A stretch of DNA of 64,000 nucleotides from Gammaproteobacteria bacterium (GTDB lineage: Bacteria > Pseudomonadota > Gammaproteobacteria > Pseudomonadales > JADFDG01). The stretch spans positions 93,523 to 157,522 of the forward strand of contig JADFDG010000002.1 in the NCBI GenBank assembly GCA_018262975.1, in the 5' to 3' direction. The translations under genes and the position numbers were made by a program. A model generated the notes under the pieces. The model was not told the origin of the DNA. It saw only the letters and a program-made list of their open reading frames with translations, and ran no database searches. Below are positions 1 through 64,000 of the stretch, in pieces (the first letter of the stretch is position 1; the number at the start of each line of letters is the position of its first letter).

Positions 1-529
1 TGGAAGGCTCGTCTGCCTTGAACAGTCGCGCGGAGCTGTACCCCAACATCCTCGCGAGGTATGCGGGCCTGGACTCCTCAAGCGGACCGCCCGCCCCGCC
101 CGACAACGCCCGTTCGGCGGCGCGGACGACACTCCGCGCAGAATCGAGCTCCCAGTAACGATGGAGGCCGACCACCTCCAGGTACTCGTGCCAAATGTTG
201 GCGTCGATGAACGCGGGGGTCAGCTGCGATTCGTCGAGAATCTGAACCCGGATCAGGGTCTCACCTGGCACCCGCGCATGGGCCTGCGCAGCCTGCACGA
301 GACGAACGTGGCTCGCGCACACGAATCGGTCGTCCCTACGCCGCCCGCCCCCTGCGACAACGTCTATCGTCGTATAAGACAGGGCCTGCCTGATCGCCTG
401 TCCGAGGGCTGTGCCGCTGCGACTCTCGCCCATCCGGTTGAGGCCCAACTCGGTCAACCGCGCCAGCAGACGGGTGTGCGGCCCGTCGAGTTGGTCCAGT
501 CGGACGGTAACAAAATCACCCTTCTTCAT
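1..529 (-). CDS. hypothetical protein (C-terminal part cut off by window edge)
   Basis: Absent from the ORF track because it is open at the window edge. The minus strand from ATG 529 (GGAGA 7 nt upstream; alternative ATG 541) has no in-frame stop down to nt 1, at least 176 codons (MKKGDFVTVRLDQLDGPHTRLL...). G/C is enriched at minus-strand third codon positions, unlike the antisense track ORF 161..772. No family recognised. Confidence 0.4.
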   Translation of the reverse strand, partial: MKKGDFVTVRLDQLDGPHTRLLARLTELGLNRMGESRSGTALGQAIRQALSYTTIDVVAGGGRRRDDRFVCASHVRLVQAAQAHARVPGETLIRVQILDESQLTPAFIDANIWHEYLEVVGLHRYWELDSARSVVRAAERALSGGAGGPLEESRPAYLARMLGYSSARLFKADEPS

Positions 530-983
530 ATTCGTCTCCATTCCGTTAGTTCAACGCACCACGAGATTTCTCGTTTTGCGTATGAATCTGACGGCGTGGC
601 CCCAACAAATCCGGGCCTTTTGGCGCTCCCTCAGCCAAAGAGAGGGACGATCGGTGCGGTTTTGGCGACAGGCGGCTACCCGCGGCCCTTTTCGCGCTAT
701 CTGCGCCTCCCCTCGGTCTCGAATCGGCGCGCACGGCCTATCCCGGCGAGGCTGCGGGCTCTGCGCGCGTAGGTGTTTGTATGGTGGGCTGCTGCCACGG
801 GCCGGGAAGGGGGCAGCGGATCAGGGAAAGCCCATCCGCTGAGGAAGGTGTCCCACCGGCTTTGAGTCTTACCGACTTCCCTTTGGCTCCGACCTCATTA
901 GACGCCGAATTGGACCGGCGCAGAAGCCGAGGCATGCCTCACGAGTTTCAGACCATGGGTTCACTTCAACACAGTTCTGTTTC

Positions 984-1967
984 TCAACCGAACAGGCTTC
1001 GCACGAGTGCTATGCCGCCCCCCACCACCGTGCCGATCGCACGCCCCACGGCAGCACCCGCGGGGCCGCCGATCATACCGCCCAGTGTCGTGCCGAGCGT
1101 GCCGCCCAGGGTGGCGCCGACGATTACCGATTCGACCAGTGAGGCGCTGATTTCGGCGCGGTAATCAGCCCTGCGGTCGTCGTCCTGCCACATGCGGCTG
1201 TCCTTGTTGATGTCCTGCGCGAAGGCAACGCGCTTCTCCTGCTTCGTGTGGCGCAGCATCCACACCAGAAGTTTTGCGAGGTTGTACGGGTTCTGCACTT
1301 GGCCGCCATCCTTGTACCCGGCGGCATAGTAGATGGGCTCGACATCCACCCCGGTCGCCTCCCTGATGCGCCGCTTTGTGGACGCGACCTTTTCCTCGAG
1401 GAAGGCTGCCAGAGTCGGATCGGGTTGGTTTTCGCCGTGGTTCCAATGGCGGCCCTTCATGGCCATGTCGGCCTGGTTGATCGCCACCAGCAGGCGGGAC
1501 TTGTCGTCGCCCAGGCTCGGGATGATCACCTGGTTGATCAGCTCGAACGAGGTGCCGAGGTCACGACTGCTGCCGTCGAGTACCACCAGCACGAGATCGA
1601 CCAGCAGGTTGCCATCGGCATCCTTCTCGCGCAGCTTGGCGGTGATGTTCTTTGCGTGCCGCAGGTCGGCTTCCTTGCCATCGCCCAGGCCCGGTGAGTC
1701 GAACAGCACGATGTTGTCGAACTCGTAGCGGACGATGTCCATCGTCTCGGGGTCCACGCCTTGGCCGACGCGGGCCTTCTGCGTGTTGAACAGCGCGTTG
1801 ATGGTCGAGGACTTGCCCGACCCCGTGGCGCCGGTGACCAGGATGTTCACCCGGGTGTCGCGCAGGCGCGCGACGTTGCGCAGGAGTTCGGTCTTTGCGC
1901 CTTCCGGCAGGTCCTTGCGGGTGTGGATCTCGCGGATCAGGTCGTCGACGATATGCTGGTGTTGCAT
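984..1967 (-). CDS. P-loop GTPase (YfjP/YeeP-like, MMR_HSR1 type) with C-terminal glycine-zipper membrane segment
   Basis: G1 GATGSGKSS, G3 DSPGLGD and G4 NQAD. The C-terminus VIVGATLGGTLGTTLGGMIGGPAGAAVGRAIGTVVGGGIAL is a GxxxG-rich hydrophobic stretch. Paralog of the next gene. Confidence 0.8.
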   Translation of the reverse strand: MQHQHIVDDLIREIHTRKDLPEGAKTELLRNVARLRDTRVNILVTGATGSGKSSTINALFNTQKARVGQGVDPETMDIVRYEFDNIVLFDSPGLGDGKEADLRHAKNITAKLREKDADGNLLVDLVLVVLDGSSRDLGTSFELINQVIIPSLGDDKSRLLVAINQADMAMKGRHWNHGENQPDPTLAAFLEEKVASTKRRIREATGVDVEPIYYAAGYKDGGQVQNPYNLAKLLVWMLRHTKQEKRVAFAQDINKDSRMWQDDDRRADYRAEISASLVESVIVGATLGGTLGTTLGGMIGGPAGAAVGRAIGTVVGGGIALVRSLFG

Positions 1968-2068
1968 GGTGGCAGTGCTCCGGTGTGATGTCTTTTCGTA
2001 TTGGGTGACGGGTGCAGTCTAGGTGCGGCGTGATGGCGGCCGATCAATCACAAGCTTGCGATGGCAAG

Positions 2069-2809
2069 TCAGGTGACGACCCGGCGGCTGCGCGGCACGT
2101 GCGCCGCGAGGTGGTCCACCAACCCCGGCAGGTTGTAGCGGGCGCGCGCGCTGTAATGCACCGGAAGCCGGATGTTGATGCCAGTTGATTCACGGATGCG
2201 GCGCTGTACGGAAGCCGCCTGGTCCACGAGAAAGGCCGCAAGCGCAGGTTCGGGCCGATTCATTGCCGCGCTCCAGTGCCGTCCTTTCATGGCCATGTCG
2301 GCTTGGTTGATGGCGACCACGATGCGGGCCGGCTCGATGGTGCGGGCCACGACGGTCTCGAGCAGGCGGAACGCCGTGCCTAGGTCCCGCGAACCGCCGT
2401 CGAGCACGACCAGTGCGAGATCGATCAGGCCATACCGTCCGCCATCGACGTGTACGGTGCGCGTCAGGGTTTCCGTGAGCTTGCGCGCATGACGCACGTC
2501 CGCCGCCACGCCGTCGCCGAGGCCGGCGGAGTCGTGGAAGCGGACACGGCGACTGAGGCTGTACCAGGACACCGCCTGCGTCTGCGGGTCGACACCGTCG
2601 CCGACCACCGCCACCCGCCGACCGAAGAGCGCGTTCAGCGTCGAACTCTTGCCGGTACCGGTGCCCCCGACCAGCAGGATGTCGAGTGGCAGCAGCAGGC
2701 CGGCGCCGGTCATACGCGCATCGAGGGCCCGGATGCTGGCGCCGAGCGCGTCGTCATGTTCCGGCGCCGCCATCACGGCAGCGCCAGCGATCTGCGAAAG
2801 AAATGCCAT
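2069..2809 (-). CDS. P-loop GTPase, tandem paralog lacking the glycine-zipper tail
   Basis: G1 GGTGTGKSS, G3 DSAGLGD and G4 NQAD. The block INQADMAMKGRHW...LAAFL...RRIRE(A/S)TG is nearly identical to the neighbouring gene. Start placed at the internal Met (MAFLSQIAG); the track ORF extends to 2914. Confidence 0.75.
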   Translation of the reverse strand: MAFLSQIAGAAVMAAPEHDDALGASIRALDARMTGAGLLLPLDILLVGGTGTGKSSTLNALFGRRVAVVGDGVDPQTQAVSWYSLSRRVRFHDSAGLGDGVAADVRHARKLTETLTRTVHVDGGRYGLIDLALVVLDGGSRDLGTAFRLLETVVARTIEPARIVVAINQADMAMKGRHWSAAMNRPEPALAAFLVDQAASVQRRIRESTGINIRLPVHYSARARYNLPGLVDHLAAHVPRSRRVVT

Positions 2810-3089
2810 GAGGCGCGTGTCCCGTTCCGTTTTCCGTGGGACACACGTTAGCGGGGCAGCCTGCTGCGGCTCCGTACGGCAAGATTGCGGTTGGGTTTCG
2901 CGGCGACCGGCCATCGCGCATGCCGGCCACCCCGGGTTATCGATTCCACCGCCGGGTGCTGCGTATCAACGCGAAGAACTGTAGCGATGTACGGTCGAGG
3001 GCCCAAGAGCACCCCTGATCTGTGAGGTGTATAGATTACGGCGTCCCGTCCTTCGCCTGCGCAGCAACGAGGCGTTAGAAAACCCCACG

Positions 3090-3193
3090 CCCGCCACGTG
3101 GCGGGATCGAGGCCTTACCCCATCACGCGCTGCGCTCGCGCTTCCACAAACTTGTGGCGGTGGGCGTCGGCTACCGGCCTTTCCGCAAACTTG
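3090..3193. promoter_or_regulatory. candidate operator/promoter region upstream of the DUF4258-csx16 pair
   Basis: Perfect 16-bp palindrome CCCGCCACGTGGCGGG (3090-3105). Palindrome CCACAA-AC-TTGTGG (3144-3157). Direct repeat TTCCRCAAACTTG at 3142-3154 and 3181-3193. Function not established. Confidence 0.25.
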
Positions 3194-3260
3194 CCCTTCC
3201 GCGGGTTTGGCGCCGGCGTAGTTACTGTGTGCCCACACATTGACGACGAGGAACGCTACC

Positions 3261-3557
3261 ATGCTCAGCAAGCACGCCACCGCCCGCATGCAGCAACGTG
3301 CCATCGACACCAACATTGTCGACCTGCTGCTCGCCCACGGCGCCCACTTCTACTCGGGTGGATCCGAGGTCTACCTGCTGGACCGCAAGACGCGGGAATA
3401 CATGCAGTCGCACCGCGTGGTGCCCGTCAACGTGCTGGAAAAGTTGCGCGACGCCTACATCGTTGTCGCGAACGATGGCACGATCGTCACCGCCGGCCAC
3501 CGCCATCGCCGGTTTCTCCGGGACATTCCCGGCTATCGCGAGAATGAGTCGGCATGA
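3261..3557 (+). CDS. DUF4258-like small protein (toxin-like fold family)
   Basis: MLSKHATARMQQRAI... resembles the DUF4258 N-terminal H-A-x-x-R-M-x-x-R-x-I signature. GAGGA lies 9 nt upstream of ATG 3261. The stop overlaps the next gene's start (ATGA). Confidence 0.6.
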   Translation: MLSKHATARMQQRAIDTNIVDLLLAHGAHFYSGGSEVYLLDRKTREYMQSHRVVPVNVLEKLRDAYIVVANDGTIVTAGHRHRRFLRDIPGYRENESA

Positions 3558-3883
3558 CAGTCTGGTTCGTCACGCGCCATCCCGGCGCCTTGGACTGGCT
3601 CTACCGCCAGGGCCTGCGCGCAGACCGCGTGGTGCCTCACCTCGACCCGTGCAGTGTGGCTGAAGGGGACACGGTGATCGGCATATTTCCGGTCAACCTG
3701 GTGGCGGAGCTCTGCGAGCGCAACGTCCGCTACCTGCACATCAGCGTGCGGCTGCCACCGGCATTGCGCGGCGTTGAGTTGAGCGCAACGCAACTGGACC
3801 TGCTGGGCGCGACACTCGAGCAGTTCAGCGTACAGCGCCTGCCGGCCGCCGGTCAGGCGACCGAACCAAGCAACCGGGACTGA
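3554..3883 (+). CDS. csx16: Csx16-like protein (VVA1548 family; candidate cyclic-oligoadenylate ring nuclease family)
   Basis: 109 aa. MTVWFVTRHPGALDWLYRQGL...GDTVIGIFPVNLVAEL...RYLHISVRLP...RGVELSATQL matches my recollection of the Csx16/TIGR02620 pattern (M.T.F.(S/T)RHPGA..W....G; G..PVNLAAE). From memory, not searched. Confidence 0.65.
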   Translation: MTVWFVTRHPGALDWLYRQGLRADRVVPHLDPCSVAEGDTVIGIFPVNLVAELCERNVRYLHISVRLPPALRGVELSATQLDLLGATLEQFSVQRLPAAGQATEPSNRD

Positions 3884-3902
3884 TCGCCCGCACCCACGGA
3901 AC

Positions 3903-5162
3903 CTAGGCCCGCGACAGGCGCTTCACCGCCTTCGCCATGAACGGACCGAGTTCGCCGAATTCCCGGTCCGTCAGGAAGCCGCCCGGGGCGCTGTATACGC
4001 CTTCCTCGGCGCGAATGGAATACGCGGAAGACAGCGCGCCTTCCAGTGCTGTCTGGCAACGCGACAAGCGCGGCCGGAAGAAATGCTCGATATCCGCCGG
4101 TGCGTTTTTCCACCCCGGCGCCGCCATTTCCTGGCGCAAGGCATCCACCAGCGTGTCCGCGCTCTCGCCCGGCAACCGGTCCAGCCACGCTTTCGCCGCC
4201 TGGTATTCGAGGAAGCAGCGACGCAGGTGCGCGGCATAGCGGTCGGTGTAGCGGTCGCCGTCACGCACCAGCACCGCGTCGCCCTGGCCGGCTCGCGCGC
4301 GCCACGCGAGCCAGTAAATCGCCACCACCTGCGCCGGCTCCAGCGCCAGCCGCGTGGCGCCGAACTTCACCCAGGCGTCGCCACGGCGCGCCGAGCACTC
4401 CATCGGCAGGACCACGCCGGACTGTTCTTCGGCGATGGCTCGCAGGATGTCCTCGAATTGCATGTCGGCGTTTTTCAGGCGCGTGATGTTGGTGGCCTTC
4501 GCCAGGCTCACCACCGGGAATTCGGTCATTTCGATGATGTCCGACGCATCCGCCGGGCTGCCGTTGCGCAGGAGCTCATCCTGACCGGGGTAGAAGAAAT
4601 CGTCCGATTCGTATCCCTGCTTCACGATGATGTGGGAGATGGTGTCGCCGGGGCGACCGAAGATGTTCATGGACTGCCCGAGGTAGTAGCCCATGGTCTT
4701 GCGGCCGCCGGCAATCGAGGCGTGGATGCGGCAGGGCACCTTCCGCTCGGGGTCGGTAAAGGCACGCACCACGCGCAGCACGGTGTTGGCAAAGGCGGTG
4801 AATTCCCGGGAATTGCGCACGTCCTCGAATTCGCGGCCGTGCTCGTCGCGCGGCACGTGCACGTCCTCCAGCGCGAACGCCATCGGCCAGCCGTTGGACC
4901 GGCACATCCGTTCGACACGCGGCGTATCGAACAATTGCTCCTTCAGGAGGCGCCGGCCCTTGCCGCTGGTAATCACCACGACCCGGTCGGGAACGAACGG
5001 GTCCGGACGGCGCAGTTTCGCGATGGCGTACCAGGTTTCGGTCAGGACAGAAGGTGTCGTGCCCAGCACGGCAAGCAGGATGTTTTCCGGGCGGGATGCC
5101 GCGGCATTCGCGGCGCGCCGACGCGGCGCTTTTCCCTGCGTGACTTGTGGCTTGCTGTCCAT
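3903..5162 (-). CDS. CARF-domain protein, Cas_NE0113 (Csx14)-type, with uncharacterised C-terminal half (possibly wHTH)
   Basis: ILLAVLGTTPSVLTETWYAI, FVPDRVVVITS, the E-DVRN region, HASIAGGRKTMGYYLG..FGRPGDTISHIIV...DFFYP. Together these form the characteristic NE0113-family CARF signature. About 200 C-terminal aa are unassigned. Confidence 0.8.
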   Translation of the reverse strand: MDSKPQVTQGKAPRRRAANAAASRPENILLAVLGTTPSVLTETWYAIAKLRRPDPFVPDRVVVITSGKGRRLLKEQLFDTPRVERMCRSNGWPMAFALEDVHVPRDEHGREFEDVRNSREFTAFANTVLRVVRAFTDPERKVPCRIHASIAGGRKTMGYYLGQSMNIFGRPGDTISHIIVKQGYESDDFFYPGQDELLRNGSPADASDIIEMTEFPVVSLAKATNITRLKNADMQFEDILRAIAEEQSGVVLPMECSARRGDAWVKFGATRLALEPAQVVAIYWLAWRARAGQGDAVLVRDGDRYTDRYAAHLRRCFLEYQAAKAWLDRLPGESADTLVDALRQEMAAPGWKNAPADIEHFFRPRLSRCQTALEGALSSAYSIRAEEGVYSAPGGFLTDREFGELGPFMAKAVKRLSRA

Positions 5163-5320
5163 TTTTCACCCTCGCCTGCCATGCCGGCCGCCATTCATCC
5201 CCCGAATGCGACCGCTCGGTGTGTTACTCACGAAGTCTGACAATACCACCTTGAACCATCCCGAGGGGGCCTGCGAAAGTACCGGCGCTGCGTGCAATCA
5301 ACAAGAAGTCCGGGACCAGG

Positions 5321-5638
5321 ATGTCCGACGTACACACGCCTGCCTTGCCGCAAGGCTCACACGCTTCCATGCCGGCCGCGGCCTCGCTGCTTGGCGAACT
5401 CGACGCACACCTGCAACACCTCGTGCAGGGCCATTCCCGCTATACCCGCCACTGCCTCTACCGCGGCGACACCGCGCTTGCCACCTACGACCGCGAGTGG
5501 GCGCAGTCGATGTCCACGCAGCTGGACGCCTTCGCGGCGGACATTCGTGCGAACGCGTGGCACTCGGACAACTACTGGGACCAGCTGCCGGCCATGTGGC
5601 TCATCGAGCAGGCCTACCAGCTCGCAGCGAGGTATTAG
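5321..5638 (+). CDS. small hypothetical protein (first gene of the array divergent from the CARF gene)
   Basis: 105 aa with strong GC3 bias consistent with real coding sequence. No family recognised. Confidence 0.5.
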   Translation: MSDVHTPALPQGSHASMPAAASLLGELDAHLQHLVQGHSRYTRHCLYRGDTALATYDREWAQSMSTQLDAFAADIRANAWHSDNYWDQLPAMWLIEQAYQLAARY

Positions 5639-5770
5639 GGGGCTTCCGCAAGATTGTGGAAACGGGCAGCCGCGGACGTTTCCCTATGATGCCGATCATT
5701 CACCGCCGCGAACCGAATCGCGACGGCACGCAAACCAGACAACCCTTTCATTCCGGAGTCGCAAGCCACC

Positions 5771-6442
5771 ATGGCTACCGAATTTGCCATCGCCAGCCCC
5801 CGCCCCCTCCCCGTCATCATCCTGGCCGACGTCAGCGGCAGCATGGAGGAAGACGGCAACATCCACACCATGAACGCCGCGCTCAAGGACATGCTGCGCG
5901 CCTTCCGCGAGGAAAGCCGCCTGCGAGCCGAGATCCAGGTGGCGTTGATCACCTTCGGCGACACGGCCACCGTGGCGCACACGCTGCAGCCGGCACACAC
6001 CGTGGCGCCGTGGCCGGACCTCACGGCCCATGGCATGACGCCGATGGGCAAGGCCATCGAGCTCGCCCGCGCAATGCTCGAGGACAAGGACCAGGTGCCC
6101 TCGCGTGCGTATCGCCCGGTGGTGGTGCTGGTATCCGACGGGCAACCCAACGACGAGTGGGAAAAGCCGCTCGCTGCGTTCGCGGCCTCCGAGCGCGCCT
6201 CCAAGGCGACGCGTTTCGCCATGGGCATCGGCAACGGCGCGGACATGGCCGTGCTCAGGCGCTTTGCCAATGACCGCGAGGCGCCGGTATTCCATGCCCA
6301 CCAGGCAAGGGACATTCACCGGTTCTTCCGCGCCGTGACCATGAGCGTGGCGCAGCGGACGCAGTCGAACAGCCCGAACGATCCGGTGCCGCTGAAGGTG
6401 GTCGACCTGCCGGCCGACGACCTCGACCTGGACAACCTGTGA
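5771..6442 (+). CDS. vWA-domain protein, TerY-like
   Basis: MIDAS-type start PVIILADVSGSM, later TPMG and VVVLVSDGQPND. Length and layout are typical of TerY/vWA proteins. Confidence 0.85.
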   Translation: MATEFAIASPRPLPVIILADVSGSMEEDGNIHTMNAALKDMLRAFREESRLRAEIQVALITFGDTATVAHTLQPAHTVAPWPDLTAHGMTPMGKAIELARAMLEDKDQVPSRAYRPVVVLVSDGQPNDEWEKPLAAFAASERASKATRFAMGIGNGADMAVLRRFANDREAPVFHAHQARDIHRFFRAVTMSVAQRTQSNSPNDPVPLKVVDLPADDLDLDNL

Positions 6443-7137
6443 TCCGCGTGGCTGGCGCCACCGCTACCGGGCCGTACCACGTGCGCGCGCGGCAGCCCAA
6501 CCAGGACGCCGTACTCGCCCATGGGTGGCGCGGCGGCTGCTTGCTGGCCGTCAGCGACGGCCTCGGCTCGCGGCCACGCAGCCAGATCGGTTCGCGTGCT
6601 GCCGTCCGCGCGGCACGGGCGGTGGTTCGCAACAGTCCGGAGCCGGACCTGGTCACGCTCGCGGAGCGAATCCGGCAGGCGTGGGAAGCCGGTATCGCAC
6701 CGTACGCGCCAGCAGAAGTGGCCTGCACGCTGCTGGTCGCGGCCGTCGATGCGCAAGGCAACGGATTCGCGGCCCAACTCGGCGACGGGCTTGCCCTTTG
6801 GCATGACGGCGAGCACCTGCACGTCATCAGCCAGCCAAAGCCGGACTTCTCCAACGAAACCAGCGGGCTCGGAATTTCGCGGAGCACGTCGGACTGGACG
6901 TTCGCAGCCATTTCGCTGGCGAAGCCCGACAGCGGCATCGTGCTCATGTCGGACGGCGTAGCAGACGACCTGCAGCCCGACAGTCTCGCCAACACGATCG
7001 CGCTGCTCCGACAACGGCTCGCACAACGCAGTCGCCGCGCCCAGCAGCGATGGCTCCTGCGCCAATTCGCCGGCTGGCCGGCTCACGCCGGTGATGACGA
7101 CAAATCGATGGCCATGGCTTTCAGGTGCTCTGCATGA
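6439..7137 (+). CDS. PP2C-family Ser/Thr phosphatase
   Basis: NQDA, LLAVSDGLGS, LGDG and VLMSDGVADDL motifs. The GTG start overlaps the vWA stop (GTGA). Confidence 0.8.
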   Translation: MIRVAGATATGPYHVRARQPNQDAVLAHGWRGGCLLAVSDGLGSRPRSQIGSRAAVRAARAVVRNSPEPDLVTLAERIRQAWEAGIAPYAPAEVACTLLVAAVDAQGNGFAAQLGDGLALWHDGEHLHVISQPKPDFSNETSGLGISRSTSDWTFAAISLAKPDSGIVLMSDGVADDLQPDSLANTIALLRQRLAQRSRRAQQRWLLRQFAGWPAHAGDDDKSMAMAFRCSA

Positions 7138-8549
7138 ACGACACCCGTACCGACAAGAAGTGCCGCACGGTCTACGACCAGCACGGCACCGCCCATGAAC
7201 TCGTCGCCATGCTCGGGCGCGGCGGCCAGGGTGGCGTTTACACCACCACCATCCCCAACGTGCTGGTCAAGCTCGTCAACAAGACCGACGAGGACACCGT
7301 GCGCGAATGGAAGCAGCGGTTCCGCTGGATCATGTGCCAGCCCCTGGAAGCGTTGCACATCGCCAGGCCGCGTGCGGTGATCGACCGGCCCTCGTCACGC
7401 GCCGGCTACGTCATGGAGCTCATGGACGGGCTGGTGCCGCTCGGCAGGCTGCTGGTGGAGACGCGCGACTGCCAGCGCACCGGGCAAGGGCTGACCGCCT
7501 TTCACCAGAGCGGCAGTGTACGCCGGCGCTTCCGGCTGCTCGCCAAGCTCGCGCGGCAAATGGCCGAACTGCATGGCCGCGGCCTGATCTACGGCGACCT
7601 TTCGCCGCACAACGTGTTCGTGTCTGCGGACAACGAGCATGACGAAGTCTGGCTCATCGACTGTGACAACCTGAGCGTGCTCAGCCGCGTCTCAGGTGCC
7701 CGGGTCTACACGCCCGATTACGGCGCGCCCGAGGTCATGCGTGGAGAAGCATTCATCGACCCGAATACGGACAGCTGGAGTTTCGGGGTAATTGCCTTCG
7801 AACTGCTGTCGATGGCCCACCCGCTCAAGGGCGACAAGGTCAACGAGGGCGAGCCGGAGCTCGAAGAGCAAGCGTTGCTCGGCGAATTTCCGTGGATCGA
7901 CGCACCAGAAAGCGAGGAGAACCGCAGCAGCCAGGGAATCCCGCGGATACTGGTGACCACCAAGCGTCTGCGCGCGTTGTTCGAGCGCTGCTTTGGAGCC
8001 GGTCGGCAGGACCCGGGGCAACGCCCGTCGCTTGCCGAATGGGCGGAAGGATTCGAGGCGGCCGACGCCGTTACTGTCCTGTGCCCGGGGTGCAGTGCCT
8101 CCTACGTGATACGCGGCGCCAAGGAATGCCCTTTCTGTGGCGCTCCCGAGGATCGCAGCCGGATCGTCATCCTGACCCATTACGACTACATGCCGCCGGC
8201 CTGCTTTCACGACCTGCTCGGCAAGGACCACGCAGGGGTGCTCGTCACCAAGACGGGCTTCGGTGCCGTGCTCGCCGACCGCCCGCTCGAACTTCGCCTG
8301 TCGCCCCCCGGTCGGGCCGCGTGGGCAGACAGCGACCCCCTGTGCACACTGACACTGCGGGAGAACACCCTCCACATCGAGCCACGCAATGGGGCCTCCT
8401 ACGTGCTGGGCCAGGTGGGTGGCGGCGATCCGGTGCGTTTTACTCGCCCCCGCGAGCTGCCCCGCACCGCCGGAAGCAGCGCGCGCACCTACGAGCTCCA
8501 CCTGGGCGACACCGGTGGCCTGCACCCGATGTGGGGATTCGGGTGGTAA
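7134..8549 (+). CDS. Ser/Thr protein kinase with C-terminal zinc ribbon and unassigned domain
   Basis: Gly-rich loop GRGGQGGVY, catalytic loop YGDLSPHNVFV, LIDCDN (DFG-equivalent), YTPDYGAPE (APE). Zinc ribbon CPGCSASY...CPFCG. ATG 7134 overlaps the PP2C stop (ATGA); the track start is GTG 7125. Confidence 0.85.
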   Translation: MNDTRTDKKCRTVYDQHGTAHELVAMLGRGGQGGVYTTTIPNVLVKLVNKTDEDTVREWKQRFRWIMCQPLEALHIARPRAVIDRPSSRAGYVMELMDGLVPLGRLLVETRDCQRTGQGLTAFHQSGSVRRRFRLLAKLARQMAELHGRGLIYGDLSPHNVFVSADNEHDEVWLIDCDNLSVLSRVSGARVYTPDYGAPEVMRGEAFIDPNTDSWSFGVIAFELLSMAHPLKGDKVNEGEPELEEQALLGEFPWIDAPESEENRSSQGIPRILVTTKRLRALFERCFGAGRQDPGQRPSLAEWAEGFEAADAVTVLCPGCSASYVIRGAKECPFCGAPEDRSRIVILTHYDYMPPACFHDLLGKDHAGVLVTKTGFGAVLADRPLELRLSPPGRAAWADSDPLCTLTLRENTLHIEPRNGASYVLGQVGGGDPVRFTRPRELPRTAGSSARTYELHLGDTGGLHPMWGFGW

Positions 8550-8552
8550 CGC

Positions 8553-11500
8553 ATGAAACTCTGTGAATTCGCCCTGACAGACCCGACGCTCTTCCGGTTC
8601 CGCGAGGACACGATTCAGCCGACGACCGGCTGGGTCGCCGACGAAGAACTCGAGCTGCTGAAGACCACCGACGGGCTGTATCTCGCGAAGCAGGGCGATG
8701 CGCTCACGACGCTCGTGCCCGTGGATCGGCGCGGCGAAGTCGACCTGCTGCTGACGCAGCGAACGGTGTTCTGGATCTTGCGCAACGATCCGTCGGGCGG
8801 GAAGGGTGCGTTCGAATTGCAGCTCGTGAGGCCTCTCGAATCCCGGGAGGTGGACGAACTGGAAATCTGCATCGACGACAAGGTGGCGGAATTTCTGGCT
8901 CGCCGCAATGAGATACCCAACGCGGATGCGGGCCAGGCCGTGGACTGGTGCCGCGACGAGTTCCTGTCGGATTCCGGTGGCATCCCCCGCCTGTTCGTAG
9001 CACGGCATGGCAATGACGCCACAGGGACCTACCAGCTCATCGGCCGCCGCTATCGCGCGGACACCGCCATCGACGCCGCCGGCAAGTTGCTGGTCAGGCG
9101 CCTGGCACCAGTTCCCTCCCCGGCACCGGATTTCGTAGTGCTGACCGGCTCCATCGCCTTCGTCGATTACTCGGTTGCCATACGCCTGCTGGGCGCTGCC
9201 CAACAGGCTGCCCTCGAACAGGCGACCGCTTCCAACCGTGGCTACCTAGACCTGTGGCGCCGCTATGCCGAGAAGGAGTGGGAAGTCTGCGTGAACGACG
9301 CGGCCAAGATCGGCAGCATCCGTTTTCACGGAACCCGCGAACGCGATGACGGCCCGGGCTATGTCTTCAAGACGGACCCGGCGCAATTGCAGGAATTCCG
9401 CCAACGCTGGAACGGCGTTGCCACGAGCGACGACACGCAACTTGCCGTGGACGACGAGGCACCGACCTGGGACCCCGCGGATCCAAACTCGTACGCGTCG
9501 ATCGGCTATCGAGGCGGCGGCTTTGCCGGCAGTGTTGTCCGCTTCCTGGACGACGGCATCGAGATCAAGTCGAACTACGACACCGCCCCACCTGAACGCG
9601 GGTACCTGTTCGTTTCGCTGTCCGGCGAGCGGAAGATGCAGAAGCGCCGTGAGGAGGCTTACCTCGGGATCGAGAGCCGGGCGCGGCTGCCGCAGTTGCG
9701 CTGGCTGCTCGAGGAGCTGCCGGTCGACGTGGCATCCCACCAGCGATTTACGCCGGTAATTACCCCGGCGGTGCGCCGCATCTTCCGCGAGGAACCGACC
9801 CAGCGCCAGCGGGACGCGATCGACGTAGCGCTGCACACCCCGGACATCGCCCTGATCATCGGCCCGCCCGGTACGGGTAAGACGCAGGTCATCGCGGCCA
9901 TCGAGCGGCGCCTGGCCGAGGACAGCAGTGCCACGCGGGATCACCGGGTACTTATCTGCAGCATCCAGCATGATGCGGTGGACAATGCCCTTGAACGTAC
10001 CCAGGCGTTCGGGCTGCCGCCGTTGCGCGTCGGCGGCAAGGAAAACGCCCGCAATGAAGGGGGGGACGCGGTAATCCAGTGGTGCGATCACAAGCAGAAG
10101 GTCGTCTCGCAGCACATCGAGGAGCGTGAAAAGAGCGAGCCTGATGCGCCGCTGCTGCGCCAGGTGACGGAGGCCATTGCCCAACTGCGGTTTGGCCATC
10201 TCACCGCAGCAAGCCGGCTGCAGATGTTCGAGGAACTGGAGACCAACCTGCAGGCCCTCGCCGACCGTGGCGTCCGGCTGCCCACCCCGGTGGTCGTGGA
10301 GCTCGAGACCTACCTCGCGTATGCGCGCACCCGGACGGCGGCCGCCCGCCCGGAGCACCGCAGTCATTTGCAGCCCCTGATCCGTGCGCTGCGAACGACA
10401 ACCGAGGGCTTCCTGGACGACGGCCCCGCGCGCGCCCGGCGGCTGACCGATGCCCTGGCCGGTGATGTGTCGGCAGCCCGCTATCACCCGCGGCTGGCCG
10501 AATTCACTGACTGGGACGGCGTCTCGCCTGCAACGGATTTCCTGGAGCGCGCTGCGCGACTGCGCGCCGAACTGCTGGAGTGGTCACTGCCCGACTACCG
10601 TCCCCCCGCCGTCCGCACCCGACTGGACGACGAGGGTGACCGTGTGCTCGCCGAAATCGAGGCCGCCCTGTCGAGCCACCTGGCACGCAGCCGCCGCGGG
10701 ATCACGGGCGTGCTGACCAACTTCCGCGATGCCCTGTTGCACTCGCCGAGGCGGGCACACGATTCGGCTGCCGCCTATGCCCACGTCGTGGGCGCCACCT
10801 GCCAGCAGGCACTGCACCGCGACATGGCCACCGTGCAGGACGTTTCGCGCGCCGACGTAGCGTCGATCAGCTTCGACACGGTGATCATCGACGAGGCAGC
10901 GCGCGCCAACCCGCTGGACCTGTTCGTGCCGATGTCACTGGCGACGCGCAGGATCGTACTGGTCGGCGACCATCGCCAGCTGCCGCACCTGCTGCAGGCG
11001 GACATCGAGGAAGAGGTATCCGAAGACCTCAACCTCGAGGAGGCCCAGCGGCGAGCCTACAAGGAGAGCCTATTCGAGCGCCTGTGGCGCCAGCTGAGCC
11101 AGCGCCAGCTCGAGGGTGATGCACGCCGCGTCGTCATGCTCGACACACAGTTCCGCATGCACCCCGTGCTGGGCGACTTCGTCAGCCGCCAGTTCTATGA
11201 GCGACACGGCCTGGACCGCATCGAGTCCGGGCGCAAGCCGGAGTCCTTTGCCTCGGACATTCCCGGTTACGAGAACAAGGTCTGTGCGTGGATCAATGTG
11301 CCCGGCCATGACGACTCCCGCCGCGAACGCCGCAACAAGGTGCGCAGCCTGTACCGCGACACCGAGGCGAAGGTCGTGGCCGAGGAGGCCGCGCGCCTGC
11401 TGCATCAATGCGACCGCGCACTGAGCCTCGGCATCATCTCCTTCTACCGTGCGCAGGTAGACGCCATCTACCGCGAACTGGCGAAACGCGACATCGCCGA

Positions 11501-11873
11501 GCCGGACGGCAAAGGCGGCTATCGCCTGCTGTCCGAATACCGGCACACGCCGGACGGTGGCGAACGCCTGCGCATCGGCACCGTCGACGCATTCCAGGGC
11601 AAGGAATTCGACATCGTCATCCTGTCGGCGGTCAGGTCGAACAATCAGCCCCGGCCACGCACCGGCGCCGCCGATGCGGAGCGCGCGGCCAACACCTGTT
11701 ATGGCCACCTCCGGCTCTCCAATCGCCTCAATGTGGCGATGAGCCGCCAACGCAGCCTGCTGATCACGGTCGGCGACCTCGACTTCATGTGCGAGCCGTC
11801 GGCACGCGAATATCTCCCGGAGATCCAGGCGTTCATTGAACTCTGCAGGAGCGAACATGGCAGCGTTCGCTGA
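8553..11873 (+). CDS. Upf1/DNA2-like superfamily-1 helicase (AAA_11/AAA_12) with ~400-aa unassigned N-terminal region (CnuH-like)
   Basis: Walker [12 protein letters not shown], Walker B VIIDEAARA, LVGDHRQLP, LDTQFRMHP, GIISFYRAQV, TVDAFQGKEFDIVILS, RLNVAMSRQR. Confidence 0.85.
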   Translation: MKLCEFALTDPTLFRFREDTIQPTTGWVADEELELLKTTDGLYLAKQGDALTTLVPVDRRGEVDLLLTQRTVFWILRNDPSGGKGAFELQLVRPLESREVDELEICIDDKVAEFLARRNEIPNADAGQAVDWCRDEFLSDSGGIPRLFVARHGNDATGTYQLIGRRYRADTAIDAAGKLLVRRLAPVPSPAPDFVVLTGSIAFVDYSVAIRLLGAAQQAALEQATASNRGYLDLWRRYAEKEWEVCVNDAAKIGSIRFHGTRERDDGPGYVFKTDPAQLQEFRQRWNGVATSDDTQLAVDDEAPTWDPADPNSYASIGYRGGGFAGSVVRFLDDGIEIKSNYDTAPPERGYLFVSLSGERKMQKRREEAYLGIESRARLPQLRWLLEELPVDVASHQRFTPVITPAVRRIFREEPTQRQRDAIDVALHTPDIALIIGPPGTGKTQVIAAIERRLAEDSSATRDHRVLICSIQHDAVDNALERTQAFGLPPLRVGGKENARNEGGDAVIQWCDHKQKVVSQHIEEREKSEPDAPLLRQVTEAIAQLRFGHLTAASRLQMFEELETNLQALADRGVRLPTPVVVELETYLAYARTRTAAARPEHRSHLQPLIRALRTTTEGFLDDGPARARRLTDALAGDVSAARYHPRLAEFTDWDGVSPATDFLERAARLRAELLEWSLPDYRPPAVRTRLDDEGDRVLAEIEAALSSHLARSRRGITGVLTNFRDALLHSPRRAHDSAAAYAHVVGATCQQALHRDMATVQDVSRADVASISFDTVIIDEAARANPLDLFVPMSLATRRIVLVGDHRQLPHLLQADIEEEVSEDLNLEEAQRRAYKESLFERLWRQLSQRQLEGDARRVVMLDTQFRMHPVLGDFVSRQFYERHGLDRIESGRKPESFASDIPGYENKVCAWINVPGHDDSRRERRNKVRSLYRDTEAKVVAEEAARLLHQCDRALSLGIISFYRAQVDAIYRELAKRDIAEPDGKGGYRLLSEYRHTPDGGERLRIGTVDAFQGKEFDIVILSAVRSNNQPRPRTGAADAERAANTCYGHLRLSNRLNVAMSRQRSLLITVGDLDFMCEPSAREYLPEIQAFIELCRSEHGSVR

Positions 11874-13350
11874 CCGCTATCTCCGCTACGAGCGCGGGCC
11901 CAAAGGCAGCAAGACCGTGCTTTGGCCGGTCTATGCCTGGCCCGTGTACTTCCCGACACCGCGGCGCAATCAACTGGACCTCTTCCAGGAAGCCATTCTC
12001 GGGCTGATGCGTGCCGGCGTACGCCAGGCGCGTGATATCGGCGACTTGCTCGCCCTCGACGCCGAACTCGTGGCCTTCATCATTTCCGCCACCCTGATCC
12101 CCGAAGGCTGGACCGACCGGAACGGCCGCCTGACCGAAAAGGGAGAACGCGTGCTCGAGACCGGCAACACCCGCGCCGACGACATGACCCGCGGCGTCGT
12201 GTTCCAGGACGCCGTCACGTTGCGACTGTGGCCCCGGTTTTCCCGCATGCCTCTTGAGGAGATTGAAGCCCTGGAGCAGGGCGATTCACACCGCCCACGA
12301 TTCATGCTGAACAGGACGAGTGGCTTCTCCGTGAAACCCTTCCTGGTGGAAGGTGCGCGTCCCTGGCGATCCACGCCGACGGCATCCGATATCTTCGAGG
12401 CCTTTCGCGAGTTCCTCGGCGACGCGAACCGGCGGCGAGGCGACGGTGGCGACGAACTGGCGCAGCGCGTCCGCTCAGGCGATATCCGCCTTGCCTCACA
12501 AAATCCGGAGCCGTACTACCTCTGGGTCGATGCCTATCGAAACCCTGAGAGCAGTTACCCGTGGCTGATCGCCGATCCTTTCGGTTACATCGACGCGGCG
12601 CCCTGGCTTCGCCACAACGTGGCACGCAAGCTCGATGGGTCTGCCGACGGCAGGCCTGACGCGCCGCTCGCGGGATACCTGAAGACGCTGTACGACAAGT
12701 CCGAGACCGCGAACGACTCTTTCGACGCCTATTTCAGGGAGATCGACGAGAGGGTAAACCTCGAACTGATGGCGAAGTATCCCGGGGTAACCAAGGACAA
12801 GCGAATCGCGGAGCAGTTCGCCACAGTGCTGCGCGTATCGGAGCACCTTCGGTCGCTTGGCAGGCACGTCAAATCCGACGCCATCGATTCCCTGATGAGC
12901 GAGAACCAGAAGCTTGGCGAAGTCGTCCTCAAGCAGGTCTATCGGCAGTTCACGATCCCGGGCGACAAGGTGCCGGTCGCGTGGAAGTACAAACAATTGC
13001 GCCAGGCCTACGCCGCCATGAACCTGGCCTTTCTCGATCAGGACGCCCTCGATGCGCTGCCGAAGGTGCCGGCCGATTCCGTCAACTCCGCAATTGACAG
13101 GAACGGTGACGTCTCGCTGAAGGCCTGCGTCGCGCTCAATGTGTTTTCCGCCTGGAAGCATTCCGGCCACCCGTTCAACAGCATGACAGCGGCAGACACA
13201 GGTATCGGCCGGCTGATAGCCCTTGCCAATGACCGCAACCTGTCAAGCCACGCCTCAGACCCCGGCCGCGGAAAGAACACGGCCGACAAAGCACTTGCTC
13301 ACGCCGATTTCATCACCGCGTGGGCCGCCCAATTCACCAACTGGTACTGA
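11857..13350 (+). CDS. hypothetical protein with C-terminal HEPN-like RNxxxH motif
   Basis: ATG 11857 is preceded by GGAG and overlaps the helicase end by 17 nt. Near the C-terminus, LANDRNLSSHAS fits the HEPN R-x4-H (RNxxxH) motif. The N-terminal region (LFQEAILGLMRAG...) may be wHTH. Weak by-eye call. Confidence 0.5.
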   Translation: MAAFADRYLRYERGPKGSKTVLWPVYAWPVYFPTPRRNQLDLFQEAILGLMRAGVRQARDIGDLLALDAELVAFIISATLIPEGWTDRNGRLTEKGERVLETGNTRADDMTRGVVFQDAVTLRLWPRFSRMPLEEIEALEQGDSHRPRFMLNRTSGFSVKPFLVEGARPWRSTPTASDIFEAFREFLGDANRRRGDGGDELAQRVRSGDIRLASQNPEPYYLWVDAYRNPESSYPWLIADPFGYIDAAPWLRHNVARKLDGSADGRPDAPLAGYLKTLYDKSETANDSFDAYFREIDERVNLELMAKYPGVTKDKRIAEQFATVLRVSEHLRSLGRHVKSDAIDSLMSENQKLGEVVLKQVYRQFTIPGDKVPVAWKYKQLRQAYAAMNLAFLDQDALDALPKVPADSVNSAIDRNGDVSLKACVALNVFSAWKHSGHPFNSMTAADTGIGRLIALANDRNLSSHASDPGRGKNTADKALAHADFITAWAAQFTNWY

Positions 13351-13353
13351 ACC

Positions 13354-15723
13354 ATGGGAAAAAAGGACAAGAACAAGTACAACAGCAGCATCCCGCAGCA
13401 GACCGCCCGCCAGGCACCCGCTCCGGCCAAGGTGGACACCCACAAAGTCGTTGCTGCGGCAGCGAACATTGCTTCGCTGACCGGCGGGCACGCACCAGCC
13501 TGGGACGAGAAGCAACTCACGTCGCTGGTTGACGTGCTGGATGGCGATTCACGCCAGCGGTTTGCCTCGATTGCGGAAGAGCTCGCCTCGCTGGGCCGCG
13601 CCGCACGCGAACTCGTCGAAACGCGGGACGCCATTCAGGCGGAGCTTGATCGCCGGCATGCCGAACTGAAGGACCGTGAACGGATGCTTTCCGAGGCGCA
13701 GGCGGAGGCCGAGCGCCTGCGCGCGGAGGCGAGCAAGACTGCCGACCAGGCGAACGCACGACGGCTCGAACTGATTGAGATCGAGCAGCGGGTTGCGCGG
13801 GAGGAAGCCAAGGTCAGGAACGGCTGTATTGACGAGCGCGAGGCCGCCCTGCGCGAACTTCGCGTGGAGATCGACACACTGCTCGACCGCAAGAAGGACC
13901 TGCTGCTCGAGAATGAGCGAGCGCGGCAGTCCATCTCTGCGGAGAGGGCCGCCCTGCAGGAACAGGCACTGGCTCTACTTGAGGTTGAGCGCAAGGCGCT
14001 GGACGCTCGACAGGCCGATCTCCAGCGCGAGGCGACGAGGGTGAAGCATCTTGCGATGGACGTCGAGGCGAAGCGCTCTGCCGACATGGCCCTTCTTGAT
14101 CAGGAGAAGGAGCACCTCCGCTCACAGTTCTTGCAGAATGAGGAACACCTAAAGATCAAGCTGGCCATTGCCGAAAGCCGGGCCAAGAGGATCGCCGAGG
14201 GAGAGGCTCGCCTACAGCAGGAGCTCCAGCAGTACGAGGAACTGCGCGACGTGCTGGCCGGTCGGCCGCCCGCCTCGCTGGTGGACGAGCTGGACGAGCT
14301 GCGTCGCGAGCGCAACGCCCTTGCCTCCAGGGTCGCAGAACTGAGCTCGCTCAGCAGCACACGCGACTACGAGCGGGTCGCACACGAGCGTGAGGACCTC
14401 TCCGCGCGCCTGGCGGAAGCCGAATCCCGTCTCGCGGCAGCCAACGCAACCCTGGGAGCGCACCGGACCTTGGCATACGAGCGCGCCTCGCTCGAGAAGG
14501 AAAACGCCCTGATGAAGGGAAAGACCACGCTCCTCGACGGCATGATCAAGGAACTCCAGGCACAGATCGACACGCTGACCAACCAGCAGCAACAGAAGGT
14601 CCCGTTCCCGGAGTGCTCCAGGATGGACGCGCCCGAGTTCCAACGCCCCGTTGCCGTAGAACCCGTTCCGGAACTGCAGCAGTTCGCGGAGGAGTTGCGG
14701 CACCGTATTGCGCAATCCGAGCCTGGCAACCCGCTGTACTACGATGCGTCCACGCTGCGCCTGTTCATTGGCGGCCTGGCAATGAGCCGCCTGCACGTAC
14801 TGCAGGGCATCAGCGGCACCGGCAAGACCAGTCTCGCCCAGGCCTTCACCAAGGCCGTTGGCGGTCATTGCGAGGTGATCCCGGTACAGGCCGGCTGGCG
14901 TGACAAATACGACTTGCTCGGACACTACAATGCGTTCGAAAAGCGCTATTACGAGAAGGACTGCCTGCAGACCCTCTACCGCGCCCAGACCGAGGCTCAC
15001 CGGGACCAGCTTCACGTCGTCCTGCTTGACGAGATGAACCTGTCGCGTCCCGAGCAGTATTTCGCGGAGTTCCTGTCGGCCCTCGAGCAGAAGGAGAGCT
15101 CCCGGATCATCACGCTGATGGAATCGGCACCGGCGAACGCCCCGAGCCTGCTCATCGATGGCCGCCGCATCCGGGTGCCCAACAACGTCTGGTTCATTGG
15201 TACCGCCAACCATGACGAAACGACGCACGAGTTTGCGGACAAGACCTACGATCGCTCGCACGTGATGGATCTGCCGCGCCATGTCGGCACCTTCGATATT
15301 CACAAGTTCGAGCCAACGCGCTATTCGTATTCGTCGCTTGAGGAGGCATTCCGGAAGGCCTGGAGCAAACACGAGAAGGCGTGCGCGAGCTTCCTGCGCT
15401 TTGTCTCGCACAGCGAGTTCACCCAGGTGCTCGAAAATACCTATGGCCTGGGTTGGGGCAACCGCTTCGAGCGCCAGGCGCACCACTTCCTGCCGGTGGT
15501 GAAGGAGTGCGGCGGCACCTTCGAGGAAGGTCTCGACCACCTGCTGGCCACCCGCATGTTCCGCGCCGGCAAGATCGCTGCGCGCTACGACCGCACAGCG
15601 GAAGACCTCAAGAAGATCGAGGATGCACTGCTCAAGACCTGGAAGCAGAACAAGCTGGCCGGCGAGCCCGAGCGATGCATGGACCGGATCCGCAAGGACC
15701 GCCTGCGCTACGGGGCGGAGTGA
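13354..15723 (+). CDS. McrB-like AAA+ GTPase with ~350-aa N-terminal coiled coil (CnuB-like)
   Basis: Residues ~60-420 are charged, Ala/Leu/Glu/Arg-rich and heptad-like (ELKDRERMLSEAQAEAERLRAEA...). The C-terminal AAA_5/McrB core has GISGTGKTSLAQ (Walker A), VVLLDEMNLSRPEQYFAEFLS (Walker B region) and WFIGTANHDET (compare the McrB NTAD motif). Confidence 0.8.
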   Translation: MGKKDKNKYNSSIPQQTARQAPAPAKVDTHKVVAAAANIASLTGGHAPAWDEKQLTSLVDVLDGDSRQRFASIAEELASLGRAARELVETRDAIQAELDRRHAELKDRERMLSEAQAEAERLRAEASKTADQANARRLELIEIEQRVAREEAKVRNGCIDEREAALRELRVEIDTLLDRKKDLLLENERARQSISAERAALQEQALALLEVERKALDARQADLQREATRVKHLAMDVEAKRSADMALLDQEKEHLRSQFLQNEEHLKIKLAIAESRAKRIAEGEARLQQELQQYEELRDVLAGRPPASLVDELDELRRERNALASRVAELSSLSSTRDYERVAHEREDLSARLAEAESRLAAANATLGAHRTLAYERASLEKENALMKGKTTLLDGMIKELQAQIDTLTNQQQQKVPFPECSRMDAPEFQRPVAVEPVPELQQFAEELRHRIAQSEPGNPLYYDASTLRLFIGGLAMSRLHVLQGISGTGKTSLAQAFTKAVGGHCEVIPVQAGWRDKYDLLGHYNAFEKRYYEKDCLQTLYRAQTEAHRDQLHVVLLDEMNLSRPEQYFAEFLSALEQKESSRIITLMESAPANAPSLLIDGRRIRVPNNVWFIGTANHDETTHEFADKTYDRSHVMDLPRHVGTFDIHKFEPTRYSYSSLEEAFRKAWSKHEKACASFLRFVSHSEFTQVLENTYGLGWGNRFERQAHHFLPVVKECGGTFEEGLDHLLATRMFRAGKIAARYDRTAEDLKKIEDALLKTWKQNKLAGEPERCMDRIRKDRLRYGAE

Positions 15724-15726
15724 CGC

Positions 15727-17559
15727 GTGAAGGTAATCGATCGACTGACCGGCGAAACCCTTGAATTGCCCTCACCGGTGACGCCGGGCCGTTATGCCGT
15801 CAGGCAGGCCTGCCGCTTCAATGGTCACTCGGACCTCGAGCCGCACGCGGTGCTGGTTGGCGATGGTTCGTCCCGCTGCGTGCTGGACGACAAGCCCGCG
15901 GGGCACTTCCCCGACACGGCGCAACCACGCGAACGGCGTGCGAAAGTTGAACTGCTGCGGGAGGCCATCCACGCCATCCACCATCAGCGGCAGGACAGCG
16001 CCGACGCGCTCCCCTCGCCGCTGATGCCGCTCACGCTGGCGAGGGTTCTTGATCTCGGTCCGCTCGAGGAAGAACTGGCGGCGGTGATGCAGGCCGGGCA
16101 CCTGGACGAGATCGCACGTCGGCCCCGCATGTCGCTGAACTACGAAACGGAACTCACTGTGCTCTCGCGTGCCCGTCGGCTGGCGCCGGATGCGCATCGC
16201 CGACTGGCCTCGAACTCCGGCGACTGGCAATACCGGACGTTCAGCGGCATCGTGCCCCGGCGCGTGCTGGCCCTGCACAGCGAGGACGACCTCGGCCTTT
16301 ACGAAAACAAGGTGTTCGCGCGACTTGTCGATCGCCTGGTCGAGCACCTGCTGGCCCGCATCGCCAAAATCAACCACCTGCACCGCAATCTCGAGGATGC
16401 CATGCGCCTGCAGGACGCGGAGCACCTCTTCCGTCCCCTCCGCGAGGAACTCTGCTCCCTGTGGGGAGAGGCCTTCCTCGCAGCAGACAGCAACACGGCG
16501 CACGAACTCGAACGCAGCCTCGACGCCCGCGAACGCCTGACCCGCCTGCTGCGCAAGCTGCTGGCCTTCAAGCATGGCGACCTCTACGCCGCCATTCCGC
16601 AGAGCGCGCAGGTACCCGAAAAGCTGCGTGACACCAACATCCTCATCCACGACCCGCATTACCGGCACCTGCGGGACCTCTGGAACCGGGCGGCCGGCGA
16701 GAGGGCGAGCGCACGCCTGACGCCCCGCGAACAGATGCTGGTCGAGCAGCGATGTCTGGCCAACTACTCGTCCTACGTCGGCTTGGTCGTGGCGCGCGCC
16801 TTGCGGTCATTCGGGCACGACTTCGCATCAGGCGCCGACGGCGGCAGCGAGGCTGTGCTGGGCCATACACGCATCCGCGTGACACGGCAGGGCCTCGACT
16901 GGCACCTGAACGATGGCCGGTCGGAGATCGTGCTTGTCCCGTTCGAGTTCGCCTTTTCCGGGGCTGAGCAACCGGCCGTGGCCGGCGCGACGCAGCGCTA
17001 CGCGGTCTGCTGCTTTCCGCAGGGGACCGATCCGCGGGACGATACTGCGCACGGCGGGCTGTCCGTTCATCCGGCCGACTTCTACGTCGAGGAGAAGATC
17101 CGCGCCATGCTGACCGACTGGCAGCTCCGTCCGATGTTCGCGCGCTATGGCACGCCACTGAAAAACGTGCCGAATGCCATTGTCGACTTCCTGCGTGACC
17201 ACGACTTGGGCCGTGGCGACGCCAGCCAATTATTCATCGTGAAACCGCCCGCCAACGGGCAGCGCGCAGCCCTCGATGCCGTGGCGGCGCGGCACGCCAA
17301 CCCGCAAACACGAGCGGACGTGCTGCAGCGCCTCGACGACCTCCGGGTCTTGTCCACCTGTCGGAACGACTGGTGCGGCGCCGCCATGGCGTTCGAGCCG
17401 TCAGACGGCGGGTGCTTTCACGCCTACTGCCACCGCTGCGGCGCCCGCACCGGCATCCGGCTCGATCATCACCGGCGCCATGCCTTCTTGTGGCCGGATG
17501 GCGCAGCACAGCCGGGTGACACCGACTACGGCGCGCGGCGGCTGGAGTTTGACCTATGA
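15727..17559 (+). CDS. McrC/DUF2357-like partner protein with C-terminal Cys/His zinc-ribbon-like cluster (CnuC-like)
   Basis: Starts 3 nt after the McrB-like gene. DLGLYENKVFARLVDRLV resembles the DUF2357/McrC 'ENr' helix. The C-terminus is CRNDWCG...CFHAYCHRCG. I could not find a canonical PD-(D/E)xK motif by eye. Confidence 0.55.
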   Translation: MKVIDRLTGETLELPSPVTPGRYAVRQACRFNGHSDLEPHAVLVGDGSSRCVLDDKPAGHFPDTAQPRERRAKVELLREAIHAIHHQRQDSADALPSPLMPLTLARVLDLGPLEEELAAVMQAGHLDEIARRPRMSLNYETELTVLSRARRLAPDAHRRLASNSGDWQYRTFSGIVPRRVLALHSEDDLGLYENKVFARLVDRLVEHLLARIAKINHLHRNLEDAMRLQDAEHLFRPLREELCSLWGEAFLAADSNTAHELERSLDARERLTRLLRKLLAFKHGDLYAAIPQSAQVPEKLRDTNILIHDPHYRHLRDLWNRAAGERASARLTPREQMLVEQRCLANYSSYVGLVVARALRSFGHDFASGADGGSEAVLGHTRIRVTRQGLDWHLNDGRSEIVLVPFEFAFSGAEQPAVAGATQRYAVCCFPQGTDPRDDTAHGGLSVHPADFYVEEKIRAMLTDWQLRPMFARYGTPLKNVPNAIVDFLRDHDLGRGDASQLFIVKPPANGQRAALDAVAARHANPQTRADVLQRLDDLRVLSTCRNDWCGAAMAFEPSDGGCFHAYCHRCGARTGIRLDHHRRHAFLWPDGAAQPGDTDYGARRLEFDL

Positions 17560-17724
17560 GTTGCGCTTGTTGATGGCGGCCAAAAGCCGGAGCGAACCCC
17601 TGTACGAGTTGCGCGGGACCCATAAAACATTAAGGCTTGGATAGTCCAAAATCTCTCATGAAATGTTTGTAATTCTTTACAACAAAGACATATGCGTTGG
17701 CGCAAGGTTTGATTGAGGCTATAT

Positions 17725-18753
17725 ATGCATCTTCAGGGGCACCTCCTATATATCGACATTACACAAATATGCGGCATCGGCTGTGCCTTCTGTATGTACG
17801 CCGACAAGCACAAAATAGGGACTAGCATGGAGCTATCAACGTTGGCGCGGGAAAACCTCACCAGGTTGATCAATTCCCCGGACGTCAAGCGGATCTCCAT
17901 CAGTGGTGAGGGCGAGCCACTAAACAACGCCAAAGTGTTCCACGAGATACTCGGATTGTCCAAAGGTGGCAAGTGCTTCGAATTCATCACTAGTGGGTTC
18001 TATCCACATGACAAGATGGCGGATTTCTACGATGCGACGAGCCGCATTGTTTCGGTCAGTGGCGACACCTGCAACATCCGCCTAAGCGCCGACAGCCACC
18101 ATATTGAGAAGGTTAAATGGCGGGCTCATGGTTTTAGTCTGGACTACCTGCGGCGCCGGCGACCGCCAGGGCTCAGTTTCTCGTTCCGCTCGATCGACAC
18201 CGATCGCGATTTCACTCGCGCGTACCTGAAGTCTGAACTGGTCCACTGGGGCGTTGAAGCAACCATTGAGTCACGCAGTGTGCTTGAAGATGTACTGGTC
18301 GCGGGCGGCGAGTGGTTCAGCATCGACTACAAGAACCTCGTTCACCCTGCTCCAGAAACCGCCCCCGGCTATCTAGATATGCGGGGCTACATCGAGGCGA
18401 TCGAGTCAAAGGTCAACAAGCCCTTTACCTTCGGCAGCCTGAATAAACCGCCACAGGCCAACGGTTTGGATGTCACGGTAAAGCCTAGCGGCGACATATA
18501 CCTGTATGGCATCGAGAATCAGCGCCTGGGCAACATTCACTTTGACCGGGTCGACTGGCAACGGCTGGTCGACCACGTGCGGGAAACACCGTTAACCCGA
18601 GCACTTTATACGCAACCCTTTACCGAGTTGCTGGGGCGCCTTGATAACACCGATCTGCTTCGTTCGATCATCGCCAAGGCGAACAATCCCTACTGGCTGG
18701 TGAAGGAGCTGGCAGGTCATGCTGGATTGCTTGAACAGTGGGGCGCTGCATGA
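17725..18753 (+). CDS. radical SAM enzyme (unassigned subfamily)
   Basis: CxxxCxxC cluster CGIGCAFC at residues ~16-23 and SAM-binding ISGEGEPL. GAGG lies 6 nt upstream of ATG 17725 (track start TTG 17713). Lower-GC codon usage than its neighbours. Confidence 0.85.
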   Translation: MHLQGHLLYIDITQICGIGCAFCMYADKHKIGTSMELSTLARENLTRLINSPDVKRISISGEGEPLNNAKVFHEILGLSKGGKCFEFITSGFYPHDKMADFYDATSRIVSVSGDTCNIRLSADSHHIEKVKWRAHGFSLDYLRRRRPPGLSFSFRSIDTDRDFTRAYLKSELVHWGVEATIESRSVLEDVLVAGGEWFSIDYKNLVHPAPETAPGYLDMRGYIEAIESKVNKPFTFGSLNKPPQANGLDVTVKPSGDIYLYGIENQRLGNIHFDRVDWQRLVDHVRETPLTRALYTQPFTELLGRLDNTDLLRSIIAKANNPYWLVKELAGHAGLLEQWGAA

Positions 18754-19616
18754 TCGACTCACATAGCCACAGCTATTATTCGAAGCATGCGATCGGAACT
18801 GTCGACGAGTTAGTTCGCGCCTCGGTCGCCGCAGGCGTAACCGTCCTAACCATCACTGACCACGCGCCGTTCCCTGTGGATATGGACAACCGTCTGCTCG
18901 CGTCAGAACTTGATCGCTATTTCGCTGACATCAAGCGGGCGCGGGAGATTTATCAGGGGCAGATCACTATCCTGAGTGGCCTGGAACTCGACTACATGCC
19001 AGGTACCGACGCCTTCAATCGCGAGCTGCTTGCTCGTTACCCGATGGACTTTGTAATAGGCTCGATTCATTACGTAGAAGTTCCGGATGAAGCGATGGTG
19101 AAGGTCTGGGAGCTGCCACGCCTTGCCGGGCAGGCGTTTCTAGATCGCTACTTCGCCAATCTCGAAGGTCTGCTAGATAGTGGATTGTTCGATGCTGTAG
19201 GGCACGCTGACACCTTGCTGCGTGGCGTGCCGGAAGACATCTTCCTGCGCCGTTTTGAACCTTTGTTGGCACCGCTCGCCAGAAGCGGTATCGCATTCGA
19301 GCTCAATGCGTCAGGTCTTCGAAAGTCGAGCCTGGACCCTACAACGGGCAGGGAGGTCCAGGGCTTTTGGTCTTATCCGTCTCGGGCGTTGGTGGCACAG
19401 CTTATCGCACACGGGGTGCCTTTCACGGTTGGGTCTGATACCCATGACCCGAGCGACGCTGGCGCGGGCATTGCTGAACTGCTTGAGACACTGAGGCCTT
19501 TGGGGCTGAAGAGCATTAGTTACTACGAGCGGCGCCGACGAATCGATGTCGACCTCGACAGCCTGACGTTACCGGGCACACCAACAACTTTGACAGCAGG
19601 ACTTGAACGGCCTTGA
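18750..19616 (+). CDS. PHP-family phosphoesterase (HisJ histidinol-phosphatase-like)
   Basis: IDSHSHS, ITDHAP, GLELDY, GSIHY, VGHAD and GSDTHDP metal-ligand motifs in PHP order. ATG 18750 overlaps the radical SAM stop (ATGA). Confidence 0.85.
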   Translation: MIDSHSHSYYSKHAIGTVDELVRASVAAGVTVLTITDHAPFPVDMDNRLLASELDRYFADIKRAREIYQGQITILSGLELDYMPGTDAFNRELLARYPMDFVIGSIHYVEVPDEAMVKVWELPRLAGQAFLDRYFANLEGLLDSGLFDAVGHADTLLRGVPEDIFLRRFEPLLAPLARSGIAFELNASGLRKSSLDPTTGREVQGFWSYPSRALVAQLIAHGVPFTVGSDTHDPSDAGAGIAELLETLRPLGLKSISYYERRRRIDVDLDSLTLPGTPTTLTAGLERP

Positions 19617-20743
19617 ACATGGTTTGCCCTGAAAGATCTCCGCTATGGTTCGAGCTACTTAAGAGCCCGGTTGATGTCCAGTTGGCGATGTTTCGTCAGG
19701 CTTCCGCTCAGCCCCGTGCGAATGATGTGAAAGCTGGATTCCGCGCGTTCGCTGCCGAGCTGTTTGCACGTGGCCAGATCAGCATGACCGAGTATGTTTC
19801 GATTTTTGGCGGTACTGCCCTGCACTGCATTACATCTGCCGAGTCGGGATTGTTCCGCGACATGACCACGGGCAGCGATGCCACAGCACTGGCTGGGATC
19901 TACAGCCGTGCAAAATACGGCGGTGTGCATGACATCCGGTATCTCGCAAGACAACTGATCGACTACCTCTGTGGCGAGCTGGATAGGTCAGACTCGCAAT
20001 GGTCATACCTGTTCCAAAACGCCAAGGCCTGTGGGGACAACGTGGTGATGATGACCACTGGGTGGCGCAACGTGCCATCCACGGCGAACGTGCTCTATGA
20101 GTTCGTGGTCGAGGAGGTCAACGTCAAACTGGCGCATATGGCGTTGCCGACCATCATCAACGTCAAGCTACCCAGGATTGCGCCGCCGTGCGAGAGCTAC
20201 GCCAGCCTCAGCACAGAAGAGCGTGAGCATGTCAATCTGGTCCAAGATCATGTCATTCCGGCTGAGAATTTCTACCGATGGGGCGGTGTGCATGTGATTT
20301 TCGGCGACGATGTGCTGGTCACCGGATCTACCGCCGACAAAGTGCTTTATGAATCCATGCGTAGCGGTGCCAAGTCGTTCCACGCGATTTATCCGGTGGC
20401 GATTGATCCCCGTGTAGCGCTCGGCGATGCCTCAGTCGAGGACCGACTGAATAGCGTGGCGGTCGAACCGCGGCTGGATGATACCGTTGCGGAGCTGTTG
20501 TCTGCGCGGGACTACCAACCAATCCTGCGCACCCTGCGCCTGTTATTCGGGGAGGGAAGCCGAGAGTCGTTCGCCGCATTCCTGCCGAAGGTGCCTGCGC
20601 CGACCTGGCTGCGTCTGTACAAGTCTGCCTTGGGTAACGAGTTTCTAAGTCAGACACAATGTGCTCCTTCCTTGGTGTTGCTGAGGGAGTACCTGACAAA
20701 TGCCGGGTTGTTAAGTGCCAATGGAAGTCCGATTCACCCGTGA
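19613..20743 (+). CDS. phosphoribosyltransferase-family protein (ComF-like type I PRTase) with long N-terminal region
   Basis: PRPP-binding loop VHVIFGDDVLVTGSTADK and an upstream SRAKYGG motif as in ComF-type PRTases. TTG 19613 overlaps the PHP stop (TTGA); the alternative start is ATG 19619. Confidence 0.7.
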   Translation: MNMVCPERSPLWFELLKSPVDVQLAMFRQASAQPRANDVKAGFRAFAAELFARGQISMTEYVSIFGGTALHCITSAESGLFRDMTTGSDATALAGIYSRAKYGGVHDIRYLARQLIDYLCGELDRSDSQWSYLFQNAKACGDNVVMMTTGWRNVPSTANVLYEFVVEEVNVKLAHMALPTIINVKLPRIAPPCESYASLSTEEREHVNLVQDHVIPAENFYRWGGVHVIFGDDVLVTGSTADKVLYESMRSGAKSFHAIYPVAIDPRVALGDASVEDRLNSVAVEPRLDDTVAELLSARDYQPILRTLRLLFGEGSRESFAAFLPKVPAPTWLRLYKSALGNEFLSQTQCAPSLVLLREYLTNAGLLSANGSPIHP

Positions 20744-20768
20744 GCAGCTGCCTTGAGGCTTGTTGATC

Positions 20769-20923
20769 GCATCCTTTCGTACGAACCGATGGACCTCTCC
20801 CTCGCTTCGCCTGAGGGTGTCTGGGTCGAATGTGGGGCCCCCAAGGCCTTGGGATGGCCGCGAGGCCCGTGGATTACGCCAATCTGCGCTGTTCAAAGGG
20901 ACGACGTTCGTAGGAAAGGATGC
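20769..20923. repeat. MITE-like unit A: 155 bp bounded by 18-bp terminal inverted repeats
   Basis: The left end GCATCCTTTCGTACGAAC pairs with the right end GTTCGTAGGAAAGGATGC (1 mismatch). Confidence 0.55.
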
Positions 20924-20959
20924 CGCTCCGCTTGGTCTGGCGGCGGAGTGCCCGACCGC

Positions 20960-21113
20960 GCATCCTTTCGTACGAGCTGAAGTGATGGTTTGGCCTTTTA
21001 AGGCAAGGTTTGCGGCTCCCAGGGAACTCAGCTTGAGGGCTCGGCGGTGCCAAAGGGCTGGAAATCGCGCGCCCCCTGCCCACTCGGGCAGGGGGCTTCG
21101 TACGAAAGGATGC
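20960..21113. repeat. MITE-like unit B: 154 bp bounded by the same 16-bp terminal inverted repeats
   Basis: GCATCCTTTCGTACGA ... TCGTACGAAAGGATGC (perfect). The interior differs from unit A and contains the hairpin CCCCCTGCCC-ACTC-GGGCAGGGGG (about 21072-21095). Confidence 0.55.
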
Positions 21114-21138
21114 AGAGGCTAGGGCCGGCCCAAGCAGG

Positions 21139-21624
21139 TCAGAAATCAACCAGGCCTTTCTGGAAGTCGGCGATCGTCCACGTGTCGTTGGCCAATTTGA
21201 AGATCACAACGCCGGTTTCCGAACCGACCTCCGTGCCCGGCGGAAGGTCGATAGCCTCAAAAAGCGTCCTCTCGATGGAGGGTCTGCGGCTGGTCGCAGA
21301 CATCATGGCCTTTAGAAAGATCCACTCCCGGTCTTGCTGATCCTGAAGAGCCTCCGGGAGCACCTCGGTGCGCGACGTGGTGATCGTCATCTCGCATCCG
21401 TACCGGTCCTCGGCCATAAATTTGCACTTATTCACGGTCATCTCGTTCCTGAAGAGAATGCCGAAGAAGCGGTGCATCCCCTGGAATTCGAGCGCAGGCC
21501 TGAACTTGTCCTGCAGATCCAGATGGACCTTTTCGTCAGACGGCGGCTTCGGCCCGCAGCCGGCGAGAGTGGAAAGCAGGCTCAACACGAGCAGTGCTTT
21601 GCCGAGTCGCGAGGTATTGTTCAT
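21139..21624 (-). CDS. lipoprotein, hypothetical
   Basis: MNNTSRLGKALLVLSLLSTLAGC carries a lipobox (LAGC). AAGGAG lies 7 nt upstream of ATG 21624; the track ORF extends to 21783. Lower-GC composition. Confidence 0.7.
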   Translation of the reverse strand: MNNTSRLGKALLVLSLLSTLAGCGPKPPSDEKVHLDLQDKFRPALEFQGMHRFFGILFRNEMTVNKCKFMAEDRYGCEMTITTSRTEVLPEALQDQQDREWIFLKAMMSATSRRPSIERTLFEAIDLPPGTEVGSETGVVIFKLANDTWTIADFQKGLVDF

Positions 21625-22148
21625 GGGGATCTCCTTGGTGGTTATTGGGAATTCCTGATCGGGGATGCCCGCGATACCGGGGCGTGATACGCCCAGGATC
21701 CGCCCTGTCCCAATGTCTGTGCGCGCGTCGTCGCCGTAGCCTCTGTAGGCCGAACCCAGGGGGATCGTGGTGCTCGCCTGCATGGTTTCAGGCGGAAAGG
21801 GGTGTGCGCCCTGACGGTTCTGCCTGGCAAAAGGCCCGGTCGGACAGATGCGTCTCCACTATTTCCAGGCCGATGTCCGCTGGAAACGTTGGCGACGAGG
21901 GGGTGAGAGTTGCACCGAAAGCCGACGCGAGCTGGCCGAATGACGTCGCCAAACCAGCGGCGCATTCCGCAGGCTAGTACTCGTCTTTTGAGAGAAAACC
22001 GAAGGCCGCGGAGTCCGGCTTTGTGCCCACGAAAAGGCACCTTGCGTGCGCTTAAGTGATGTCGCGAGGGCTGTCCGGTGCGCCGTAACTTGCTGACGTA
22101 AAAGCGATTTACGTCACCTGAGGGCAGGTAACGTTCCGTACCGGGTTT

Positions 22149-22189
22149 GGCTTCGGAGGCGGTACTCTATCCAGCTGAGCTACGAGCGC
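22149..22189 (-). pseudogene. truncated tRNA-Arg(CCG): 5' fragment only (acceptor 5' arm, D-arm, anticodon loop)
   Basis: The minus strand reads GCGCTCG-TA-GCTC-AGCTGGATA-GAGT..ACCGC-CTCCGAA-GC, close to the E. coli tRNA-Arg(CCG) 5' half. Similarity stops two nt into the 3' side of the anticodon stem. No T-arm (GGTTCGAATCC) follows. Confidence 0.6.
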
Positions 22190-22334
22190 ATGCGCGGTGC
22201 GGGCGGCGATATTACACGATATTCGCCGGGCACCGGCAGGCGGGATTTGCGCTTCCGCGGCGGCGCCACCGATACAATCCCCGCCCCTCCCCGCCAGCAG
22301 GCGGGCCCCCGTTGCCGATGGCGGACCCCTACCT

Positions 22335-23531
22335 TTGACTCCTTTTGATGTCGTGATCATCGGTGGCGGCGCCTCCGGACTCATGTGCGCGCTGACCGCC
22401 GGCCAGCGTGGACGACGCGTGCTGGTGCTGGACGGCAGCAACAAGATCGGCAAGAAGATCCTGATGTCGGGCGGCGGACGCTGCAACTTCACCAACCTGC
22501 ACATCGGCCCGGAGTGCTACCTCTCCGCCAATCCGCACTTCTGCATTTCCGCGCTGCAGCGATACAACCAGTGGGATTTCATCGCGCTGGTCGAAAAGCA
22601 CCGCATTCCCTACCACGAGCGCAAGCACGGCGAGTTGTTCTGCAACGACTCCGCCAGTGACATCCTGGCCATGCTGGTGGCGGAATGCGAACAGGCCCGG
22701 GTTCGCATCCAGACGCACTGTGAAATCCAGTCGATCACGGCCACCGGCCACGACGGGCAGCGTTTCGTCATCCGCACCGGCAAGGGGGAGTTTTCCGCGC
22801 AGTCGCTGGTGGTGGCCACCGGCGGCCTGTCGATCCCGACCATGGGCGCCAGCGGGCTCGGCTATGACATCGCCCGGCAGTTCAACCTGCCGGTATTGCC
22901 GACGCGCGCCGGGCTGGTGCCTTTCATGTTCACCGATGCGTTCAAGGCTGTCTGTGACAGGTTGTCCGGCGTGGCCGTGGACGTGGTGCTGAGCACCGCG
23001 CAGCAGGCCTTCAGCGAAACCGTGCTGTTCACGCATCGCGGCCTGAGCGGCCCGGCGGCCCTGCAGCTTTCCAACTACTGGTTCCCGGGCCAGCCCGTTG
23101 TCATCAACTTGCTGCCCGGCCTCGACCTGCTGCCCTGGCTCCGGCAGCAAAAGAAAGACCACCCGCGCGCGCTGCTGCGCACGCAACTGGCGCCACTGTT
23201 GCCCAAGAGCCTGGTGCAGGAACTGCAAGCGCTGCTGTGGCCGGCCCGGGCGGAAACCGCCCTGGCGGAATTTCCCGACGCGGCCCTGCAGGGCATCGCC
23301 GATGGCCTGGCGCACTGGACCGTCAAGCCCTCCGGCACCGAGGGCTATCGCACCGCCGAGGTGACGCTGGGCGGCGTCGACACGCAGGCGCTGTCGTCCC
23401 GCACCATGGAGAGCAAGACGCAGCCCGGGCTGTACTTCATCGGCGAAGTGGTGGACGTGACCGGCCACCTGGGTGGCTTCAACTTCCAGTGGGCGTGGTC
23501 CTCGGGGCACGCGGCCGGGCAGTGTGCCTGA
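22335..23531 (+). CDS. HI0933/YhiN-family NAD(P)/FAD-dependent flavoprotein
   Basis: FDVVIIGGGASGLMCA...KIGKKILMSGGGRCNFTN. The start is uncertain: TTG 22335 is chosen because the track start 22197 would run over the tRNA remnant. Confidence 0.8.
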   Translation: MTPFDVVIIGGGASGLMCALTAGQRGRRVLVLDGSNKIGKKILMSGGGRCNFTNLHIGPECYLSANPHFCISALQRYNQWDFIALVEKHRIPYHERKHGELFCNDSASDILAMLVAECEQARVRIQTHCEIQSITATGHDGQRFVIRTGKGEFSAQSLVVATGGLSIPTMGASGLGYDIARQFNLPVLPTRAGLVPFMFTDAFKAVCDRLSGVAVDVVLSTAQQAFSETVLFTHRGLSGPAALQLSNYWFPGQPVVINLLPGLDLLPWLRQQKKDHPRALLRTQLAPLLPKSLVQELQALLWPARAETALAEFPDAALQGIADGLAHWTVKPSGTEGYRTAEVTLGGVDTQALSSRTMESKTQPGLYFIGEVVDVTGHLGGFNFQWAWSSGHAAGQCA

Positions 23532-23663
23532 CCGCAGCCAGCCACCCGCCACCCCGGCGGTCGGTGCATTTTTCGCAGCAACTTTGGCGAGCGTGGCACG
23601 ATAGGGCCACCGGTGAAGGATTCGCATCGACCAGCGATCAACCCCGGCAGGAGAACTCCGCTC

Positions 23664-25484
23664 ATGGACCACCCCACCCGCTGGCACCTCGGCTACTGGA
23701 TCACCGCCGCCATCCTGGTACTGCTGGTACAGAACGCCTGGCAGACGTACCGCACCGTGCAGCCGGTGCCCTACAGCGAGTTCGAACAGGCACTCGCCGA
23801 CGACCGCGTGGCCGAAGTGGTGGTGAGCGACAACACCCTCACCGGCAAGCTGCGCGTGCCCGACGCCCAGGGCAAGACCACCATCGTCGCCACCCGAGTG
23901 GATCCGGCCTTCGCCGAGCACCTGGCGAAATACAACGTGCCCTATTCGCAGGTCCGCGAGAGCACCTTCCTGCGCGACCTGCTGTCGTGGGTGGTGCCGG
24001 TATTGCTGTTCTTCGCGCTGTGGCTGTTCGTGTTCCGCAAGTTTGCGGAGAAGCAGGGCATGGGCATGGGCGGCTTCATGACCGTGGGCAAGAACCGCGC
24101 GAAGGTGTACATGCAGCGCGACACCGGGGTGACCTTCAATGACGTTGCCGGCGTGGACGAAGCGAAGGAGGAACTGCGCGAGATCGTCGAGTTCCTGAAG
24201 AACCCGCAGGCCTACGGTACGCTCGGCGCACGCATACCCAAGGGCGTGCTGCTCGCCGGCCCGCCGGGCACCGGCAAGACGCTGCTGGCGCGCGCGGTGG
24301 CCGGTGAAGCGGGTGTCACGTTTTTCTCGATGTCCGGCGCCGAGTTCGTGGAGCTGTTCGTGGGCGTGGGCGCGGCGCGCGTGCGCGACCTGTTCGAACA
24401 GGCGCGACTGGTAGCACCGGCGATCATCTTCATCGATGAACTCGACGCGCTGGGCCGCGCGCGCGGCGCCGCCAGCCCCATCGGCGGCCACGACGAGCGC
24501 GAACAGACGCTCAACCAGTTGCTCGCCGAGATGGACGGCTTCGACGCTTCCGCCGGGGTGGTGATCCTCGCCGCCACCAACCGTCCCGAAGTGCTCGACC
24601 CGGCGCTGCTGCGCGCCGGCCGCTTCGACCGCCAGGTACTGGTGGACCGCCCCGACCGCAAGGGCCGCGCCGACATCCTGCGCGTGCATGCGAAGAAGAT
24701 CCGCCTGGCTGCCGATGCCGACCTCGCGCAGGTGGCGGCGCTCACCGCCGGATTTTCCGGCGCCGACCTCGCCAACCTGGTCAATGAAGCGGCGCTCACC
24801 GCGACGCGGCGCAAGGCCGACGCCGTCACCCTTGCCGATTTCACCCGCGCGATCGAGCGCATCGTCGCGGGCCTCGAGCGCCGCAACCGGGTGATCAACG
24901 AGCAGGAGCGCAAGACAATTGCCTTCCACGAGACCGGCCATGCGCTCGTCGCACTGGCACTGCCCGGCAGCGACCGCGTGCACAAGGTATCGATCATTCC
25001 GCGCGGCATCGGTGCGCTGGGCTACACCATCCAGCGGCCCACCGAGGACCGCTACCTGATGACGCGCGAGGAACTGCTCAACCGCATGAGCGTGCTGCTG
25101 GGCGGCCGCGCCGCGGAAAAGCTGGTGTTCGGCACGCTGTCCACCGGCGCCAGCGACGACCTCGCCAAGGCCACCGACATCGCCCGCGACATGGTCGCCC
25201 GCTACGGCATGGATGAATCGCTGGGCTACGTGGCGTGGGAAACCCGCCAGCCGCGCTTCCTCGACCTGCCGGAACTCGGCACCGGTAACCCGTCGCTGTC
25301 CGAGGACACCCGCCGGCGCATCGACGAGGCGGTACGTGCACTGGTGATGGAGAGTTTCACGCGCGCCACCGCCATCCTGCAGCGCCATCGCGCGATACTC
25401 GACCGCTGCGCCGGCGAACTGCTGGTGCACGAGACGCTCGACGAAGCCGCGATACGCGAACTCACCCGGGACCTCCAGGCCTGA
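23664..25484 (+). CDS. ftsH: ATP-dependent zinc metalloprotease FtsH (paralog type)
   Basis: Walker [21 protein letters not shown] region [20 protein letters not shown], zinc site HETGHAL. ATG 23664 has AGGAGA upstream. Confidence 0.9.
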
Positions 25485-25512
25485 GTCCCCCACCCAACCC
25501 GGAGACCCGGCC

Positions 25513-26115
25513 ATGACGGAAAGACTCGACGCCCTGCTCGCCCGCATCCACGAGCTGCAGGAACAGGTGGAGGATACCTACCGCGAGGCGCGCGACGAGT
25601 GGGAACGCGAGAAGCAACGACTGGCCGGCGAGTTCGTGCGCCGGCAGCGGCGCGCGCGCATCGGCCTGCTGCGCTTCCTGCGCACCTCGCGGCCACTGGT
25701 GGTGCTCACCGCGCCGGTGATCTACTCGGGCTGGATCGTTTTCCTGCTGCTGGACCTGTTCGTCAGCCTCTACCAGTGGATCTGTTTCCCGGTGTACGGA
25801 ATCCCGCGCGTGCGGCGCGGCGATTACCTGGTGCTGGATCGCGGCGACCTGCCGTACCTGAACGCCATCGAGAAGTTCAACTGTTTCTACTGCTCCTATG
25901 GCAACGGCACCATCGCCTATGCGCGCGAGATCGCTTCGCGTACGGAGCAGTACTGGTGCCCGATCAAGCACTCCCGCCGCGTGCGTGACGCGCACGACCG
26001 TTACCCGCTGTTCTTCGAACACGGCGATGGCGACGCCTACCGCCAGGGCCTGGCGCGCCTGCGCCGGCAATACGGCATCCCTGAAGACCACCGCGACACG
26101 GACCACCATCCATGA
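25513..26115 (+). CDS. conserved hypothetical membrane protein
   Basis: N-terminal coiled segment, a TM stretch (LVVLTAPVIYSGWIVFLLLDLFV) and a Cys-containing C-terminal region (CFYCSYGNG...YWCPIKH). No family recognised. Confidence 0.55.
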   Translation: MTERLDALLARIHELQEQVEDTYREARDEWEREKQRLAGEFVRRQRRARIGLLRFLRTSRPLVVLTAPVIYSGWIVFLLLDLFVSLYQWICFPVYGIPRVRRGDYLVLDRGDLPYLNAIEKFNCFYCSYGNGTIAYAREIASRTEQYWCPIKHSRRVRDAHDRYPLFFEHGDGDAYRQGLARLRRQYGIPEDHRDTDHHP

Positions 26116-26456
26116 GCAACGACGGCCTCGCCCGCTATCGCCAGCGCGAACAGGGCTACCGCGAACGCGCGCTGAAGATGTATCCGTGGATCTGCGCCCG
26201 CTGCGGCCGCGAGTTCTCCGGCAAGCGCGTGGCGGAACTCACCGTGCACCACAAGGACCACAACCACGACAACAACCCGCCGGACGGCTCCAACTGGGAA
26301 CTGCTGTGCATCTATTGCCACGACCAGGAGCACAGCAAGTTCATCCACCAGATCCGCTACGGCAGCGACGCACCGGCCACCGGCGACACCCGCGAGCCGC
26401 CGAAGCACAAGGCGCTGTCGGGACTGGCGTCCCTGCTGAAGAAGGACGGCGACTGA
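26112..26456 (+). CDS. yajD: YajD-family HNH nuclease
   Basis: CARCGREF...LTVHHKDHNHDNNPPDGSNWELLCIYCHDQEH, the typical YajD HNH pattern. 114 aa. Confidence 0.8.
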   Translation: MSNDGLARYRQREQGYRERALKMYPWICARCGREFSGKRVAELTVHHKDHNHDNNPPDGSNWELLCIYCHDQEHSKFIHQIRYGSDAPATGDTREPPKHKALSGLASLLKKDGD

Positions 26457-27628
26457 TGCCGCGCTTGCTGGTCGTGCTGCTGTATGCCTTGCTGGCACTG
26501 CTGCCGGCGCTGGCAAGCGCATCCCGCGATACCGTAACCGTGCAGGTGTTCTGGCGCGAGGGCTGCCCGCACTGCGAAAAGGAGATCGCTTTCCTGCAAG
26601 GCCAGACGGCGGCACTGCCCTGGCTGCAGCTCGAGTACCACGAGATAGGTTCCAGCCGCACGGCACGCGAGCTGTTCGTTGCGACCGCGCAGCGCTTCGG
26701 TGAAACGCCCAACGCCGTGCCGTTCACCGTGGTGGGCGACCGCTATTTCGTCGGCTACCTCGATGATGCCACCAGCGGCGCGGCCATCGTCGCCGCCGCG
26801 CATGCGGCCCGCAGCGAACCTGCCGTGCAGGCCAGCGCACAGCCTGCGCCTGCTGTACCGCATACGACCGCCGCAGTGCCCGCGCAATTGCACGTGCCAC
26901 TGGTCGGCATGGTTGACACCGCGCAGTTGTCATTGCCGCTGCTCACCATCACGCTGGCCGCCATCGACGGCTTCAACCCGTGCGCGATGTGGGCATTGGT
27001 GTTCCTGCTTGGCCTGCTGGTGGGGCTGCGCGACCACCGGCGCATGTGGGTGCTGGGCGTGACCTTCGTGGTCGCCTCGGCGCTGGTCTATTTCCTGTTC
27101 ATGACCGCATGGCTGAACCTGGTGCTGTTCGTGGGCGCACTCGGCTGGCTGCGCTACGCGATCGGCCTGCTCGCACTGGCCGGCGGCGGCTGGTACCTGT
27201 ACGAATGGAAGACGCGCCGCGATGCGCAATGCCAGGTAAGCGCGGCGCCCGCGCGCCGGCGGGTGCTCGACGGCCTGCGCGCGATGGCCCAGCGGCAACA
27301 ACTGCCGATCGCGCTGGTGGGCATCGTGCTGCTGGCCTTCGCCGTCAATCTCATCGAGCTGGTGTGCTCGGCGGGCATCCCGGCCGTGTACACGCAGGTA
27401 CTGGCGATGACGCCCATGAGCACGGCGGCCCACTACGCCTACCTGGCGCTGTACATCCTGGTGTTCATGCTCGACGACCTGTTCGTGCTGGGCGCCACCC
27501 TGCTGACCCTGCAGGTAACAGGGCTCACCGGCCGCTACACGCACGCGGCGACGCTGGTTGGAGGGCTGGTGCTGCTGGCACTGGGGCTGGCGATGATCTT
27601 CCGGCCGGGCTGGCTCACGTTCGGTTGA
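26456..27628 (+). CDS. thioredoxin/glutaredoxin-fold (CPHC) domain fused to a multi-pass membrane domain
   Basis: Signal-like MPRLLVVLLYALLALLPALASA, VFWREGCPHCEKE, then about six hydrophobic helices. ATG 26456 overlaps the yajD stop by 1 nt. Confidence 0.7.
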   Translation: MPRLLVVLLYALLALLPALASASRDTVTVQVFWREGCPHCEKEIAFLQGQTAALPWLQLEYHEIGSSRTARELFVATAQRFGETPNAVPFTVVGDRYFVGYLDDATSGAAIVAAAHAARSEPAVQASAQPAPAVPHTTAAVPAQLHVPLVGMVDTAQLSLPLLTITLAAIDGFNPCAMWALVFLLGLLVGLRDHRRMWVLGVTFVVASALVYFLFMTAWLNLVLFVGALGWLRYAIGLLALAGGGWYLYEWKTRRDAQCQVSAAPARRRVLDGLRAMAQRQQLPIALVGIVLLAFAVNLIELVCSAGIPAVYTQVLAMTPMSTAAHYAYLALYILVFMLDDLFVLGATLLTLQVTGLTGRYTHAATLVGGLVLLALGLAMIFRPGWLTFG

Positions 27629-28208
27629 TGCGCGCCGCGTGGCGGTAGCAGGCCTGCACGAAGCCGCTCAGCTGGCCAACGGTGGCCAGCGCTTCCTCGT
27701 CGCACATCGGGGCGCCCGGGAAGGCGCCGCGCAGTTGTTCTGCGTAAAGACCGGCAGCCAGGCCAACCTGCACACCCTGTTCGTCGACCAACGGCGCATT
27801 GCCCGGCGCGCAACTGGGTGAGCGCGCCTTGAACACGTAGCCGTGGAAAACCTGCGCGGCCGCCACCTGTTTGCCGTAGTCCGCGAGCTGCTGCGTGACG
27901 TCGAGGGCGGGATCCTCCACGCCGCGCACCACCTCGCGGCCATCGGCCAGGCGCACGCGCTGGATGGTCGGGCGCGGCACGCCCATCCCTATGGCCACTT
28001 CCGGGCACAGCGGCACTACCTCGGCCACCAGCGGCAGCATGCGCGCCACCAGCGTGGCCAGCCGGTGGTCGCCGTCATAGCGCACCGGCTCGCCGGCCAG
28101 GCACGCGCTCACGCCCACGCGCACGCGAAAGCCCGCGTCCCACAGGGCGCGGGTATCCGGGTTGGCGCGCAGCGCCTCGACGATGAAATCCTTCCCCAAC
28201 ATAGGCAC
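27615..28208 (-). CDS. DUF523-family protein (TudS-like)
   Basis: VGVSACLAGEPVRYDG matches the DUF523 N-terminal signature. Confidence 0.65.
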   Translation of the reverse strand: MPMLGKDFIVEALRANPDTRALWDAGFRVRVGVSACLAGEPVRYDGDHRLATLVARMLPLVAEVVPLCPEVAIGMGVPRPTIQRVRLADGREVVRGVEDPALDVTQQLADYGKQVAAAQVFHGYVFKARSPSCAPGNAPLVDEQGVQVGLAAGLYAEQLRGAFPGAPMCDEEALATVGQLSGFVQACYRHAARINRT

Positions 28209-28246
28209 CTCGCTACAATGGGCAGGTTAATACAGCGAGGTGCGGG

Positions 28247-29212
28247 ATGCGCGGTGTTTTCCTCGATACGGCAACCATGCGCCCGGAGGAACTGGATTTT
28301 TCCGGCCTGCGGGCGACGCTGGCGGACTGGACCTTCCACGAGCGCACCAGTGCGGCACAGACCGCGGAGCGCATCGCCGGCGCCGACGTCATCGTCACCA
28401 ACAAGGTGCTCGTCACCGCCGGGCACCTGCGCGACAACCCGCAACTGAAGCTGGTGTGCGTGTGCGCCACCGGCACCAACAACATCGACACGGAAGCGGC
28501 CCGTGCCGCCGGCATCGCGGTGCGCAACGTCACCCACTACGCCACCGCCTCGGTCGCCCAGCACACGCTGGCGCTGATGCTGGGCCTCGCCACGCAGTGG
28601 CACCGCTACCATTCGGACGTGCTGGCCGGCACCTGGGCGCGCAGCCCGATGTTCTGCCTGATGGACTACCCGGTGATCGAACTGGCCGGGCGCACGCTGG
28701 GCATCGTCGGCAGCGGCGATCTCGGCACGCAGGTTGGCCGGCTGGGCGAAGCCTTCGGCATGGACGTGGTGGTGGCACAATTGCCCGGCCGGCCGGCGCC
28801 GCGCGGGCAGTCGCCTTGGGCGCGCCTGCCGTGGCCGGAATTCCTCGGCGCCTGCGACTTCATCAGCATCCATTGCCCGCTCACGCCGGACACCCGAGGC
28901 CTGTTCGATGCGGCCGCGCTCGCCGCCATGAAGCCCGGCGCCTTCCTGGTCAACACCGCGCGCGGCGGCATCGTCGACGAGCGCGCACTGCTGGAGGCGC
29001 TGCGCAGCGGCCGCCTCGGCGGCGCCGCGCTGGACGTACTCGAACAGGAACCGCCGCCGGCCGACCACCCGCTGGTCGCCGCGCGCCTGCCCAACCTGAT
29101 CATCACGCCGCACAACGCCTGGGTGAGCCGCGAATGCCGCCAGCGCCTGCTCGACGGCGTGGCGCGCAACATCCGCACCTTCGTGGCCGACCACCCGGAA
29201 CTGTCGCCATGA
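28247..29212 (+). CDS. D-2-hydroxyacid dehydrogenase (glycerate dehydrogenase/hydroxypyruvate reductase-like)
   Basis: GRTLGIVGSGDLG (NAD-binding site), NTARGGIVDE, LDVLEQEP, TPHNAW. Confidence 0.85.
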   Translation: MRGVFLDTATMRPEELDFSGLRATLADWTFHERTSAAQTAERIAGADVIVTNKVLVTAGHLRDNPQLKLVCVCATGTNNIDTEAARAAGIAVRNVTHYATASVAQHTLALMLGLATQWHRYHSDVLAGTWARSPMFCLMDYPVIELAGRTLGIVGSGDLGTQVGRLGEAFGMDVVVAQLPGRPAPRGQSPWARLPWPEFLGACDFISIHCPLTPDTRGLFDAAALAAMKPGAFLVNTARGGIVDERALLEALRSGRLGGAALDVLEQEPPPADHPLVAARLPNLIITPHNAWVSRECRQRLLDGVARNIRTFVADHPELSP

Positions 29213-29637
29213 GCTGGCTGCAGCGCGACATCCGCTTGCGCGCCCGCGCGCGCGGCTGCCACCTGGTGACGCAGGAAATCCTCGCGGCGCTGCCGGAGAT
29301 CCGCCGTTGCCGGGTCGGGCTGCTGCACCTGTTCCTGCAACACACCAGCGCGTCGCTGGCCATCAACGAGAACGCCGATCCCGACGTGCGCGGCGACATG
29401 GAGCGCCACCTCAACGTGCTGGCGCCGGAGCGCGCGCCGCACTACGCGCATACCACCGAGGGTCCCGACGACATGCCGGCGCACATCAAGAGCGCGCTGG
29501 TGGGCGTGGAACTCACCGTGCCGGTGCGCGATGGCTCGCTCGCGCTGGGCACCTGGCAGGGCCTGTGGTTGCTGGAGCATCGTGACCACGCGGGCGGCCG
29601 CACGCTGGTGGCCACCCTGCACGGGGAAAGCACCTGA
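29209..29637 (+). CDS. YjbQ/UPF0047 family protein (secondary thiamine-phosphate synthase-like)
   Basis: LHLFLQHTSASL.INENADPDVR.D...H...GPDDMPAHIKS...G..L.VPV..G.L.LGTWQG. ATG 29209 overlaps the upstream stop (ATGA). Confidence 0.85.
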   Translation: MSWLQRDIRLRARARGCHLVTQEILAALPEIRRCRVGLLHLFLQHTSASLAINENADPDVRGDMERHLNVLAPERAPHYAHTTEGPDDMPAHIKSALVGVELTVPVRDGSLALGTWQGLWLLEHRDHAGGRTLVATLHGEST

Positions 29638-29871
29638 CTCCTTCTGTGCCAAGGAGTTGCGCCGCACTGCTTGAGTCATTTCGCCGGGTGGCAGCAAGCA
29701 CCGCCGACCCCGTGCTGTCAAGCGAACACACCCGGCCAGCCACCATTCGTTCAATTGCATATTGCATTGCCACCCCCACTGGATTTTTAAATAGGGGCCA
29801 CTAAGATTTGCCGCCGTCGAGGCCCCCGCCGGGGACCGCGGCCACCAGCACTCAACACAGCGAGTCTCGCC

Positions 29872-30171
29872 ATGTGGGAAGAAGACGAAGAAGCCGAAGA
29901 AGGCGCTGAAGAGGAAAAGGCGCTCGAGGACGGCCTCGACGAGGAAGAAGCGGAAGTCATCGAGAAGAAGGCTGCCGCCAAGAAGCACGAGGAGGAGCCG
30001 GACCCGGAAACCCTCACCGTGTCCGCCAAGGAAGCCCTGCGTCGCAAGCTGCAGGCGGAAATGGAGGCCTTCCTGAAGCGCGGCGGCAGCGTGCAGCAAG
30101 TGGCTGCCGACGAGAGCAAGATGGGCGAGCGCGAAACCGCGCGTGCACCCGACGAGGATGCCGACGAGTAA
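29872..30171 (+). CDS. small acidic protein, SutA-like (RNA-polymerase-associated regulator family?)
   Basis: Highly acidic ends flank KEALRRKLQAEMEAFLKRGGSVQQV. This resembles my recollection of the Pseudomonas SutA core (..AMEEFLSRGGKVQEI). Tentative. Confidence 0.45.
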   Translation: MWEEDEEAEEGAEEEKALEDGLDEEEAEVIEKKAAAKKHEEEPDPETLTVSAKEALRRKLQAEMEAFLKRGGSVQQVAADESKMGERETARAPDEDADE

Positions 30172-30196
30172 TCGCCGGAACGGGCGCAGCAACGAA

Positions 30197-30226
30197 AACG
30201 GGGCCACCAGGGCCCCGTTCTTGTTT
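30197..30226. terminator. hairpin terminator between convergent genes
   Basis: AACGGGGCC-ACCAG-GGCCCCGTT followed by CTTGTTT. Confidence 0.55.
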
Positions 30227-30244
30227 CCGGCAACCGGTGATCGT

Positions 30245-30976
30245 TTACGGGTTCGCCTTCACCCACTCGAGGAACGCCGCGCGGTCAGCCGCCGACGCGT
30301 TCTGCCAGGTGAACTTGAGCAATTCCACGGCGTTCAGGCCACCACCGGCGGCCGGTGTCGCCGGCGTCGGGTTGGCCGGCACCGTGGTCAGCGTCGATAC
30401 CGTGACCGCTGCGGTGGGCGCCACTGCCGGCGGCACCACGGCCGGCGGTACCGCCTCCGGGTTCACCAGGTCCTTGCGGCTGGTCGTCGTCGAATCGCCC
30501 TTCCAGTTTTTCTGCACCTGGCTGGCAGCGGTGACACGATTCACGCCCTGCTCGTCAATCACCGTCACCACGAAGTTCTTCGTGCCCGCGCGCGCCTCGT
30601 CGACGTTGCGGAACTTCGCGTGCTGGGCCCGGTAGCGCTTGCCCGGCTCCGCCACGAACGTCAGCACGACGATCTTCGACTTCACCACCTCGTGCATGTC
30701 AGCGCTGACGTTGAACAGCTGGTTGTACTTCACGGCAACTTCCCGCTCGCCGGGCAGCACGCGCAACTCCAGTTCGCCCTTGCGGAACATGCTCTTGAAG
30801 CCCGGGTAGACGAGGCCATCCAGCATCTCGATGTCCAGCGTCTCGGGCAGCACGAGGGTGGCCAGATCGCCACGGGCCTTGTCGGCATCGGGCACCGCCA
30901 GCACGGGGTCGCGGGCAGCGGCAGTGGCGGCCAGTACGGCCAGCGTGGCCGCCAGCAACAGGTTCAGCAAACGCAT
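30245..30976 (-). CDS. YccT/DUF2057 (UPF0319) family periplasmic protein
   Basis: Signal peptide MRLLNLLLAATLAVLAATAAA. The C-terminus LLKFTWQNASAADRAAFLEWVKANP parallels the E. coli YccT end ([23 protein letters not shown]). Start at the internal ATG 30976. Confidence 0.7.
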   Translation of the reverse strand: MRLLNLLLAATLAVLAATAAARDPVLAVPDADKARGDLATLVLPETLDIEMLDGLVYPGFKSMFRKGELELRVLPGEREVAVKYNQLFNVSADMHEVVKSKIVVLTFVAEPGKRYRAQHAKFRNVDEARAGTKNFVVTVIDEQGVNRVTAASQVQKNWKGDSTTTSRKDLVNPEAVPPAVVPPAVAPTAAVTVSTLTTVPANPTPATPAAGGGLNAVELLKFTWQNASAADRAAFLEWVKANP

Positions 30977-30996
30977 GTCCAGTCTCCTTGGTTGAT

Positions 30997-32730
30997 TCAC
31001 AGCGCGCGGCAGTACGCCACCACGTCCTCGTGCCCCTGCGCATAGTGCAGCACGCCGGGCTCCTCGCGGATTTCCGCCCGCTCCAGCTTGGCGCGGATGT
31101 TCTCGCGCAGGCCGCACAACACCACCGCGACCTTGCGCCGGCGCATGCGCGCCATCGTGTCCGACAACGCCACCACCCCGGTCATGTCGATGGTGTTCAC
31201 GTCGGTCATGTCCAGCACGACCACCTTGGTGCCCTGGTCGGAAAAGCGCAGGTTTTCCAGCGCCTGGCGCGCAGCGCCGAAGAACAGCGGGCCATTGATG
31301 TCATAGACCACGGCATGCTTCGGCAGTTCGGCAAAACGCTCGTGCTGCGAGGTGGTAACCGCCTGCACGCCGGTGAGCTCGGTCATGCGACGGATGAACA
31401 GCAGGGCTGCCAGCGCCATGCCCACGCCCACCGCCAGCACCATGTCGAACACCACCGTCAGCACGAAGCAGGTGAGCAGCACCACGACATCACTGCGCGG
31501 GGCGACCTTGACGATATGCACGAAGTGGCGCGCCTCGGCCATGTTCCAGGCGACGATCACCAGCAGCGCGGCCAGCGCCGCCATCGGCACGTGTGACATC
31601 ACCGGCGACAACAGCAGCAAGGCCAGCAGCACCGTGAGCGCATGGACCATCGCCGATACCGGTGAGGTGCCACCCACGCGGAAGTTGGCGCTGGTGCGGG
31701 CAATGGCAGCCGTGCAGGTGATGCCGCCGAAGAACGGCGCGACGATGTTGCCGAGCCCCTGCCCCACCAGCTCGGAATTGGGATTGTGGCGCGTGCCGGC
31801 AAAACCGTCGGCGACCACCGCGCACAGCAGCGACTCGATGGCACACAGCAACGCGATGGCAAAGGCCGCCGGCAGCAGTTCGCGCACCAGCGCGAAGTCC
31901 AGCCCCACCGGGTTGCCCTGGGCATCGGGCAGCTCCCACGGCAGCAGGAACATCGGCGGAAACGGCGGGATGCCACTGCCGGTGACGCCATCCGACTCCC
32001 AGCTGAAGCGGGAACCGATGGTCGCGACCTCGAATCCCGGCAGCAACGCGGCCAGCGCCAGCGCCGCCAGCGTGCCGACCACCAGCGCCACCAGGTGCGC
32101 CGGCACCCGCGAATTGAGCCGCGGCCACAGCAGCATGACCGCCAGCGTCGCGGCAGCGATCACCGTGTCCTCCCAGCGCAGCGTCGGCAGGGCGGCATAC
32201 AGCGCCCCCACCTTGTCGAGGAAATGCTCCTGCTGGCCGACGACCTCCAGGCCGAAGAAATCCTTGAGTTGCAGGGTGGCGATGACAACGCCGATGCCGG
32301 CGGTGAAGCCCACCAGCACCGGGTAGGGAATGAATTCGACGAAACGCCCCAGCCGCGCCACACCCAGCGCCACCAGGATCATGCCGGCCATGGTTGTCGC
32401 GATCAGCAGCCCGCCCAGCCCGTACTTGGCGGTGATGGGCAGCAGGATGGCCACGAACGCCGCCGTGGGGCCGGAGATGTTGAACTTCGAGCCACCGCTG
32501 GCAGCGATGACCAGGCCGCCGATGACCGCCGCATAGAGGCCGTACTGGGGTGCCACGCCGGTGGCGATGGCCAGCGCCATGCCCAGCGGGATGGCGATGA
32601 CGCCCAGGGTGATCCCCGCCACCAGGTCCGAGCGGAAGCGTGCCCGCGAGTAGCCCTCCATGAGGGTTTCGCGGAGGGCGGAGGCAACCAGCATCTGCTG
32701 GACAGCGGTCTGGCGGGCGTTATCGGTCAT
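30997..32730 (-). CDS. SulP-family anion transporter with C-terminal STAS domain
   Basis: 577 aa with multiple TM helices, GIPPFPP and FFGGI.CTAAIARTS motifs, and a STAS-like C-terminus (VVYDINGPLFFGAA...VVLDMTDVNTIDMTG). Confidence 0.9.
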   Translation of the reverse strand: MTDNARQTAVQQMLVASALRETLMEGYSRARFRSDLVAGITLGVIAIPLGMALAIATGVAPQYGLYAAVIGGLVIAASGGSKFNISGPTAAFVAILLPITAKYGLGGLLIATTMAGMILVALGVARLGRFVEFIPYPVLVGFTAGIGVVIATLQLKDFFGLEVVGQQEHFLDKVGALYAALPTLRWEDTVIAAATLAVMLLWPRLNSRVPAHLVALVVGTLAALALAALLPGFEVATIGSRFSWESDGVTGSGIPPFPPMFLLPWELPDAQGNPVGLDFALVRELLPAAFAIALLCAIESLLCAVVADGFAGTRHNPNSELVGQGLGNIVAPFFGGITCTAAIARTSANFRVGGTSPVSAMVHALTVLLALLLLSPVMSHVPMAALAALLVIVAWNMAEARHFVHIVKVAPRSDVVVLLTCFVLTVVFDMVLAVGVGMALAALLFIRRMTELTGVQAVTTSQHERFAELPKHAVVYDINGPLFFGAARQALENLRFSDQGTKVVVLDMTDVNTIDMTGVVALSDTMARMRRRKVAVVLCGLRENIRAKLERAEIREEPGVLHYAQGHEDVVAYCRAL

Positions 32731-32807
32731 CGTGCGGAATGTTGACCTGCGTGCGGTTGAGCGGGGCGGCCGGGCACCGGATTATACGCCCACAGGAGGA
32801 TCCACCC

Positions 32808-34988
32808 ATGCAGCACCAGACCAGCCGTTTCGAGGACATCGAGGCAGTCGTCGACCACGTCATCGCCACCGTGGGCAAGCGCATCGTGCTTGGCGTCCCA
32901 CTGGGCCTCGGCAAGCCGAACGCCCTGGTCAACGCCATCTACCACCGCGCCAAGGCCGACCCGTCGATCTCCCTGGAGATCCTCACCGCGCTGTCGCTGG
33001 AACGCCCCATGCCCCACCCCGGCCTGGAGGCGCGCTTCATGGGGCCCTTCGTGGAGCGCCTGTTCGGCGACTACGTCGACCTGGAGTACATGAAGGACAT
33101 CCGCGCGCACGCGGTGCCGAAGAACATCCACGTCTGCGAGTTCTTCTTCAAGTCCGGTTCGCTGGTGGGCAATGCCTACGCCCAGCAGCACTACATCAGC
33201 ACCAACTACACCTACGCGCCGCGCGACATCCTGCTGCGCGGCGTGAACGTGCTGGCCCAGCTGGTGGCCCGGCGCGTGCAGGACGGTGAGGAACGCTATT
33301 CGCTGTCCTGCAACCCCGAGACCACGCTGGACATGTACCCGCACATCATCGACCGCAAGCAGAAGGGCGAGAAGATCCTCACCATCGGCATGGTGCACGA
33401 CGACCTGCCGTTCATGGTGAACGACGCCGAGGTCAGCCCGCAGTTCTTCGACGTGCTGATACAGAACCCCGCGCAGGCAAAGACCCGCCTGTTCGGCGCA
33501 CCCAACATGTCCATCGCCACGCCCGACCACATGATCGGCCTGCATGCCAGCACCCTGCTGCGCGACGGCGGTACGCTGCAGATCGGCATCGGCTCGCTGG
33601 GCGACGCCATCTGTTACAGCGCGATCCTGCGCGACCGCCACAACGACGTCTACCGCCAGGTGCTGCACGATACCGGCGAGCTGGAACAGAACGCGCCGAT
33701 CATCGACCAGTGCGGCGGCCTGCAGCCTTTCCGCGAGGGCCTGTACGGCTCCAGCGAGATGTTCGTATCCGGCTTCTGGGAACTGATGAAGGCCGGCATC
33801 CTGCGCCGCCGCGTCTACGACCACCTGGTGCTGCAGACGCTGCTCAGCGAGCGCCGCATCACCGAGCAGGTCGACCGCCGCATGGTGGAACTGCTGGTGG
33901 ACAACGGCGTGCGCGCCAAGGTCACCGACATCGCGCTGGCCAACCTGCAGAAGTTCGGCGTGCTGCGCGAGGACGTGGTTCTGGACGGCAGCGAACTGGT
34001 GCTGCCCGACGGCAACCGCGTGCCGGCGCGCCTCGATGACGATCGCACGCTCGCCGCACTGGAGAATTCAGGCCTCGGCGACCGCCTGAAGAACGGCATC
34101 GTCATGCATGGCGGCTTCCTGCTCGGCCCGACGTCGCTGTACGAGGGCATGCGGCACATGGACGAGGAGACCCGCGCCTCGATCAACATGACGCGCATTT
34201 CCTACACCAACGCGCTGTACGGCCAGCAGGAACTCAAGCACCAGCAGCGCCGCGACGCACGCTTCATCAACACCGTGTTCACCGCCACCCTGCTCGGCGC
34301 CGCGGTGTCCGACGGCCTGCCCAACGGCCAGGTGGTGAGCGGTGTCGGCGGCCAGTACAACTTCGTGGCCATGGCGCACGAGTTGCCGGGCGCACGCTCG
34401 ATCCTGCTGCTGCGCGCCACCCGCAACAAGGGCGGCGAGGTTAGCAGCAACATCGTGTGGAGCTACGGGCACGTCACCATCCCGCGCCACCTGCGCGACA
34501 TCTACATCACCGAGTACGGCATCGCCGACCTGCGTGGCAAGACCGATGCCGAGGTGATCGCCGCCATGCTCAAGATCGCCGATTCGCGCTTCCAGCAGGA
34601 GCTGCTCGACGAGGCCAAGGCGGCCGGCAAGATCGCCCACGACTACGAGATCCCCGAAGCCTACCGCCACAACACCCCGGAGCGACTGGAGAAGGTGCTG
34701 GCGAAGTACCGCGCGGCCGGCCACTTCCCGGCATTCCCGTTCGGGCACGACTTCACGGAAGAAGAACTGGTGCTCGGCAAGGCGCTTAAGAAGTTGAAGG
34801 CCGTGGCCGACAACAAGCTGGAGTTCCTGCAGAAGCTGCTGGTGTCGACCACGCACCCGCACATTCCCGAGCAGGTGCTGCCTTACCTCAAGCGCATGGA
34901 CATGGAGGCGCCCACCCACATGCGCGACAAGCTGGAGCAGTTGCTGCTGGTCGAGGCCATCTGCGAGGTGCTCGGCATCGAGCGCTGA
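32808..34988 (+). CDS. acetyl-CoA hydrolase/transferase family protein (long form)
   Basis: GKRIVLGVPLGLGKPN, SGVGGQYNFV and ITEYGIADLRGK motifs. AGGAGGA lies upstream of ATG 32808. Confidence 0.75.
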   Translation: MQHQTSRFEDIEAVVDHVIATVGKRIVLGVPLGLGKPNALVNAIYHRAKADPSISLEILTALSLERPMPHPGLEARFMGPFVERLFGDYVDLEYMKDIRAHAVPKNIHVCEFFFKSGSLVGNAYAQQHYISTNYTYAPRDILLRGVNVLAQLVARRVQDGEERYSLSCNPETTLDMYPHIIDRKQKGEKILTIGMVHDDLPFMVNDAEVSPQFFDVLIQNPAQAKTRLFGAPNMSIATPDHMIGLHASTLLRDGGTLQIGIGSLGDAICYSAILRDRHNDVYRQVLHDTGELEQNAPIIDQCGGLQPFREGLYGSSEMFVSGFWELMKAGILRRRVYDHLVLQTLLSERRITEQVDRRMVELLVDNGVRAKVTDIALANLQKFGVLREDVVLDGSELVLPDGNRVPARLDDDRTLAALENSGLGDRLKNGIVMHGGFLLGPTSLYEGMRHMDEETRASINMTRISYTNALYGQQELKHQQRRDARFINTVFTATLLGAAVSDGLPNGQVVSGVGGQYNFVAMAHELPGARSILLLRATRNKGGEVSSNIVWSYGHVTIPRHLRDIYITEYGIADLRGKTDAEVIAAMLKIADSRFQQELLDEAKAAGKIAHDYEIPEAYRHNTPERLEKVLAKYRAAGHFPAFPFGHDFTEEELVLGKALKKLKAVADNKLEFLQKLLVSTTHPHIPEQVLPYLKRMDMEAPTHMRDKLEQLLLVEAICEVLGIER

Positions 34989-35000
34989 CCACGCCCCTCG

Positions 35001-35930
35001 CTACATGCCCTTGGCCAGGTCGTGCTTCTGCACGGACACGACCTGGTCGCCGCGACGGTGCGTCACGGTCCACTTCAGCGTGCAGCCGTTGCCCTCGCGC
35101 GAGTCCGAGGTGATGGCGATGCTGGCACTGTCGCCCTCGTGCAGGTGCAGCGGCTCGGCAACCGGGAAGTAGATCTGCTCCCAGTGCGTCGGCGCGTCGT
35201 GCGGCGAGGTGGACAGCCACAGGCCCGGCACCAGCTCTGCGCGCCACCAGTTGGCGAAGCCGCTGATCGTCACCGGGTACGCGGCGGTGAAGGTCGCCTC
35301 GCCCTTGCGCAGGCTGCTGAAACTCTTCGCCAGCAGGTTGACGTGGTCCCAGCGCACCGCATCGCCTTCCAGCAGGTCCTCGGCACGAAAGCGGCGCACG
35401 TACAGGTTATTGAAGCCGATAGCACGGGCCACGCTGTAATCCAGGCCGAAGCCGATGCGGTCCCAGCTCGCCAGCTCATGGTGGAAGGACGGGTTCACCA
35501 CCGGCGCCACGTACTGCTCGATCGCGCACGGCATCATGGTGCCGCCCGGTGCCAGGAAGCGCTTCGCGTCGCGCAGGATCTCGAGGATGTTCTCCTCCAG
35601 CGCGTAGTTGCCGAGCGTTTCCGACACCACCACCTGCACCGGGTCGAACTCGGTGATATCGCCGCTGTTGCAGCACACCATGGTCAGGTTCGGGATGCGG
35701 TTGCGCTTGGCCAGCTCCTCCGCCATCGCCATCAACTGTTCGTTGTGCTCGATGGCGATCACCTCGCGCGCACCCAGGCGGGCGGCGAGGAACGACAGGA
35801 AGCCGGTGCCGCTGCCGATGTCGGCCACCACCGTTTCACCCTTGACGATCACCGAGGCGAGCGCCCGCTCGAACAGTTCATTGCGCACGCCATCGGCAAG
35901 GATGCTGCGCTGGTACTCGATCCAGCTCAT
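35001..35930 (-). CDS. protein arginine N-methyltransferase (PRMT)-like class I SAM methyltransferase
   Basis: Motif I VADIGSGTGFLSFLAARLGA, post-I VIAIEHN, double-E loop VVSETLGNYALEENILE, motif III FLAPGGTMMP, THW loop PTHWEQ. Confidence 0.75.
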   Translation of the reverse strand: MSWIEYQRSILADGVRNELFERALASVIVKGETVVADIGSGTGFLSFLAARLGAREVIAIEHNEQLMAMAEELAKRNRIPNLTMVCCNSGDITEFDPVQVVVSETLGNYALEENILEILRDAKRFLAPGGTMMPCAIEQYVAPVVNPSFHHELASWDRIGFGLDYSVARAIGFNNLYVRRFRAEDLLEGDAVRWDHVNLLAKSFSSLRKGEATFTAAYPVTISGFANWWRAELVPGLWLSTSPHDAPTHWEQIYFPVAEPLHLHEGDSASIAITSDSREGNGCTLKWTVTHRRGDQVVSVQKHDLAKGM

Positions 35931-35940
35931 GGACTGCTGC

Positions 35941-36390
35941 TCACTCTTCGTCGCCCGGACCGTCGTCCGGGTCGTCGGAAATGCCTTCGTCGCCGCGCTC
36001 GCTGGTCCACTCGACCTTGCCGTTGGCGCAGGTGTAGTGACGCGCCAGCTCGTCGGCCTTGGCGGTCGCCTCGATGCGGCGGCAACCGGCCGCTTCGAAG
36101 GCGATCAGCAGGTCGCTGAAGGTGGTGTCGAGCGCGTCGGCGCCCAGCACCAGCGAGAACGCCGCCTGCGGCCCGCGCGCCACGAAATCGAACAGGCGGA
36201 ATCGCTGCGGCGATTCACCGCGCAGCGCCTTGGCGAACGCGGCACCGGCCGGTGCCGGCAGGGCTTTCAGCGCCTCCAGCCCGGCGAAGTCGGGATTAAC
36301 CGCATGCAACTTCTTCAGCGCCTGCAGGATGGCCACGCCCTGCTGCGTTTCCGGCACGCGCAGCGCGATCACGCAATCCACTTCCATCAT
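35941..36390 (-). CDS. hypothetical protein
   Basis: GGAGGAG lies 7 nt upstream of ATG 36390. The track ORF's upstream extension runs through REP repeats and is unlikely to be coding. Confidence 0.5.
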   Translation of the reverse strand: MMEVDCVIALRVPETQQGVAILQALKKLHAVNPDFAGLEALKALPAPAGAAFAKALRGESPQRFRLFDFVARGPQAAFSLVLGADALDTTFSDLLIAFEAAGCRRIEATAKADELARHYTCANGKVEWTSERGDEGISDDPDDGPGDEE

Positions 36391-36410
36391 GGGAATCTCC
36401 TCCCGCATCT

Positions 36411-36508
36411 TGTAGCGAGGGCGCCATGCGCCCGATTCATGTAGAGAGGGGGCCATGCCCCCGAGGCTCTTGCTTTCAACGGATCGGGGGCATGGCCCCC
36501 TCTCTACA
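36411..36508. repeat. cluster of three REP-type elements (two direct, one inverted)
   Basis: TGTAGCGAGGGCGCCATGCGCCCGAT (36411-36436), TGTAGAGAGGGGGCCATGCCCCCGA (36440-36464), and an inverted copy GATCGGGGGCATGGCCCCCTCTCTACA (36484-36508). Confidence 0.85.
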
Positions 36509-37169
36509 CGGCAATAGTGTTAACGGTCAGCAGGTCCTCGCCCAGGACGACCTGCAACTTGTCGCCGGCCACCAGCGGACCCACACCCCTGGGCGTGCCG
36601 GTCATCACCACGTCGCCCGGCTCCAGCGTGAAATACGTCGACATGTAGCACAGCAAGGGCAGTACCGGCGTGAGCATGTCGGCGGTATTGCCGTCCTGGC
36701 GCGTCCCGCCATTCACCAGCAAGCGGATGCGCACGTCCTGCAGGTTGGCCACGCGGTCCGGCGCCACGAACACCGACAGCGGACAGGCGCCGTCGAAGGC
36801 CTTGGCCTTCTCCCATGGCAGTCCCTTCGCCTTCAGGCCGTCCTGTACATCGCGCAGCGTCAGGTCGAGGCCGAGGCCCAGGCCAGCTATGGCCGCGCGC
36901 GCCTGCGCTTCATCGGCATCCTTCAGCGCCGCACCGATCAGCACTGCCATTTCCGTTTCGAAATGGCAGGCTCCCTGGCCGCGCGGCACGGCCACCGGCT
37001 GCTCCATCGGCACCAGCGCCGTGCGCGGCTTGATGAAGAGGATCGGCTCGGCCGGCACCGGGTTGTTCAGCTCCTTCGCGTGCTCGGCGTAGTTGCGGCC
37101 GACGCACACGACCTTCCCGACCGGCAAGGTGCAGGGCGCGCCATCGGCATGTCGGTGCTGGTAGGTCAT
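36504..37169 (-). CDS. fumarylacetoacetate hydrolase (FAH) family protein
   Basis: KVVCVGRNYAEHAKE...PILFIKP, ETEMAVLIG and GDVVMTGTP motifs. Confidence 0.85.
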   Translation of the reverse strand: MTYQHRHADGAPCTLPVGKVVCVGRNYAEHAKELNNPVPAEPILFIKPRTALVPMEQPVAVPRGQGACHFETEMAVLIGAALKDADEAQARAAIAGLGLGLDLTLRDVQDGLKAKGLPWEKAKAFDGACPLSVFVAPDRVANLQDVRIRLLVNGGTRQDGNTADMLTPVLPLLCYMSTYFTLEPGDVVMTGTPRGVGPLVAGDKLQVVLGEDLLTVNTIAV

Positions 37170-37294
37170 GGGCGCTCCGCGCAGGGTCCGGCGGCGATTA
37201 TATGCCGGCTGGATCGGCCTCTTGCCGGCTTTCGGGGACGGGCAGCAAAATCCACGGCATTACCCGCGTGCTCCTGCCCAAGGCGTTGCGCCCG

Positions 37295-37672
37295 ATGTCC
37301 ACCACCCACCCTTCGCCCTGCATGACCTGTGGCGCCTGCTGCGCCACCTTCCGCGCGTCATTCCACTGGCTGGAGCTGGCCAGTGCCGGCGGCACCGTCC
37401 CCGACGAACTCACCGCCCAGCTCACGCCGCACCTGGCGGTGATGCACGGCACCCACGCGGGCCAAGGCCGTTGCTGCGCGCTGGACGGCGCGGTCGGCAA
37501 GCAGGTGAGCTGCCGCATCTATCCGCAACGCAGCTCGCCCTGCCGTGATTTCCGCTGGTCAGGTGAAGACGGCATCTACGACGAGCGCTGCGAGAAGGCC
37601 CGTGCGCGCCATGGATTGCCGCCGCTGATGCAACCGCACGCGCCGCCGACGAATCCTGACCGCGCCGCCTGA
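37295..37672 (+). CDS. YkgJ-family cysteine-cluster protein
   Basis: CMTCGACC (CxxCxxCC) near the N-terminus, then CCAL...C.IY..R...C. Confidence 0.75.
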   Translation: MSTTHPSPCMTCGACCATFRASFHWLELASAGGTVPDELTAQLTPHLAVMHGTHAGQGRCCALDGAVGKQVSCRIYPQRSSPCRDFRWSGEDGIYDERCEKARARHGLPPLMQPHAPPTNPDRAA

Positions 37673-37759
37673 ACTCCCCTGTTCATGGGGGTGCCGCTGA
37701 TTGCGGAATGCGTCACCGCAGGTGCGGCATCAAGTTCCCTTCCCTCAAGGACGACCCCC

Positions 37760-38833
37760 ATGCGCCGGATTGCCCTGCTTGCCGCCCTTGCCCTTGCCTG
37801 TGCCACGCCCGCGGCGTTCGCCGCCAAGGCGCAAACCACCTGGAGCAAGGCAGACTTCTTCCAGGCCCTCAACACCGCCTATGGCGAAAACTGGAAGCGC
37901 GACGGCGGCCACGAGTCCACCCGCTACGGCATGAGCGGCAAGGTCAGCATGGACGAGGTGCCCAACGTCGCCGCCGGCGGCGCCTGGAAGTTCAACCTCA
38001 ATGCGGCCTGCCCGTTCCCCGACAGCGGCAACTCCGCGTCCTACAACTACAACAAGGTGATGTCCTACCAGATGCCGGCGCTGGTCGCCAACAACGGCGG
38101 CGGCATGCAGTACGCGTTCCAGACGCAGCCGGTGAGCGGCCTGTACGTGCCGTACGTGGAGAAGACCATCGCCGACTACCGCAAGGAAGTGCAAAAGGAG
38201 TTCAAGGACGTCCAGGTCACCATCGAGCGGCCGGCCGACCAGCAGGCGTACACGCTGATCGCCGTGTACTCCTATGAAAATGGCGTGAAGGACCACGAGA
38301 TCACCAAGCGGCTCGTCTACCTGATGAGCAAGTCCAAGTTCCTGCTGTGCGACATCGTCACCTACAACTGGCTGGCCAACGAGAAGCTCTGGGACAAATA
38401 CAAGGGTGACATCACCGAGCCGATCGGCAAGGAACTGTTCGTGGTCCTCAACCCGCTGCTGCGCAAGGACAACTACGAGATCAGCGACACCAAGGCCACC
38501 GGGGGCGCCTGGAGCATGAAGGGCGACGGCTGGAGCGAGACCTACGAGAACTACACCGACCGCATGGAACTGAGCATGGGCATGGCCATTCCCAAGGGCA
38601 TGGCGCAGGACAAGGCGCAGGCGGCCTACGCGCAGATCCAGGCGCTGGGCCCGGCCAAGGGCGCCCAGAAACTCGACATCTACTGGACCGACGGCTACAT
38701 CTGGATGACCTCGGTCTACCCCTACGCCGGCATGACGGGCAAGCAGGTGATGAACACCGTGCAGAAGTTCACCGACGACTACGCCGAGGACCAGTACAAG
38801 GCGGCGCAGAAGGTGATGAAGAAGTTCCGCTGA
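37760..38833 (+). CDS. secreted hypothetical protein
   Basis: Signal peptide MRRIALLAALALACATPAAFA. No family recognised. Confidence 0.6.
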   Translation: MRRIALLAALALACATPAAFAAKAQTTWSKADFFQALNTAYGENWKRDGGHESTRYGMSGKVSMDEVPNVAAGGAWKFNLNAACPFPDSGNSASYNYNKVMSYQMPALVANNGGGMQYAFQTQPVSGLYVPYVEKTIADYRKEVQKEFKDVQVTIERPADQQAYTLIAVYSYENGVKDHEITKRLVYLMSKSKFLLCDIVTYNWLANEKLWDKYKGDITEPIGKELFVVLNPLLRKDNYEISDTKATGGAWSMKGDGWSETYENYTDRMELSMGMAIPKGMAQDKAQAAYAQIQALGPAKGAQKLDIYWTDGYIWMTSVYPYAGMTGKQVMNTVQKFTDDYAEDQYKAAQKVMKKFR

Positions 38834-38845
38834 CCTGTCCACATG

Positions 38846-38876
38846 AAAAAGCCCGGGAATGCCCGGGCTTTTTTTC
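38846..38876. terminator. bidirectional rho-independent terminator
   Basis: AAAAAGCCCGGG-AATG-CCCGGGCTTTTTTT lies between convergent genes. Confidence 0.85.
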
Positions 38877-38887
38877 GCAAATCAGCC

Positions 38888-40486
38888 TCAGCAGCCGGCG
38901 CCCGTGCAGCGCATCTTGCGCTCGGCCTCGCGCTGCAATGCCTTCTGGTAGCTGTTGTAACCGGCACCGGTACTGTCGTAGCGACTGTCGTAGACGCCCT
39001 GGTTTACGCCACGCGGCGGCGACGACGGCGCACCGCCTGCCACGCCGCTGACCAGCGAGTCGCTGATGCTGTTGAGAGCCGCCCCGATACTGTTGGCCCG
39101 TCGCGCCGCCTCGGCTTCCGCCTTGCGGCGCATCTGCACCGCCTCGATCGCGCGCTGGTCGGCGTAGTAGGCCTCGGCGCGGCGGATACGGTCCTCTTCC
39201 TCTGCACGCTCCTTCGCGCGGATCTTCGCGGCCTCGGCATTGGCGATCGCCCGCGCCTGCATGTCGGCGCGCAGCGCTTCCATCGTGCTGCCGCTGCCGC
39301 TGTCGTCCGGATCGCCCGTGAACTGGATCACCGCCAGGTTGCCGTCGAGCTTGCGCGCCACCACGCGCCACTGCTTGCCGTCGCCGTTCCAGTCAACCAC
39401 CGCCATCGAGGCGTAGGGCCCGGACAGGCGCGTGCTGGCACTGCTGCCGATGCCGTTGTTGTCGTAATAGAAGTGCCACTGCCGGCTGCCGTCGGCGGCA
39501 ACCGCCTCGAAGGCGAACAACCCGTGCGGGAACTGCCGCTGCACACGCAGGTTGGCCAGGTCCAGGCCAAGCTCCAGTTCGCGGTCGGCATTGCCCAGGA
39601 ACACGATGCGCGAGAATTCCTGCTGCAGGAACTCCGGCGGCAGGTAGCGCTTGTTGTTGCCCTTGTCGTAGTTCAGCAGGCGATAGCGCGGACCGTCGGC
39701 GGTTTCGCGTGCACGCACCAGCAGGCGATCATTGATCCAGAACGGGCTGTCGGCACTGCCGGCCACGTACAGGCGGCGCTTGCCGCCCACGACGCCGGGT
39801 TCGGTCTCCGGGGCGCTGACCAGCAGCAGCGGCTGCTTCACGCCGACCAGGTACACGTTCAGGAAGTTGTAGTCCGGTCGGGGCTTGCCGCCCAGGCTGG
39901 TTTGCGGCCACTCCACGCCAAGCCAGTCCGGCGCACTGCGCACACCCGGCAGCCGGATCATCACGTCGCCGTTCGACGAATCCAGGACGGACACCTCGCG
40001 ACCACCGTCTTCCGCCGCCGGCCCACCGACCACGAACATGCTCTCCGACAGGTAACGCGCCACTTCCCAGCCGGTGGTCTCGCCGCGCACCAGCTCGCGC
40101 TTCTCGTTGATGCGCCAGACACTGAACGCGGTCTCGCCTTCGTCACGCACGAGGTAATGGCAGCCGCCCCAGCCCTGCAGGATGTCGCGCTTCGCCATCG
40201 GCAGCAGGAACTCCACCGGGTCCCAGCCGGGGCTGCCGCCCTTTGCGCTGTAGCCGATGCCGCGCAGGGTGCCGGTGCTCAGCCGCGCCTCCAGCACGCT
40301 GTAATAGGACAGCCCGCCGCTGCGCTTCTTGCGGTCTTCCCGGGTGCAGTCGGAGGTGAACTTGGAATGAGCCACCGTCGCCACGCCCGGGTACTGCTGC
40401 TTCAGGTCGGCGTACTTCTCCGGCTTTGCGGCGGCCATCACCGGCAGCAGCAGGCCCAGCAGGAACGCGGAAAGCAGCTTGCTCAT
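38888..40486 (-). CDS. secreted hypothetical protein with C-terminal coiled-coil
   Basis: Signal peptide MSKLLSAFLLGLLLPVMAAA. The C-terminal AEAAKIRAKERAEEEDRIRRAEAYYADQRAIEAVQMRRKAEAEAARR is coiled-coil-like. Confidence 0.6.
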   Translation of the reverse strand: MSKLLSAFLLGLLLPVMAAAKPEKYADLKQQYPGVATVAHSKFTSDCTREDRKKRSGGLSYYSVLEARLSTGTLRGIGYSAKGGSPGWDPVEFLLPMAKRDILQGWGGCHYLVRDEGETAFSVWRINEKRELVRGETTGWEVARYLSESMFVVGGPAAEDGGREVSVLDSSNGDVMIRLPGVRSAPDWLGVEWPQTSLGGKPRPDYNFLNVYLVGVKQPLLLVSAPETEPGVVGGKRRLYVAGSADSPFWINDRLLVRARETADGPRYRLLNYDKGNNKRYLPPEFLQQEFSRIVFLGNADRELELGLDLANLRVQRQFPHGLFAFEAVAADGSRQWHFYYDNNGIGSSASTRLSGPYASMAVVDWNGDGKQWRVVARKLDGNLAVIQFTGDPDDSGSGSTMEALRADMQARAIANAEAAKIRAKERAEEEDRIRRAEAYYADQRAIEAVQMRRKAEAEAARRANSIGAALNSISDSLVSGVAGGAPSSPPRGVNQGVYDSRYDSTGAGYNSYQKALQREAERKMRCTGAGC

Positions 40487-40488
40487 GC

Positions 40489-41955
40489 TCAGATCACCTT
40501 GCCCGGATTCATGATGCCGTTCGGATCGAACGCCGCCTTGATGGCTTTCAGGTAAACCTGCTCGGTCTCGTCACGCGTGTACGAGAGGAACGGCTTCTTG
40601 ATGTTGCCCAGACCATGCTCGGCGGAGATCGAACCGTTGTACTTCTGCACGGCGCCGTACACCCAGTCGCTGACCTTCTTGCACTTCTGCAGGAAATCCT
40701 CGCGGGTGACGCTCTCCGGCTTGAGGATGTTCAGGTGCATGTTGCCGTCGCCGATGTGGCCGAACCACACGATCTCGAAGTCCGGATAGTTGGCCTGCAC
40801 GATGTCGTCCACTTCCTTCACGAAAGCCGGCACGTTGGCCACGGTGACGGAGATGTCGTTCTTGTACGGCGTGTACTTCGAAATGGACTCGGAGATGCGC
40901 TCGCGCAGCGCCCACAGGTCCTTGAGCTGCTGCACCGACTGGCTCATCACGCCGTCGAGGATCCAGCCTTTCTCCACGCCGGCCTCGAACAGGCCCATCG
41001 CGTCGCTTTCCACCGCCTCGGAGGTGTTCTCGAACTCCAGCAGCACGTAGAACGGCGCTTCCTGCTCGAACGGGCGCGGCACGCCGTGCGCCAGCACGTG
41101 GCGCATGGCCTTCTCGCTGAAGAACTCGAAGGCAGTGAGGTCGATCTTTTCCTGGTAGGCGTGCAGCACGTTCATCACCGCCTCGAAGTCCGGCACGCCG
41201 AACACCAGCACGGTCAGGTTCGACGGGGTACGGGCCAGCTGCACGGTGGCCTCGCAGACGATGCCCAGGGTGCCCTCGGAACCGATGAACAGGTGGCGCA
41301 GGTCGTAACCGGTGGCGTTCTTGGCCAGGCCCTTGTTGAGCTCCAGCACGTCGCCCTTGCCGGTGACCACCTTCAGGCCGGAGATCCAGTTACGGGTCAT
41401 CCCGTAGCGAATGACCTTGATTCCGCCGGCATTGGTGCCGATATTGCCGCCAATCCGGCTCGATCCTGCCGAAGCGAAGTCCACCGGGTAGTACAGCCCC
41501 TGCTGCTCGGCGAACTGCTGCAGTTGCTGGGTGACCACCCCGGCCTGCACCTGCACGGCACGGTCAAGGGCGTTGAAGCCCAGCACCTTGTTCATGCCGT
41601 CCATCGCCACCACCACCTCGCCGTTGGCCGCCATGGCGCCGCCGGACAGGCCGGTACGGCCGCCCGAGGGCACCAGCGCGATGCGGTGCTGGTTGGCCAG
41701 CTTCACGATGGCCTGCACCTCGTCAATGGAAGCCGGCAGCAGGATGCAGGCCGGCGCCGGATCCTGGGCGCGGGTCCAGTCGCGGCCGTACTGGACGAGA
41801 CTGTCGGCGTCGGTGAGCACGCGCTTGACCACGGGACGGAACAGGTCGGCGATCTGGGTGGGGTTCAGGCTGGACAAGGCAGTCTCCACAAGGGCGGTCG
41901 GGGCGCGACCGGCCGGTCGCAACCCCTTGGAATCCATGGAATTCAGGGACCGCAT
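40489..41955 (-). CDS. FAD-binding oxidoreductase (D-2-hydroxyglutarate dehydrogenase / GlcD-like)
   Basis: FAD_binding_4-type LVPSGGRTGLSGGA, plus GGNIGTNAGG and SAEHGLG at the C-terminus. Confidence 0.85.
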   Translation of the reverse strand: MRSLNSMDSKGLRPAGRAPTALVETALSSLNPTQIADLFRPVVKRVLTDADSLVQYGRDWTRAQDPAPACILLPASIDEVQAIVKLANQHRIALVPSGGRTGLSGGAMAANGEVVVAMDGMNKVLGFNALDRAVQVQAGVVTQQLQQFAEQQGLYYPVDFASAGSSRIGGNIGTNAGGIKVIRYGMTRNWISGLKVVTGKGDVLELNKGLAKNATGYDLRHLFIGSEGTLGIVCEATVQLARTPSNLTVLVFGVPDFEAVMNVLHAYQEKIDLTAFEFFSEKAMRHVLAHGVPRPFEQEAPFYVLLEFENTSEAVESDAMGLFEAGVEKGWILDGVMSQSVQQLKDLWALRERISESISKYTPYKNDISVTVANVPAFVKEVDDIVQANYPDFEIVWFGHIGDGNMHLNILKPESVTREDFLQKCKKVSDWVYGAVQKYNGSISAEHGLGNIKKPFLSYTRDETEQVYLKAIKAAFDPNGIMNPGKVI

Positions 41956-42021
41956 GGTATCATGCGCGCCCGCTTTTCACGGCGCCCCCGACGGGGCGCC
42001 AGCGCACGGAGACCCCCGCCG

Positions 42022-43254
42022 ATGACCAGCAAGAAGTCCCTCGAAAAGGACAAGATCAAGTTCCTTCTGCTCGAAGGCGTGCACCAGACCGCGCTCGACA
42101 ACCTCAAGCGCAACGGCTACACGAACATCGAGTACCACAAGAAGGCGCTGGCCGGCGATGAACTGAAGAAGGCGATTGCCGACGCGCACTTTGTCGGCAT
42201 CCGCTCGCGCACGCAGCTCACTGAGGACGTGTTCGCCGAAGCGAAGAAGCTGGTGGCGGTCGGCGCCTTCTGCATCGGCACCAACCAGATCGACCTCGAC
42301 GCGGCGCTGGTACGCGGCATCCCGGTGTTCAACGCCCCGTATTCCAATACCCGCTCGGTGGCCGAGCTGGTGCTGGGCCAGACCATCCTGCTGCTGCGCG
42401 GCATTCCCGACAAGAACGCCAAGGCGCACCGCGGCGAGTGGGTGAAGTCGGCCGACAACAGCTGGGAAGTGCGCGGCAAGACGCTGGGTATCGTTGGTTA
42501 CGGCTCGATCGGCACGCAATTGTCGGTGCTGGCCGAATCGCTGGGCATGCACGTGATCTTCCACGACGTGGTCACCAAGCTGCCGCTGGGCAACGCCGTG
42601 CAAGTGAATTCGCTGGACGAACTGCTGGCCAAGGCCGACGTGGTGACCCTGCATGTGCCGGAGCTGCCGAGCACGCAGATGATGATGAAACGCGAGCAGT
42701 TCGCGAAGATGAAGAAGGGCTCCATCTTCATCAACGCCGCGCGCGGCACCTGCGTGGACATCGACGACGCCTGCGAATTCCTGGAAAGCGGCCACCTGGT
42801 CGGCGCCGCCTTCGACGTGTTCCCGGTGGAACCGAAGGCCAACGACGAAGAGTTCATGTCGCCGCTGCGCAAGTTCGACAACGTGATCCTCACCCCGCAC
42901 ATCGGCGGCTCCACCGCCGAGGCGCAGGCCAACATCGGCCTGGAGGTGTCCGAGAAGTTCGTGCGTTACAGCGACAACGGCTCCACGCTCACCGCCGTCA
43001 ACTTCCCGGAAGTGGCGCTGCCCTCGCACGCAGGCACCCACCGACTCATCCATATCCACAAGAACGTGCCGGGTGTATTGTCCAAGATCAACACGATCTT
43101 CTCGGAAAACAATATCAATATCTCGGGCCAGTACCTGATGACCAACGCCAGGATCGGCTACGTGGTCATCGACGTGGAGGCCGGCGCCAGCAAGCTGGCC
43201 CTGGAAAAACTCCAGGCCATTGAAGGAACCATCCGGACCCGCGTACTGTTCTAA
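42022..43254 (+). CDS. serA: D-3-phosphoglycerate dehydrogenase
   Basis: MTSKKSLEKDKIKFLLLEG..., GKTLGIVGYGSIGTQ, NAARGT.VDI, TPHIGGST, and a C-terminal ACT-like region. 410 aa. Confidence 0.9.
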   Translation: MTSKKSLEKDKIKFLLLEGVHQTALDNLKRNGYTNIEYHKKALAGDELKKAIADAHFVGIRSRTQLTEDVFAEAKKLVAVGAFCIGTNQIDLDAALVRGIPVFNAPYSNTRSVAELVLGQTILLLRGIPDKNAKAHRGEWVKSADNSWEVRGKTLGIVGYGSIGTQLSVLAESLGMHVIFHDVVTKLPLGNAVQVNSLDELLAKADVVTLHVPELPSTQMMMKREQFAKMKKGSIFINAARGTCVDIDDACEFLESGHLVGAAFDVFPVEPKANDEEFMSPLRKFDNVILTPHIGGSTAEAQANIGLEVSEKFVRYSDNGSTLTAVNFPEVALPSHAGTHRLIHIHKNVPGVLSKINTIFSENNINISGQYLMTNARIGYVVIDVEAGASKLALEKLQAIEGTIRTRVLF

Positions 43255-43311
43255 GCCATAACCCCGTCCGGCTGCGGGCGGGGGCCGTTCATCGTTAGGG
43301 AGAACAACACC

Positions 43312-43839
43312 ATGAAACGCGCCCTGCCCCTGCTCGTCCTCGGCTCCGCCCTGAGTGCCAACGCCGTCGCCGGCCCCCAGGTCATCGGCAGCGTCTACAT
43401 GCCGGATGTCGAGGTAGAGAACGTCGATGCCAGCCCGGACGCACTGACCGTTGACGTGCGCTTCCCGCTCAACAAGACCTTCTGGGTCGGCGGTACCCTG
43501 GCCACCTCCCTCAGCGAGGACGCCGTGGCGCCTGGCGTTGACGTGGAAGTCGGCACCTCGTTCACCGTGAACCTCGGCGTGCAGGCCGAGTTCGCCCACC
43601 GCGTGTACGGCTACGGCTACGTGGGCTACGGGTCCGCCGGCGTGGAAAGCAACACCTTCACCGATATCGACGGCAAGGGCCTCGCCTGGGGTCTGGGCAT
43701 GCAGTTCGGCATCGGCGACAACCTGCTGGTGGATGCCGGCTACGCCACGCTGTTCGACGGCGACATGGAAGACGATACGGGTACCGACCTGTCCACCACC
43801 ATCGCCGGCCCGCGCGTCGGCCTCGGCTTCACGTTCTGA
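43312..43839 (+). CDS. small outer-membrane beta-barrel protein
   Basis: Signal peptide, alternating beta-strand pattern, C-terminal ...GLGFTF. Confidence 0.7.
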   Translation: MKRALPLLVLGSALSANAVAGPQVIGSVYMPDVEVENVDASPDALTVDVRFPLNKTFWVGGTLATSLSEDAVAPGVDVEVGTSFTVNLGVQAEFAHRVYGYGYVGYGSAGVESNTFTDIDGKGLAWGLGMQFGIGDNLLVDAGYATLFDGDMEDDTGTDLSTTIAGPRVGLGFTF

Positions 43840-43889
43840 CGCCCCCGGGCCAGCGCCACGGGTGACCGTGGCGCTCCCGTCACCACGCC

Positions 43890-45245
43890 ATGCGTGTCCT
43901 CATCGCGTTCATTGCCGCGCTGCTGCTGTCAGGTTGCGCGGCAACGAGCGTCTTCAACCCCTACCCTCAGCAAGCGCTCGCTTTCCGCCAGGCCACGCTC
44001 GGCGGCCCGGACGCGGCCGCGGTGATGCTCAAGCTCGACAGCAAGCGCAACAGCAACGACCGCATGCTCTACCTGATGGAGCGCGCGCGGCTGGCACAAC
44101 TGTCCGGCGACTACGCTGCCAGCAAGGCTGATTTCGAACAGGTGATCGCCGGCTTCGAGGCAACGGCCGACAAGCCGATGCTGTCGCTGTCCGGCGCCGG
44201 CGCCGCCGGCAGCGCGATGCTCACCAACGACAACGCCATCCCCTACAAGGGCTACCCCTACGAGCAGGTGATGGTCCACCAGTTCCAGGCATTCAATTTC
44301 CTGGGCCTCGGCGACGCGCAGGGCGCCGCCGTGGAATTGCGCCGCGCCCAGCAGGTGCAACGCCAGCTCGAGCTGAAGTACGCCGAGGAGATCAGCAAGG
44401 CGCAGGGCGAAGCTACGCAGAACAACATCTTCGTCAGCGAATACGACAGCTACTTTACCGGCATGGATTCGATCGCCGGGCAGGTAAAGAACTCCTTCCA
44501 GAACGGCTACTCGTTCTACGCTGCCGCGGTGATCTGGGAAGCACTCGGCGAGTACAACGACGCGCTGGTCGACTACAAGAAGGCACTCGAACTGTCGCCG
44601 GACAACGCACAGCTGCGCGACGACGTGATCCGCGCCAACCAGTACTTCGATGGCCGCAAGGCCACGAAGGCCCCGGCCGGCAGCGGCACGGTGGTGGTGC
44701 TGTACGAGCAGGGCTTCGTGCCCGCCAAGAAGCCGGTCGGCCTGGGCATCCCCACCACCGACGGCGGCGTGTTCAGCATCCAGTTCCCGATCTATGACGG
44801 GCTGGATTACACGCCGCCCACGCCGTTGACCGTGCGCAGCGACGACAACAACCGCCAGCAGACCGGCCTGCTGGTCGACACCGGCGCGCTGGCAGTGAAG
44901 GCACTCAAGGAGCAGGTGCCGGCCCTGCTGGTGCGGCAGATCCTGCGCGCCCGCACCAAGTACGAGATGCAGAAGCAGGCCGCCAAGAACGGCGGCCTCG
45001 GCGCGCAGTTCCTCACCAACATCTACAACCTGGTGTCCGAACAGGCCGACCTGCGCAGCTGGCTGACGCTGCCGGCCAACGCCCAGGGGGTACGCCTGGC
45101 GCTGCCGGCCGGCAGCCGCTCGCTGGAACTGTCCGGCAGCAGCGGCAGCCTGTCGGTGCCGGTGGACGTACGCGCCGGGAGAACTACCATCATCCGTGTG
45201 GTCGAAGTAAACGGACGGCTGTTGACGCAAACCTTTGCGCTCTAG
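43890..45245 (+). CDS. TPR-like lipoprotein (COG3014-like)
   Basis: Lipobox LLLSGC. Contains ALVDYKKALELSPDNAQ (TPR-like). Confidence 0.6.
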   Translation: MRVLIAFIAALLLSGCAATSVFNPYPQQALAFRQATLGGPDAAAVMLKLDSKRNSNDRMLYLMERARLAQLSGDYAASKADFEQVIAGFEATADKPMLSLSGAGAAGSAMLTNDNAIPYKGYPYEQVMVHQFQAFNFLGLGDAQGAAVELRRAQQVQRQLELKYAEEISKAQGEATQNNIFVSEYDSYFTGMDSIAGQVKNSFQNGYSFYAAAVIWEALGEYNDALVDYKKALELSPDNAQLRDDVIRANQYFDGRKATKAPAGSGTVVVLYEQGFVPAKKPVGLGIPTTDGGVFSIQFPIYDGLDYTPPTPLTVRSDDNNRQQTGLLVDTGALAVKALKEQVPALLVRQILRARTKYEMQKQAAKNGGLGAQFLTNIYNLVSEQADLRSWLTLPANAQGVRLALPAGSRSLELSGSSGSLSVPVDVRAGRTTIIRVVEVNGRLLTQTFAL

Positions 45246-45275
45246 GAACTGGAGCCAACCTGAGAGGCTAACCTT

Positions 45276-45668
45276 ATGAAATACCGTGCATTTCTTGCCC
45301 TGATCGTGGTTGGCGCCCTGACTGGCTGCGCCGGGATGAAGACGGCCGAGTCCGCCGACGGCGACAAGGTGAAGTACCAGGTGATCGCCACCGGCGACAC
45401 CGAGGACCGCCTCGACGTGCTGAACGTGGTGAGCGCGAAGTCCGGCGACCTCACCAAGGCCAGCGTCGAACTGCAGAACGATTCGAACTTCGCCTACACC
45501 TTCGAGTACCGCTTCAAGTGGTACGACGCCGCCGGCATGGAGATCAACCCGGACGCTACCGCGTGGACGCCGGTGTCGATCATGGCGAAGGAAACCAAGT
45601 CACTGCAGGCGCTGGCCCCCAACCCCACGGCGGCCACGTTCAAGCTGTTCCTCCAGGAAAAACCGTAA
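45276..45668 (+). CDS. YcfL-family (DUF1425) lipoprotein
   Basis: Lipobox LTGC, about 130 aa, with ...ELQN.S......YRFKWYD..G.E motifs. Confidence 0.65.
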   Translation: MKYRAFLALIVVGALTGCAGMKTAESADGDKVKYQVIATGDTEDRLDVLNVVSAKSGDLTKASVELQNDSNFAYTFEYRFKWYDAAGMEINPDATAWTPVSIMAKETKSLQALAPNPTAATFKLFLQEKP

Positions 45669-45699
45669 GTCGCGCTGAACATCACAGGGAGTCTCCGAC

Positions 45700-46305
45700 A
45701 TGAAACGCATCGTTGTCGCCACGCTTGTCGGCGCGGCCATCGCCTCCACCCCGTTCCTTTCCGGTTGCGCCAACAAGGTCGCCTATGGCGATGCGCAGGC
45801 GGTGGAAACCGTCAACACCGACTTCGGCTCCACCGACCTGCAACAGATCGCTGCCAAGATGACCGATGACATGCTGGCGTTCCCGCCGGTGGTGCAGGTC
45901 ACCCAGCAGCGTCGCCCGGTGATCTTCGTCGACAAGATCAAGAACAAGACCACCGAGCACATCGACACCGAGTCGATCACCGACACCATCCAGACCAAGG
46001 TGATCAACTCCGGCAAGTTCCGCTTCGTGGACATGACCGCGGTGAAGCAGGTGCAGGAACAGCTCGACTTCCAGACCGACTCCGGCATGGTCAACCCGCA
46101 GACCGCGGTGAAGATCGGCCAGCAGATCGGCGCCGAGTACATGCTGTACGGCAACATGTCCAGCATCGTGAAGCAGAGCGGCAGCACCAAGGACGTGTAC
46201 TACAAGTTCACGCTGAAGCTGCTGCACCTGCAGAGCGGCATCGTCGAGTGGCAGGGCGAGAAGGAAATCCGCAAGACGAAGACCAAGTCGCTGCTGGGCA
46301 TGTAA
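45700..46305 (+). CDS. LpoB-like lipoprotein (COG3417)
   Basis: Lipobox LSGC. VIFVDKIKNKT...NSGKF.FVD......QL......IG..IGAEYMLYG parallels the E. coli LpoB C-terminal domain. Confidence 0.75.
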   Translation: MKRIVVATLVGAAIASTPFLSGCANKVAYGDAQAVETVNTDFGSTDLQQIAAKMTDDMLAFPPVVQVTQQRRPVIFVDKIKNKTTEHIDTESITDTIQTKVINSGKFRFVDMTAVKQVQEQLDFQTDSGMVNPQTAVKIGQQIGAEYMLYGNMSSIVKQSGSTKDVYYKFTLKLLHLQSGIVEWQGEKEIRKTKTKSLLGM

Positions 46306-46317
46306 GGAGGTTCCGCC

Positions 46318-47301
46318 ATGTTGCGCCTGATGCTGTTCGTCATCGGCCTGTTCTCGGCCACCGCGTTCGCCGCCACCACCGATGTCACCCGCGTAACGGA
46401 GGGCATCGGTGCCACCCAGCAGGAAGCCGTTTCCAACGCGCTGGTGGAAGCCGTGCGCCAGGTGCGGGGCTCGGCGGCGGGCGTCGACCGCAGCGTCGAG
46501 GAGACCATGGCAATGGTCGCCACTGCCGGCGGCGCGATCATCGAGAAGACCACGAAGCCAGTCGCGGAGGTCTACACCACCTCGCGCGGCTTCGTGCGCA
46601 GCTACGAGGTGCTCGAGCAGCGCGCCACCGACAAGGGCGTATACGTGCGCATCCGCGCCGTGGTGCCGAACTTCGAGTCCGCGATCAGTGATGCCGGCAA
46701 GCAGCGCGTCGCCGTGCTGCCATTCCGCATCACCGCCAGCGGCTTCCGCCTGGTCGACCATGGCGATCCGGTGGCCTTCTCGCAGCGCCTCGCCGACCGG
46801 CTGGTGAGCGAGATGTCCGCGCAACCGGACGTCGTGCTGGTGAACCGCGACTTCTTCGTCGAACTCGGCCTGGAGAAGGCCGTGCTGGGCGCCGATGCCG
46901 CACCGGAGGAACTCACCCGCCTGGGCGCGTCGGTGGGCGCGGATTTCCTGCTGGTGGGCCGTATCCAGGAAGCGCGCACGGAAATCGAGGAAGGCGCCTA
47001 CGGCGGCAAGCCGAAGAAGGTCGATGAAGTCCGCCTGTCCTGGCGCATGATCGAAGCCGCCACCGGCAAGCTGCTGCGCGCCGGCGAGATCGCCTTCGAC
47101 AACGTGCGCAAGGAGCAGAACCCCTACAGCTGGAAGAAGCGCGACGATTTCGAGGCCAGCGTGCTGTTCACCGCGCTGGCGCGCAATGTCACCCAGGCAG
47201 CATTGGGCCGCGAGGAAGCGGCGGCTGCCACCGCCGCGCCGGCGCCGGCAGCGCCGGTTGAACTGACCCCCGGGTCGAGCGACAAGCCACTCGCGTGGTG
47301 A
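46318..47301 (+). CDS. periplasmic protein with LPP20-like N-domain and CsgG/TolB-N/LpoB-like fold domain
   Basis: Signal peptide without Cys. VAVLPFRI...LADRLVSEM...VVLVNRD...LG..VGADFLLVGRI has the same pattern as CsgG/LpoB/FlgO-type proteins. Confidence 0.5.
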   Translation: MLRLMLFVIGLFSATAFAATTDVTRVTEGIGATQQEAVSNALVEAVRQVRGSAAGVDRSVEETMAMVATAGGAIIEKTTKPVAEVYTTSRGFVRSYEVLEQRATDKGVYVRIRAVVPNFESAISDAGKQRVAVLPFRITASGFRLVDHGDPVAFSQRLADRLVSEMSAQPDVVLVNRDFFVELGLEKAVLGADAAPEELTRLGASVGADFLLVGRIQEARTEIEEGAYGGKPKKVDEVRLSWRMIEAATGKLLRAGEIAFDNVRKEQNPYSWKKRDDFEASVLFTALARNVTQAALGREEAAAATAAPAPAAPVELTPGSSDKPLAW

Positions 47302-50300
47302 TGTCCGGGCGGGGCAGGCGCTACGCCGCCTGCCTTGCCGTGCTGTGGCTGGCCTGTGGCCAGCTGGCCCTCGCCGGCGCCGCACCGGCCGCGCAGACCT
47401 CACTGGCTACCCGGGCCACCGCCGCCTGGTTCGCCGGCCACCTCGACGAATCCCTCGCCCTCGCGCAGGTTTGCGCGAGTACATGCACCGAGACGGGCGC
47501 AGCCGACCAGTCAGCGCTGCTGGCCGCGACCATCGATGCACTGTTTGCGCGCTTCGACGCGGCCCGCGAACGGCTGTTGCCGCTGACGGGCGACGGCCAC
47601 GCGATGTCCGTGCGGGTCGTGGCGCACGCACAGCTGGCCGACCTCGCACTGGCCATGGCTCGCCATGACGAGGCAACCGCCCGGATCGTCGCCGGGCAAC
47701 GGCTGGCGTCCTCGCTGCCGGCGTCACACGAGGCCAGGCTTGCCATCGACACCGTGGAAGCCGGCGTGCTGCGCGATCGCGGCGACACCGCGCGCGCCCG
47801 TGAACGCTACGGCGCGCTCGCCGCGCAATTGCCGGCGGCGGATTCCGAAGCAGTCGCGCGCGTGCTTGTCGATGCCGGGCAGTTCGCCATCTACGATCGC
47901 CGCCCGGCCGACGTGGGACGCTGGCTCACGGCAGGCTGCGCGATGCGCGAGCGCCTGTTTGCCGCGGATCACCCGTTGCGACTGTCCTGCGAATCCGTCT
48001 CGGCCAGCGAGCTGTTCCGCCAGGACCGGCTGGCGGAGGCTGCGCGCCTGCATGCTTCCATCCTCGAGCGACGACGCGCACGGTTGCCGGAGCACTCGCC
48101 GGATGTCGCGGAATCGCTCTATGCACTGGCACTGGTCGAATCGCGCCTGCCCGGCCGCACCGGCGACGCGATCGCGCATCTCGGTTCGGCACTGGACAGC
48201 TGGCGCACCCTGTTCGGAGCGGGCCATCCCTGGATCGCGCAGGGGCTGCGGGCGCGCGGCCAATGGCAGTACTACGCGGGCCACCTCGACGACGCGGCCG
48301 CATCGCTGGCCGAAGCACTGGCGATGTTCGAGCAGGCCGGCCTCGGTGACGGCAGCGACGCGGCGCGCATACTGCACGATCTGGCCAGCGTGCGAGAACA
48401 GCAGTACCAGCCGGCCGAAGCAGCGCGCCTGATGGCACGCGCCGCGGCGATCACCGCACGCATTGCCGGCGAGAACAGCACCGGGTACGCCACGCGACTG
48501 GTGCGCCTCGCCTCGCTGGCGGCCGGCGCCGCGGATTTCGGCACTGCGCTGGCGTCCCTGGCAGAGGCAGAACGGATCTACGCCAGTGCGGGACTCACGG
48601 CCACCGCGCCTGAGCGTCTCGCCCTGCTCGAGCACCGCTTGCGCCTGCAATTGGCGACTAGCGATGCGTCAGGCGCGCGGGCGAGCGCCATCGACCTGCG
48701 CCGCTGGCGGGAAGCCGCCGATGACTGGCAACGACCGGCACGCCGCTTGTCCGTGCTCAACCTGCAGGCCCTGGCCGCGCGCCTGGATGGCCGGATCGTG
48801 GATGCCATGGCGCTGTGGCGCGAAGCAGCCGCCATCCCGGCCACCGACGACGTCGCTCTCGGCCACCGCCGCGCCGCGCAACTGAACCTCGCGCTGGCAG
48901 ACCCTCACCAGGCGTCGGCGAGGGCGACCTTCGATGCGCTGGCCGACGACCCGCGCGCATCGACCCTCGCGCGTGCCGTAGCGCTGCTCGGCCGTTCGCG
49001 CCTGGCGCTGGCCAGCGGGGACATCGCCGCCGCGGCAGCGGACTCCGCGCGCAGCCTGCAACTGTCGGCGCTCGCCGAGGATCCCGTGCAGTTCGCCTGG
49101 GCCCTGCACCAGCACGCGCGGGTCCTGCAGCAACAGGGCAAGCCCGCACCGGCCATCGTGTTGCTGCGCGCGGCCGTCGAGCGTGCCCAGGCACAGCGCG
49201 CAGGCCTGGCGTTGCAGCAACCCGCGATCGCGCGCAGCCTGCTCGAACGCAACGCCGTCCTGTACCGCGACCTCGCCGGCGCACTGCTCGGCGCGGGCCG
49301 CCTTGGCGAAGCCGAGCAGGTCACACGCGAACTGCGCTCCGCCGAACAACGCGAACTGCGGACGCGCGGCGGCGGCCCGGCACCTGCCGCGCTGCCGGCA
49401 CTACCCGACGAGATCGCCGGAGCAAACGACCTGCTGCTCTCGGCGGCCGATCTCGTGGCGCTGTCTCGCGAACAGGCGGTGCTGGCGCGACGCCAGCAAT
49501 CTGCCACGGCGACACCGGACGAGCTCGCACGCCTCGCCGCCATCACCGGGGATATCGCCCGCGCACAACGCGCCTTCGACGACACCCTTCGCCGCATCGA
49601 GAAGATCCGGCGCGAGCAGCGCATTGCCACCGACACCGCGGGCCTTGCCGCCTTGCAGCCCTCGCTGCGCCGCACGAACGGCGCGGCCGTTGCCCTGCAG
49701 TACATTGCCGCCAGCGACGAGTTGCACATCCTGATGACCACCGGCGAAGCGCGTACCGCGTTTTCCGTGCCTGTCGGTAGCGCGGAGGTTGCGCGTCGCG
49801 TATTCAACCTGCGCGAAGCCATCCGCCAGCGCGCTCCGGGCGAAGCAGCGCGCGCGGCGCGCGAACTGCACGATACCCTGCTCCCGCCACCCGTGCGGGC
49901 CGCGCTCACCGCCAGCAAGGCACGACACCTGTTGCTGGCGCCCGACGGCACGCTCCGTTACGTCCCATTCGCTGCGCTGCGCGATGCCAGCGGCCGCTAC
50001 CTGGTCGAGGACTTCGCGCTATCGCTGCTCGGCGCCGGCGCTCACGCCACCGCGCCATCGGCGGGCAGCCGCCATGGCTGGCAGGTGGCTGCCATGGGCC
50101 TCACGCAGGCCCGCGAAGGCCTGGAACCGCTGCCGGCCGTGGCGGACGAGCTCGACGGCATCGTGCGCGAGCGCGAAGGCGACGACGGGGTGATCGACGG
50201 CACGCGGCTCCTCGACGAGCATTTCGACGAGGCGGCGCTGCGTGACGCGCTCGATCGCCAGGTACCGGCGCTGCACCTCGCCAGCCACTTCGTCCTGCAA

Positions 50301-50792
50301 CCGCTCGCGCCGCAGCAGTCGTTCCTGGTGCTCGGCAACGGCCGGCTTACGCTCGACGACCTGGTCTACGCACCACTGCCGTGGGATTTCAGCGGCGTGC
50401 AACTGGTCACGCTTTCCGCCTGCGAGACCGCGCTCAACCTTGGCGTTGGCGCCGACGGCATCGAGGTTGGCGGCCTGACCGACCTGCTTGAGGAACGCGG
50501 CGCCGGCAGCGTGCTCGCCACGCTGTGGCCCGTGGCGGACGCCAGCACGGCGCGCTTCATGCGCGAGTTCTACCTGCGACTGCTCGCCGACCCGAAGGCC
50601 ACGCGCGCCGAGGCTCTGCGCGCGGTGCAACTGGCCTTCATCCGCGGCGAGCGAATGGCCGGCACGGACGACAAGCTGCGCGGCGTGGTACGCGAGGACG
50701 CCAAGGCCGACGCGCGCGCGGTACCGGCGGCCGCGGGCTGGGAGCACCCTTACTTCTGGGCGCCCTTTGTCCTGTCGGGACAGTGGCGCTAG
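47301..50792 (+). CDS. TPR-repeat CHAT-domain (caspase-like) protein with N-terminal signal peptide
   Basis: N-terminus GRGRRYAACLAVLWLACGQLALAGA. About 700 aa of Ala/Leu-rich TPR-like repeats. The C-terminal CHAT dyad context is LHLASHF ... LVTLSACET. The start (GTG 47295 or ATG 47301) overlaps the upstream stop. Confidence 0.8.
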   Translation: MSGRGRRYAACLAVLWLACGQLALAGAAPAAQTSLATRATAAWFAGHLDESLALAQVCASTCTETGAADQSALLAATIDALFARFDAARERLLPLTGDGHAMSVRVVAHAQLADLALAMARHDEATARIVAGQRLASSLPASHEARLAIDTVEAGVLRDRGDTARARERYGALAAQLPAADSEAVARVLVDAGQFAIYDRRPADVGRWLTAGCAMRERLFAADHPLRLSCESVSASELFRQDRLAEAARLHASILERRRARLPEHSPDVAESLYALALVESRLPGRTGDAIAHLGSALDSWRTLFGAGHPWIAQGLRARGQWQYYAGHLDDAAASLAEALAMFEQAGLGDGSDAARILHDLASVREQQYQPAEAARLMARAAAITARIAGENSTGYATRLVRLASLAAGAADFGTALASLAEAERIYASAGLTATAPERLALLEHRLRLQLATSDASGARASAIDLRRWREAADDWQRPARRLSVLNLQALAARLDGRIVDAMALWREAAAIPATDDVALGHRRAAQLNLALADPHQASARATFDALADDPRASTLARAVALLGRSRLALASGDIAAAAADSARSLQLSALAEDPVQFAWALHQHARVLQQQGKPAPAIVLLRAAVERAQAQRAGLALQQPAIARSLLERNAVLYRDLAGALLGAGRLGEAEQVTRELRSAEQRELRTRGGGPAPAALPALPDEIAGANDLLLSAADLVALSREQAVLARRQQSATATPDELARLAAITGDIARAQRAFDDTLRRIEKIRREQRIATDTAGLAALQPSLRRTNGAAVALQYIAASDELHILMTTGEARTAFSVPVGSAEVARRVFNLREAIRQRAPGEAARAARELHDTLLPPPVRAALTASKARHLLLAPDGTLRYVPFAALRDASGRYLVEDFALSLLGAGAHATAPSAGSRHGWQVAAMGLTQAREGLEPLPAVADELDGIVREREGDDGVIDGTRLLDEHFDEAALRDALDRQVPALHLASHFVLQPLAPQQSFLVLGNGRLTLDDLVYAPLPWDFSGVQLVTLSACETALNLGVGADGIEVGGLTDLLEERGAGSVLATLWPVADASTARFMREFYLRLLADPKATRAEALRAVQLAFIRGERMAGTDDKLRGVVREDAKADARAVPAAAGWEHPYFWAPFVLSGQWR

Positions 50793-50806
50793 ACTGGCGG
50801 CGCACC

Positions 50807-51370
50807 ATGAGGGCGCACCTTTCCGGAATCAACGACATGCCTCGCCACAGCAAGCCGGTGATACGCGCCGCGCTCGTCGCCGTGCTCGCCTTCCTGGTCA
50901 CGGCACTGACGGCGTGTGCCACCCGTGATGCAGCCAGGCCGGAGCCGGTCGCATCCGCGCCACCACCGGCGCCCGAGTTGATGGATACGCTGGCGCTCGT
51001 CGACCCCGCTACGGGCATCACCACGACGGTGGATCCGATGTCCGGCACCGTGCTGCGGTTTGCGAGCAACAGCGCCGAGCTCGACGAGGTCGCAAGGCAA
51101 GCCTGCTTTCACCTCGTACAGATCCTCCACCGCGAGCCCGGCCTGCGCGTCATCGTGGCAGGCCACGCCGACGAGCGCGGCTCGTCGGATTACAACCTGG
51201 AACTCGCCTTGAAACGCGCCACCTCGGTGGCCAATCACCTGGTCATGCTTGGCGTGCAGGCCAGCCAGGTTGAGACCGTCAGTTATGGCGAGGAGAGGCC
51301 GCACTCGCTGGAGGCCGGCGAGGCTGGCTGGGCACTGAATCGCCGCGTGGAGATCAGTTTCATCCGCTGA
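50807..51370 (+). CDS. OmpA-family (Pal-like) lipoprotein
   Basis: Lipobox LTAC. The OmpA_C motif is VIVAGHADERGSSDYNLELALKRA...V..L...GV.......SYGEERP. Alternative start at 50837. Confidence 0.8.
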   Translation: MRAHLSGINDMPRHSKPVIRAALVAVLAFLVTALTACATRDAARPEPVASAPPPAPELMDTLALVDPATGITTTVDPMSGTVLRFASNSAELDEVARQACFHLVQILHREPGLRVIVAGHADERGSSDYNLELALKRATSVANHLVMLGVQASQVETVSYGEERPHSLEAGEAGWALNRRVEISFIR

Positions 51371-51374
51371 CGCG

Positions 51375-52697
51375 TCAGTCGTAGCGGTTCCCCGTGATCT
51401 GGTGCGCCAGCCCGATCGCGTAGTTGTCGGTCATGCCCGCGATGAAGTCGACCACGCGCATGTAGGACATGTAGGGCGATTCACCGGCTGACGGCCGATT
51501 GTTGGAAATCAGCCCGAGCAGCTTGCGGTTACGGAAATTCGAATCGCCGCGCGCCTGCAGCTCCTGCACCGCGCCGGCGTAGGCATCGAACAACACCGCG
51601 ATGGTGGAGAACGCCCCGATCTCGATCTGCGTCTTGCGGTGGTTGTTGAAGATGCGATCGCGGGCCAGTTGCTTGGCCGCGCGAATGCCATCGCGGAGGT
51701 CAGGCGGACAGTAGTCGATCAGCTCCCCCTCCAGCGTGCCGCGCAGCAATTCTGCCTGCTGGCGTACGAAGGCGATCGACAGCTCGTTGACCAGCCGTTC
51801 CACCACCTTGCCACGCCACGCCGCCAGGCGACGGCGATCGCTGTACTTGTCGACCGCCGGCGGCCGCTCGTTGTCGGACAGCATCTGGTAGATGGGCTCG
51901 ACATCCTCGTAGTCGAGGATATCCATCTCGTTGCCGTCCTCGAGGTCGATGATCGCGTAGCAGACGTCGTCGGCCGCTTCGGTCAGGTAGGCCAGCGGAT
52001 GGCGGCACCAGCGCTCCTCGCCGAGCTGCACCAGGCCCAGCCGGTCGGCCACCTCGGCGACGATCGGCAGTTCGGTGCGGCAGATGCCGTACTTGCCGTG
52101 CTCGACGTGCCGCGAACTGAACGGATACTTCATCAGCGCACCGAGGGTGGCGCAAGTCAGGCGCATGCCGCCTTCGAACTGGTTGTACTCGATCTGCGTG
52201 ACCATGCGCAGGCCCTGCGCATTGCCCTCGAAATTGATCAGGTCGCGCTGCTCCCCGGCCGACATCCCCTCGAGCAGGCCTCGCGCCCGCGCCGCATGGA
52301 ACCAGTCGCGGATCGCGTACTCGCCGGCGTGACCGAACGGCGGATTGCCGATGTCGTGGGCCAGGCAGGCCGCCTGCACGATGGCGCCAAGGTCCGCCGG
52401 GCCGGCCCAATCGGGCAGCATGCCGGGCATCTCGGCGCGCATCAGTTCGCCCACGCGCATGCCCAGCGAACGGCCCACGCAACTGGCTTCCAGCGAGTGC
52501 GTGAGCCGCGTGTGCACGTGGTCGTTGCGCGACAGCGGGTGCACCTGCGTCTTGCGGCCGAGACGGCGGAACGCACCGGAGAAGACGATCTTGTCGTGGT
52601 CCTTGTGGAACGGCGAGCGACCGAGTTCGTCCTGCGCCGCATCGCTGGAATGGTAGCGGGTGCGGTTCAACAGGCGGGTCCAGTCCATCTGCGACAT
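51375..52697 (-). CDS. dGTPase-like HD-domain deoxynucleoside triphosphate triphosphohydrolase
   Basis: SPFHKDHDKIVFSGAFRRLGRKTQV, H.RLTHSLE and AHDIGNPPFGH motifs. Confidence 0.85.
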   Translation of the reverse strand: MSQMDWTRLLNRTRYHSSDAAQDELGRSPFHKDHDKIVFSGAFRRLGRKTQVHPLSRNDHVHTRLTHSLEASCVGRSLGMRVGELMRAEMPGMLPDWAGPADLGAIVQAACLAHDIGNPPFGHAGEYAIRDWFHAARARGLLEGMSAGEQRDLINFEGNAQGLRMVTQIEYNQFEGGMRLTCATLGALMKYPFSSRHVEHGKYGICRTELPIVAEVADRLGLVQLGEERWCRHPLAYLTEAADDVCYAIIDLEDGNEMDILDYEDVEPIYQMLSDNERPPAVDKYSDRRRLAAWRGKVVERLVNELSIAFVRQQAELLRGTLEGELIDYCPPDLRDGIRAAKQLARDRIFNNHRKTQIEIGAFSTIAVLFDAYAGAVQELQARGDSNFRNRKLLGLISNNRPSAGESPYMSYMRVVDFIAGMTDNYAIGLAHQITGNRYD

Positions 52698-52711
52698 GCG
52701 TGCCTCGCGGG

Positions 52712-53134
52712 TCAGTCAGTGTTGCGCCGGTCGCGACGCAACCAGGCAAGGTAATCACCGGACGGGACCGGCACCAGGCCGCTCACGTCGCGGGCATACA
52801 GGTAGACCCAGGCCATCACGTCACTGCCGTCGTCGCGGGTGACCGCGACCACCCGGCGCACGTACTCGTGCGGTGGCGGGAAGGCCGGGCTGCATTCTTC
52901 GTATTCATCGAGGCGTGCCAACAAGTCGCCGCCGGCAGGCACGCGGTACAGGTCACCGCGTACCGGTCCGTCACCGCGCGCCACGCAGGCGGGATAGTCG
53001 CCGACATCATACAACCGGCCGGCAATGCTGCCCTCGCCCAGCCATTGCGCCGAGCGTGCCAGCCACTGCTGTTGCGGGGCCGCGTGGCCGCGGCGCAAGG
53101 TGCCGTAGACGAACAGGCAATCCGGCGGGGACAT
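52712..53134 (-). CDS. gamma-glutamylcyclotransferase (GGACT/AIG2-like) family protein
   Basis: LFVYGTLRRG N-terminal motif. 140 aa. Confidence 0.7.
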   Translation of the reverse strand: MSPPDCLFVYGTLRRGHAAPQQQWLARSAQWLGEGSIAGRLYDVGDYPACVARGDGPVRGDLYRVPAGGDLLARLDEYEECSPAFPPPHEYVRRVVAVTRDDGSDVMAWVYLYARDVSGLVPVPSGDYLAWLRRDRRNTD

Positions 53135-53146
53135 CGTGTCAGCCGC

Positions 53147-54148
53147 TCACACCAATGCCCGGTCGATGGCCGCGAACACCTGCGCGCGCAACCCGGGGGA
53201 TTCGTTGGCCAACTGGTGGCGGCCGGTGGGCACCATGGTGACCTGCGCCTGCGGGAATTTCGCGCGGATCACCCCGAGGTTGTGCCGCCAGTCGACGGTG
53301 CCGTCCTCGTCGCCCTGCACCACCACCAGCGGGTAGTCGCACGGCGCCGCGCGCTCGATGCGCGGGATCCAGTTCTTCATCGCCCCCACCCAGCGCGTGG
53401 ACAGGCGGCGCGACTGCAGCGGGTCCTGCTCGCGCAGGAAGCGCAGGAAGTCCTCGTCGTGCGAATTGGTGGCGAACTTTCGGTCGATGTAGGCGCGGAA
53501 CGGGGCGAGCAGGTAATACAGCACGCGGTTCAGCGGCCAGTGCACCGGGCGCACCAGCGGCGCCAGTGCCACCACCGCGCCGAAGGCGGAAGTCTCGCGG
53601 CTGGCGCGGGTGCGCAGCAGCCACTCCATGATGATGGCCCCGCCGGTGCTCTGCGCCACCACGTTGAGCGGCACCGCCAGGCGCGTCTGCGCCAGGCCGT
53701 CGAGCATGGCATCGAGCACGTACTGGTATTCGCTGAAGTCGCGGATCGCCGCCCGGTCCCCGCCGGACAGCCCGTGCCCGGGCAGGTCGAAGGCCAGCAC
53801 GTCGAAACCGCGCGACAGCAGGTGTTCGATCACGTGGTCGAAGATACCGACGTGATCGTAGTAGCCGTGGATGACCAGCACCGTGCCGCGCGGCTCAGGC
53901 ACCTGGAAGAGCTGTACGGCGATGCGGTAGCGGATGCCGGTGGGCGGCATCACGTCGACGTAACCCAGCCCGTGGCGCAGGCCCGCCACGCGGCCACCGA
54001 AGTCCAGCCCGTAGTAGCGCACGTAGTCGGCCAGCGCACCGGTCGCCGGGGCCGGCTCGGCCCAGTCGACGGGCGACAGGGCGGCACGGGCGGCTTCGAC
54101 GTCGAACATGGGGCTACCTCGGGGATCACCGGCTGATACTGCCGGCAA
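53147..54148 (-). CDS. alpha/beta hydrolase (lysophospholipase-like)
   Basis: VLVIHGYYDH and nucleophile elbow AQSTGG. The true start may be the internal Met at about 54109. Confidence 0.75.
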   Translation of the reverse strand: MPAVSAGDPRGSPMFDVEAARAALSPVDWAEPAPATGALADYVRYYGLDFGGRVAGLRHGLGYVDVMPPTGIRYRIAVQLFQVPEPRGTVLVIHGYYDHVGIFDHVIEHLLSRGFDVLAFDLPGHGLSGGDRAAIRDFSEYQYVLDAMLDGLAQTRLAVPLNVVAQSTGGAIIMEWLLRTRASRETSAFGAVVALAPLVRPVHWPLNRVLYYLLAPFRAYIDRKFATNSHDEDFLRFLREQDPLQSRRLSTRWVGAMKNWIPRIERAAPCDYPLVVVQGDEDGTVDWRHNLGVIRAKFPQAQVTMVPTGRHQLANESPGLRAQVFAAIDRALV

Positions 54149-54226
54149 GCATCGTGGGCCGATCTTACACCTGTGCTAACTTTCCCTCGCTACAGACCGG
54201 CACGCAAACAAGGAACCCCGGATCGC

Positions 54227-56104
54227 ATGGCCGCCTCACAGTTCACGCTCCTTGGCGAGCGCCGCTACGGACCGTTCTTCCTCACCCAGGCGCTCGGCGC
54301 GCTCAACGACAACCTGCTGAAGAACGCGCTGGTCATCATGGCCACGTTCCACGCCGCCGAGTACAGCAGCCTCGACCCCAACGTGGTCACCCAGCTGGCC
54401 GGCGCGCTGTTCATCCTGCCCTTCCTGCTGTTCTCGGCGATCGCCGGGCAACTGGCCGACAAGCTCGACAAGGCGCAGGTGATGCGCTGGGTAAAGGTGG
54501 CGGAACTGGCGATCATGATGGTGGCCACCGTCGGCTTCTTCATCAAGAGCCTGCCGCTGCTGCTGTTCGCCCTGTTCTGCATGGGCACCCACTCGGCATT
54601 CTTCGGCCCGGCCAAGTACGGCTTCCTGCCGCACGTGCTGGGCGACCGCGAGCTGACCGGCGGCAACGCCCTGCTGGAAGCGGGCACCTTCCTGTCCATC
54701 CTGCTCGGCACCCTGCTCGCCGGCCTGCTGGCGGCGCAGGCATCCCCGGCGGCGCTCAGTGGCGCGCTGCTGGGCATTGCCCTGGTGGGCATCGTCGCCA
54801 GCCGCTACATCACGCCGGTCACGCCGTCGGCACCGGAGCTGGTGGTGAACTGGAACCCGGCCACGACCACCTGGTCGGCGCTGAAGTACGCGCGCGGCAA
54901 TGACACCGTCTTCAAGTCGCTGGTGGGCATCAGCTGGTTCTGGGCGCTGGGCGCGGTGGTGCTCGGCGCCTTGCCGGGCTACACGAAGTTCATGCTCGGT
55001 GGCGACGAGACCGTGGTCACCACGTTGCTGGCGGTGTTCTCGGTGGGCGTGGGCGCGGGCTCGCTGCTGTGCGATCGCCTGTCGAGGCACACCGTGGAAA
55101 TCGGCCTGGTGCCGCTGGGCTCCATCGGCCTGAGCGTGGCGCTGGCCTGGCTGTGGAGCGCTACCCCGGCGCAACCGGCCGCCGGCATGGGTGCCGCGGA
55201 ATTCCTGCAACTGCACTGGCCGGTCGCCGCGGCGCTGGGCACCCTCGGCCTGTTCGGCGGCTTCTACATCGTGCCGCTGTACGCGCTGGTGCAGTCGCGC
55301 ACCGAGAAGAGCCACATCTCGCGCATGCAGGCCGCCAACAATGCCCTCAACGCGTTCGCCATGGTGCTGGGCGCACTGGCCACCAGCGCGCTGCTCGCCG
55401 CCGGCCTCGACCTCGCCACCGTGTTGCTGGTGGCCGCCGTGGTGAATGCCGTGGTGGCGATCTACATTTACACGCTGGTGCCGGAATTCCTGGTGCGCTT
55501 CGTGATGTGGATCGTGCTGAACGTCATCTACCGCCTGCGCATCGTCGGCGACGAGCGCATCCCGCGCGAAGGCCCGACGCTGGTGGTATGCAACCACGTC
55601 AGTTACGTGGACGCGCTGGTGCTCGGCACCGCCTTCTGGCGCCCGGTGCGCTTCGTCATGTACTACAAGATCTTCCGCATCCCCGTGCTGAGCTGGTTCT
55701 TCCGCACCGTGAAGGCCATCCCCATTGCCGGCAAGGGCGAGGATGCCGCGCTGCTCGAGGAGGCGTATCGCCGCATCTTCGCCGAGCTCGATGCCGGCAA
55801 CCTGGTGTGCATCTTCCCGGAGGGCGGCCTGACCAGCGACGGCGAGATCGCCGAATTCAAGGGTGGCGTGCTGAAGATCCTCGAGCAACGCCCGGTGCCG
55901 GTGATTCCCTGTGGACTGGGCGGCCTGTGGGGCAGCACCTTCTCGCGCGTGAAACCCGGCATGCAGGACGAAGACATGGCCGGCAAGTTCACCGGGCCGC
56001 TGCGCCGCGTGGTATTGCGCATCGGCGAACCGATCGCGCCGGATCGCGCCAGCCTGGATGCGATGTTCGCGGAAGTGACGCGACTGCGCGGGATTCGCCG
56101 CTGA
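54227..56104 (+). CDS. MFS lysophospholipid transporter (LplT-like) fused to PlsC-type acyltransferase
   Basis: An N-terminal 12-TM MFS domain (FFLTQALGALNDNLLKNAL) and a C-terminal acyltransferase with the NHVSYVDA (NHxxxxD) and FPEGG motifs. Confidence 0.8.
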   Translation: MAASQFTLLGERRYGPFFLTQALGALNDNLLKNALVIMATFHAAEYSSLDPNVVTQLAGALFILPFLLFSAIAGQLADKLDKAQVMRWVKVAELAIMMVATVGFFIKSLPLLLFALFCMGTHSAFFGPAKYGFLPHVLGDRELTGGNALLEAGTFLSILLGTLLAGLLAAQASPAALSGALLGIALVGIVASRYITPVTPSAPELVVNWNPATTTWSALKYARGNDTVFKSLVGISWFWALGAVVLGALPGYTKFMLGGDETVVTTLLAVFSVGVGAGSLLCDRLSRHTVEIGLVPLGSIGLSVALAWLWSATPAQPAAGMGAAEFLQLHWPVAAALGTLGLFGGFYIVPLYALVQSRTEKSHISRMQAANNALNAFAMVLGALATSALLAAGLDLATVLLVAAVVNAVVAIYIYTLVPEFLVRFVMWIVLNVIYRLRIVGDERIPREGPTLVVCNHVSYVDALVLGTAFWRPVRFVMYYKIFRIPVLSWFFRTVKAIPIAGKGEDAALLEEAYRRIFAELDAGNLVCIFPEGGLTSDGEIAEFKGGVLKILEQRPVPVIPCGLGGLWGSTFSRVKPGMQDEDMAGKFTGPLRRVVLRIGEPIAPDRASLDAMFAEVTRLRGIRR

Positions 56105-56125
56105 TACCCCTGCGACGGGACGGTG

Positions 56126-56773
56126 TCAGCGACGCGTCTCCTTTCGGCGGCGAGCCTTGAGCACCCGGTCGAGGCTCGCCAGCGTACCGGCCGGCTTGTA
56201 GTTGCCCAGGTTGAGCTTGACCATCGACGACTTGCTGTCGCCGGCCAGCACGTGCGGGAAGCCGCGACCACCCATGTAACTGAACAGGCGGTCCTCTTCG
56301 GGTCCGTGCTCCGGGTTGACGCGCACCTTGATGAAGCCACGCAATTTCTTCTGCACCTGCGCATCAGGCAGGACGGCCGCGTCGAACTTCTTGCAGTAGC
56401 CGCACCAGTCCACGTAGAAGTAGACGAACACCGGCGCGCCGGTGCGCTCGCTCTCGCGCATGGCGGCCTGGTAACCGGCGGCACCGCGATACCAGGTGTT
56501 GCTGTCGTAGGTGGATGCAGTCGCGGCCGCCGGTGCGCGGGTGATGGCGGAAGTTGGGGGCATGGCCCCCTCGCTACGCGGGCGCGGCGCGGCGGCGGGC
56601 GCAGTGCCGCTCATCGAGGAGATCGGCTGCAGGTCAACTTCGCCACCGGTGCCCGCCGGACACGGCGACGCCTGGTAGACCGTGCGACCACCGATGTTGC
56701 ACTTGTAGAAGCCGCTGCCCCAGGAAACGGCAGGCAGCAGCACCGCCAGGGCCAGCGCCACGGAGATCTTCAT
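56126..56773 (-). CDS. DUF4124 + thioredoxin-fold (WCGYC) secreted protein
   Basis: Signal peptide MKISVALALAVLLPAVSWG, FYKC..GG..VYQ..PC (DUF4124), then VFVYFYVDWCGYCKKF. AGGAGG lies 7 nt upstream of ATG 56773. Confidence 0.75.
   Translation of the reverse strand: MKISVALALAVLLPAVSWGSGFYKCNIGGRTVYQASPCPAGTGGEVDLQPISSMSGTAPAAAPRPRSEGAMPPTSAITRAPAAATASTYDSNTWYRGAAGYQAAMRESERTGAPVFVYFYVDWCGYCKKFDAAVLPDAQVQKKLRGFIKVRVNPEHGPEEDRLFSYMGGRGFPHVLAGDSKSSMVKLNLGNYKPAGTLASLDRVLKARRRKETRR
56556..56577. repeat. REP-type element embedded in the coding linker of the DUF4124-thioredoxin gene
   Basis: GGGGGCATGGCCCCCTCGCTACG on the plus strand, translated on the minus strand as ...RSEGAMPP... Confidence 0.75.
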
Positions 56774-56871
56774 CAGGTGGCCTCCTGCCACGTGCCGGTT
56801 ATTGCACCGACTATAAGCGCGGCGCCCGGCGCCCCGGCTTCCGCCTGTCGGGCGCCGTGCCCTTCCATGCC

Positions 56872-57936
56872 TCAGTTCACCTTCGCGGCGAGTTCGCCCT
56901 TGGCGTAGCGATCGGTCATCTTTTCCAGCGACATCACCTTGATCTTCGACGCCTGGCCGCTGGTGCCGAAGGCCTCGTAGCGGGCGATGCAGATGTCGCG
57001 CATGGCGGCGATGGAGTCCTTCAGGTACTTGCGCGGATCGAACTCGGCCGGGTTCTTCGCCAGGTGACGGCGAATCGCGCCGGTGGACGCCAGGCGCAGG
57101 TCGGTGTCGATGTTCACCTTGCGCACGCCGTGCTTGATGGCCTCGACGATCTGCTCGACCGGCACACCGTAGGTTTCCTTGATGTCGCCACCGTGCTCGT
57201 TGATGATCTTCAGCCAGTCCTGCGGCACGCTCGACGAGCCGTGCATCACCAGGTGCGTGTTCGGGATGCGCTTGTTGATTTCCTTCACGCGCTCGATGGC
57301 GAGGATATCGCCGGTGGGCGGACGCGTGAACTTGTAGGCGCCATGACTGGTGCCGATGGCGATGGCCAGTGCGTCCACGCCGGTGTCCTTCACGAAGCGC
57401 GCGGCCTCTTCCGGGTCCGTGAGCAACTGCGAGTGGTCGAGGGTGCCCTCGGCGCCCACGCCGTCCTCCTCACCGGCCTGCCCGGTTTCCAGCGAACCCA
57501 GGCAACCGATCTCGCCTTCCACCGACACGCCGCAGGCATGCGCGAAGTCCACCGTGGTCTTCGTCACGCGCACGTTGTAGTCGTAGTCGGCCGGCGTCTT
57601 GCCGTCTTCCTTCAGCGAGCCGTCCATCATCACCGACGAGAAGCCGAGCTGGATGGAGCGCTGGCAGATGGCCGGCGACGTGCCGTGGTCCTGGTGCATG
57701 CACACCGGGATATCCGGGAACTCCTCGATGGCCGCCAGGATCATGTGGCGCAGGAACGGCGCGCCGGCGTACTTGCGGGCACCGGCCGAGGCCTGCACGA
57801 TCACCGGCGCGTTGCACTTCTGCGCAGCCTCCATGATGGCGCGCATCTGCTCGAGGTTATTCACGTTGAAGGCCGGTACGCCGTAGCCATTCTCGGCGGC
57901 GTGGTCGAGCAATTGACGCAGGGTGATGAGTGCCAT
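56872..57936 (-). CDS. fba: class II fructose-1,6-bisphosphate aldolase
   Basis: [55 protein letters not shown]. 354 aa. Confidence 0.9.
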
Positions 57937-57947
57937 GGTCTGTTACC

Positions 57948-59207
57948 TCACTGGATCTCGGCCGGCAGCGGGTGCTGCGCGGCGAATTCGCTGTAAACCG
58001 CGTTGATGTCGTCGCCGTCCTCGAGGGTCGGCATCACGTGCAGCATGAAGAACTGCTGGCGTGCAGACTCCTGGGTATCGGCGTCCACGCCGCTGGCGGC
58101 CAGTTGGGCCTGCACCTCGTCCCAGTTGCCGGAGGTCATGTCCGGCATCGGTGCCGTCTCGCCGCCGGCTTCCGGCTCCACGTAGGACTCCTCGGCCCAG
58201 CCTTCGCCGCCCGTCTCGCCGTCCGCGCCGGCTTCGCCTTCAGCCTCACCGCCGTACTGGCGCATCATTTCCTCCAGCGCCGCCTGCTCCTTGGCCGCCT
58301 CGGCCGTTTTCACATAGTCCTGGTAGGCCGGGATGGCAACGGCCGCAAGGATACCGAGGATGGCGATCACGATGAGGATGGACGCGGCACCGCCACCACC
58401 CGCGCCGACGCGCGGAATGAAGAAGGCCAGTACATAGGCGAACGGATTGCGCGACGGCGCCTCCACGCTCTCTGCGCCACGCGCACGCAGCATGTGCGCC
58501 ATGCGCTTGGTGAGCCACGGATAGTCTGCGATCAGTTCGTGGAAGCTCATCCAGAAACCACCGGTGGCGCGCACCTGGTGCAGCCACTGGCTGCGGGCCA
58601 GCGCTTTCCAGCGGGTATGGCCGGCAGCCAGCACCGACATCGCGTTGACCGCCGACTGCTCGCGCTCGCATACCGCGGAACCATGCAGGTCGCAGCTGTA
58701 TTCCTGCGCGCGACGGTAGGCCGCACCGATCAACGGCAGCCAGCTCACCGGCAGCAGCAACCAGCCACGGGTCAGGTGCTTGAGCCGGACATGGCCCAGC
58801 TCATGGCCAATGTAGAAGTCGATGGCGTCCTGGTCGTCCTGCAAGGCATCGACGATCGACGAGTACAGCACGACGTAGTCGTTGCCGAGGAAGCGGGTCG
58901 CCAGCGCATTGAGGATGCCATCCGAGTTCTGCAGGTACAGCGTCGGACGCTCGGCGATACCGAGCTTCTCGCACGCGCGGACATGGCGCGCGTGCAGGTC
59001 GGGGAACTGGTCAGGCGTCACTTCCACCGCATTGCCGCGCAGCATGGCAATGAAGCCGGACTGCGCGAACAGGTAGAAAAGGAAGAAGAACAGCACGTAA
59101 AGCCAGACCAGGCCGAACGTGGCCAGGGTGACGCCCACCCAGAAAATGCCGGCCAGCACCGCCAGGATGGTGAACAACGTCTTTTCGCGCGCGTATTGCA
59201 GGTTCAT
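57948..59207 (-). CDS. M48-family zinc metallopeptidase with pilin-like transmembrane helix and acidic C-terminal tail
   Basis: HELGHVRLKH (HExxH). Later ILIVIAILGILAAVAIPAYQDYVKTAEAAK, then a Glu/Gly-rich tail. AAGGAAG lies upstream of ATG 59207. Confidence 0.8.
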   Translation of the reverse strand: MNLQYAREKTLFTILAVLAGIFWVGVTLATFGLVWLYVLFFFLFYLFAQSGFIAMLRGNAVEVTPDQFPDLHARHVRACEKLGIAERPTLYLQNSDGILNALATRFLGNDYVVLYSSIVDALQDDQDAIDFYIGHELGHVRLKHLTRGWLLLPVSWLPLIGAAYRRAQEYSCDLHGSAVCEREQSAVNAMSVLAAGHTRWKALARSQWLHQVRATGGFWMSFHELIADYPWLTKRMAHMLRARGAESVEAPSRNPFAYVLAFFIPRVGAGGGGAASILIVIAILGILAAVAIPAYQDYVKTAEAAKEQAALEEMMRQYGGEAEGEAGADGETGGEGWAEESYVEPEAGGETAPMPDMTSGNWDEVQAQLAASGVDADTQESARQQFFMLHVMPTLEDGDDINAVYSEFAAQHPLPAEIQ

Positions 59208-59237
59208 CGTTTCTTCCTTGTATGTGGAGCACCGGGT

Positions 59238-59260
59238 CGGGGGCATGGCCCCCTCTCTAC
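59238..59260. repeat. REP-type element (intergenic, pgk / M48 peptidase)
   Basis: CGGGGGCATGGCCCCCTCTCTAC. Confidence 0.8.
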
Positions 59261-59267
59261 GATCCTT

Positions 59268-60455
59268 TCAGGCCTTGGCGCGCTGTTGCAGGACTTCGAC
59301 GGCGGGCAGGACCTTGCCCTCGACGAACTCGAGGAAGGCACCGCCGCCGGTGGAGATATAGCCGATACGATCAGCCACACCGTACTTGTCGATGGCCGCC
59401 AGCGTGTCGCCGCCGCCGGCGATGGAGAACGCGCTCGATGCGGCGATGGCTTCCGACAGCACTTTCGTGCCGTTGCCGTACTGGTCCACCTCGAACACGC
59501 CCACCGGGCCGTTCCAGAGGATGGTCTTGCTCGACTGCAGCAACGCCGCGAACTGCTTCGCCGTCTCCGGACCCACGTCGAGGATCATCTCGTCGTCGGC
59601 GATGTCGTTGACGCTCTTCACCACGGCATTCGACGCGGCCACGCGCGCCATGAAGTCGTCGCCTTCCGGCAGCTTCGCGACCACGACGTCGACCGGCAGC
59701 GGCACCTTCACCTTGGCGGCAATCTGCTTCGCGGTATCGACCAGGTCGTGCTCGCACAGCGACTTGCCGACATTGACGCCCGCGGCAGCCAGGAAGGTGT
59801 TGGCGATGCCGCCACCGACGATCAGCTGGTCGCAGATGCCGGACAGCGAGGTGAGCACGTCCAGCTTGGTGGAAACCTTCGAACCGGCCACGATGGCCAC
59901 CATCGGGCGCTCCGGCTTGAGCAGCGCCTTGCCCAGCGCGTCCAGCTCGGCGGCCAGCAGTGGGCCGGCGCAGGCCACCTTGGCGAATTTCGCCACGCCG
60001 TGGGTGGAACCCTCGGCGCGGTGCGCGGTGCCGAAGGCATCCATCACGAACACGTCGCACAGCGCCGCGTACTGCTGAGCCAGCTCGTCCTTGTTCTTCT
60101 TCTCGCCCTTGTTGAAGCGCACGTTCTCGAACAGCACCAGTTCACCGGGCTTCACGTCCACGCCGCCGAGGTAATCCTTCAGCAGCGGCACCGGGCGACC
60201 GAGAGCCTTCTCCAGGTATTCCGCCACCGGCTGCATGGAGTTCTCCCCGGAGAACACGCCCTCCTCCGGGCGACCCAGGTGCGACATCACCATCACCGCC
60301 GCGCCCTTCTCCAGCGCCAGGCGGATGGTCGGCAGCGAGGCGACGATGCGGGCGTCGGAGGTGACCTTGCCGTTCTTCACCGGCACGTTCAGGTCCTCGC
60401 GGATGAGCACGCGTTTGCCCTTGAGGTCGAGGTCAGCCATCTTGATGACGTTCAT
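59268..60455 (-). CDS. pgk: phosphoglycerate kinase
   Basis: [26 protein letters not shown] parallels the E. coli Pgk N-terminus. Also [10 protein letters not shown] and STGGGA. GGAG lies 6 nt upstream of ATG 60455. Confidence 0.92.
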
Positions 60456-60480
60456 CTGCATCTCCGCCGTTCGTTGTACA

Positions 60481-60506
60481 TGTAGAGAGGGCGCCGTGCG
60501 CCCGAT
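60481..60506. repeat. REP-type element (intergenic, gap / pgk)
   Basis: TGTAGAGAGGGCGCCGTGCGCCCGAT. Confidence 0.8.
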
Positions 60507-61528
60507 TACTGCTTGCTCGTGTCACGCAGGAACAGGCACAGGTCGACCAGCCTGTTCGCATAGCCCCACTCGTTGTCGTACCACACCATCAGCTTGGCGA
60601 GGTTGCCCAGCAGGTGCGTTTCCGTCGCGTCGTAGATCGCCGATTCGCGGCGGCGGTTGAAATCGATGCTCACCAGCGGCTGGTCGTTCCAGCCGATGAT
60701 GCCGTGCCAGTCGCCGAAGCTGGCCTGGCGGAACAGCGTGTTGATCGCCGGCGCGGTGGGCGGCTGGCGCAGCTCCACCGACAGGTCGAGCAGGCCGACG
60801 TTCTGCGTGGGCACGCGCACCGAGTAACCGGTGATGCGTCCCTTCAGCCACGGCAACACCTGCTGCACCGCGCCGATGGCGCTGGTGGTGGTCGGGATGA
60901 TGCTCTGGCCGGCGGCGCGCGCACGGCGCAGGTCGCGGTGCACGTGGTCCAGCAGGTGCTGGTCGGAGGTCACCGCATGGATCTCGGTCATCAGCACGCG
61001 CTCGACGCCGAACGCGTCGTTGAGCACGGACAGCACCGGCGCCAGGCAGTGGGTGGTGCAGGAGGCCGCGGAGATCACCCGGTGGTCAGCGGTGATGCCG
61101 GCGTGGTTCACGCCGTACACCACCGTGGTGTCAGGCTCGTCGAAACCGACGGCGCCGATCACCACGCGCTGCGCCCCGGCGGCCAGGTGGCGCGCCGCGT
61201 CGGCGCGCGCACGGAAGTGGCCGGTGCATTCGAGCACCAGGTCCACCTGCAGCGCTTGCCAGGGACAGTCGGCAGGGTCGGGAACCGCCAGCAGCGTCAC
61301 CGGCTTGCCGTTCACCACCAGCGCGCCATCCTCCAGCGCGACCTCGCCGCTGAACGGCCCGTGCGTGGAGTCGTAGCGCGTCAGGTGGGCGATGGCGTCG
61401 GGGCGACCGAGGTCGTTGATGGCAACGACCTCCACCCCGAACTCGCCGCGCTCGTGCAGCGCACGCAACACGTTGCGGCCGATGCGGCCGTAACCGTTGA
61501 TCGCGATGCGCAGCGGGCGCGACTTCAT
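60506..61528 (-). CDS. gap: glyceraldehyde-3-phosphate dehydrogenase (type I; possibly erythrose-4-P dehydrogenase-like)
   Basis: [28 protein letters not shown] (catalytic Cys), [11 protein letters not shown]. Confidence 0.9.
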
Positions 61529-63528
61529 CCGAGCAGGCCTTCAACGGCGGCGACCACCGCCTCGGTGGTGATGCCGAATTCCTTGTACAGCTGCGCGGCC
61601 GGCGCCGATTCACCGAAGGTTTCCATGCCGATGATCTCGCCATCCAGGCCCACGTAGCGGCGCCAGTATTCCTTGATGCCGGCCTCGACGGCCACGCGCG
61701 CGCGCACTGCCTTCGGCAGCACCGACTCGCGGTACGCGGCATCCTGCGCGTCGAACACGTCGGTGCTCGGCAGCGACACCACGCGCACGGCGCGGCCCTT
61801 TTCGGTGAGGATCTTCGCGGCGTTCATCGCCAGCTCCACTTCCGAGCCGGTGGCGATGATGATCGCCTGCGGGTTGGCGACGTCGTTCACCGCGTAGCCG
61901 CCGCGGGCGATGGCGGCGAGTTTCGCCTCGTCGCGCGGGATGTGCGGCAGGTTCTGGCGCGAGAACACCAGCGCGCTCGGGCCGCTCTTGCGCTCGATCG
62001 CCGCTTTCCAGGCCACTGCCGATTCCACCGCGTCGGCCGGGCGCCACACGCTCATGTTCGGCGTCAGGCGCAGGTTGGCCAGCTGTTCCACCGGCTGGTG
62101 GGTCGGGCCGTCTTCACCCAGGCCGATGGAATCGTGCGTGTACACCTGGATGTTGCGCTGCTTCATCAACGCAGCCATGCGCATGGCGTTGCGCGCGTAT
62201 TCCATGAAGATCAGGAAGGTGGCGCCGTAGGGAATGAAACCACCGTGCAGGGCGATGCCGTTGCAGATGGCGGTCATGCCGAACTCGCGCACGCCGTGGT
62301 ACAGGTAGTTGCCGGATGCGTCTTCGCGGCTGATGCCCTTGGCCCCTTTCCAGAGGGTCAGGTTCGAACCGGCGAGGTCGGCCGAGCCGCCGAGCAGTTC
62401 CGGCAGCAGCGGACCGTAGCCGTTGAGCGCGTTCTGCGAGGCCTTGCGGGTGGCGATGGTCTCGCCCTTGGCGGCCACGTCGCGGATGTAGGCGTTGGCC
62501 TTCTCGTTCCAGTCGGCCGGCAGTTCACCGCGCATGCGGCGCACGAACTCGGCGGCCAGTTGCGGGTGCTTCGCGGCGTACGCGTCGAACAGCTTGTTCC
62601 AGGCGGCTTCGCGTTTCGCGCCGGCATCGCGGGCGTTCCACGCGGCGGCGATTTGCGCCGGCACCTCGAACGGCGCATGCGGCCAGCCGAGTTTCTCGCG
62701 CGCACCCTTGATCTCGTCGTCACCCAGCGGCGCGCCGTGGCACTCTTCCTTGCCGGCCTTGGTGGGCGCGCCGAAACCGATGATGGTCTTGCAGCAGATC
62801 AGCGTCGGCTGTTCCTTGTTGGCGCGCGCGGTGTCGATGGCGGTCTTCAGTTCCTGCGCATCGTGGCCGTCCACGTTCGGGATCACCTGCCAGCCGTAGG
62901 CGCGGAAGCGCGCCGGCGTGTCGTCGGTGAACCAGCCGTGCACCTCGCCGTCGATGGAAATGCCGTTGTCGTCGTAGAACACGATGAGTTTGCCAAGGCC
63001 CAGCGTGCCGGCCAGCGAGCAGACTTCGTGCGAGATGCCTTCCATCAGGCAGCCGTCACCGACGAACACGTAGGTGTAGTGGTCAACCACGTCGTGGCCG
63101 TCGCGGTTGAACTGAGCAGCCAGCGTCTTCTCGGCGATCGCCATGCCCACCGCGTTGGCGATGCCCTGGCCCAGCGGGCCGGTGGTGGTCTCGATGCCCG
63201 GCGTGTAGCCGTACTCGGGGTGGCCCGGCGTCTTCGAGTGCAGCTGGCGGAATTTCTTCAGGTCATCGATGGAAACGTCGTAACCGGCCAGGTGCAGCAG
63301 GGAGTACAGCAGCATCGAACCGTGGCCGTTGGACAGCACGAAGCGGTCGCGGTTGGCCCAGTGCGGGTTACCCGGGTTGTGCGACAGGTAGTCGCGCCAC
63401 AGCACCTCGGCGATGTCGGCCATGCCCATGGGCATGCCCGGGTGGCCCGACTTGGCCTTCTGGACCGCGTCCATGCTCAGGGCACGGATGGCGTTGGCAA
63501 GCTCTCGGCGGTTGGGCGTCGAAGGCAT
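61525..63528 (-). CDS. tkt: transketolase
   Basis: [46 protein letters not shown]. 667 aa. Confidence 0.95.
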
Positions 63529-63755
63529 CGGGGGACTTCCTCTGGGGGGCGGTAAGAAAGGGGCACGGGCCGGGGGGCGCCATTGTCCCCGATGGGTCCC
63601 GGGGCGGCAATGCGAGTCGGTACGGGCGTGACCAGTGAGACTCTTTCCCCACCCCCGGGCCTGCCCCTCTACAATTCCTCCACCCCCGTTTCCCGGTCCG
63701 GGGCGCCCCGGCGCCCGGCCGGCAACGCCCTCCCTCGACCCAGGCCGAACGCACC

Positions 63756-64000
63756 ATGTCAGAGCAGGAAGACAAGCGCGCCCAGCGCCGCGCCGCCGCC
63801 CTCGAGTACCACGAGTTCCCCACCCCCGGGAAAGTGGCGATTACCGCCACCAAGCAACTGGTGAACCAGCACGACCTGTCGCTGGCCTATTCGCCGGGCG
63901 TGGCGGCAGCCTGCGAGGAGATCGTCGCCGACCCGACCAATGCCTTCCGCTACACCTCGCGCGGCAACCTGGTGGCCGTGGTGACCAACGGCACCGCCGT
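63756..64000 (+). CDS. maeB: NADP-dependent malic enzyme, N-terminal part (runs off window)
   Basis: Not in the track because it is open-ended. ATG 63756 gives [56 protein letters not shown]..., the typical MaeB N-terminus. Confidence 0.8.

Follow-up and report, generated by a model that had tools for sequence, protein, structure and literature searches.

The genes considered here occupy the left part of a 64-kb window (the whole stretch of DNA that was analyzed, cut from a source contig of 285.6 kb), and the window-wide searches reported below cover these 64 kb. They comprise an adjoining trio, namely a DUF4258-like gene, csx16 and a CARF gene, with just 3.2 kb of window to its left, and a long array of defense genes to its right. 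The genes annotated at 22-64 kb are mostly housekeeping genes. The features are:

3142-3202, plus strand: candidate operator or promoter element 5' of the DUF4258-like gene, recognized by its direct repeats, with a putative function
3261-3557, plus strand: DUF4258-like (BrnT/RelE-like) small protein of 98 aa, from a sub-cutoff Pfam match and a family-level link
3554-3883, plus strand: Csx16 ring nuclease family protein of 109 aa (PF09652, TIGR02620, PADLOC)
3903-5162, minus strand: CARF5/NE0113-type CARF sensor (residues ~26-231) with a probable divergent OmpR/PhoB-type winged helix (~232-419), from HMMs, an AF2 model and profile searches
[quoted passage not shown]
5321-5638, plus strand: 105-aa ORF, first on the CoCoNuT strand, with a coding-like GC content by codon position (0.63/0.50/0.84)
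5771-8549, plus strand: TerY-P triad of a vWA protein (5771-6442), a PP2C phosphatase (6439-7137) and a Ser/Thr kinase with a zinc ribbon (7125-8549), from Pfam
8553-13350, plus strand: CnuH-like UPF1-type SF1 helicase (8553-11873) and CnuE-like wHTH effector (11836-13350), from Pfam and PADLOC
13354-17559, plus strand: CnuB/McrB-like AAA+ GTPase (13354-15723), from HMMs, and putative CnuC/McrC-like partner (15727-17559), from position only

The stop codon of the DUF4258-like gene and the start codon of csx16 share an ATGA at 3554-3557, read directly from the sequence, and the junction of the homologous pair in locus L005 is likewise GGCATGAC. Csx16 and the CARF gene lie tail-to-tail with 19 bp between them. 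On its other side the CARF start is separated by 158 bp (5163-5320) from the 105-aa ORF, which is followed by the vWA gene; this ORF has no match in Pfam, NCBIfam or PADLOC and no homologue in any locus compared. An initial sequence-only reading of this DNA had described the fused stop and start, the tail-to-tail pair and the 158-bp gap between the divergent CARF gene and the array, and the measured coordinates agree with it on all three counts, with the 105-aa ORF coming first after the gap.

The CARF protein (419 aa) matches the Cas_NE0113 family (PF09623, E=5.1e-25; 88.9 bits against a cutoff of 23), TIGR02584 (E=1.3e-38; 133.1 bits against a cutoff of 80.65) and, over residues 26-379, the PADLOC profile ‘CARF5--CARF’ (E=9.3e-61); it is placed in the CARF5 clade because the PADLOC profile names say so. 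Its NE0113-type identity, first proposed from the bare sequence, is thereby upheld by all three profiles. The AF2 model has a pLDDT of 87 and a pTM of 0.83, and the folds nearest to its CARF domain are the CARF domain of Cad1 and the Crn1 ring nucleases, which bind cA4 or cA6. All 13 residues that are invariant in the 42-member CARF family are kept in the window protein, which displays the ligand-site motifs GTTPSVLTET (G-x-[ST]-P type) and SIAGGRKTM (S-x-A-G-G-R-K-T loop). The best relative among GTDB representative genomes is 41% identical.

For the C-terminal half of this protein, the model has a pLDDT of 86.7. A profile of this domain searched against PDB sequences recovers OmpR/PhoB DNA-binding domains in 17 of 17 matches (best E=0.0049), and hhalign aligns the two with a probability of 69.6% over 37 columns, which cover the beta-sheet and helix 1 only. 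A Foldseek comparison of the model with the PDB gave no significant match (best E=0.25, with BaeR and MtrA among the weak matches), and Pfam searches with single C-terminal-domain sequences gave only noise, with no match to Trans_reg_C. The domain probably represents a divergent OmpR/PhoB winged helix, an assignment that we hold with moderate confidence; NE0113 had been predicted earlier as a transcription regulator (PMC4012209).

The Csx16 protein spans profile positions 1-92 of 93 and scores far above the thresholds of its family: 107.7 bits against a cutoff of 46.35 for TIGR02620 (E=2.5e-31) and 111.7 bits against 25 for PF09652 (E=1.9e-32), with a further PADLOC Csx16 match at E=2.4e-36. 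The Csx16 call of the sequence-only reading thus rests on full-length matches to all three profiles. Across 17 members of the family, 20 columns reach a conservation of 90% or more, and the window protein keeps every one of them, including R8, H9, G11, W15, D39, R72 and E75; it is 71% identical to the Csx16 of L005. The same reading had regarded Csx16 as a predicted ring nuclease: the ring nuclease stands, and the qualifier has been overtaken, as another member of the family is an experimentally proven cA4-specific ring nuclease in vitro (PMC12409355). With all their invariant or conserved residues present, the CARF protein and Csx16 are both likely to be functional.

The DUF4258-like protein matches Pfam DUF4258 (PF14076) below the cutoff of 25 bits (19.2-19.5 bits, E=0.0012-0.0015). 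Its wider family comprises 1949 representative clusters, and 26 of 52 sampled members match PF14076 (best E=6.5e-8); hence the window protein is read as a divergent DUF4258 branch. Searching PDB sequences with its profile returned spurious ankyrin-repeat matches only. The closest relatives (78-86% identity) adjoin Cas6 in L003-L005, others adjoin RtcR and TerY-P in the L145 group, L159 and L161/L162, and the downstream partner genes of the relatives vary widely. The gene resembles BrnT/BrnA and DUF4258 toxin-antitoxin pairs in that a small RelE/BrnT-like gene comes first and overlaps the start of the next gene. It differs from BrnT/BrnA pairs in that the next gene encodes a ring nuclease rather than a BrnA-like antitoxin, and its toxicity is putative. 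Since BrnT-like (DUF4258) genes and CARF regulators have already been described directly upstream of CoCoNuTs (PMC11090510), the gene is better read as a shared component of CoCoNuT and CARF modules than, as had been supposed, as a toxin-like partner of Csx16.

In the array to the right of the trio, the TerY-P triad is defined by matches to VWA (E=3.1e-15), PP2C_2 (E=5.6e-37) and Pkinase (E=2.7e-16), with the MIDAS motif DVSGS in the vWA protein and a CPGC...CPFC in the kinase tail; the three proteins are 58, 39 and 43% identical to their counterparts in the L145 operon. The CnuH-like helicase has AAA_11 and AAA_12 domains (E=1e-35 to 1e-40), matches PADLOC MkoA (E=2e-93) and shows a full-length identity of 38-41% to the helicases of L145 and L159. 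The CnuE-like protein matches wHTH-PRTase_assc just under the cutoff (E=5.4e-6), bears RxxxxH motifs at residues 339 and 467, and is 30-33% identical to the equivalent genes of the homologous operons. The McrB-like GTPase matches AAA_5 (E=2.7e-7) and PADLOC PDC-M26A (E=3.1e-41). The putative McrC-like partner, a protein of 610 aa with a Cys-rich C-terminus and no HMM match, is assigned by position alone. No relation was detectable between the window GTPases and the dynamin-like GTPases adjacent to the L159 operon. The gene order agrees with those of L145, L159, L160 and L161.

The divergent array is best read as a CoCoNuT of Type II-like kind (Bell et al. 2024), an identity missed when it was first taken for a TerY-P/helicase/McrBC array. 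It shares with the RtcR-associated Type II CoCoNuT superoperons (Bell, Koonin et al., eLife 2024, PMC11090510) the TerY-P triad, a UPF1-like helicase of the CnuH kind, a CnuE-like wHTH protein, an McrB-like component and, last, a putative McrC-like one, and also a 5' CARF-domain protein, here a putative transcription regulator, accompanied by a BrnT/DUF4258-like small gene. In the canonical 5' module of those systems, an RtcR-like CARF-AAA+-HTH activator is combined with a sigma-54 promoter and, in many cases, with a DUF4258/BrnT-like gene (Bell et al. 2024; PMC11090510). Unlike these, the window has a divergent NE0113/CARF5 CARF protein with a probable OmpR-like winged helix in place of sigma-54-dependent RtcR, a dedicated Csx16 ring nuclease, and no sigma-54 promoter match; neither Csx16 nor NE0113 is mentioned in PMC11090510 or two of its supplementary files.

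The same architecture recurs in most of the five independent homologous operons that we compared. In four of them (the L145 group, L159, L160 and the L161 group) an RtcR-like CARF-AAA-HTH gene lies directly 5' of the vWA gene (PADLOC E=6.8e-187; Pfam RtcR/Sigma54_activat), and all four RtcR-linked loci have a TGGCAC-N5-TTGC-type sigma-54 promoter at no more than 2 mismatches. In three of the five, a DUF4258-like gene stands next to the RtcR-like gene. The L164 operon has no CARF regulator at all, and the slot therefore need not be filled. To our knowledge, CoCoNuTs as a class are computational predictions only, their control by CARF proteins having been proposed by analogy with RtcR and with an unproven RNA-fragment ligand. 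In the window, tblastn detects no RtcR homologue or rtcR remnant in positions 1-8000, and no sigma-54 -24/-12 promoter is matched at up to 3 mismatches. The slot is instead occupied by the CARF gene, which is divergent from the operon where RtcR is co-directional with it. The sequence-only reading had guessed at a wHTH in the C-terminal half of the CARF protein, by which the divergent operon might be controlled; this guess gains support both from the PDB matches, which are to OmpR/PhoB domains only, and from the RtcR-like gene in the same slot of four of the five homologous operons.

The divergent region itself (5163-5320) has no sigma-70 consensus match. The DUF4258-like gene is preceded by direct repeats, TTCC(A/G)CAAACTTG at 3142 and 3181 and GCC(T/C)TTCCGC at 3177 and 3193; the proximal copy, TTTCCGCAA(A/G)CTTGC..TTCC, is conserved ~70 nt before the ATG in L003, L004 and L005. 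The 9-mer motif GCAAACTTG is not enriched across the window, and no repeat is common to the two promoter regions.

The relatives of the trio show that it clearly descends from type III CRISPR accessory modules. The closest homologue of the CARF gene (48% identity, L001) is convergent with csx16 (57% identity at the protein level) in a type III locus that also encodes RAMPs, Cas1, Cas2, Cas6 and Card1. Fifty CARF-family loci, the window among them, are 12 kb or longer; 46 of these have cas genes or CRISPR arrays and the window is one of the four without. Cas6 is directly upstream of the CARF gene in 44 loci, and Cas10 (Cmr2 or Csm1) is present in 38. The window thus resembles the NE0113 (TIGR02584) and Csx16 accessory genes of type III-A/B loci in having both families with their conserved residues and in the convergent pairing seen in L001. 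It differs from them in that its 64 kb lack cas6, RAMP genes, cas10 and an array, the typical CARF gene lying between cas6 and the cmr/csm genes.

No source of the signal is visible in the window. The 64-kb window yields no cas genes, no CRISPR array and no Rfam match, and its plausible ORFs of at least about 150 aa give no Pfam or PADLOC match to Cas10, CD-NTase, SMODS or GGDEF; the trio does not lie within or beside a cas10 effector operon or a CRISPR array in the window. These searches bear out the view that the CARF/Csx16 pair is an orphan within the 64 kb. The further suggestion that the adjacent radical SAM/PRTase cassette makes the ligand is unsupported: the radical SAM/PHP cassette gave just a weak viperin-like match, no PRTase was detected, and we reject it as a source. 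The simplest source is still a type III system at another genomic site that provides cA4 in trans.

These observations are best explained, with what we judge an even chance of being right, if the trio serves the adjacent Type II-like CoCoNuT as its sensor and regulator module and has replaced the RtcR-like activator and sigma-54 promoter that are usual there, that is, a non-orthologous replacement by a cA4-responsive regulator with its own off-switch. The CARF domain of the NE0113/CARF5 protein would bind a cyclic oligoadenylate, most likely cA4, for which a type III CRISPR-Cas system encoded at another genomic site is the most plausible source. The OmpR/PhoB-like winged helix would then alter the transcription that starts in the 158-bp divergent region, perhaps together with that of the DUF4258-csx16 promoter, and an alarm would thereby induce the CoCoNuT. 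Csx16, co-translated with the DUF4258-like protein, would degrade cA4 and reset the switch. This suggests that the alarm signal of one immune system turns on another, a cross-talk with a parallel in Csa3, a cA4-binding CARF-wHTH transcription factor that connects type III signaling with type I CRISPR genes (PMC8844856, PMC8699464). Like Csa3, the window protein would combine a CARF sensor with a winged helix, and the proposed logic is the same, with the cyclic oligoadenylate of one system controlling the transcription of another. Unlike Csa3, it belongs to the CARF5/NE0113 clade, has a probable winged helix of another type, and would presumably target a type IV restriction-like RNA-targeting system. 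Against this explanation stand the single instance, the divergent orientation of the CARF gene, the moderate wHTH assignment, the lack of a visible cA4 source and of a common operator, and the empty slot of L164. More tentatively, we propose as its full form that a CoCoNuT traded RtcR/sigma-54 control for a captured type III module (CARF-winged-helix protein, Csx16 and BrnT-like protein), with cA4 from Cas10 elsewhere, or from a non-Cas10 source, activating a second, unrelated abortive-infection system with a built-in timer; the non-Cas10 source would be the more radical version.

Unrelated modules are often found side by side in defense islands. It is accordingly conceivable, if on balance unlikely, that the trio is a stray or translocated type III accessory fragment with no tie to the CoCoNuT, either acting in trans on cas or accessory genes or decaying. 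The closest relatives of all three genes lie in type III loci, the CARF family is overwhelmingly cas-linked, and this is so far the single instance of NE0113/Csx16 in the RtcR slot of a CoCoNuT operon: TerY-P/CnuH homologues are found in none of 80 genome loci of the CARF family, and NE0113/Csx16 in none of five other CoCoNuT-type loci. Some CoCoNuT-type operons do without any CARF regulator, CARF homologues are abundant outside CRISPR loci (PMC12669027), and in-trans action of ring nucleases was proposed earlier. However, the CARF gene sits in the exact slot of the CARF regulators of homologous operons, beside the same DUF4258-type accessory gene, and rtcR and the sigma-54 promoter are both absent; a random insertion would therefore be an unlikely coincidence. 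Decay in particular is at odds with the intact conserved residues of CARF and Csx16.

The trio could alternatively have the same regulatory role with a different ligand, possibly made by the BrnT-like RNase or a CoCoNuT HEPN domain and trimmed or removed by Csx16, in which case no cyclase would be needed. In its favor, RNA that ends in cyclic phosphates is the CoCoNuT signal proposed by Bell et al., the window is without a cyclase, and csx16 is coupled in translation to a RelE/BrnT-like gene. We nevertheless consider this improbable, given that the CARF domain falls in CARF5 with the cA4 or cA6 binders Cad1 and Crn1 as structural neighbors, that Csx16 is cA4-specific in vitro, and that BrnT toxicity residues are not all conserved in the CoCoNuT-linked relatives. 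Finally, it is very improbable that the trio is counter-defense cargo of a mobile element, with Csx16 as a ring nuclease directed against type III systems, as AcrIII-1 is, under the control of a cA4-sensing CARF-wHTH protein: Csx16 is present in two phage genomes and the left junction is variable (the Logan contig L002 has 100% identity to window 911-2706, is unrelated outside it and adds no sequence on the left), but no integrase, tRNA or phage genes were detected in the window, the DUF4258-like family has no match in viral contigs, and the setting is a chromosomal defense island.

Were the juxtaposition due to chance, the locus would be an ordinary orphan accessory pair. If instead the trio regulates the adjacent CoCoNuT, a CARF clade close to cA4/cA6 binders and a ring nuclease from a family of proven cA4 specificity beside a CoCoNuT provide a testable handle: a defined ligand, a 158-bp target region and an off-switch. 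Type III CRISPR and type IV restriction-like systems would then be able to exchange regulatory sensor modules, and the DUF4258/BrnT-like protein would be a shared part of CARF-controlled defense modules rather than a simple toxin. A CRISPR alarm could license an unrelated suicide or dormancy system, which would extend inter-system immune signaling past the CRISPR-to-CRISPR case of Csa3.

The locus comprises a trio of genes and the operon to its right:
3261-3557, plus strand: DUF4258-like protein, 98 aa
3554-3883, plus strand: Csx16, full-length
3903-5162, minus strand: 419-aa protein with an N-terminal NE0113-type CARF domain, as identified by HMM scans
[quoted passage not shown]

The NE0113-type CARF assignment made in the sequence-only reading is upheld by PF09623 (E=5e-25), TIGR02584 (E=1e-38) and the PADLOC profile 'CARF5--CARF' (E=9e-61, residues 26-379), and that of Csx16, whose family biochemistry has established as ring nucleases specific for cA4 (PMC12409355), by full-length matches to PF09652 (E=2e-32) and TIGR02620 (E=2.5e-31). 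The gene it called DUF4258 is present, but its own match to that family is sub-threshold (E about 0.001). The ORF map and the sequence bear out the described geometry: the csx16 ATG overlaps the TGA of the DUF4258-like gene (reading GGCATGAC at 3551-3558), csx16 and the CARF gene are convergent across a 19-bp gap, and the CARF start lies 158 bp from a divergent 105-aa ORF, after which comes the vWA gene. Since every invariant CARF-family residue and conserved Csx16 residue is present, the two genes do not look like relics.

The full-length AF2 model of the CARF protein is confident (pLDDT 87), with its CARF domain nearest to the Cad1 CARF (CARF5) and the Crn1 ring nucleases. The proposal of a C-terminal wHTH finds moderate support: this domain (residues 232-419), modelled separately with a pLDDT of 86.7, has no significant fold match in the PDB, but a profile built from the C-terminal domains of 21 family members retrieved OmpR/PhoB-family DNA-binding domains in 17 of 17 matches to PDB sequences (best: ArlR, E=0.0049), and hhalign gives 70% probability over the β-sheet plus helix 1. 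The topology, a three-stranded sheet and helices followed by a β-hairpin 'wing', is compatible with an OmpR-type winged helix carrying helical insertions, in accord with the 2014 prediction of NE0113 proteins as transcription regulators (PMC4012209).

Relatives of the trio are found in type III CRISPR loci. In L001, which has the closest CARF homologue, this gene converges with one for Csx16 (57% identical), reproducing the window's arrangement exactly. The CARF family was sampled at 80 genome loci; among the 50 with 12 kb or more of sequence (49 of these and the window itself), 46 have cas genes or arrays, the window being one of the four without. Cas6 is directly upstream of the CARF gene in 44 loci of the family, Cas10 of the Cmr2 or Csm1 type occurs in 38, and Csx16 in 15. 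Three loci encode close relatives of the DUF4258-like protein: that of L005 (78% identity) precedes csx16, with the junction again GGCATGAC, and then a convergent cas6; those of L003 and L004 (86% identity) have as neighbours cas6 and another CARF gene of the NE0113 type. Ahead of the window's DUF4258-like gene, positions 3142-3202 hold direct repeats TTCC(A/G)CAAACTTG spaced by 39 nt, of which L003, L004 and L005 all conserve the proximal copy; a winged-helix regulator might bind at this site. A conserved divergent unit also lies beside the CARF, Csx16 and DUF4258 genes of related type III loci (L001:4524-9806; L003:216-4197): it codes for a Peptidase_M16_C protein (440 aa), a 749-aa double-AAA ATPase and a small protein of 138-149 aa, is followed in L001 by Card1, and may be an undescribed ancillary module.

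The absence of a signal generator from the 64 kb was confirmed: there is no CRISPR array, and virtually all plausible window ORFs, when scanned with Pfam and PADLOC, lack a match to Cas10, CD-NTase, SMODS or GGDEF. The orphan-pair observation therefore stands, with the caveat that only 3.2 kb of the window lie left of the trio. No Rfam family or tRNA was found in the window, and the genes annotated from 22 kb on are mostly housekeeping (FtsH, transketolase, GAPDH, PGK, aldolase).

Several other features were observed. A pair of paralogous small GTPases at 984-2914 (mutual identity about 48%) matches MMR_HSR1 and IIGP and, weakly, LeoA-like proteins; the first of them ends in a glycine-zipper-like tail. 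Logan contig L002 equals window 911-2706 at 100% identity; left of 911 it is unrelated, with DUF2188 and LRAT genes instead, and this sharp breakpoint therefore points to a variable junction of the island or to an assembly chimera. The segment 45700-50792 codes for LpoB-like and CsgG-like lipoproteins and, after them, a TPR-CHAT (caspase-like) protein of 1165 aa, which may belong to a separate conflict or signalling system, not tied to the trio. The HD-domain protein at 51375-52697 fits PADLOC's defence model for dGTPases (E=1.3e-68); it may be a dGTPase of defence or simply of housekeeping.

The genes at 5771-17559, first described as a TerY-P/helicase/McrBC array, were not then linked to Type II/III-A CoCoNuT systems, whose gene content and order the operon has (PMC11090510): a vWA protein, a PP2C and a kinase with a zinc ribbon form the TerY-P triad, followed by a 1106-aa UPF1-like SF1 helicase, a wHTH effector with RxxxxH motifs, the McrB-like AAA+ protein and its 610-aa partner. 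Downstream, at 17713-20743, is a three-gene cluster of GC 0.56-0.60 (about 0.66 elsewhere), coding for a radical SAM protein that weakly matches prokaryotic viperin (E=6e-6), a PHP-domain phosphoesterase (E=5e-22) and an unmatched protein of 376 aa. It had been read as a radical SAM/PRTase cassette, of which the PRTase domain was not detected, and could represent a defence cassette in its own right, as yet uncharacterised.

Scanning metagenomes with the DUF4258-like family recovered loci where a 33%-identical relative stands directly upstream of the same operon (identity to the window: vWA 58%, PP2C 39%, kinase 43%, helicase 41%, CnuE 31%), and the preceding gene codes for an RtcR/PspF-type CARF-AAA-HTH protein (E=6.8e-187). 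With further operons sampled through the vWA protein, there are five independent loci.

Upstream genes and TGGCAC-N5-TTGC-like sigma-54 promoters (just upstream of the DUF4258/vWA genes) at sampled CoCoNuT loci
L145 group: RtcR-like, yes; DUF4258-like, yes; promoter L145:7908
L159: RtcR-like, yes; DUF4258-like, yes, divergent (42% identical); promoter L159:7951
L160: RtcR-like, yes; DUF4258-like, no; promoter L160:6768
L161 group: RtcR-like, yes; DUF4258-like, yes; promoter L161:7442
L164: RtcR-like, no; DUF4258-like, no

All four RtcR-linked loci have a -24/-12 promoter (at most two mismatches) between rtcR and the operon, consistent with RtcR-driven transcription. The window has no such promoter even when three mismatches are allowed, and no rtcR remnant. 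What it retains, therefore, is the operon and the DUF4258-like gene, and comparison of the loci places a different CARF protein, derived from CRISPR, in the CARF-regulator slot together with a ring nuclease. The DUF4258-like family at large (1949 representative clusters) has very different downstream genes at metagenome loci L088-L158 (a 196-aa membrane protein in 10, a 197-aa protein in nine, a TerY vWA in six, a 698-aa protein in four) and other recurring upstream genes, such as a 321-aa protein in 11; judged from these neighbourhoods, its behaviour resembles that of a mobile leader gene and not of a fixed toxin-antitoxin pair.

The most economical reading is that a type III CRISPR accessory cassette (DUF4258-like, Csx16, CARF-wHTH) non-orthologously displaced RtcR and its sigma-54 promoter, a proposal to which we give an even chance. 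Coincidental adjacency, with the trio acting in trans or being stray, is less probable, though it gains from the pairing being a singleton: none of the 80 sampled CARF-family loci has CoCoNuT genes, and none of the five other CoCoNuT loci sampled has NE0113 or Csx16. Unrelated modules are also commonly juxtaposed in defence islands. That the trio has the same regulatory role with a ligand bearing a 2',3'-cyclic phosphate seems improbable, and counter-defence cargo more improbable still. Under displacement of RtcR, the ligand would be cA4, given the ring-nuclease specificity and CARF5 affinities, and its likeliest source a type III system in another part of the genome, the analogy being Csa3 cross-talk (PMC8844856).

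Orphan CARF genes in general (PMC12669027), and CARF regulators and BrnT-like genes upstream of CoCoNuTs (PMC11090510), are already published; an NE0113-type CARF-wHTH with Csx16 fronting a CoCoNuT is absent from the latter paper, a part of its supplement and the ring-nuclease survey. New against these sources is a CoCoNuT headed by this pair, with the CRISPR accessory cassette as its putative sensor and regulator in RtcR's place.

Follow-up and report, generated by a model that had tools for sequence, protein, structure and literature searches.

The array of genes at 5321-17559 of the window, by which we mean the whole 64-kb stretch of gammaproteobacterial DNA that was analyzed, raises the question of whether its members form one defense system, to which class such a system would belong and which nucleic acid it would attack. 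A sequence-only reading had described a TerY-P triad, an Upf1-like helicase, a HEPN-motif protein and a coiled-coil McrBC pair, and had assigned the array to type III of the CoCoNuTs (coiled-coil nuclease tandems), which are predicted to attack RNA (PMC11090510). [quoted passage not shown] Overall, the seven genes at 5771-17559 very probably constitute one type II CoCoNuT with a TerY-P module, that is, an accessory anti-phage operon of the published class.

Gene order and its recurrence in other genomes

The region holds eight ORFs, all on the forward strand and each closed by a single terminal stop (Table 1), and both their coordinates and their junction types were exactly as the sequence-only reading had given them. 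The GC1/GC2/GC3 profile of each of the eight is that of a real gene, with GC3 values of 0.78-0.89 in a genome of 65% GC. From 5771 onward the order of the seven genes is vWA-PP2C-STK(ZnR)-CnuH-CnuE-CnuB-CnuC. The vWA and PP2C genes overlap by 4 nt (GTGA), as do the PP2C and kinase (STK) genes (ATGA); 3 nt separate the kinase gene from cnuH, cnuH overlaps cnuE by 17 nt, and 3 nt each separate cnuE from cnuB and cnuB from cnuC. The spacing between the 105-aa first ORF and the vWA gene is 132 nt. No CRISPR array was found within the 64-kb window, so that the description of the locus as CRISPR-less holds. The motifs claimed for the individual genes were likewise recovered: Pfam VWA, PP2C_2, Pkinase, AAA_11/AAA_12 and AAA_5 all matched, and the catalytic, MIDAS, Walker and HEPN motifs are present and kept in at least 90% of homologs. 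The catalytic motifs of all active enzymes of the locus are intact.

The order from vWA to CnuC is collinear in 31 of 74 related loci, and a further 10 keep it with only CnuE not detected. The related loci span Pseudomonadota, Myxococcota, Verrucomicrobiota, Planctomycetota, Bacteroidota and other phyla, and the seven-gene order also occurs on a Rhodoferax plasmid. Because the order recurs so widely, the gene arrangement is far beyond chance. The nearest relatives found share only 34-45% identity.

Table 1. Coordinates of the genes and motifs of the locus, as positions in the window
Feature	Position (nt)	Strand	Match or detail
CARF gene, NE0113/CARF5 family	3903-5162	-	Only CARF gene here
ORFan "g1", 105 aa	5321-5638	+	GC3 0.85, coding-like composition
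TerY-like vWA, 223 aa, intact MIDAS	5771-6442	+	Pfam VWA 3.1e-15; PADLOC TerY 5.5e-4
PP2C-family Ser/Thr phosphatase, 232 aa	6439-7137	+	Pfam PP2C_2 5.6e-37
Ser/Thr kinase (STK), 471 aa	7134-8549	+	Pfam Pkinase 2.7e-16; PADLOC MkoA kinase part 2.1e-11
C-terminal zinc ribbon of the kinase	8082-8138		C317/C320/C332/C335
CnuH, Upf1-like SF1 helicase, 1106 aa	8553-11873	+	Pfam AAA_11, AAA_12; PADLOC MkoA 2e-93
CnuE, wHTH-HEPN effector, 497 aa	11857-13350	+	wHTH-PRTase_assc 5.3e-6
Single HEPN motif of CnuE	13234-13251		RNLSSH, aa 460-465
CnuB, coiled-coil McrB-like AAA+ GTPase, 789 aa	13354-15723	+	PADLOC PDC-M26A 3e-41
Coiled coil of CnuB	13531-14553		~aa 60-400, ~340 aa
NxD motif of CnuB	15208-15219		N619-H-D621-E
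CnuC, McrC homolog, 610 aa	15727-17559	+	AF2 pLDDT 82, pTM 0.82
4-Cys zinc ribbon of CnuC	17359-17439		aa 545-571

The TerY-P module and the Cnu proteins

The proposed TerY-P triad was confirmed as a coupled set of a MIDAS-bearing vWA protein, a PP2C phosphatase and a kinase. The MIDAS residues D20, S22, S24, T90 and D123 are kept in at least 90% of 50 homologs, and the phosphatase carries the conserved aspartates D23, D40, D116, D172, D176 and D220/D221. At least 90% of 44 homologs of the kinase retain K46, D155, N160, D176 and APE198-200, together with the four cysteines of its zinc ribbon. A search for an added fold at the kinase C-terminus had been advised, and this ribbon, followed by a variable tail of ~135 aa, is what we found there. 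TerY-P with a fusion of STK and zinc ribbon is frequent in type II CoCoNuTs, without being a core trait (PMC11090510), and this trait is present at the locus.

The best PDB sequence matches of CnuH were Upf1/NAM7 (3e-16), SETX/Sen1, IGHMBP2 and DNA2. Its AAA_11 match spans aa 417-811 against 248 model positions, which implies a helical insertion of ~150 aa after Walker A; an Upf1-like SF1 core with a large helical insertion at this point is one of the type II criteria (PMC11090510), and CnuH has it. In the AF2 model of aa 1-410 (pLDDT 91), a beta-barrel (aa 14-107) is followed by an alpha/beta domain (aa 109-205) and then by a region of stalk helices and another barrel (aa 208-375); the 217 homologs of this N-terminal part are nearly all ~1100 aa long. 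The role of this N-terminal region had been called open, but the literature already describes it in type II CnuH as an SmpB-like OB fold, a RelE-like (RTL) domain and an OB/stalk (PMC11090510). In the fold check that had been suggested for it, the AF2 model has the published layout, but Foldseek against the PDB returned only matches with E>0.06 (among them Sen1/SETX/IGHMBP2, the Rad5 HIRAN domain and RelE toxins), and SmpB was not among them.

Type II CnuE is an elongated protein with a wHTH and a single HEPN domain bearing RxxxxH (PMC11090510), and the effector gene of the locus encodes a wHTH with one such HEPN motif. R460 and H465 are invariant in 31 sequences; a second Rx4H at aa 332 is not conserved, and the tripeptide RxH is absent from the whole protein. 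At the family level, wHTH-PRTase_assc matches 29 of the 31 members and HEPN_RiboL-PSP three (best 2.7e-6); the window's own CnuE falls below every Pfam HEPN threshold. Its RNxxxH is the sole intact nuclease motif of the locus.

In CoCoNuTs, the NxxD motif of the McrB-like GTPase is shortened to NxD, usually followed by E or D (PMC11090510). CnuB has GTANHDE at aa 616-622, and GTANxD(E/D) recurs in all 57 aligned CnuB sequences, including that of the window. When CnuB was aligned to E. coli McrB (6hz4), Walker A and Walker B were shared and NHD stood opposite NTAD. Residues 60-445 contain 4% P+G and 67% A/E/L/R/Q/K; the a/d positions give a strong heptad signal that extends to ~aa 400, and an SMC model matches aa 63-297. 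CnuB thus appears to combine the NxD-E/D motif with the coiled coil expected of this class.

In the AF2 model, CnuC begins with a beta-sandwich (aa 1-60, strands within 2-60) and continues with the helical bundle of DUF2357 (aa 68-360); next come an alpha/beta domain devoid of nuclease catalytic residues (aa 374-540) and a beta ribbon (aa 545-590). No conserved D...(D/E)xK was found on the core strands of the alpha/beta domain. The zinc-ribbon cysteines C545, C550, C568 and C571 are invariant among homologs, and this region gave weak zinc-ribbon matches in the PDB. The DUF2357 profile scored E=0.016 on CnuC, below threshold; it matches 13 of 25 homologs (best 8e-5), and a full-length Rhodoferax homolog (34% identity, E=1e-95), named DUF2357 by RefSeq, scores above the Pfam cut-off at that same position. 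When profiles were compared with hhalign, no similarity to E. coli McrC was found, and Foldseek matched neither the AF2 model of CnuC nor that of the CnuH N-terminus significantly to any PDB entry. Since these fold and profile searches were negative, the assignments to McrC, to SmpB-like and RelE-like domains and to an inactivated nuclease are based on layout, on weak matches and on homology by transitivity.

A CoCoNuT has an adjacent McrC homolog with an N-terminal DUF2357 domain; the nuclease of this homolog has been lost or inactivated, and HEPN or some other nuclease is encoded in tight association (PMC11090510). Family-level matches point to CnuC as this homolog, its nuclease residues are lacking, and the HEPN gene ends 3 nt before cnuB. 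In type II, CnuC consists of a short Ig-like beta-sandwich, DUF2357 with a coiled coil, an inactivated PD-(D/E)xK domain and a zinc ribbon, often with two Cys knuckles, and has no CSD (PMC11090510). The domain layout of CnuC agrees with this plan, the nuclease-like fold of its alpha/beta domain being putative. With an NxD coiled-coil McrB, an McrC homolog, an Upf1-like helicase and a HEPN protein in tight coupling, the class named by the sequence-only reading stands.

Subtype and upstream neighborhood

The subtype does not stand. TerY-P triads accompany type III-A as well, the CnuH layout is common to types II and III-A, a HEPN effector and a coiled-coil NxD CnuB are shared with type III-A too, and a CARF gene lies nearby. 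Type III-A, however, calls for a CnuE with two HEPN domains, of which the C-terminal one bears RxH, and for a CnuC-CnuD fusion with an Hsp70-like NBD/SBD and HEAT repeats, whereas here CnuE has a single RNxxxH and CnuC has 610 aa. A profile search found no Hsp70 match in CnuC, the HEAT part is also absent, and all 54 CnuC homologs in related loci have at most 786 aa. Moreover, the beta-sandwich, the nuclease fold and the zinc ribbon are lost in type III-A, whereas the beta-sandwich and the zinc ribbon are kept here. CnuB extends for ~330 aa beyond the point at which its alignment to McrB begins, against roughly 300 aa that we estimate for the same region of E. coli McrB, which leaves no room for the C-terminal HTH that type III-A CnuB often has and that is absent here. 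A type III-A identity is therefore refuted on two defining features, the HEPN count of CnuE and the architecture of CnuC, and we regard it as exceedingly unlikely. The single HEPN of CnuE and the small CnuC with its beta-sandwich, inactive nuclease-like domain and zinc ribbon, without Hsp70 or HEAT, place the locus in type II.

The 105-aa ORF, which had been counted as the first gene of the array, turned out to be an orphan. Among 5.8 billion proteins, its only matches were a version of 89 aa on the same NCBI contig and a single Logan entry of 98 aa, which sits in its 90% cluster; no homolog was found in any other genome, and none of the 74 related loci carries the ORF. A check of its product for an RNA-binding fold had been proposed, and neither Pfam nor NCBIfam gave a match. 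Given the lack of homologs beyond its own genome and its absence from related loci, the ORF probably adjoins the system without being part of it.

Regulation by CARF, which had also been considered, is not evident. The CARF gene lies on the opposite strand and was found beside none of the related loci, and the RtcR-like CARF/sigma-54 activator that frequently, though not definingly, stands at the 5′ end of type II CoCoNuTs (PMC11090510) is missing. Such an activator lies upstream in 9 of 10 relatives examined and on the Rhodoferax plasmid; neither a homolog nor a remnant of it was found anywhere in the 64-kb window. A Csx16 ring-nuclease-like gene also neighbors the array, and further defense-like genes lie in the flanks of the array. 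The 105-aa ORF and the neighboring CARF and Csx16 genes are not demonstrable parts of the system. It is very improbable that the locus is a regulatory variant of type II in which the divergently transcribed NE0113/CARF5 gene and the Csx16-like gene replace the RtcR-like activator. If it were, an RNA-targeting operon would stand under a cyclic-oligonucleotide-type signal without CRISPR-Cas or a cyclase nearby, and the 105-aa ORFan, which is lineage-specific and would lie in a shared control region of 608 bp, would represent a new small regulator or an anti-toxin.

Putative mechanism and comparison with known systems

Drawing on Bell et al. (2024) and on what is known biochemically of McrBC, Upf1 and HEPN proteins, we provide a putative mechanism with a CnuBC scaffold, a CnuHE helicase-RNase and a phospho-switch threshold, to which we assign an even chance of being correct. 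CnuB hexamers would form a GTP-driven scaffold or motor with CnuC, which keeps the GTPase-activating DUF2357 bundle, and the coiled coils of the scaffold would hold the CnuH-CnuE pair. CnuH may engage viral or translation-associated RNA. CnuE would cleave RNA, with the outcome that phage RNA is restricted or that, where nothing checks the cleavage, host translation stops (abortive infection). The threshold of activation would be set by the kinase and the phosphatase together.

The statement that no member of the class had been tested experimentally is outdated by a 2026 preprint on Obs (Obangsin) from P. aeruginosa PMM16, a seven-gene type II CoCoNuT running from obsA to obsG/cnuC in the hotspot cDHS2 (bioRxiv 10.64898/2026.04.06.716636). 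Obs blocks the ssRNA phages PP7 and LeviOr01 and the DNA phage MPK7, and transposon hits in obsC and obsG each abolish the phenotype (same preprint); by its third position in the type II order, obsC would be the kinase. Obs was the only experimentally tested member that we found in the literature searched. The defense function of a type II CoCoNuT has thus been shown experimentally in P. aeruginosa, and RNA targeting at the window's locus is predicted.

Could the array instead be a chance neighborhood of three independent defense-island systems, namely a TerY-P module, a Mokosh-like helicase-effector pair and an McrBC-type restriction enzyme? TerY-P-like modules and Mokosh each suffice for defense in other contexts, the kinase, CnuH and CnuE match the PADLOC MkoA/MkoB models, cnuHE-like pairs without cnuBC exist (e.g., at locus L020), and the flanks hold other defense-like genes. 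However, overlaps or 3-nt spacings cross every module border, 31-41 loci from different phyla share the seven-gene order, and CnuBC alone would have no effector because CnuC lacks nuclease residues. The loss of the Obs phenotype upon insertion in either obsC or the last gene (cnuC) also argues against independence, and we consider a chance neighborhood very unlikely.

It is most unlikely, too, that the locus encodes a DNA restriction system of the canonical McrBC kind, in which CnuB would translocate along modified phage DNA and the HEPN protein and the helicase would be accessories. CnuB and CnuC are homologous to a DNA-translocating type IV restriction enzyme, one DNA phage is among those that Obs blocks, and Upf1-like helicases can act on ssDNA. 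Yet the N-terminus of CnuB is a coiled coil only, with no DNA-reading domain, NxD replaces NxxD, CnuC has no PD-(D/E)xK catalytic residues, and the nuclease motif that is left, HEPN, belongs to a family known to cut RNA. Moreover, the leviviruses that Obs blocks have no DNA stage. We therefore retain a type II CoCoNuT with predicted RNA targeting as the preferred reading.

E. coli McrBC shares with the locus the AAA+ GTPase Walker motifs that align to McrB and the DUF2357 partner. The coiled coil has taken the place of its methylcytosine-reading domain, NHD that of NTAD, and the McrC homolog here lacks the catalytic residues; since NxxD, a DNA-binding N-terminal domain and an active PD-(D/E)xK are all missing, the locus was not assigned to canonical McrBC. 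Mokosh type I (MkoA + MkoB; Millman et al. 2022, bioRxiv 10.1101/2022.05.11.491447) likewise combines an STK with an Upf1-like RNA helicase and places a wHTH-effector gene after them, and its defense depends on the nuclease as well as on the ATPase of the helicase. Of the PADLOC models, MkoA recognizes both the kinase (2e-11) and the helicase (2e-93) of the locus; MkoB recognizes the N-terminal part of CnuE (2e-6). In MkoA, however, kinase and helicase are one protein, whereas they are separate genes here; MkoB is a PLD nuclease, whereas the effector here is HEPN and gave no PLD profile match; and the locus adds vWA, PP2C, CnuB, CnuC and an extra N-terminal module of ~400 aa on the helicase. 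Despite the strong MkoA homology, the split kinase and helicase and the HEPN effector set the locus apart from Mokosh type I.

The TerY-P triad of Anantharaman, Iyer and Aravind (2012), as it is presented in PMC11090510, has the same translationally coupled order of MIDAS vWA, PP2C and STK; relative to that account, the triad here is built into a CoCoNuT as its 5′ portion, and its kinase ends in a zinc ribbon, not an OB fold. Obs resembles the locus in being a seven-gene type II CoCoNuT. With the published type II CoCoNuTs bearing TerY-P (PMC11090510), the locus shares the gene order and overlapping frames, the NxD GTPase on a long coiled coil, the CnuE with a wHTH and one RxxxxH HEPN, the CnuC plan of beta-sandwich, DUF2357, nuclease-dead alpha/beta domain and two Cys knuckles, and, at the level of the AF2 layout, a CnuH plan in which a barrel, an alpha/beta domain and a putative stalk/OB part stand N-terminal to the Upf1-like core. 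It differs from them in three respects: an RtcR-like activator is missing upstream, Type I RM, Druantia and Shield genes are not interposed between a regulator and the operon, and the first CnuC zinc knuckle is Cx4C instead of CxxC. The locus is a divergent, otherwise ordinary member of the published class.

Gene content and class of the locus

Judged by its sequence, the locus is a complete type II CoCoNuT in which every catalytic motif is intact. The definition of CoCoNuTs (Bell et al. 2024, PMC11090510) includes a McrB GTPase with NxxD shortened to NxD, a McrC homolog whose nuclease is dead or missing, and a nuclease, HEPN or other, encoded in tight linkage. The sequence-only reading had already recognized a CoCoNuT with a TerY-P triad (vWA, PP2C and STK genes), and this class was right: the McrB homolog CnuB has the NxD motif and a coiled coil, the effector CnuE has a HEPN site, and the genes are linked. 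Its assignment to type III, however, has to be replaced. In type III-A, CnuE contains a pair of HEPN domains, of which the second has RxH; an Hsp70-like unit and HEAT repeats are fused to CnuC, which lacks the beta-sandwich and zinc ribbon; and a C-terminal HTH is often present in CnuB (PMC11090510). In contrast, CnuE of our locus has a single RNLSSH site, and its McrC homolog CnuC is a small protein with a beta-sandwich and a zinc ribbon, not an Hsp70 fusion. For type II, a CnuE with one HEPN (RxxxxH) has been described, together with a reduced CnuC in which an Ig-like beta-sandwich and DUF2357 are combined with a PD-(D/E)xK domain that is inactivated and with a zinc ribbon that often has two Cys knuckles (PMC11090510). 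Taken together, the features of CnuB, CnuE, CnuC and the Upf1-like helicase CnuH therefore agree with type II, and two defining features of type III-A are missing. This correction bears on the choice of mutants and comparison sets.

The eight co-directional ORFs (5321-17559) were confirmed in the window, and a script reproduced every junction reported for them: 4-nt overlaps at vWA/PP2C and PP2C/kinase, a 3-nt kinase-helicase spacing, a 17-nt helicase/CnuE overlap, and 3-nt spacings at CnuE/CnuB and CnuB/CnuC. The vWA gene starts 132 nt downstream of the first ORF. Codon-position GC in all eight ORFs is that of real genes (GC3 0.78-0.89, sequence ~65% GC). Within the array, the promoter scan found no sigma-70-like promoter, and the frequency of terminator-like sites did not exceed that in shuffled sequence; promoter, terminator and sigma-54 consensus scans of the window returned nothing above chance. 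These scans are compatible with one transcription unit, without proving it. Scans of the island for Rfam families, tRNA genes and repeats were all negative, and no CRISPR array was detected.

Features of the window, with domain identification by Pfam, PADLOC and NCBIfam
Feature	Position	Strand	Match or basis
Two paralogous small GTPases, island edge	984-1967; 2069-2914	minus	MMR_HSR1; PADLOC LeoBC 9.5e-12, LeoA 2.3e-10; Eleos-like
DUF4258-like ORF	3240-3557		converging with CARF gene
Csx16 gene	3554-3883		4-nt overlap with DUF4258-like ORF
cas_NE0113/CARF5 protein	3903-5162	minus	133 bits vs cut-off 80.65; PADLOC 9e-61
ORFan (105 aa)	5321-5638		
vWA protein			VWA 3e-15; PADLOC TerY
PP2C phosphatase			6e-37
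Protein kinase			3e-16
Kinase tail	8139-8549 (aa 336-471)		
SF1 helicase (CnuH)			AAA_11 + AAA_12; IGHMBP2 family; PADLOC MkoA 2e-93
CnuE			wHTH match alone, sub-threshold
CnuB			AAA_5 ATPase; McrB match weak; PADLOC candidate PDC-M26A match strong
CnuC			no match in Pfam, PADLOC, NCBIfam
CnuC small beta-sandwich	aa 1-60		AF2 model
CnuC long helical bundle	aa 68-360		AF2 model
CnuC alpha/beta domain	aa 374-540		AF2 model
CnuC beta ribbon	C-terminal		AF2 model
CnuC first zinc knuckle	17359-17376 (aa 545-550)		CRNDWC = Cx4C
Three overlapping genes	17713-20743		radical SAM (weakly viperin-like); PHP/HisJ-like phosphatase; ComF-like PRTase (weak)
TPR + CHAT (caspase-like protease) protein, 1165 aa	47295-50792		amid housekeeping genes

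A CnuH scan with one genome per species returned 74 loci. By tblastn with all window proteins, the seven genes from vWA to CnuC are collinear in 31 of them, 10 more lack a detectable CnuE alone, and the remainder are mostly truncated contigs. Among the hosts are Beta- and Gammaproteobacteria, Myxococcota, Verrucomicrobiota, Planctomycetota, Bacteroidota, Bacillota and Streptomyces. Compared with our proteins, CnuH reaches at most 45% identity and CnuC at most 37%, and this comparison places the locus as a divergent member of the published class, no closer than 45% to any relative found. The questions it raises are those of Bell et al. 2024 (PMC11090510) and none further.

Motifs and domains of the encoded proteins

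Every enzyme retains its catalytic residues, which are at least 90% conserved in alignments with homologs from the related loci. These comprise the vWA MIDAS (D20/S22/S24/T90/D123), the PP2C aspartates, kinase K46/D155/N160/D176/APE, and the Walker A and B motifs of the helicase and the McrB homolog; the four cysteines C-terminal to the kinase domain are equally conserved. Beyond this zinc ribbon, the kinase continues for ~135 residues, a tail whose length is kept across homologs, with no residue at least 90% conserved and no family match; the published description mentions the zinc ribbon alone (PMC11090510). Lenient Pfam scans of this tail, the CnuE middle and C-terminus, the CnuH N-terminal pieces and the CARF C-terminus yielded nothing beyond weak hints of zinc fingers.

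CnuE has one conserved HEPN motif (RNLSSH, aa 460-465), and R460 and H465 show no exception in the 31-sequence alignment. No RxH tripeptide occurs anywhere in the window protein, and its second Rx4H (aa 332) is not conserved. A wHTH-PRTase_assc match was obtained for 29 of the 31 family members and a HEPN_RiboL-PSP match for 3 (best 2.7e-6), and the family profile recovered no HEPN structure among PDB sequences, only coiled-coil noise. Elsewhere in the scan, at the position of the window motif, the HEPN Arg is substituted and the His kept in loci L021-L027, L032, L038, L040 and L052, whose hosts are Myxococcota, Verrucomicrobiota, Planctomycetota and Chloroflexota. The RNase site of some type II systems may therefore be altered or inactive.

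The alignment of CnuB with E. coli McrB (6hz4) covers Walker A, Walker B and the signature motif, where NHD of CnuB faces NTAD. All 57 CnuB sequences aligned, ours among them, contain GTANxD(E/D). Its residues 60-445 are nearly free of Pro and Gly and consist to 67% of A/E/L/R/Q/K; the heptad signal is strong up to ~aa 400, and an SMC model matched.

The AlphaFold2 model of CnuC, built from 25 sequences (pLDDT 82, pTM 0.82), has the layout listed in the table. C545, C550, C568 and C571 are invariant and make two knuckles, and no conserved D...(D/E)xK lies on the core strands of the alpha/beta domain. DUF2357 reaches only E=0.016 on the window protein; of 25 homologs, 13 match it. In a homolog from a Rhodoferax plasmid (34% identity over full length, E=1e-95), which RefSeq names a DUF2357 protein, the match lies at the same position and exceeds the Pfam cut-off. 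Comparison of the CnuC family with E. coli McrC by hhalign gave no match. The CnuC homologs in related loci are all at most 786 aa, and therefore none is an Hsp70 fusion. The first knuckle is CxxC in nearly all of 24 homologs, and in one of them the cysteines are separated by just one residue; the window protein has one additional Cys at aa 563.

Among solved structures, CnuH best matches Upf1/NAM7, SETX/Sen1, IGHMBP2 and DNA2. For its first 410 residues, a word-indexed protein search gave zero matches, and an exhaustive search of 1.84 billion representatives found 217 relatives, nearly all proteins of ~1100 aa. In the model of this region (pLDDT 91), a beta-barrel and an alpha/beta domain are joined by stalk helices that surround a second barrel, a predicted layout that may correspond to the SmpB-like, RelE-like and OB/stalk domains described for type II (PMC11090510). 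Foldseek against PDB returned weak matches only, none significant (best E=0.065), including Sen1, SETX, IGHMBP2, the Rad5 HIRAN domain and two RelE toxins.

Surroundings and expression of the operon

The 105-aa ORFan, which had been taken for the first gene of the system, does not appear to be a component of it. Its composition is coding-like, but among 5.8 billion proteins its matches are limited to a version of 89 aa encoded on the same NCBI contig and a single, nearly identical fragment of metagenomic origin, and it is absent from all 74 related loci. A BrnT-like toxin has been reported upstream of some CoCoNuTs (PMC11090510); we rejected this identity for the ORFan because no homologs were found. 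We also rejected a remnant of an RtcR-like gene, since tblastn similarity to nine RtcR-like proteins was absent.

In 9 of 10 relatives examined, and on the Rhodoferax plasmid, a sigma-54 enhancer-binding protein is encoded directly upstream on the same strand; that of Rhodoferax weakly matches the RtcR N-terminus. These activators agree with the RtcR-like regulators that type II systems have been reported to carry (PMC11090510). In contrast, tblastn with the nine RtcR-like proteins found neither such a gene nor a remnant in the window, and this absence is the sole unusual trait of the locus. Where relatives have the activator gene, the 608 bp that separate the divergent CARF and vWA genes (5163-5770) contain the ORFan alone and lack sigma-70 consensus, sigma-54 consensus and Rfam family; no consistent sigma-54 site was found upstream of vWA in the relatives. 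Because the activator is missing, the operon may be expressed constitutively. An improbable alternative, suggested by adjacency, is that the divergent CARF/Csx16 pair has taken over its regulation. The expected CARF association was not borne out: the window CARF gene lies on the opposite strand, and CARF5, DUF4258-like or Csx16 genes were found beside no related locus. The CARF cluster (3240-5162) stands without CRISPR, neither array nor cyclase being seen in 64 kb, and the C-terminal ~190 aa of the CARF5 protein are without family assignment. If expression is constitutive, the locus could serve as a convenient construct in which to mutate the kinase, helicase, HEPN and GTPase.

Homologs of neighbouring genes occur near two relatives. 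A small-GTPase homolog (38% identity, L004:19372-19659) lies just downstream of the Massilia niastensis CoCoNuT, and a radical SAM homolog (L016:22712-23299) downstream of that of Thiorhodococcus. In the window, the radical SAM gene is one of the three overlapping genes, which begin 154 nt past cnuC in a stretch of lower GC (0.56-0.58). The CnuE wHTH belongs to the Pfam family 'wHTH-PRTase associated', and one of these three genes is the weakly matched ComF-like PRTase.

Putative mechanism and known defence systems

CoCoNuTs are among the most elaborate predicted bacterial RNA-targeting defences, with one phenotypic test so far. From Bell et al. 2024 (PMC11090510) and the biochemistry of the parent families, applied to the components and motifs present here, we provide a putative mechanism. 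CnuB hexamers, activated by the DUF2357 stalk of CnuC, would form a GTP-driven scaffold whose coiled coils bring in the CnuH-CnuE pair. CnuH, with its N-terminal barrel and putative RelE-like domain, would engage RNA, possibly at the ribosome, and the single HEPN site of CnuE would cut it. The vWA/PP2C/kinase triad could serve as a phosphorylation gate on activity.

Mokosh type I consists of a kinase fused to an Upf1-like helicase and of a PLD nuclease, both required for defence (bioRxiv 10.1101/2022.05.11.491447). Its PADLOC models match the window kinase, helicase and CnuE, and therefore the operon's 5′ half can be regarded as a Mokosh-like module that is split and has HEPN where Mokosh has PLD. 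The sequence-only reading had stated that no member of the class had been tested; this is superseded by Obs, a seven-gene type II CoCoNuT of P. aeruginosa PMM16. RNA phages were produced again when transposons had inserted in obsC and obsG/cnuC, and the cluster, once cloned, gave protection against PP7, LeviOr01 and MPK7, the last a DNA phage, with the mechanism left open (bioRxiv 10.64898/2026.04.06.716636). With Obs, the class of our locus now has experimental support.

Follow-up and report, generated by a model that had tools for sequence, protein, structure and literature searches.

A probable copy of the Ophion antiphage system in the defence island of a gammaproteobacterial contig

What is the three-gene operon that follows the McrC-like gene in the window, the 64-kb stretch of DNA analysed here, and what might its products make? 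The preliminary description recognised genes for a radical SAM enzyme, a HisJ-type PHP phosphatase and a phosphoribosyltransferase (PRTase), considered the triad undescribed and guessed at an antiviral function. The domain calls were right (Pfam, NCBIfam, hhalign and Foldseek agree with them); however, the triad is already known. It was named Ophion and tested in a preprint of September 2025 (bioRxiv 10.1101/2025.09.30.679545), and it is also covered in a 2026 review. In P. aeruginosa the system consists of OpnA, OpnB and OpnC, designated OphA/B/C in the preprint's tables. Judging from the sequence comparisons, the operon at 17671-20765 is probably (about 80%) an intact, horizontally acquired copy of Ophion, with the genes opnA, opnB and opnC.

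Identity of the three-gene operon

The window triad represents the known system because it is an approximately 90% identical copy of it. OpnA, OpnB and OpnC align with the proteins in Table S1 of the preprint over their full lengths and without gaps (342/342, 288/288 and 374/374 aa), with identities of 90.6%, 90.6% and 88.2%, respectively, and the DNA identity between the window cassette and Ophion is 87-93%. HMMs from 37-39 other loci assign the window proteins 660, 525 and 678 bits; the preprint's thresholds for Ophion are 500, 350 and 450 bits. The three residues mutated in the preprint are all present (OpnA E64, OpnB E79 and the lysine of OpnC YSRAKYG), and a dN/dS of 0.08-0.24 reveals purifying selection on the triad. 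The invariant residues, 113 in OpnA, 74 in OpnB and 91 in OpnC, include all catalytic motifs, and most residues of CGIGCAFC, ISGEGEPL and VHVIFGDDVLVTGSTADK, the motifs first pointed out in the window, are invariant across 38-40 homologous loci. Co-occurrence of the triad was borne out as well: the radical SAM and PHP genes are retained upstream of the PRTase gene in 36 of the 37 informative species loci. PA14_03340, which adjoins jukB/jukA, shares a 90% cluster with the window OpnA.

The guess that the operon is antiviral fared better than its supposed novelty, as orthologues 88-91% identical to the window proteins block phiKZ-like jumbo phages. The three Ophion genes alone protect P. aeruginosa at least 10^6-fold against these phages; the block falls after the formation of the early-infection vesicle and before that of the phage nucleus, and the host is not killed, with no host toxicity or abortive infection (bioRxiv 10.1101/2025.09.30.679545). 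The mutated radical SAM and PRTase residues are essential, whereas the PHP residue is only partly required (same preprint).

Cassette borders and island neighbours

Windowed GC confirms the low-GC block that had been described. The values are 0.65-0.72 at 16.5-17.5 kb, drop to 0.47-0.60 over 17.55-20.85 kb against a background of about 0.66, with the block starting directly after the McrC-like stop at 17559, stay at 0.57-0.63 up to about 22.2 kb and then return to 0.63-0.67. A blastn search returned one ungapped match, at 90-93%, to locus L005 (an Oryzomicrobium MAG) and to locus L034; in P. aeruginosa, P. ceruminis and S. stutzeri only 17725-20754 is matched, and the flanks are unrelated. DNA homology to other hosts is limited to 17671-20765, so the triad moves as a 3.1-kb cassette on the forward strand, conserved and horizontally mobile, with a 54-nt leader, the three genes and a 22-nt trailer. 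The open reading frames lie at 17713/17725-18753, 18738/18750-19616 and 19613/19619-20743. The ATGA overlap between the opnA stop and the opnB start (18750-18753) stands as described. The TTGA at 19613-19616 exists too, but the opnC start that is homologous to the published protein is the ATG at 19619, two bases past the PHP stop, so the third gene is closely spaced rather than overlapping. Similarly, the palindrome TTGTAA-ttct-TTACAA is real (17667-17682, 42 nt ahead of the opnA ATG), but its reading as an operator is not supported: it is missing upstream of opnA in all 38 other loci examined, and the conserved cassette begins inside it, at 17671, leaving the left arm outside.

The defence-island setting proposed earlier is confirmed: the Ophion copy has a Type II-like CoCoNuT upstream and a truncated tRNA-Arg(CCG) gene downstream. 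The CoCoNuT (5771-17559, forward strand), recognised from Pfam and PADLOC matches compared with the architecture in PMC11090510, is not part of Ophion. It contains a TerY-P triad (vWA 5771-6442, PP2C 6439-7137, STK 7125-8549) followed by CnuH (8553-11873), CnuE (11836-13350), CnuB (13354-15723) and CnuC (15727-17559), and a CARF gene lies nearby on the reverse strand (3903-5162). On the other side of the cassette, a predicted 161-aa lipoprotein (21139-21624, reverse strand) has a LAGC lipobox and AGGAGA 5 nt ahead of its ATG; it has no Pfam, NCBIfam, PADLOC or PHROG match and no homologue in other Ophion loci, and is island cargo, not part of Ophion. The island border is marked by the tRNA remnant (22153-22190, reverse strand), which comprises only the 5' 38 nt, i.e., the acceptor 5' strand, D arm and anticodon stem/loop. 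ARAGORN found no tRNA in the window, and the remnant was recognised by alignment with the intact tRNA-Arg(CCG) found next to the Ophion islands in loci L001, L007 and L008.

Other defence genes nearly always adjoin Ophion. In 14 of 35 loci the neighbour is a JukA-like protein with a zinc ribbon, and in 6 of 35, as well as in the window, it is CoCoNuT, whose recurrence upstream is a point beyond the preprint. Juk and Ophion co-localise in 98% of the P. aeruginosa cases, where JukAB are the neighbours (bioRxiv 10.1101/2025.09.30.679545); unlike P. aeruginosa Ophion, the window copy has no Juk system within the 64 kb. In PA14, deletion of jukA or jukB singly leads to phiKZ sensitivity although the Ophion genes adjoin, which suggests that native Ophion may not always suffice. 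These associations could indicate that the triad, following the logic of Ter systems, makes a nucleoside-like second messenger, and that a separate effector nearby stops the phage, be it the JukA-like/Xre pair, CoCoNuT or its CARF protein. For Ter-linked modules that pair a PRTase with a phosphoesterase, a function in signal synthesis has been put forward (PMC7824862), and CoCoNuT is known to have CARF genes as an accessory (PMC11090510). However, Ophion alone works in PAO1, where Juk had to be introduced, and the neighbour varies between loci. In 42 other loci, the 10 kb on either side of the triad contain no homologue of the window's CARF, which speaks against the earlier idea that the triad makes a ligand for this sensor. 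Furthermore, the window CnuC is 32-34% identical to Ophion-adjacent CnuC proteins elsewhere, versus 65-89% for OpnC, a contrast suggestive of cassettes being shuffled within a hot spot and not of co-evolution. Signal synthesis for a separate effector is thus quite improbable.

The three proteins and their possible product

The placement of the three proteins and the linked glycosyltransferase genes described below go beyond the preprint. OpnC (374 aa; 19619-20743, forward strand) is a divergent PRTase_3. Its Pfam PRTase_3 score is only 18.7 bits, below the cut-off of 28.7, and it matches none of the PADLOC defence PRTases; hhalign nevertheless aligns it with a genuine PF15610 protein at a probability of 93.9%, covering the PRPP loop and the C-terminal helices. 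Structure searches place its core in the type I PRTase fold (Foldseek probabilities of 0.99-1.0 to HGPRT/UPRT cores and 0.84 to ComF), and the PRPP loop IFGDDVLVTG.TADK and the YS.AK.G lysine, K98A in the preprint, are invariant.

OpnB (288 aa; 18750-19616, forward strand) matches Pfam PHP (E 5e-22), the NCBIfam hisJ_fam model (119 bits, cut-off 90.2) and the solved structure of T. thermophilus histidinol phosphatase, 2yxo (E 6.5e-32). Its motifs H5/H7, E79, H107, H152 and D230/H232 are invariant, and by these matches we assign it as a true HisJ-type monoesterase. Public records label OpnB a histidinol-phosphatase, and one could assume, from this label and the HisJ family score, that the triad comprises ordinary histidine or purine-salvage enzymes, or that the PRTase and the phosphatase starve the phage by draining PRPP or a nucleobase; the ShosT PRTase, according to the preprint (bioRxiv 10.1101/2025.09.30.679545), disturbs purine metabolism. 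However, the essential radical SAM residue and the lack of host toxicity or abortive infection argue against this, no his or pur genes are nearby, and the genes reside in a low-GC mobile cassette in the defence islands of many genera. Relatives of OpnA are rare (188 matches at E<=1e-3 among 1.84 billion representatives), a poor fit to a housekeeping enzyme. Either version is very unlikely.

OpnA (342 aa; 17725-18753, forward strand; GAGG 6 nt ahead of its ATG) carries CxxxCxxC (C16/C20/C23) and SGEGEPL and reaches 31.4 bits with Pfam Radical_SAM (cut-off 29.5). By fold and sequence it is nearest to YydG/EpeE-type epimerases. The best solved match to its AlphaFold model (pLDDT 85.7) is the peptide epimerase EpeE, over the full length (Foldseek TM 0.62-0.65, E 4.6e-9), and of the ten nearest non-family relatives scanned, nine have an NCBIfam match at E<=1e-5, the best one being TIGR04078, the YydG family, for seven of them. 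The viperin/QueE analogy drawn initially is not supported: OpnA scores 19.9 bits with the NCBIfam viperin model, whose cut-off is 180, and its 50 best fold matches include no structure of viperin, QueE or MoaA. Only four cysteines are invariant (C16, C20, C23 and C116), which leaves OpnA without ligands for an auxiliary cluster.

We tentatively propose, at somewhat under even odds, that the triad makes a nucleoside-like small molecule directed against early jumbo-phage gene expression. OpnC would join a nucleobase-like acceptor to PRPP, giving a riboside 5'-phosphate; OpnA would abstract a hydrogen atom and thereby tailor the sugar or base, by epimerisation, dehydrogenation or dehydration rather than viperin chemistry, given its YydG/EpeE-like architecture; OpnB would remove the phosphate monoester; and the resulting molecule would poison early phage gene expression. 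The match of OpnB to histidinol phosphatase, the invariant PRPP loop and type I PRTase fold of OpnC, and the placement of OpnA in the YydG/EpeE lineage are consistent with this scheme. By analogy, so is the jumbo phage XaC1, in which a canonical PRTase_3 gene is paired with a HAD phosphatase, suggesting that the PRTase-plus-phosphatase pairing recurs with unrelated phosphatases, and so are the Ter-linked PRTase and HAD modules interpreted as synthesis of nucleoside derivatives (Iyer 2021, PMC7824862). Several points count against it: a phosphatase would be an odd partner if the active species were a nucleotide incorporated by a polymerase, the closest solved relative of OpnA acts on peptides, OpnC misses the Pfam cut-off and the PADLOC defence PRTases, and two additional glycosyltransferase genes in most natural loci are left unexplained.

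These glycosyltransferases suggest an alternative. In 31 of 37 species loci, the next gene after opnC, spaced by -21 to +12 nt, encodes a DXD glycosyltransferase (the 266-aa fourth gene of P. aeruginosa begins at a GTGA overlapping the opnC stop), and a convergent GT9 gene is present in 26 of 33; in L005 a single 686-aa protein combines the two, and a tblastn match in L034 points to a probable fusion there as well. OpnC and OpnB could then act as a two-step PRPP-dependent ribofuranosyl transferase on a phage or vesicle-associated protein, glycan or nucleic acid, first transferring phosphoribose to the acceptor and then removing the 5'-phosphate; an EpeE-like OpnA would modify the same target, and the glycosyltransferases would extend the modification. 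PRPP-dependent ribofuranosylation followed by dephosphorylation is known in polysaccharide synthesis, and the likeness of OpnA and its sequence neighbours to the YydG/EpeE peptide epimerases also fits. However, the construct that gave full protection (Table S2; 3,020 bp) contained no glycosyltransferases, and structure predictions gave no interaction among the three proteins (bioRxiv 10.1101/2025.09.30.679545). Both glycosyltransferases are missing from the window and four other loci, the EpeE auxiliary-cluster cysteines are absent from OpnA, and the cassette has no precursor-peptide ORF. We consider macromolecule-directed ribosylation unlikely.

In the window, the trailer (20744-20765, forward strand), which aligns as homologous to L001, L008, L005, L034 and L006, matches the first codons of the fourth gene elsewhere and is therefore probably a deletion scar. 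The site that the glycosyltransferase genes occupy in other genomes is filled by two units of about 155 nt (20769-21113), whose boundaries are formed by the 17-nt motif GCATCCTTTCGTACGAA, present four times and alternating in orientation. The motif has 5 matches against 0.09 expected and occurs nowhere else in the window. The units have only their termini in common, have a z of -4.5 as ssDNA and are MITE- or REP-like.

Comparison with known systems

The window copy and the published Ophion agree in their three genes, the gene order and the protein lengths (342/288/374 aa), and both reside in defence islands beside a tRNA-Arg(CCG) site. They differ in the host GC, which for the window copy exceeds that of the cassette. 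The closest relatives of the cassette are found in Oryzomicrobium and Propionivibrio MAGs, two genera that we take to be Betaproteobacteria. The preprint, in contrast, speaks of Gammaproteobacteria.

OpnA has its best full-length structural match among YydG/EpeE and other SPASM/twitch enzymes (CteB, anSME, DesII and SpeY); however, the identity is 15%, it scores 17.7 bits against a cut-off of 300, and it differs in its missing auxiliary-cluster cysteines and in having no precursor peptide gene in the cassette. With the pVips, which make ddh-nucleotide chain terminators, Ophion has in common a radical SAM enzyme serving antiviral defence. The N-terminal cluster-binding third of OpnA aligns weakly with them (PADLOC pVip E 6e-6, 105/257 profile positions), but its C-terminal two thirds are unrelated, and Ophion requires a PRTase and a phosphatase, which the pVips do not.

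The pathways for oxetanocin (OxsB/OxsA) and toyocamycin (ToyC/ToyH/ToyI) combine radical SAM enzymes with a phosphohydrolase or a PRTase in making nucleosides. The likeness to Ophion lies in a radical SAM reaction with a nucleotide or base as substrate, together with phosphoribosyl transfer and/or dephosphorylation, leading to a bioactive nucleoside; sequence and fold show no detectable relation, and neither QueE-type nor B12-dependent enzymes appear among the matches. Anantharaman, Iyer and Aravind reportedly described in 2012 a Ter-associated PRTase and HAD phosphoesterase module for a "nucleoside-like metabolite". Compared with the PRTase_3 (PF15610) of that module, OpnC is extended at its N-terminus by about 90 aa and scores under the Pfam cut-off, and Ophion has no TerB, TerC or TerD genes. 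Nevertheless, the Ophion PRTase is likewise paired with a phosphomonoesterase, of the PHP/HisJ rather than the HAD type, to which the radical SAM enzyme is added.

Identity of the operon and state of its genes

The preliminary description had singled out a low-GC block in which a radical SAM enzyme, a PHP phosphoesterase and a phosphoribosyltransferase (PRTase) are encoded side by side. GC windows and open reading frames confirm both the block and the three genes, with one start codon corrected. The GC content of the window has a background of 0.63-0.72 and falls sharply after the stop codon of the McrC-like gene at 17559, to 0.47 in 17550-17849; it then lies at 0.50-0.60 up to 20.85 kb and at 0.57-0.63 until about 22.2 kb. 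The genes opnA (radical SAM, 17725-18753), opnB (PHP, 18750-19616) and opnC (PRTase, 19619-20743) are all on the forward strand. The ATGA claimed as stop/start overlap between opnA and opnB is present at 18750-18753; the TTGA named for the second junction also exists, at 19613-19616, but it is not the start of opnC, whose homologous start is the ATG at 19619, two bases past the PHP stop codon. The junctions are thus a 4-nt overlap followed by a 2-nt gap.

A full-text literature search on the three domains combined located a preprint of 30 September 2025 on Ophion, a system of three genes encoding OpnA (radical SAM), OpnB (PHP) and OpnC (PRTase) (bioRxiv 10.1101/2025.09.30.679545). The window genes follow the Ophion order, and their products align without gaps to the reference sequences in Table S1 of the preprint, with identities of 90.6% to OphA (342/342 aa), 90.6% to OphB (288/288) and 88.2% to OphC (374/374). 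According to the preprint, mutating OpnA E64, OpnB E79 or OpnC "K98" abolishes or weakens defence (bioRxiv 10.1101/2025.09.30.679545). The mutagenic primers place "K98" at lysine 99 of the 374-aa protein, and E64, E79 and the lysine of the YSRAKYG motif of OpnC are all present in the window proteins and invariant across the family. With HMMs of our own, made from 37-39 other loci, the window OpnA, OpnB and OpnC score 660.6, 524.7 and 677.8 bits, the authors' cut-offs of 500, 350 and 450 applying to their HMMs. The window OpnA shares one 90% cluster with PA14_03340, a gene that adjoins jukB (PA14_03350) and jukA (PA14_03360), which fits the reported co-localisation of Ophion with the Juk defence system in 98% of Pseudomonas aeruginosa cases (bioRxiv 10.1101/2025.09.30.679545). 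The database record for PA14_03340 starts at Met35 and, annotated from there, lacks the CxxxCxxC motif.

We put the probability that the window operon is an orthologue of Ophion, a named and experimentally supported system, at about 0.95. The triad had been called undescribed; since the naming and validation of Ophion date from 2025, and with proteins 88.2-90.6% identical, it is not a discovery. Ophion already appears among anti-jumbo-phage systems in a 2026 Nature Communications review and in a 2026 preprint, neither of which adds mechanism, and PADLOC 2023 contains no model for it.

When expressed in strain PAO1, P. aeruginosa Ophion cuts the plating of two jumbo phages, phiPa36 and phiKZ, at least 10^6-fold; infected cells give no burst, abortive infection does not occur, and the phage nucleus is not formed (bioRxiv 10.1101/2025.09.30.679545). 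Point mutants of the radical SAM enzyme and of the PRTase lose protection, and the PHP mutant loses part of it (bioRxiv 10.1101/2025.09.30.679545). The antiviral role guessed for the triad was thus correct, judged by the phenotype of orthologues in PAO1. The study is a preprint, its protection against phiKZ-like jumbo phages is that of the P. aeruginosa orthologue expressed in PAO1, and the window copy is known by its sequence. PA14 cells that lost just jukA or just jukB became sensitive to phiKZ despite the adjoining Ophion genes, so native Ophion may not always suffice or be expressed. Some P. aeruginosa contigs carry opnA frameshifted into two pieces (locus L003, 8110-9134; locus L004, 6021-7045), so the system is in decay in some members of the species.

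In the window all three reading frames are full length. Alignments with 37-39 loci of other species contain 113 invariant residues in OpnA, 74 in OpnB and 91 in OpnC, among them CxxxCxxC and SGEGEPL in OpnA, the metal ligands HxH, E, H, H and DxH in OpnB, and YS.AK.G and IFGDDVLVTG.TADK in OpnC. Pairwise dN/dS between the window triad and four other loci is 0.08-0.24, the ratio of opnC to its closest relative being 0.40 at a dS of just 0.09. These values indicate purifying selection. The analysis shows three enzymes that are conserved and co-transcribed and that keep their active-site motifs.

Cassette borders and neighbouring genes

In P. aeruginosa, P. ceruminis and S. stutzeri, matching DNA spans exactly 17725-20754; in MAGs of Oryzomicrobium (92.7%), of a member of the Pseudomonadales and of Propionivibrio, the match extends no farther than 17671-20765. 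Flanking DNA is otherwise unmatched, the tRNA fragment described below excepted; a small part of the distant upstream CnuB is matched at two loci. Because similarity is limited to the triad, the Ophion unit is a 3.1-kb cassette, whose GC content is below that of its host. The cassette is also found in Oryzomicrobium, Propionivibrio, Comamonas, Variovorax, Paraburkholderia and Ideonella, which we take to be Betaproteobacteria.

Upstream, at 5771-17559, lies a Type II-like CoCoNuT (Pfam and PADLOC matches read against PMC11090510), comprising a TerY-P triad (vWA, PP2C, kinase), the helicase CnuH, a wHTH-containing CnuE, a coiled-coil McrB-like CnuB and a zinc-ribbon CnuC, with a CARF gene farther upstream. 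Downstream, a tRNA-Arg(CCG) on the reverse strand is reduced to its 5' 38 nt (22153-22190). One nucleotide is deleted in the region of the anticodon stem, and neither the 3' half nor any integrase survives here. In P. aeruginosa, P. ceruminis and S. stutzeri, the Ophion islands are bordered by an intact copy of this tRNA gene. With CoCoNuT on one side and the tRNA fragment on the other, the triad had rightly been read as defence-island cargo. Its exact borders and its repeated occurrence downstream of CoCoNuT, at a hot spot marked by tRNA-Arg(CCG), show that it is a self-contained mobile module, which also occurs outside Gammaproteobacteria. At the left end of the island (984-2914, reverse strand) are two adjacent MMR_HSR1 / dynamin-like GTPase genes, and past the tRNA fragment on the right, housekeeping genes surround a small HNH endonuclease gene (26112-26456, forward strand).

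A CoCoNuT (CnuH-CnuE-CnuB-CnuC) stands directly upstream of opnA in six of the 35 loci compared as well as in the window. The window CnuC is 32-34% identical to the six other CnuCs, and the window OpnC is 65-89% identical to the accompanying OpnCs. From these sequences, the pairing looks more like cassettes being exchanged at a common hot spot than co-evolution; it may reflect a functional link or a recurrent association. The CoCoNuT paper does not mention a PRTase, radical SAM or PHP gene, and we found no literature on CoCoNuT with a PRTase or on the PA14 locus tags. We rejected the triad as a CoCoNuT component: it is missing from the CoCoNuT paper, the linkage extends to 6/35 loci and the window, and DNA homology ends at the edges of the triad.

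The nearby CARF gene had led to the proposal that the triad makes a ligand for it. In a broader form, the product would be a signalling nucleoside sensed by a neighbouring effector. However, no CARF homologue is found near Ophion at the other loci, the neighbours vary among loci, and Ophion works alone in PAO1; we consider signalling quite improbable, and the CARF proposal has lost its footing.

Juk is likewise not part of the window: the 256-aa and 317-aa genes that precede opnA at locus L001, inferred to be JukA and JukB, gave no tblastn match there. JukAB proper occurs at just two of the 35 species loci; co-localisation with Juk is typical in P. aeruginosa and not defining for Ophion. Locus L001 (4346-5823) and 14/35 other loci carry an Xre-type HTH gene with a JukA paralogue, 35% identical to the presumed JukA. 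Outside P. aeruginosa, this pair, the paralogue having a C-terminal zinc ribbon, is found upstream of Ophion more often than any other neighbour.

At most loci, opnC is followed by genes that the window lacks. A gene for a DXD-motif glycosyltransferase (about 266 aa; weak Caps_synth and Gly_transf_sug matches) begins at -21 to +12 nt from opnC in 31 of 37 informative species loci, a count that includes three loci where its start overlaps the opnC stop, and a convergent 509-aa GT9 gene is next in 26/33 loci (both genes at 11122-13406 of locus L001). The Oryzomicrobium locus encodes the two as a single fused protein of 686 aa (12027-14087 of locus L005), and a weaker same-strand tblastn match points to what is probably the same fusion at a further locus (L034). 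Neither glycosyltransferase is present in the window (20744-21138) or at four other loci. From 20744 onward, 22 nt match the start of the gene that follows opnC elsewhere, so that about 11-22 nt of the start of the fourth gene have been kept. The glycosyltransferase genes go unmentioned in the accessible portions of the preprint's main text and supplement text (bioRxiv 10.1101/2025.09.30.679545). Ophion as published may be under-delineated, the form in most genomes being a four-gene operon (opnABC and the DXD gene) with a convergent GT9 gene.

In the window, the place of these genes is taken by four copies of GCATCCTTTCGTACGAA in alternating orientation (20769-21113), which bound two units of about 155 nt with unrelated interiors. 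Each contains the 10-bp palindrome TTCGTACGAA, and no further copies occur elsewhere in the 64-kb window; they could represent MITE- or REP-like elements, or else a group of sites bound by a protein. A predicted lipoprotein of 161 aa (21139-21624, reverse strand), with a LAGC lipobox and a good ribosome-binding site, follows. Searches of Pfam, NCBIfam, PADLOC and PHROGs gave no match to it, and the other Ophion loci lack a homologue.

The search for regulatory elements was largely negative. Promoter and terminator scans gave nothing above shuffled sequence, and an Rfam search of 17.4-22.4 kb gave no match, either at the gathering threshold or at E<=1. The palindrome noticed upstream of opnA does sit at 17667-17682, but as an operator it was rejected, being cut by the cassette edge and absent at other loci. 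A GC-rich leader hairpin of 7-9 bp lies at -35 to -15 from the opnA ATG at Pseudomonas loci, with arms that differ between lineages, suggesting compensatory change; it has no T-run and so is not a terminator. The idea of a conserved leader hairpin was abandoned, given weak z-scores and a window version of just 4 bp (17697-17712).

Enzyme families of OpnA, OpnB and OpnC

The domain assignments in the preliminary description agree with Pfam, NCBIfam and fold matches; its analogy with viperin and QueE does not hold. OpnA matches Pfam Radical_SAM (31.4 bits, cut-off 29.5), and its AlphaFold model (pLDDT 85.7, pTM 0.88) finds as best solved match the Bacillus subtilis peptide epimerase EpeE of the YydG family (E 4.6e-9, TM 0.62-0.65, full length), followed by CteB, anSME, DesII and SpeY. 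The top 50 fold matches include no structure of viperin, QueE or MoaA. A viperin or pVip identity is rejected at 19.9 bits against a cut-off of 180 for NF038283, and at 23.9 bits for the PADLOC pVip model, which covers the N-terminal third; membership of QueE or MoaA is rejected as well. A profile search of 1.84 billion representative proteins returned 188 relatives of OpnA at E<=1e-3 and 59 at E<=1e-30. Nine of ten distant full-length relatives have an NCBIfam match at E<=1e-5, the best being the YydG model in seven of the nine, always far under its cut-off.

Given the fold match, one could assume that OpnA is itself an epimerase of the YydG/EpeE family. This assignment is rejected, as OpnA scores 17.7 bits against TIGR04078 (YydG; cut-off 300), has no conserved C-terminal cysteines for an auxiliary [4Fe-4S] cluster, and has no small ORF inside the cassette as a candidate precursor peptide. 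Four cysteines are invariant, three of which belong to the SAM cluster, so OpnA lacks the auxiliary cluster of EpeE. By profile and fold, OpnA is a member of a small, isolated family that is nearest to epimerase- and dehydrogenase-type radical SAM enzymes, and it is not a viperin. Profile searches of PDB sequences with OpnA and with OpnC gave no matches.

OpnB has a PHP domain (E 5e-22), scores 119 bits with the NCBIfam HisJ-family model TIGR01856 (cut-off 90.2), carries the complete set of metal ligands and matches the Thermus thermophilus histidinol phosphatase (2yxo) over its whole length (E 6.5e-32). It thus belongs to the HisJ-type phosphomonoesterases, as had been proposed, in a genomic context other than histidine biosynthesis.

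OpnC misses the gathering score of PF15610 (PRTase_3, "PRTase ComF-like"; 18.7 against 28.7 bits, E 1.2e-3) and matches none of the PADLOC defence PRTase models. Its model (pLDDT 84.3) contains a type I PRTase core, with Foldseek probabilities of 0.99-1.0 to HGPRT/UPRT and 0.84 to ComF at weak E-values of about 5e-3. By hhalign it aligns over 220 columns (probability 93.9%, E 1.6e-7) with XaC1_251, a bona fide PF15610 protein (184.7 bits) of the 349-kb Xanthomonas jumbo phage XaC1 (OR258281.1). Profile homology, the invariant IFGDDVLVTG.T loop and the core fold point to OpnC as a distant PRTase_3 / type I PRTase. OpnC also matches phrog_13415, a family of unknown function.

A possible riboside pathway and known systems

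If these placements are correct, OpnC would move the phosphoribosyl group of PRPP onto a base-like acceptor, OpnB would take off a phosphate monoester, OpnA would tailor the sugar or base via hydrogen abstraction, and the product would block early phage gene expression. We offer the whole chain as a tentative scheme, at slightly less than even odds. That mutation of OpnB costs just part of the protection is consistent with host phosphatases being able to stand in partly at this step. The two-step riboside route is supported by XaC1, where the PRTase_3 gene directly follows a gene for an unrelated HAD-type hydrolase (4264-5747 of locus L044), and by the reading of Ter-linked PRTase and HAD modules as synthesising nucleoside derivatives (PMC7824862). 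Genes for an RNA ligase and a tRNA nucleotidyltransferase are found close to the XaC1 pair.

The EpeE-like fold of OpnA and the glycosyltransferase partners suggest another possibility, namely that a macromolecular target is ribosylated or glycosylated, which we consider unlikely. Depletion or a housekeeping function is very improbable, a housekeeping role in histidine metabolism being ruled out by genomic context and the rarity of relatives. Under the riboside scheme, one may go further and propose that Ophion makes an epimerised or sugar-tailored riboside, optionally glycosylated, and that the bare three-gene form docks repeatedly behind CoCoNuT for a functional reason. This extension is doubtful; if true, it would add a novel class to the antiviral natural products, one directed specifically at early transcription of jumbo phages, with the three-gene cassette as its mobile minimal form. 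The enzyme placements, the glycosyltransferase partners, and the cassette borders with their recurrence at CoCoNuT and tRNA-Arg(CCG) can guide work on the mechanism of Ophion.

The chemistry of Ophion may differ from that of viperin: the fold of OpnA and its closest relatives speak against the viperin analogy drawn in the preprint, and together with OpnB as a HisJ-type monoesterase they shift the search for a mechanism toward riboside or sugar chemistry. The likeness of OpnA to EpeE/YydG is one of fold alone. The preprint likens OpnB to the PHP domain of family X DNA polymerases, a proofreading exonuclease (bioRxiv 10.1101/2025.09.30.679545), whereas our comparison places it with the HisJ-type monoesterases instead. 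As a pair of PRTase and phosphatase, OpnC and OpnB mirror Ter-type riboside synthesis.
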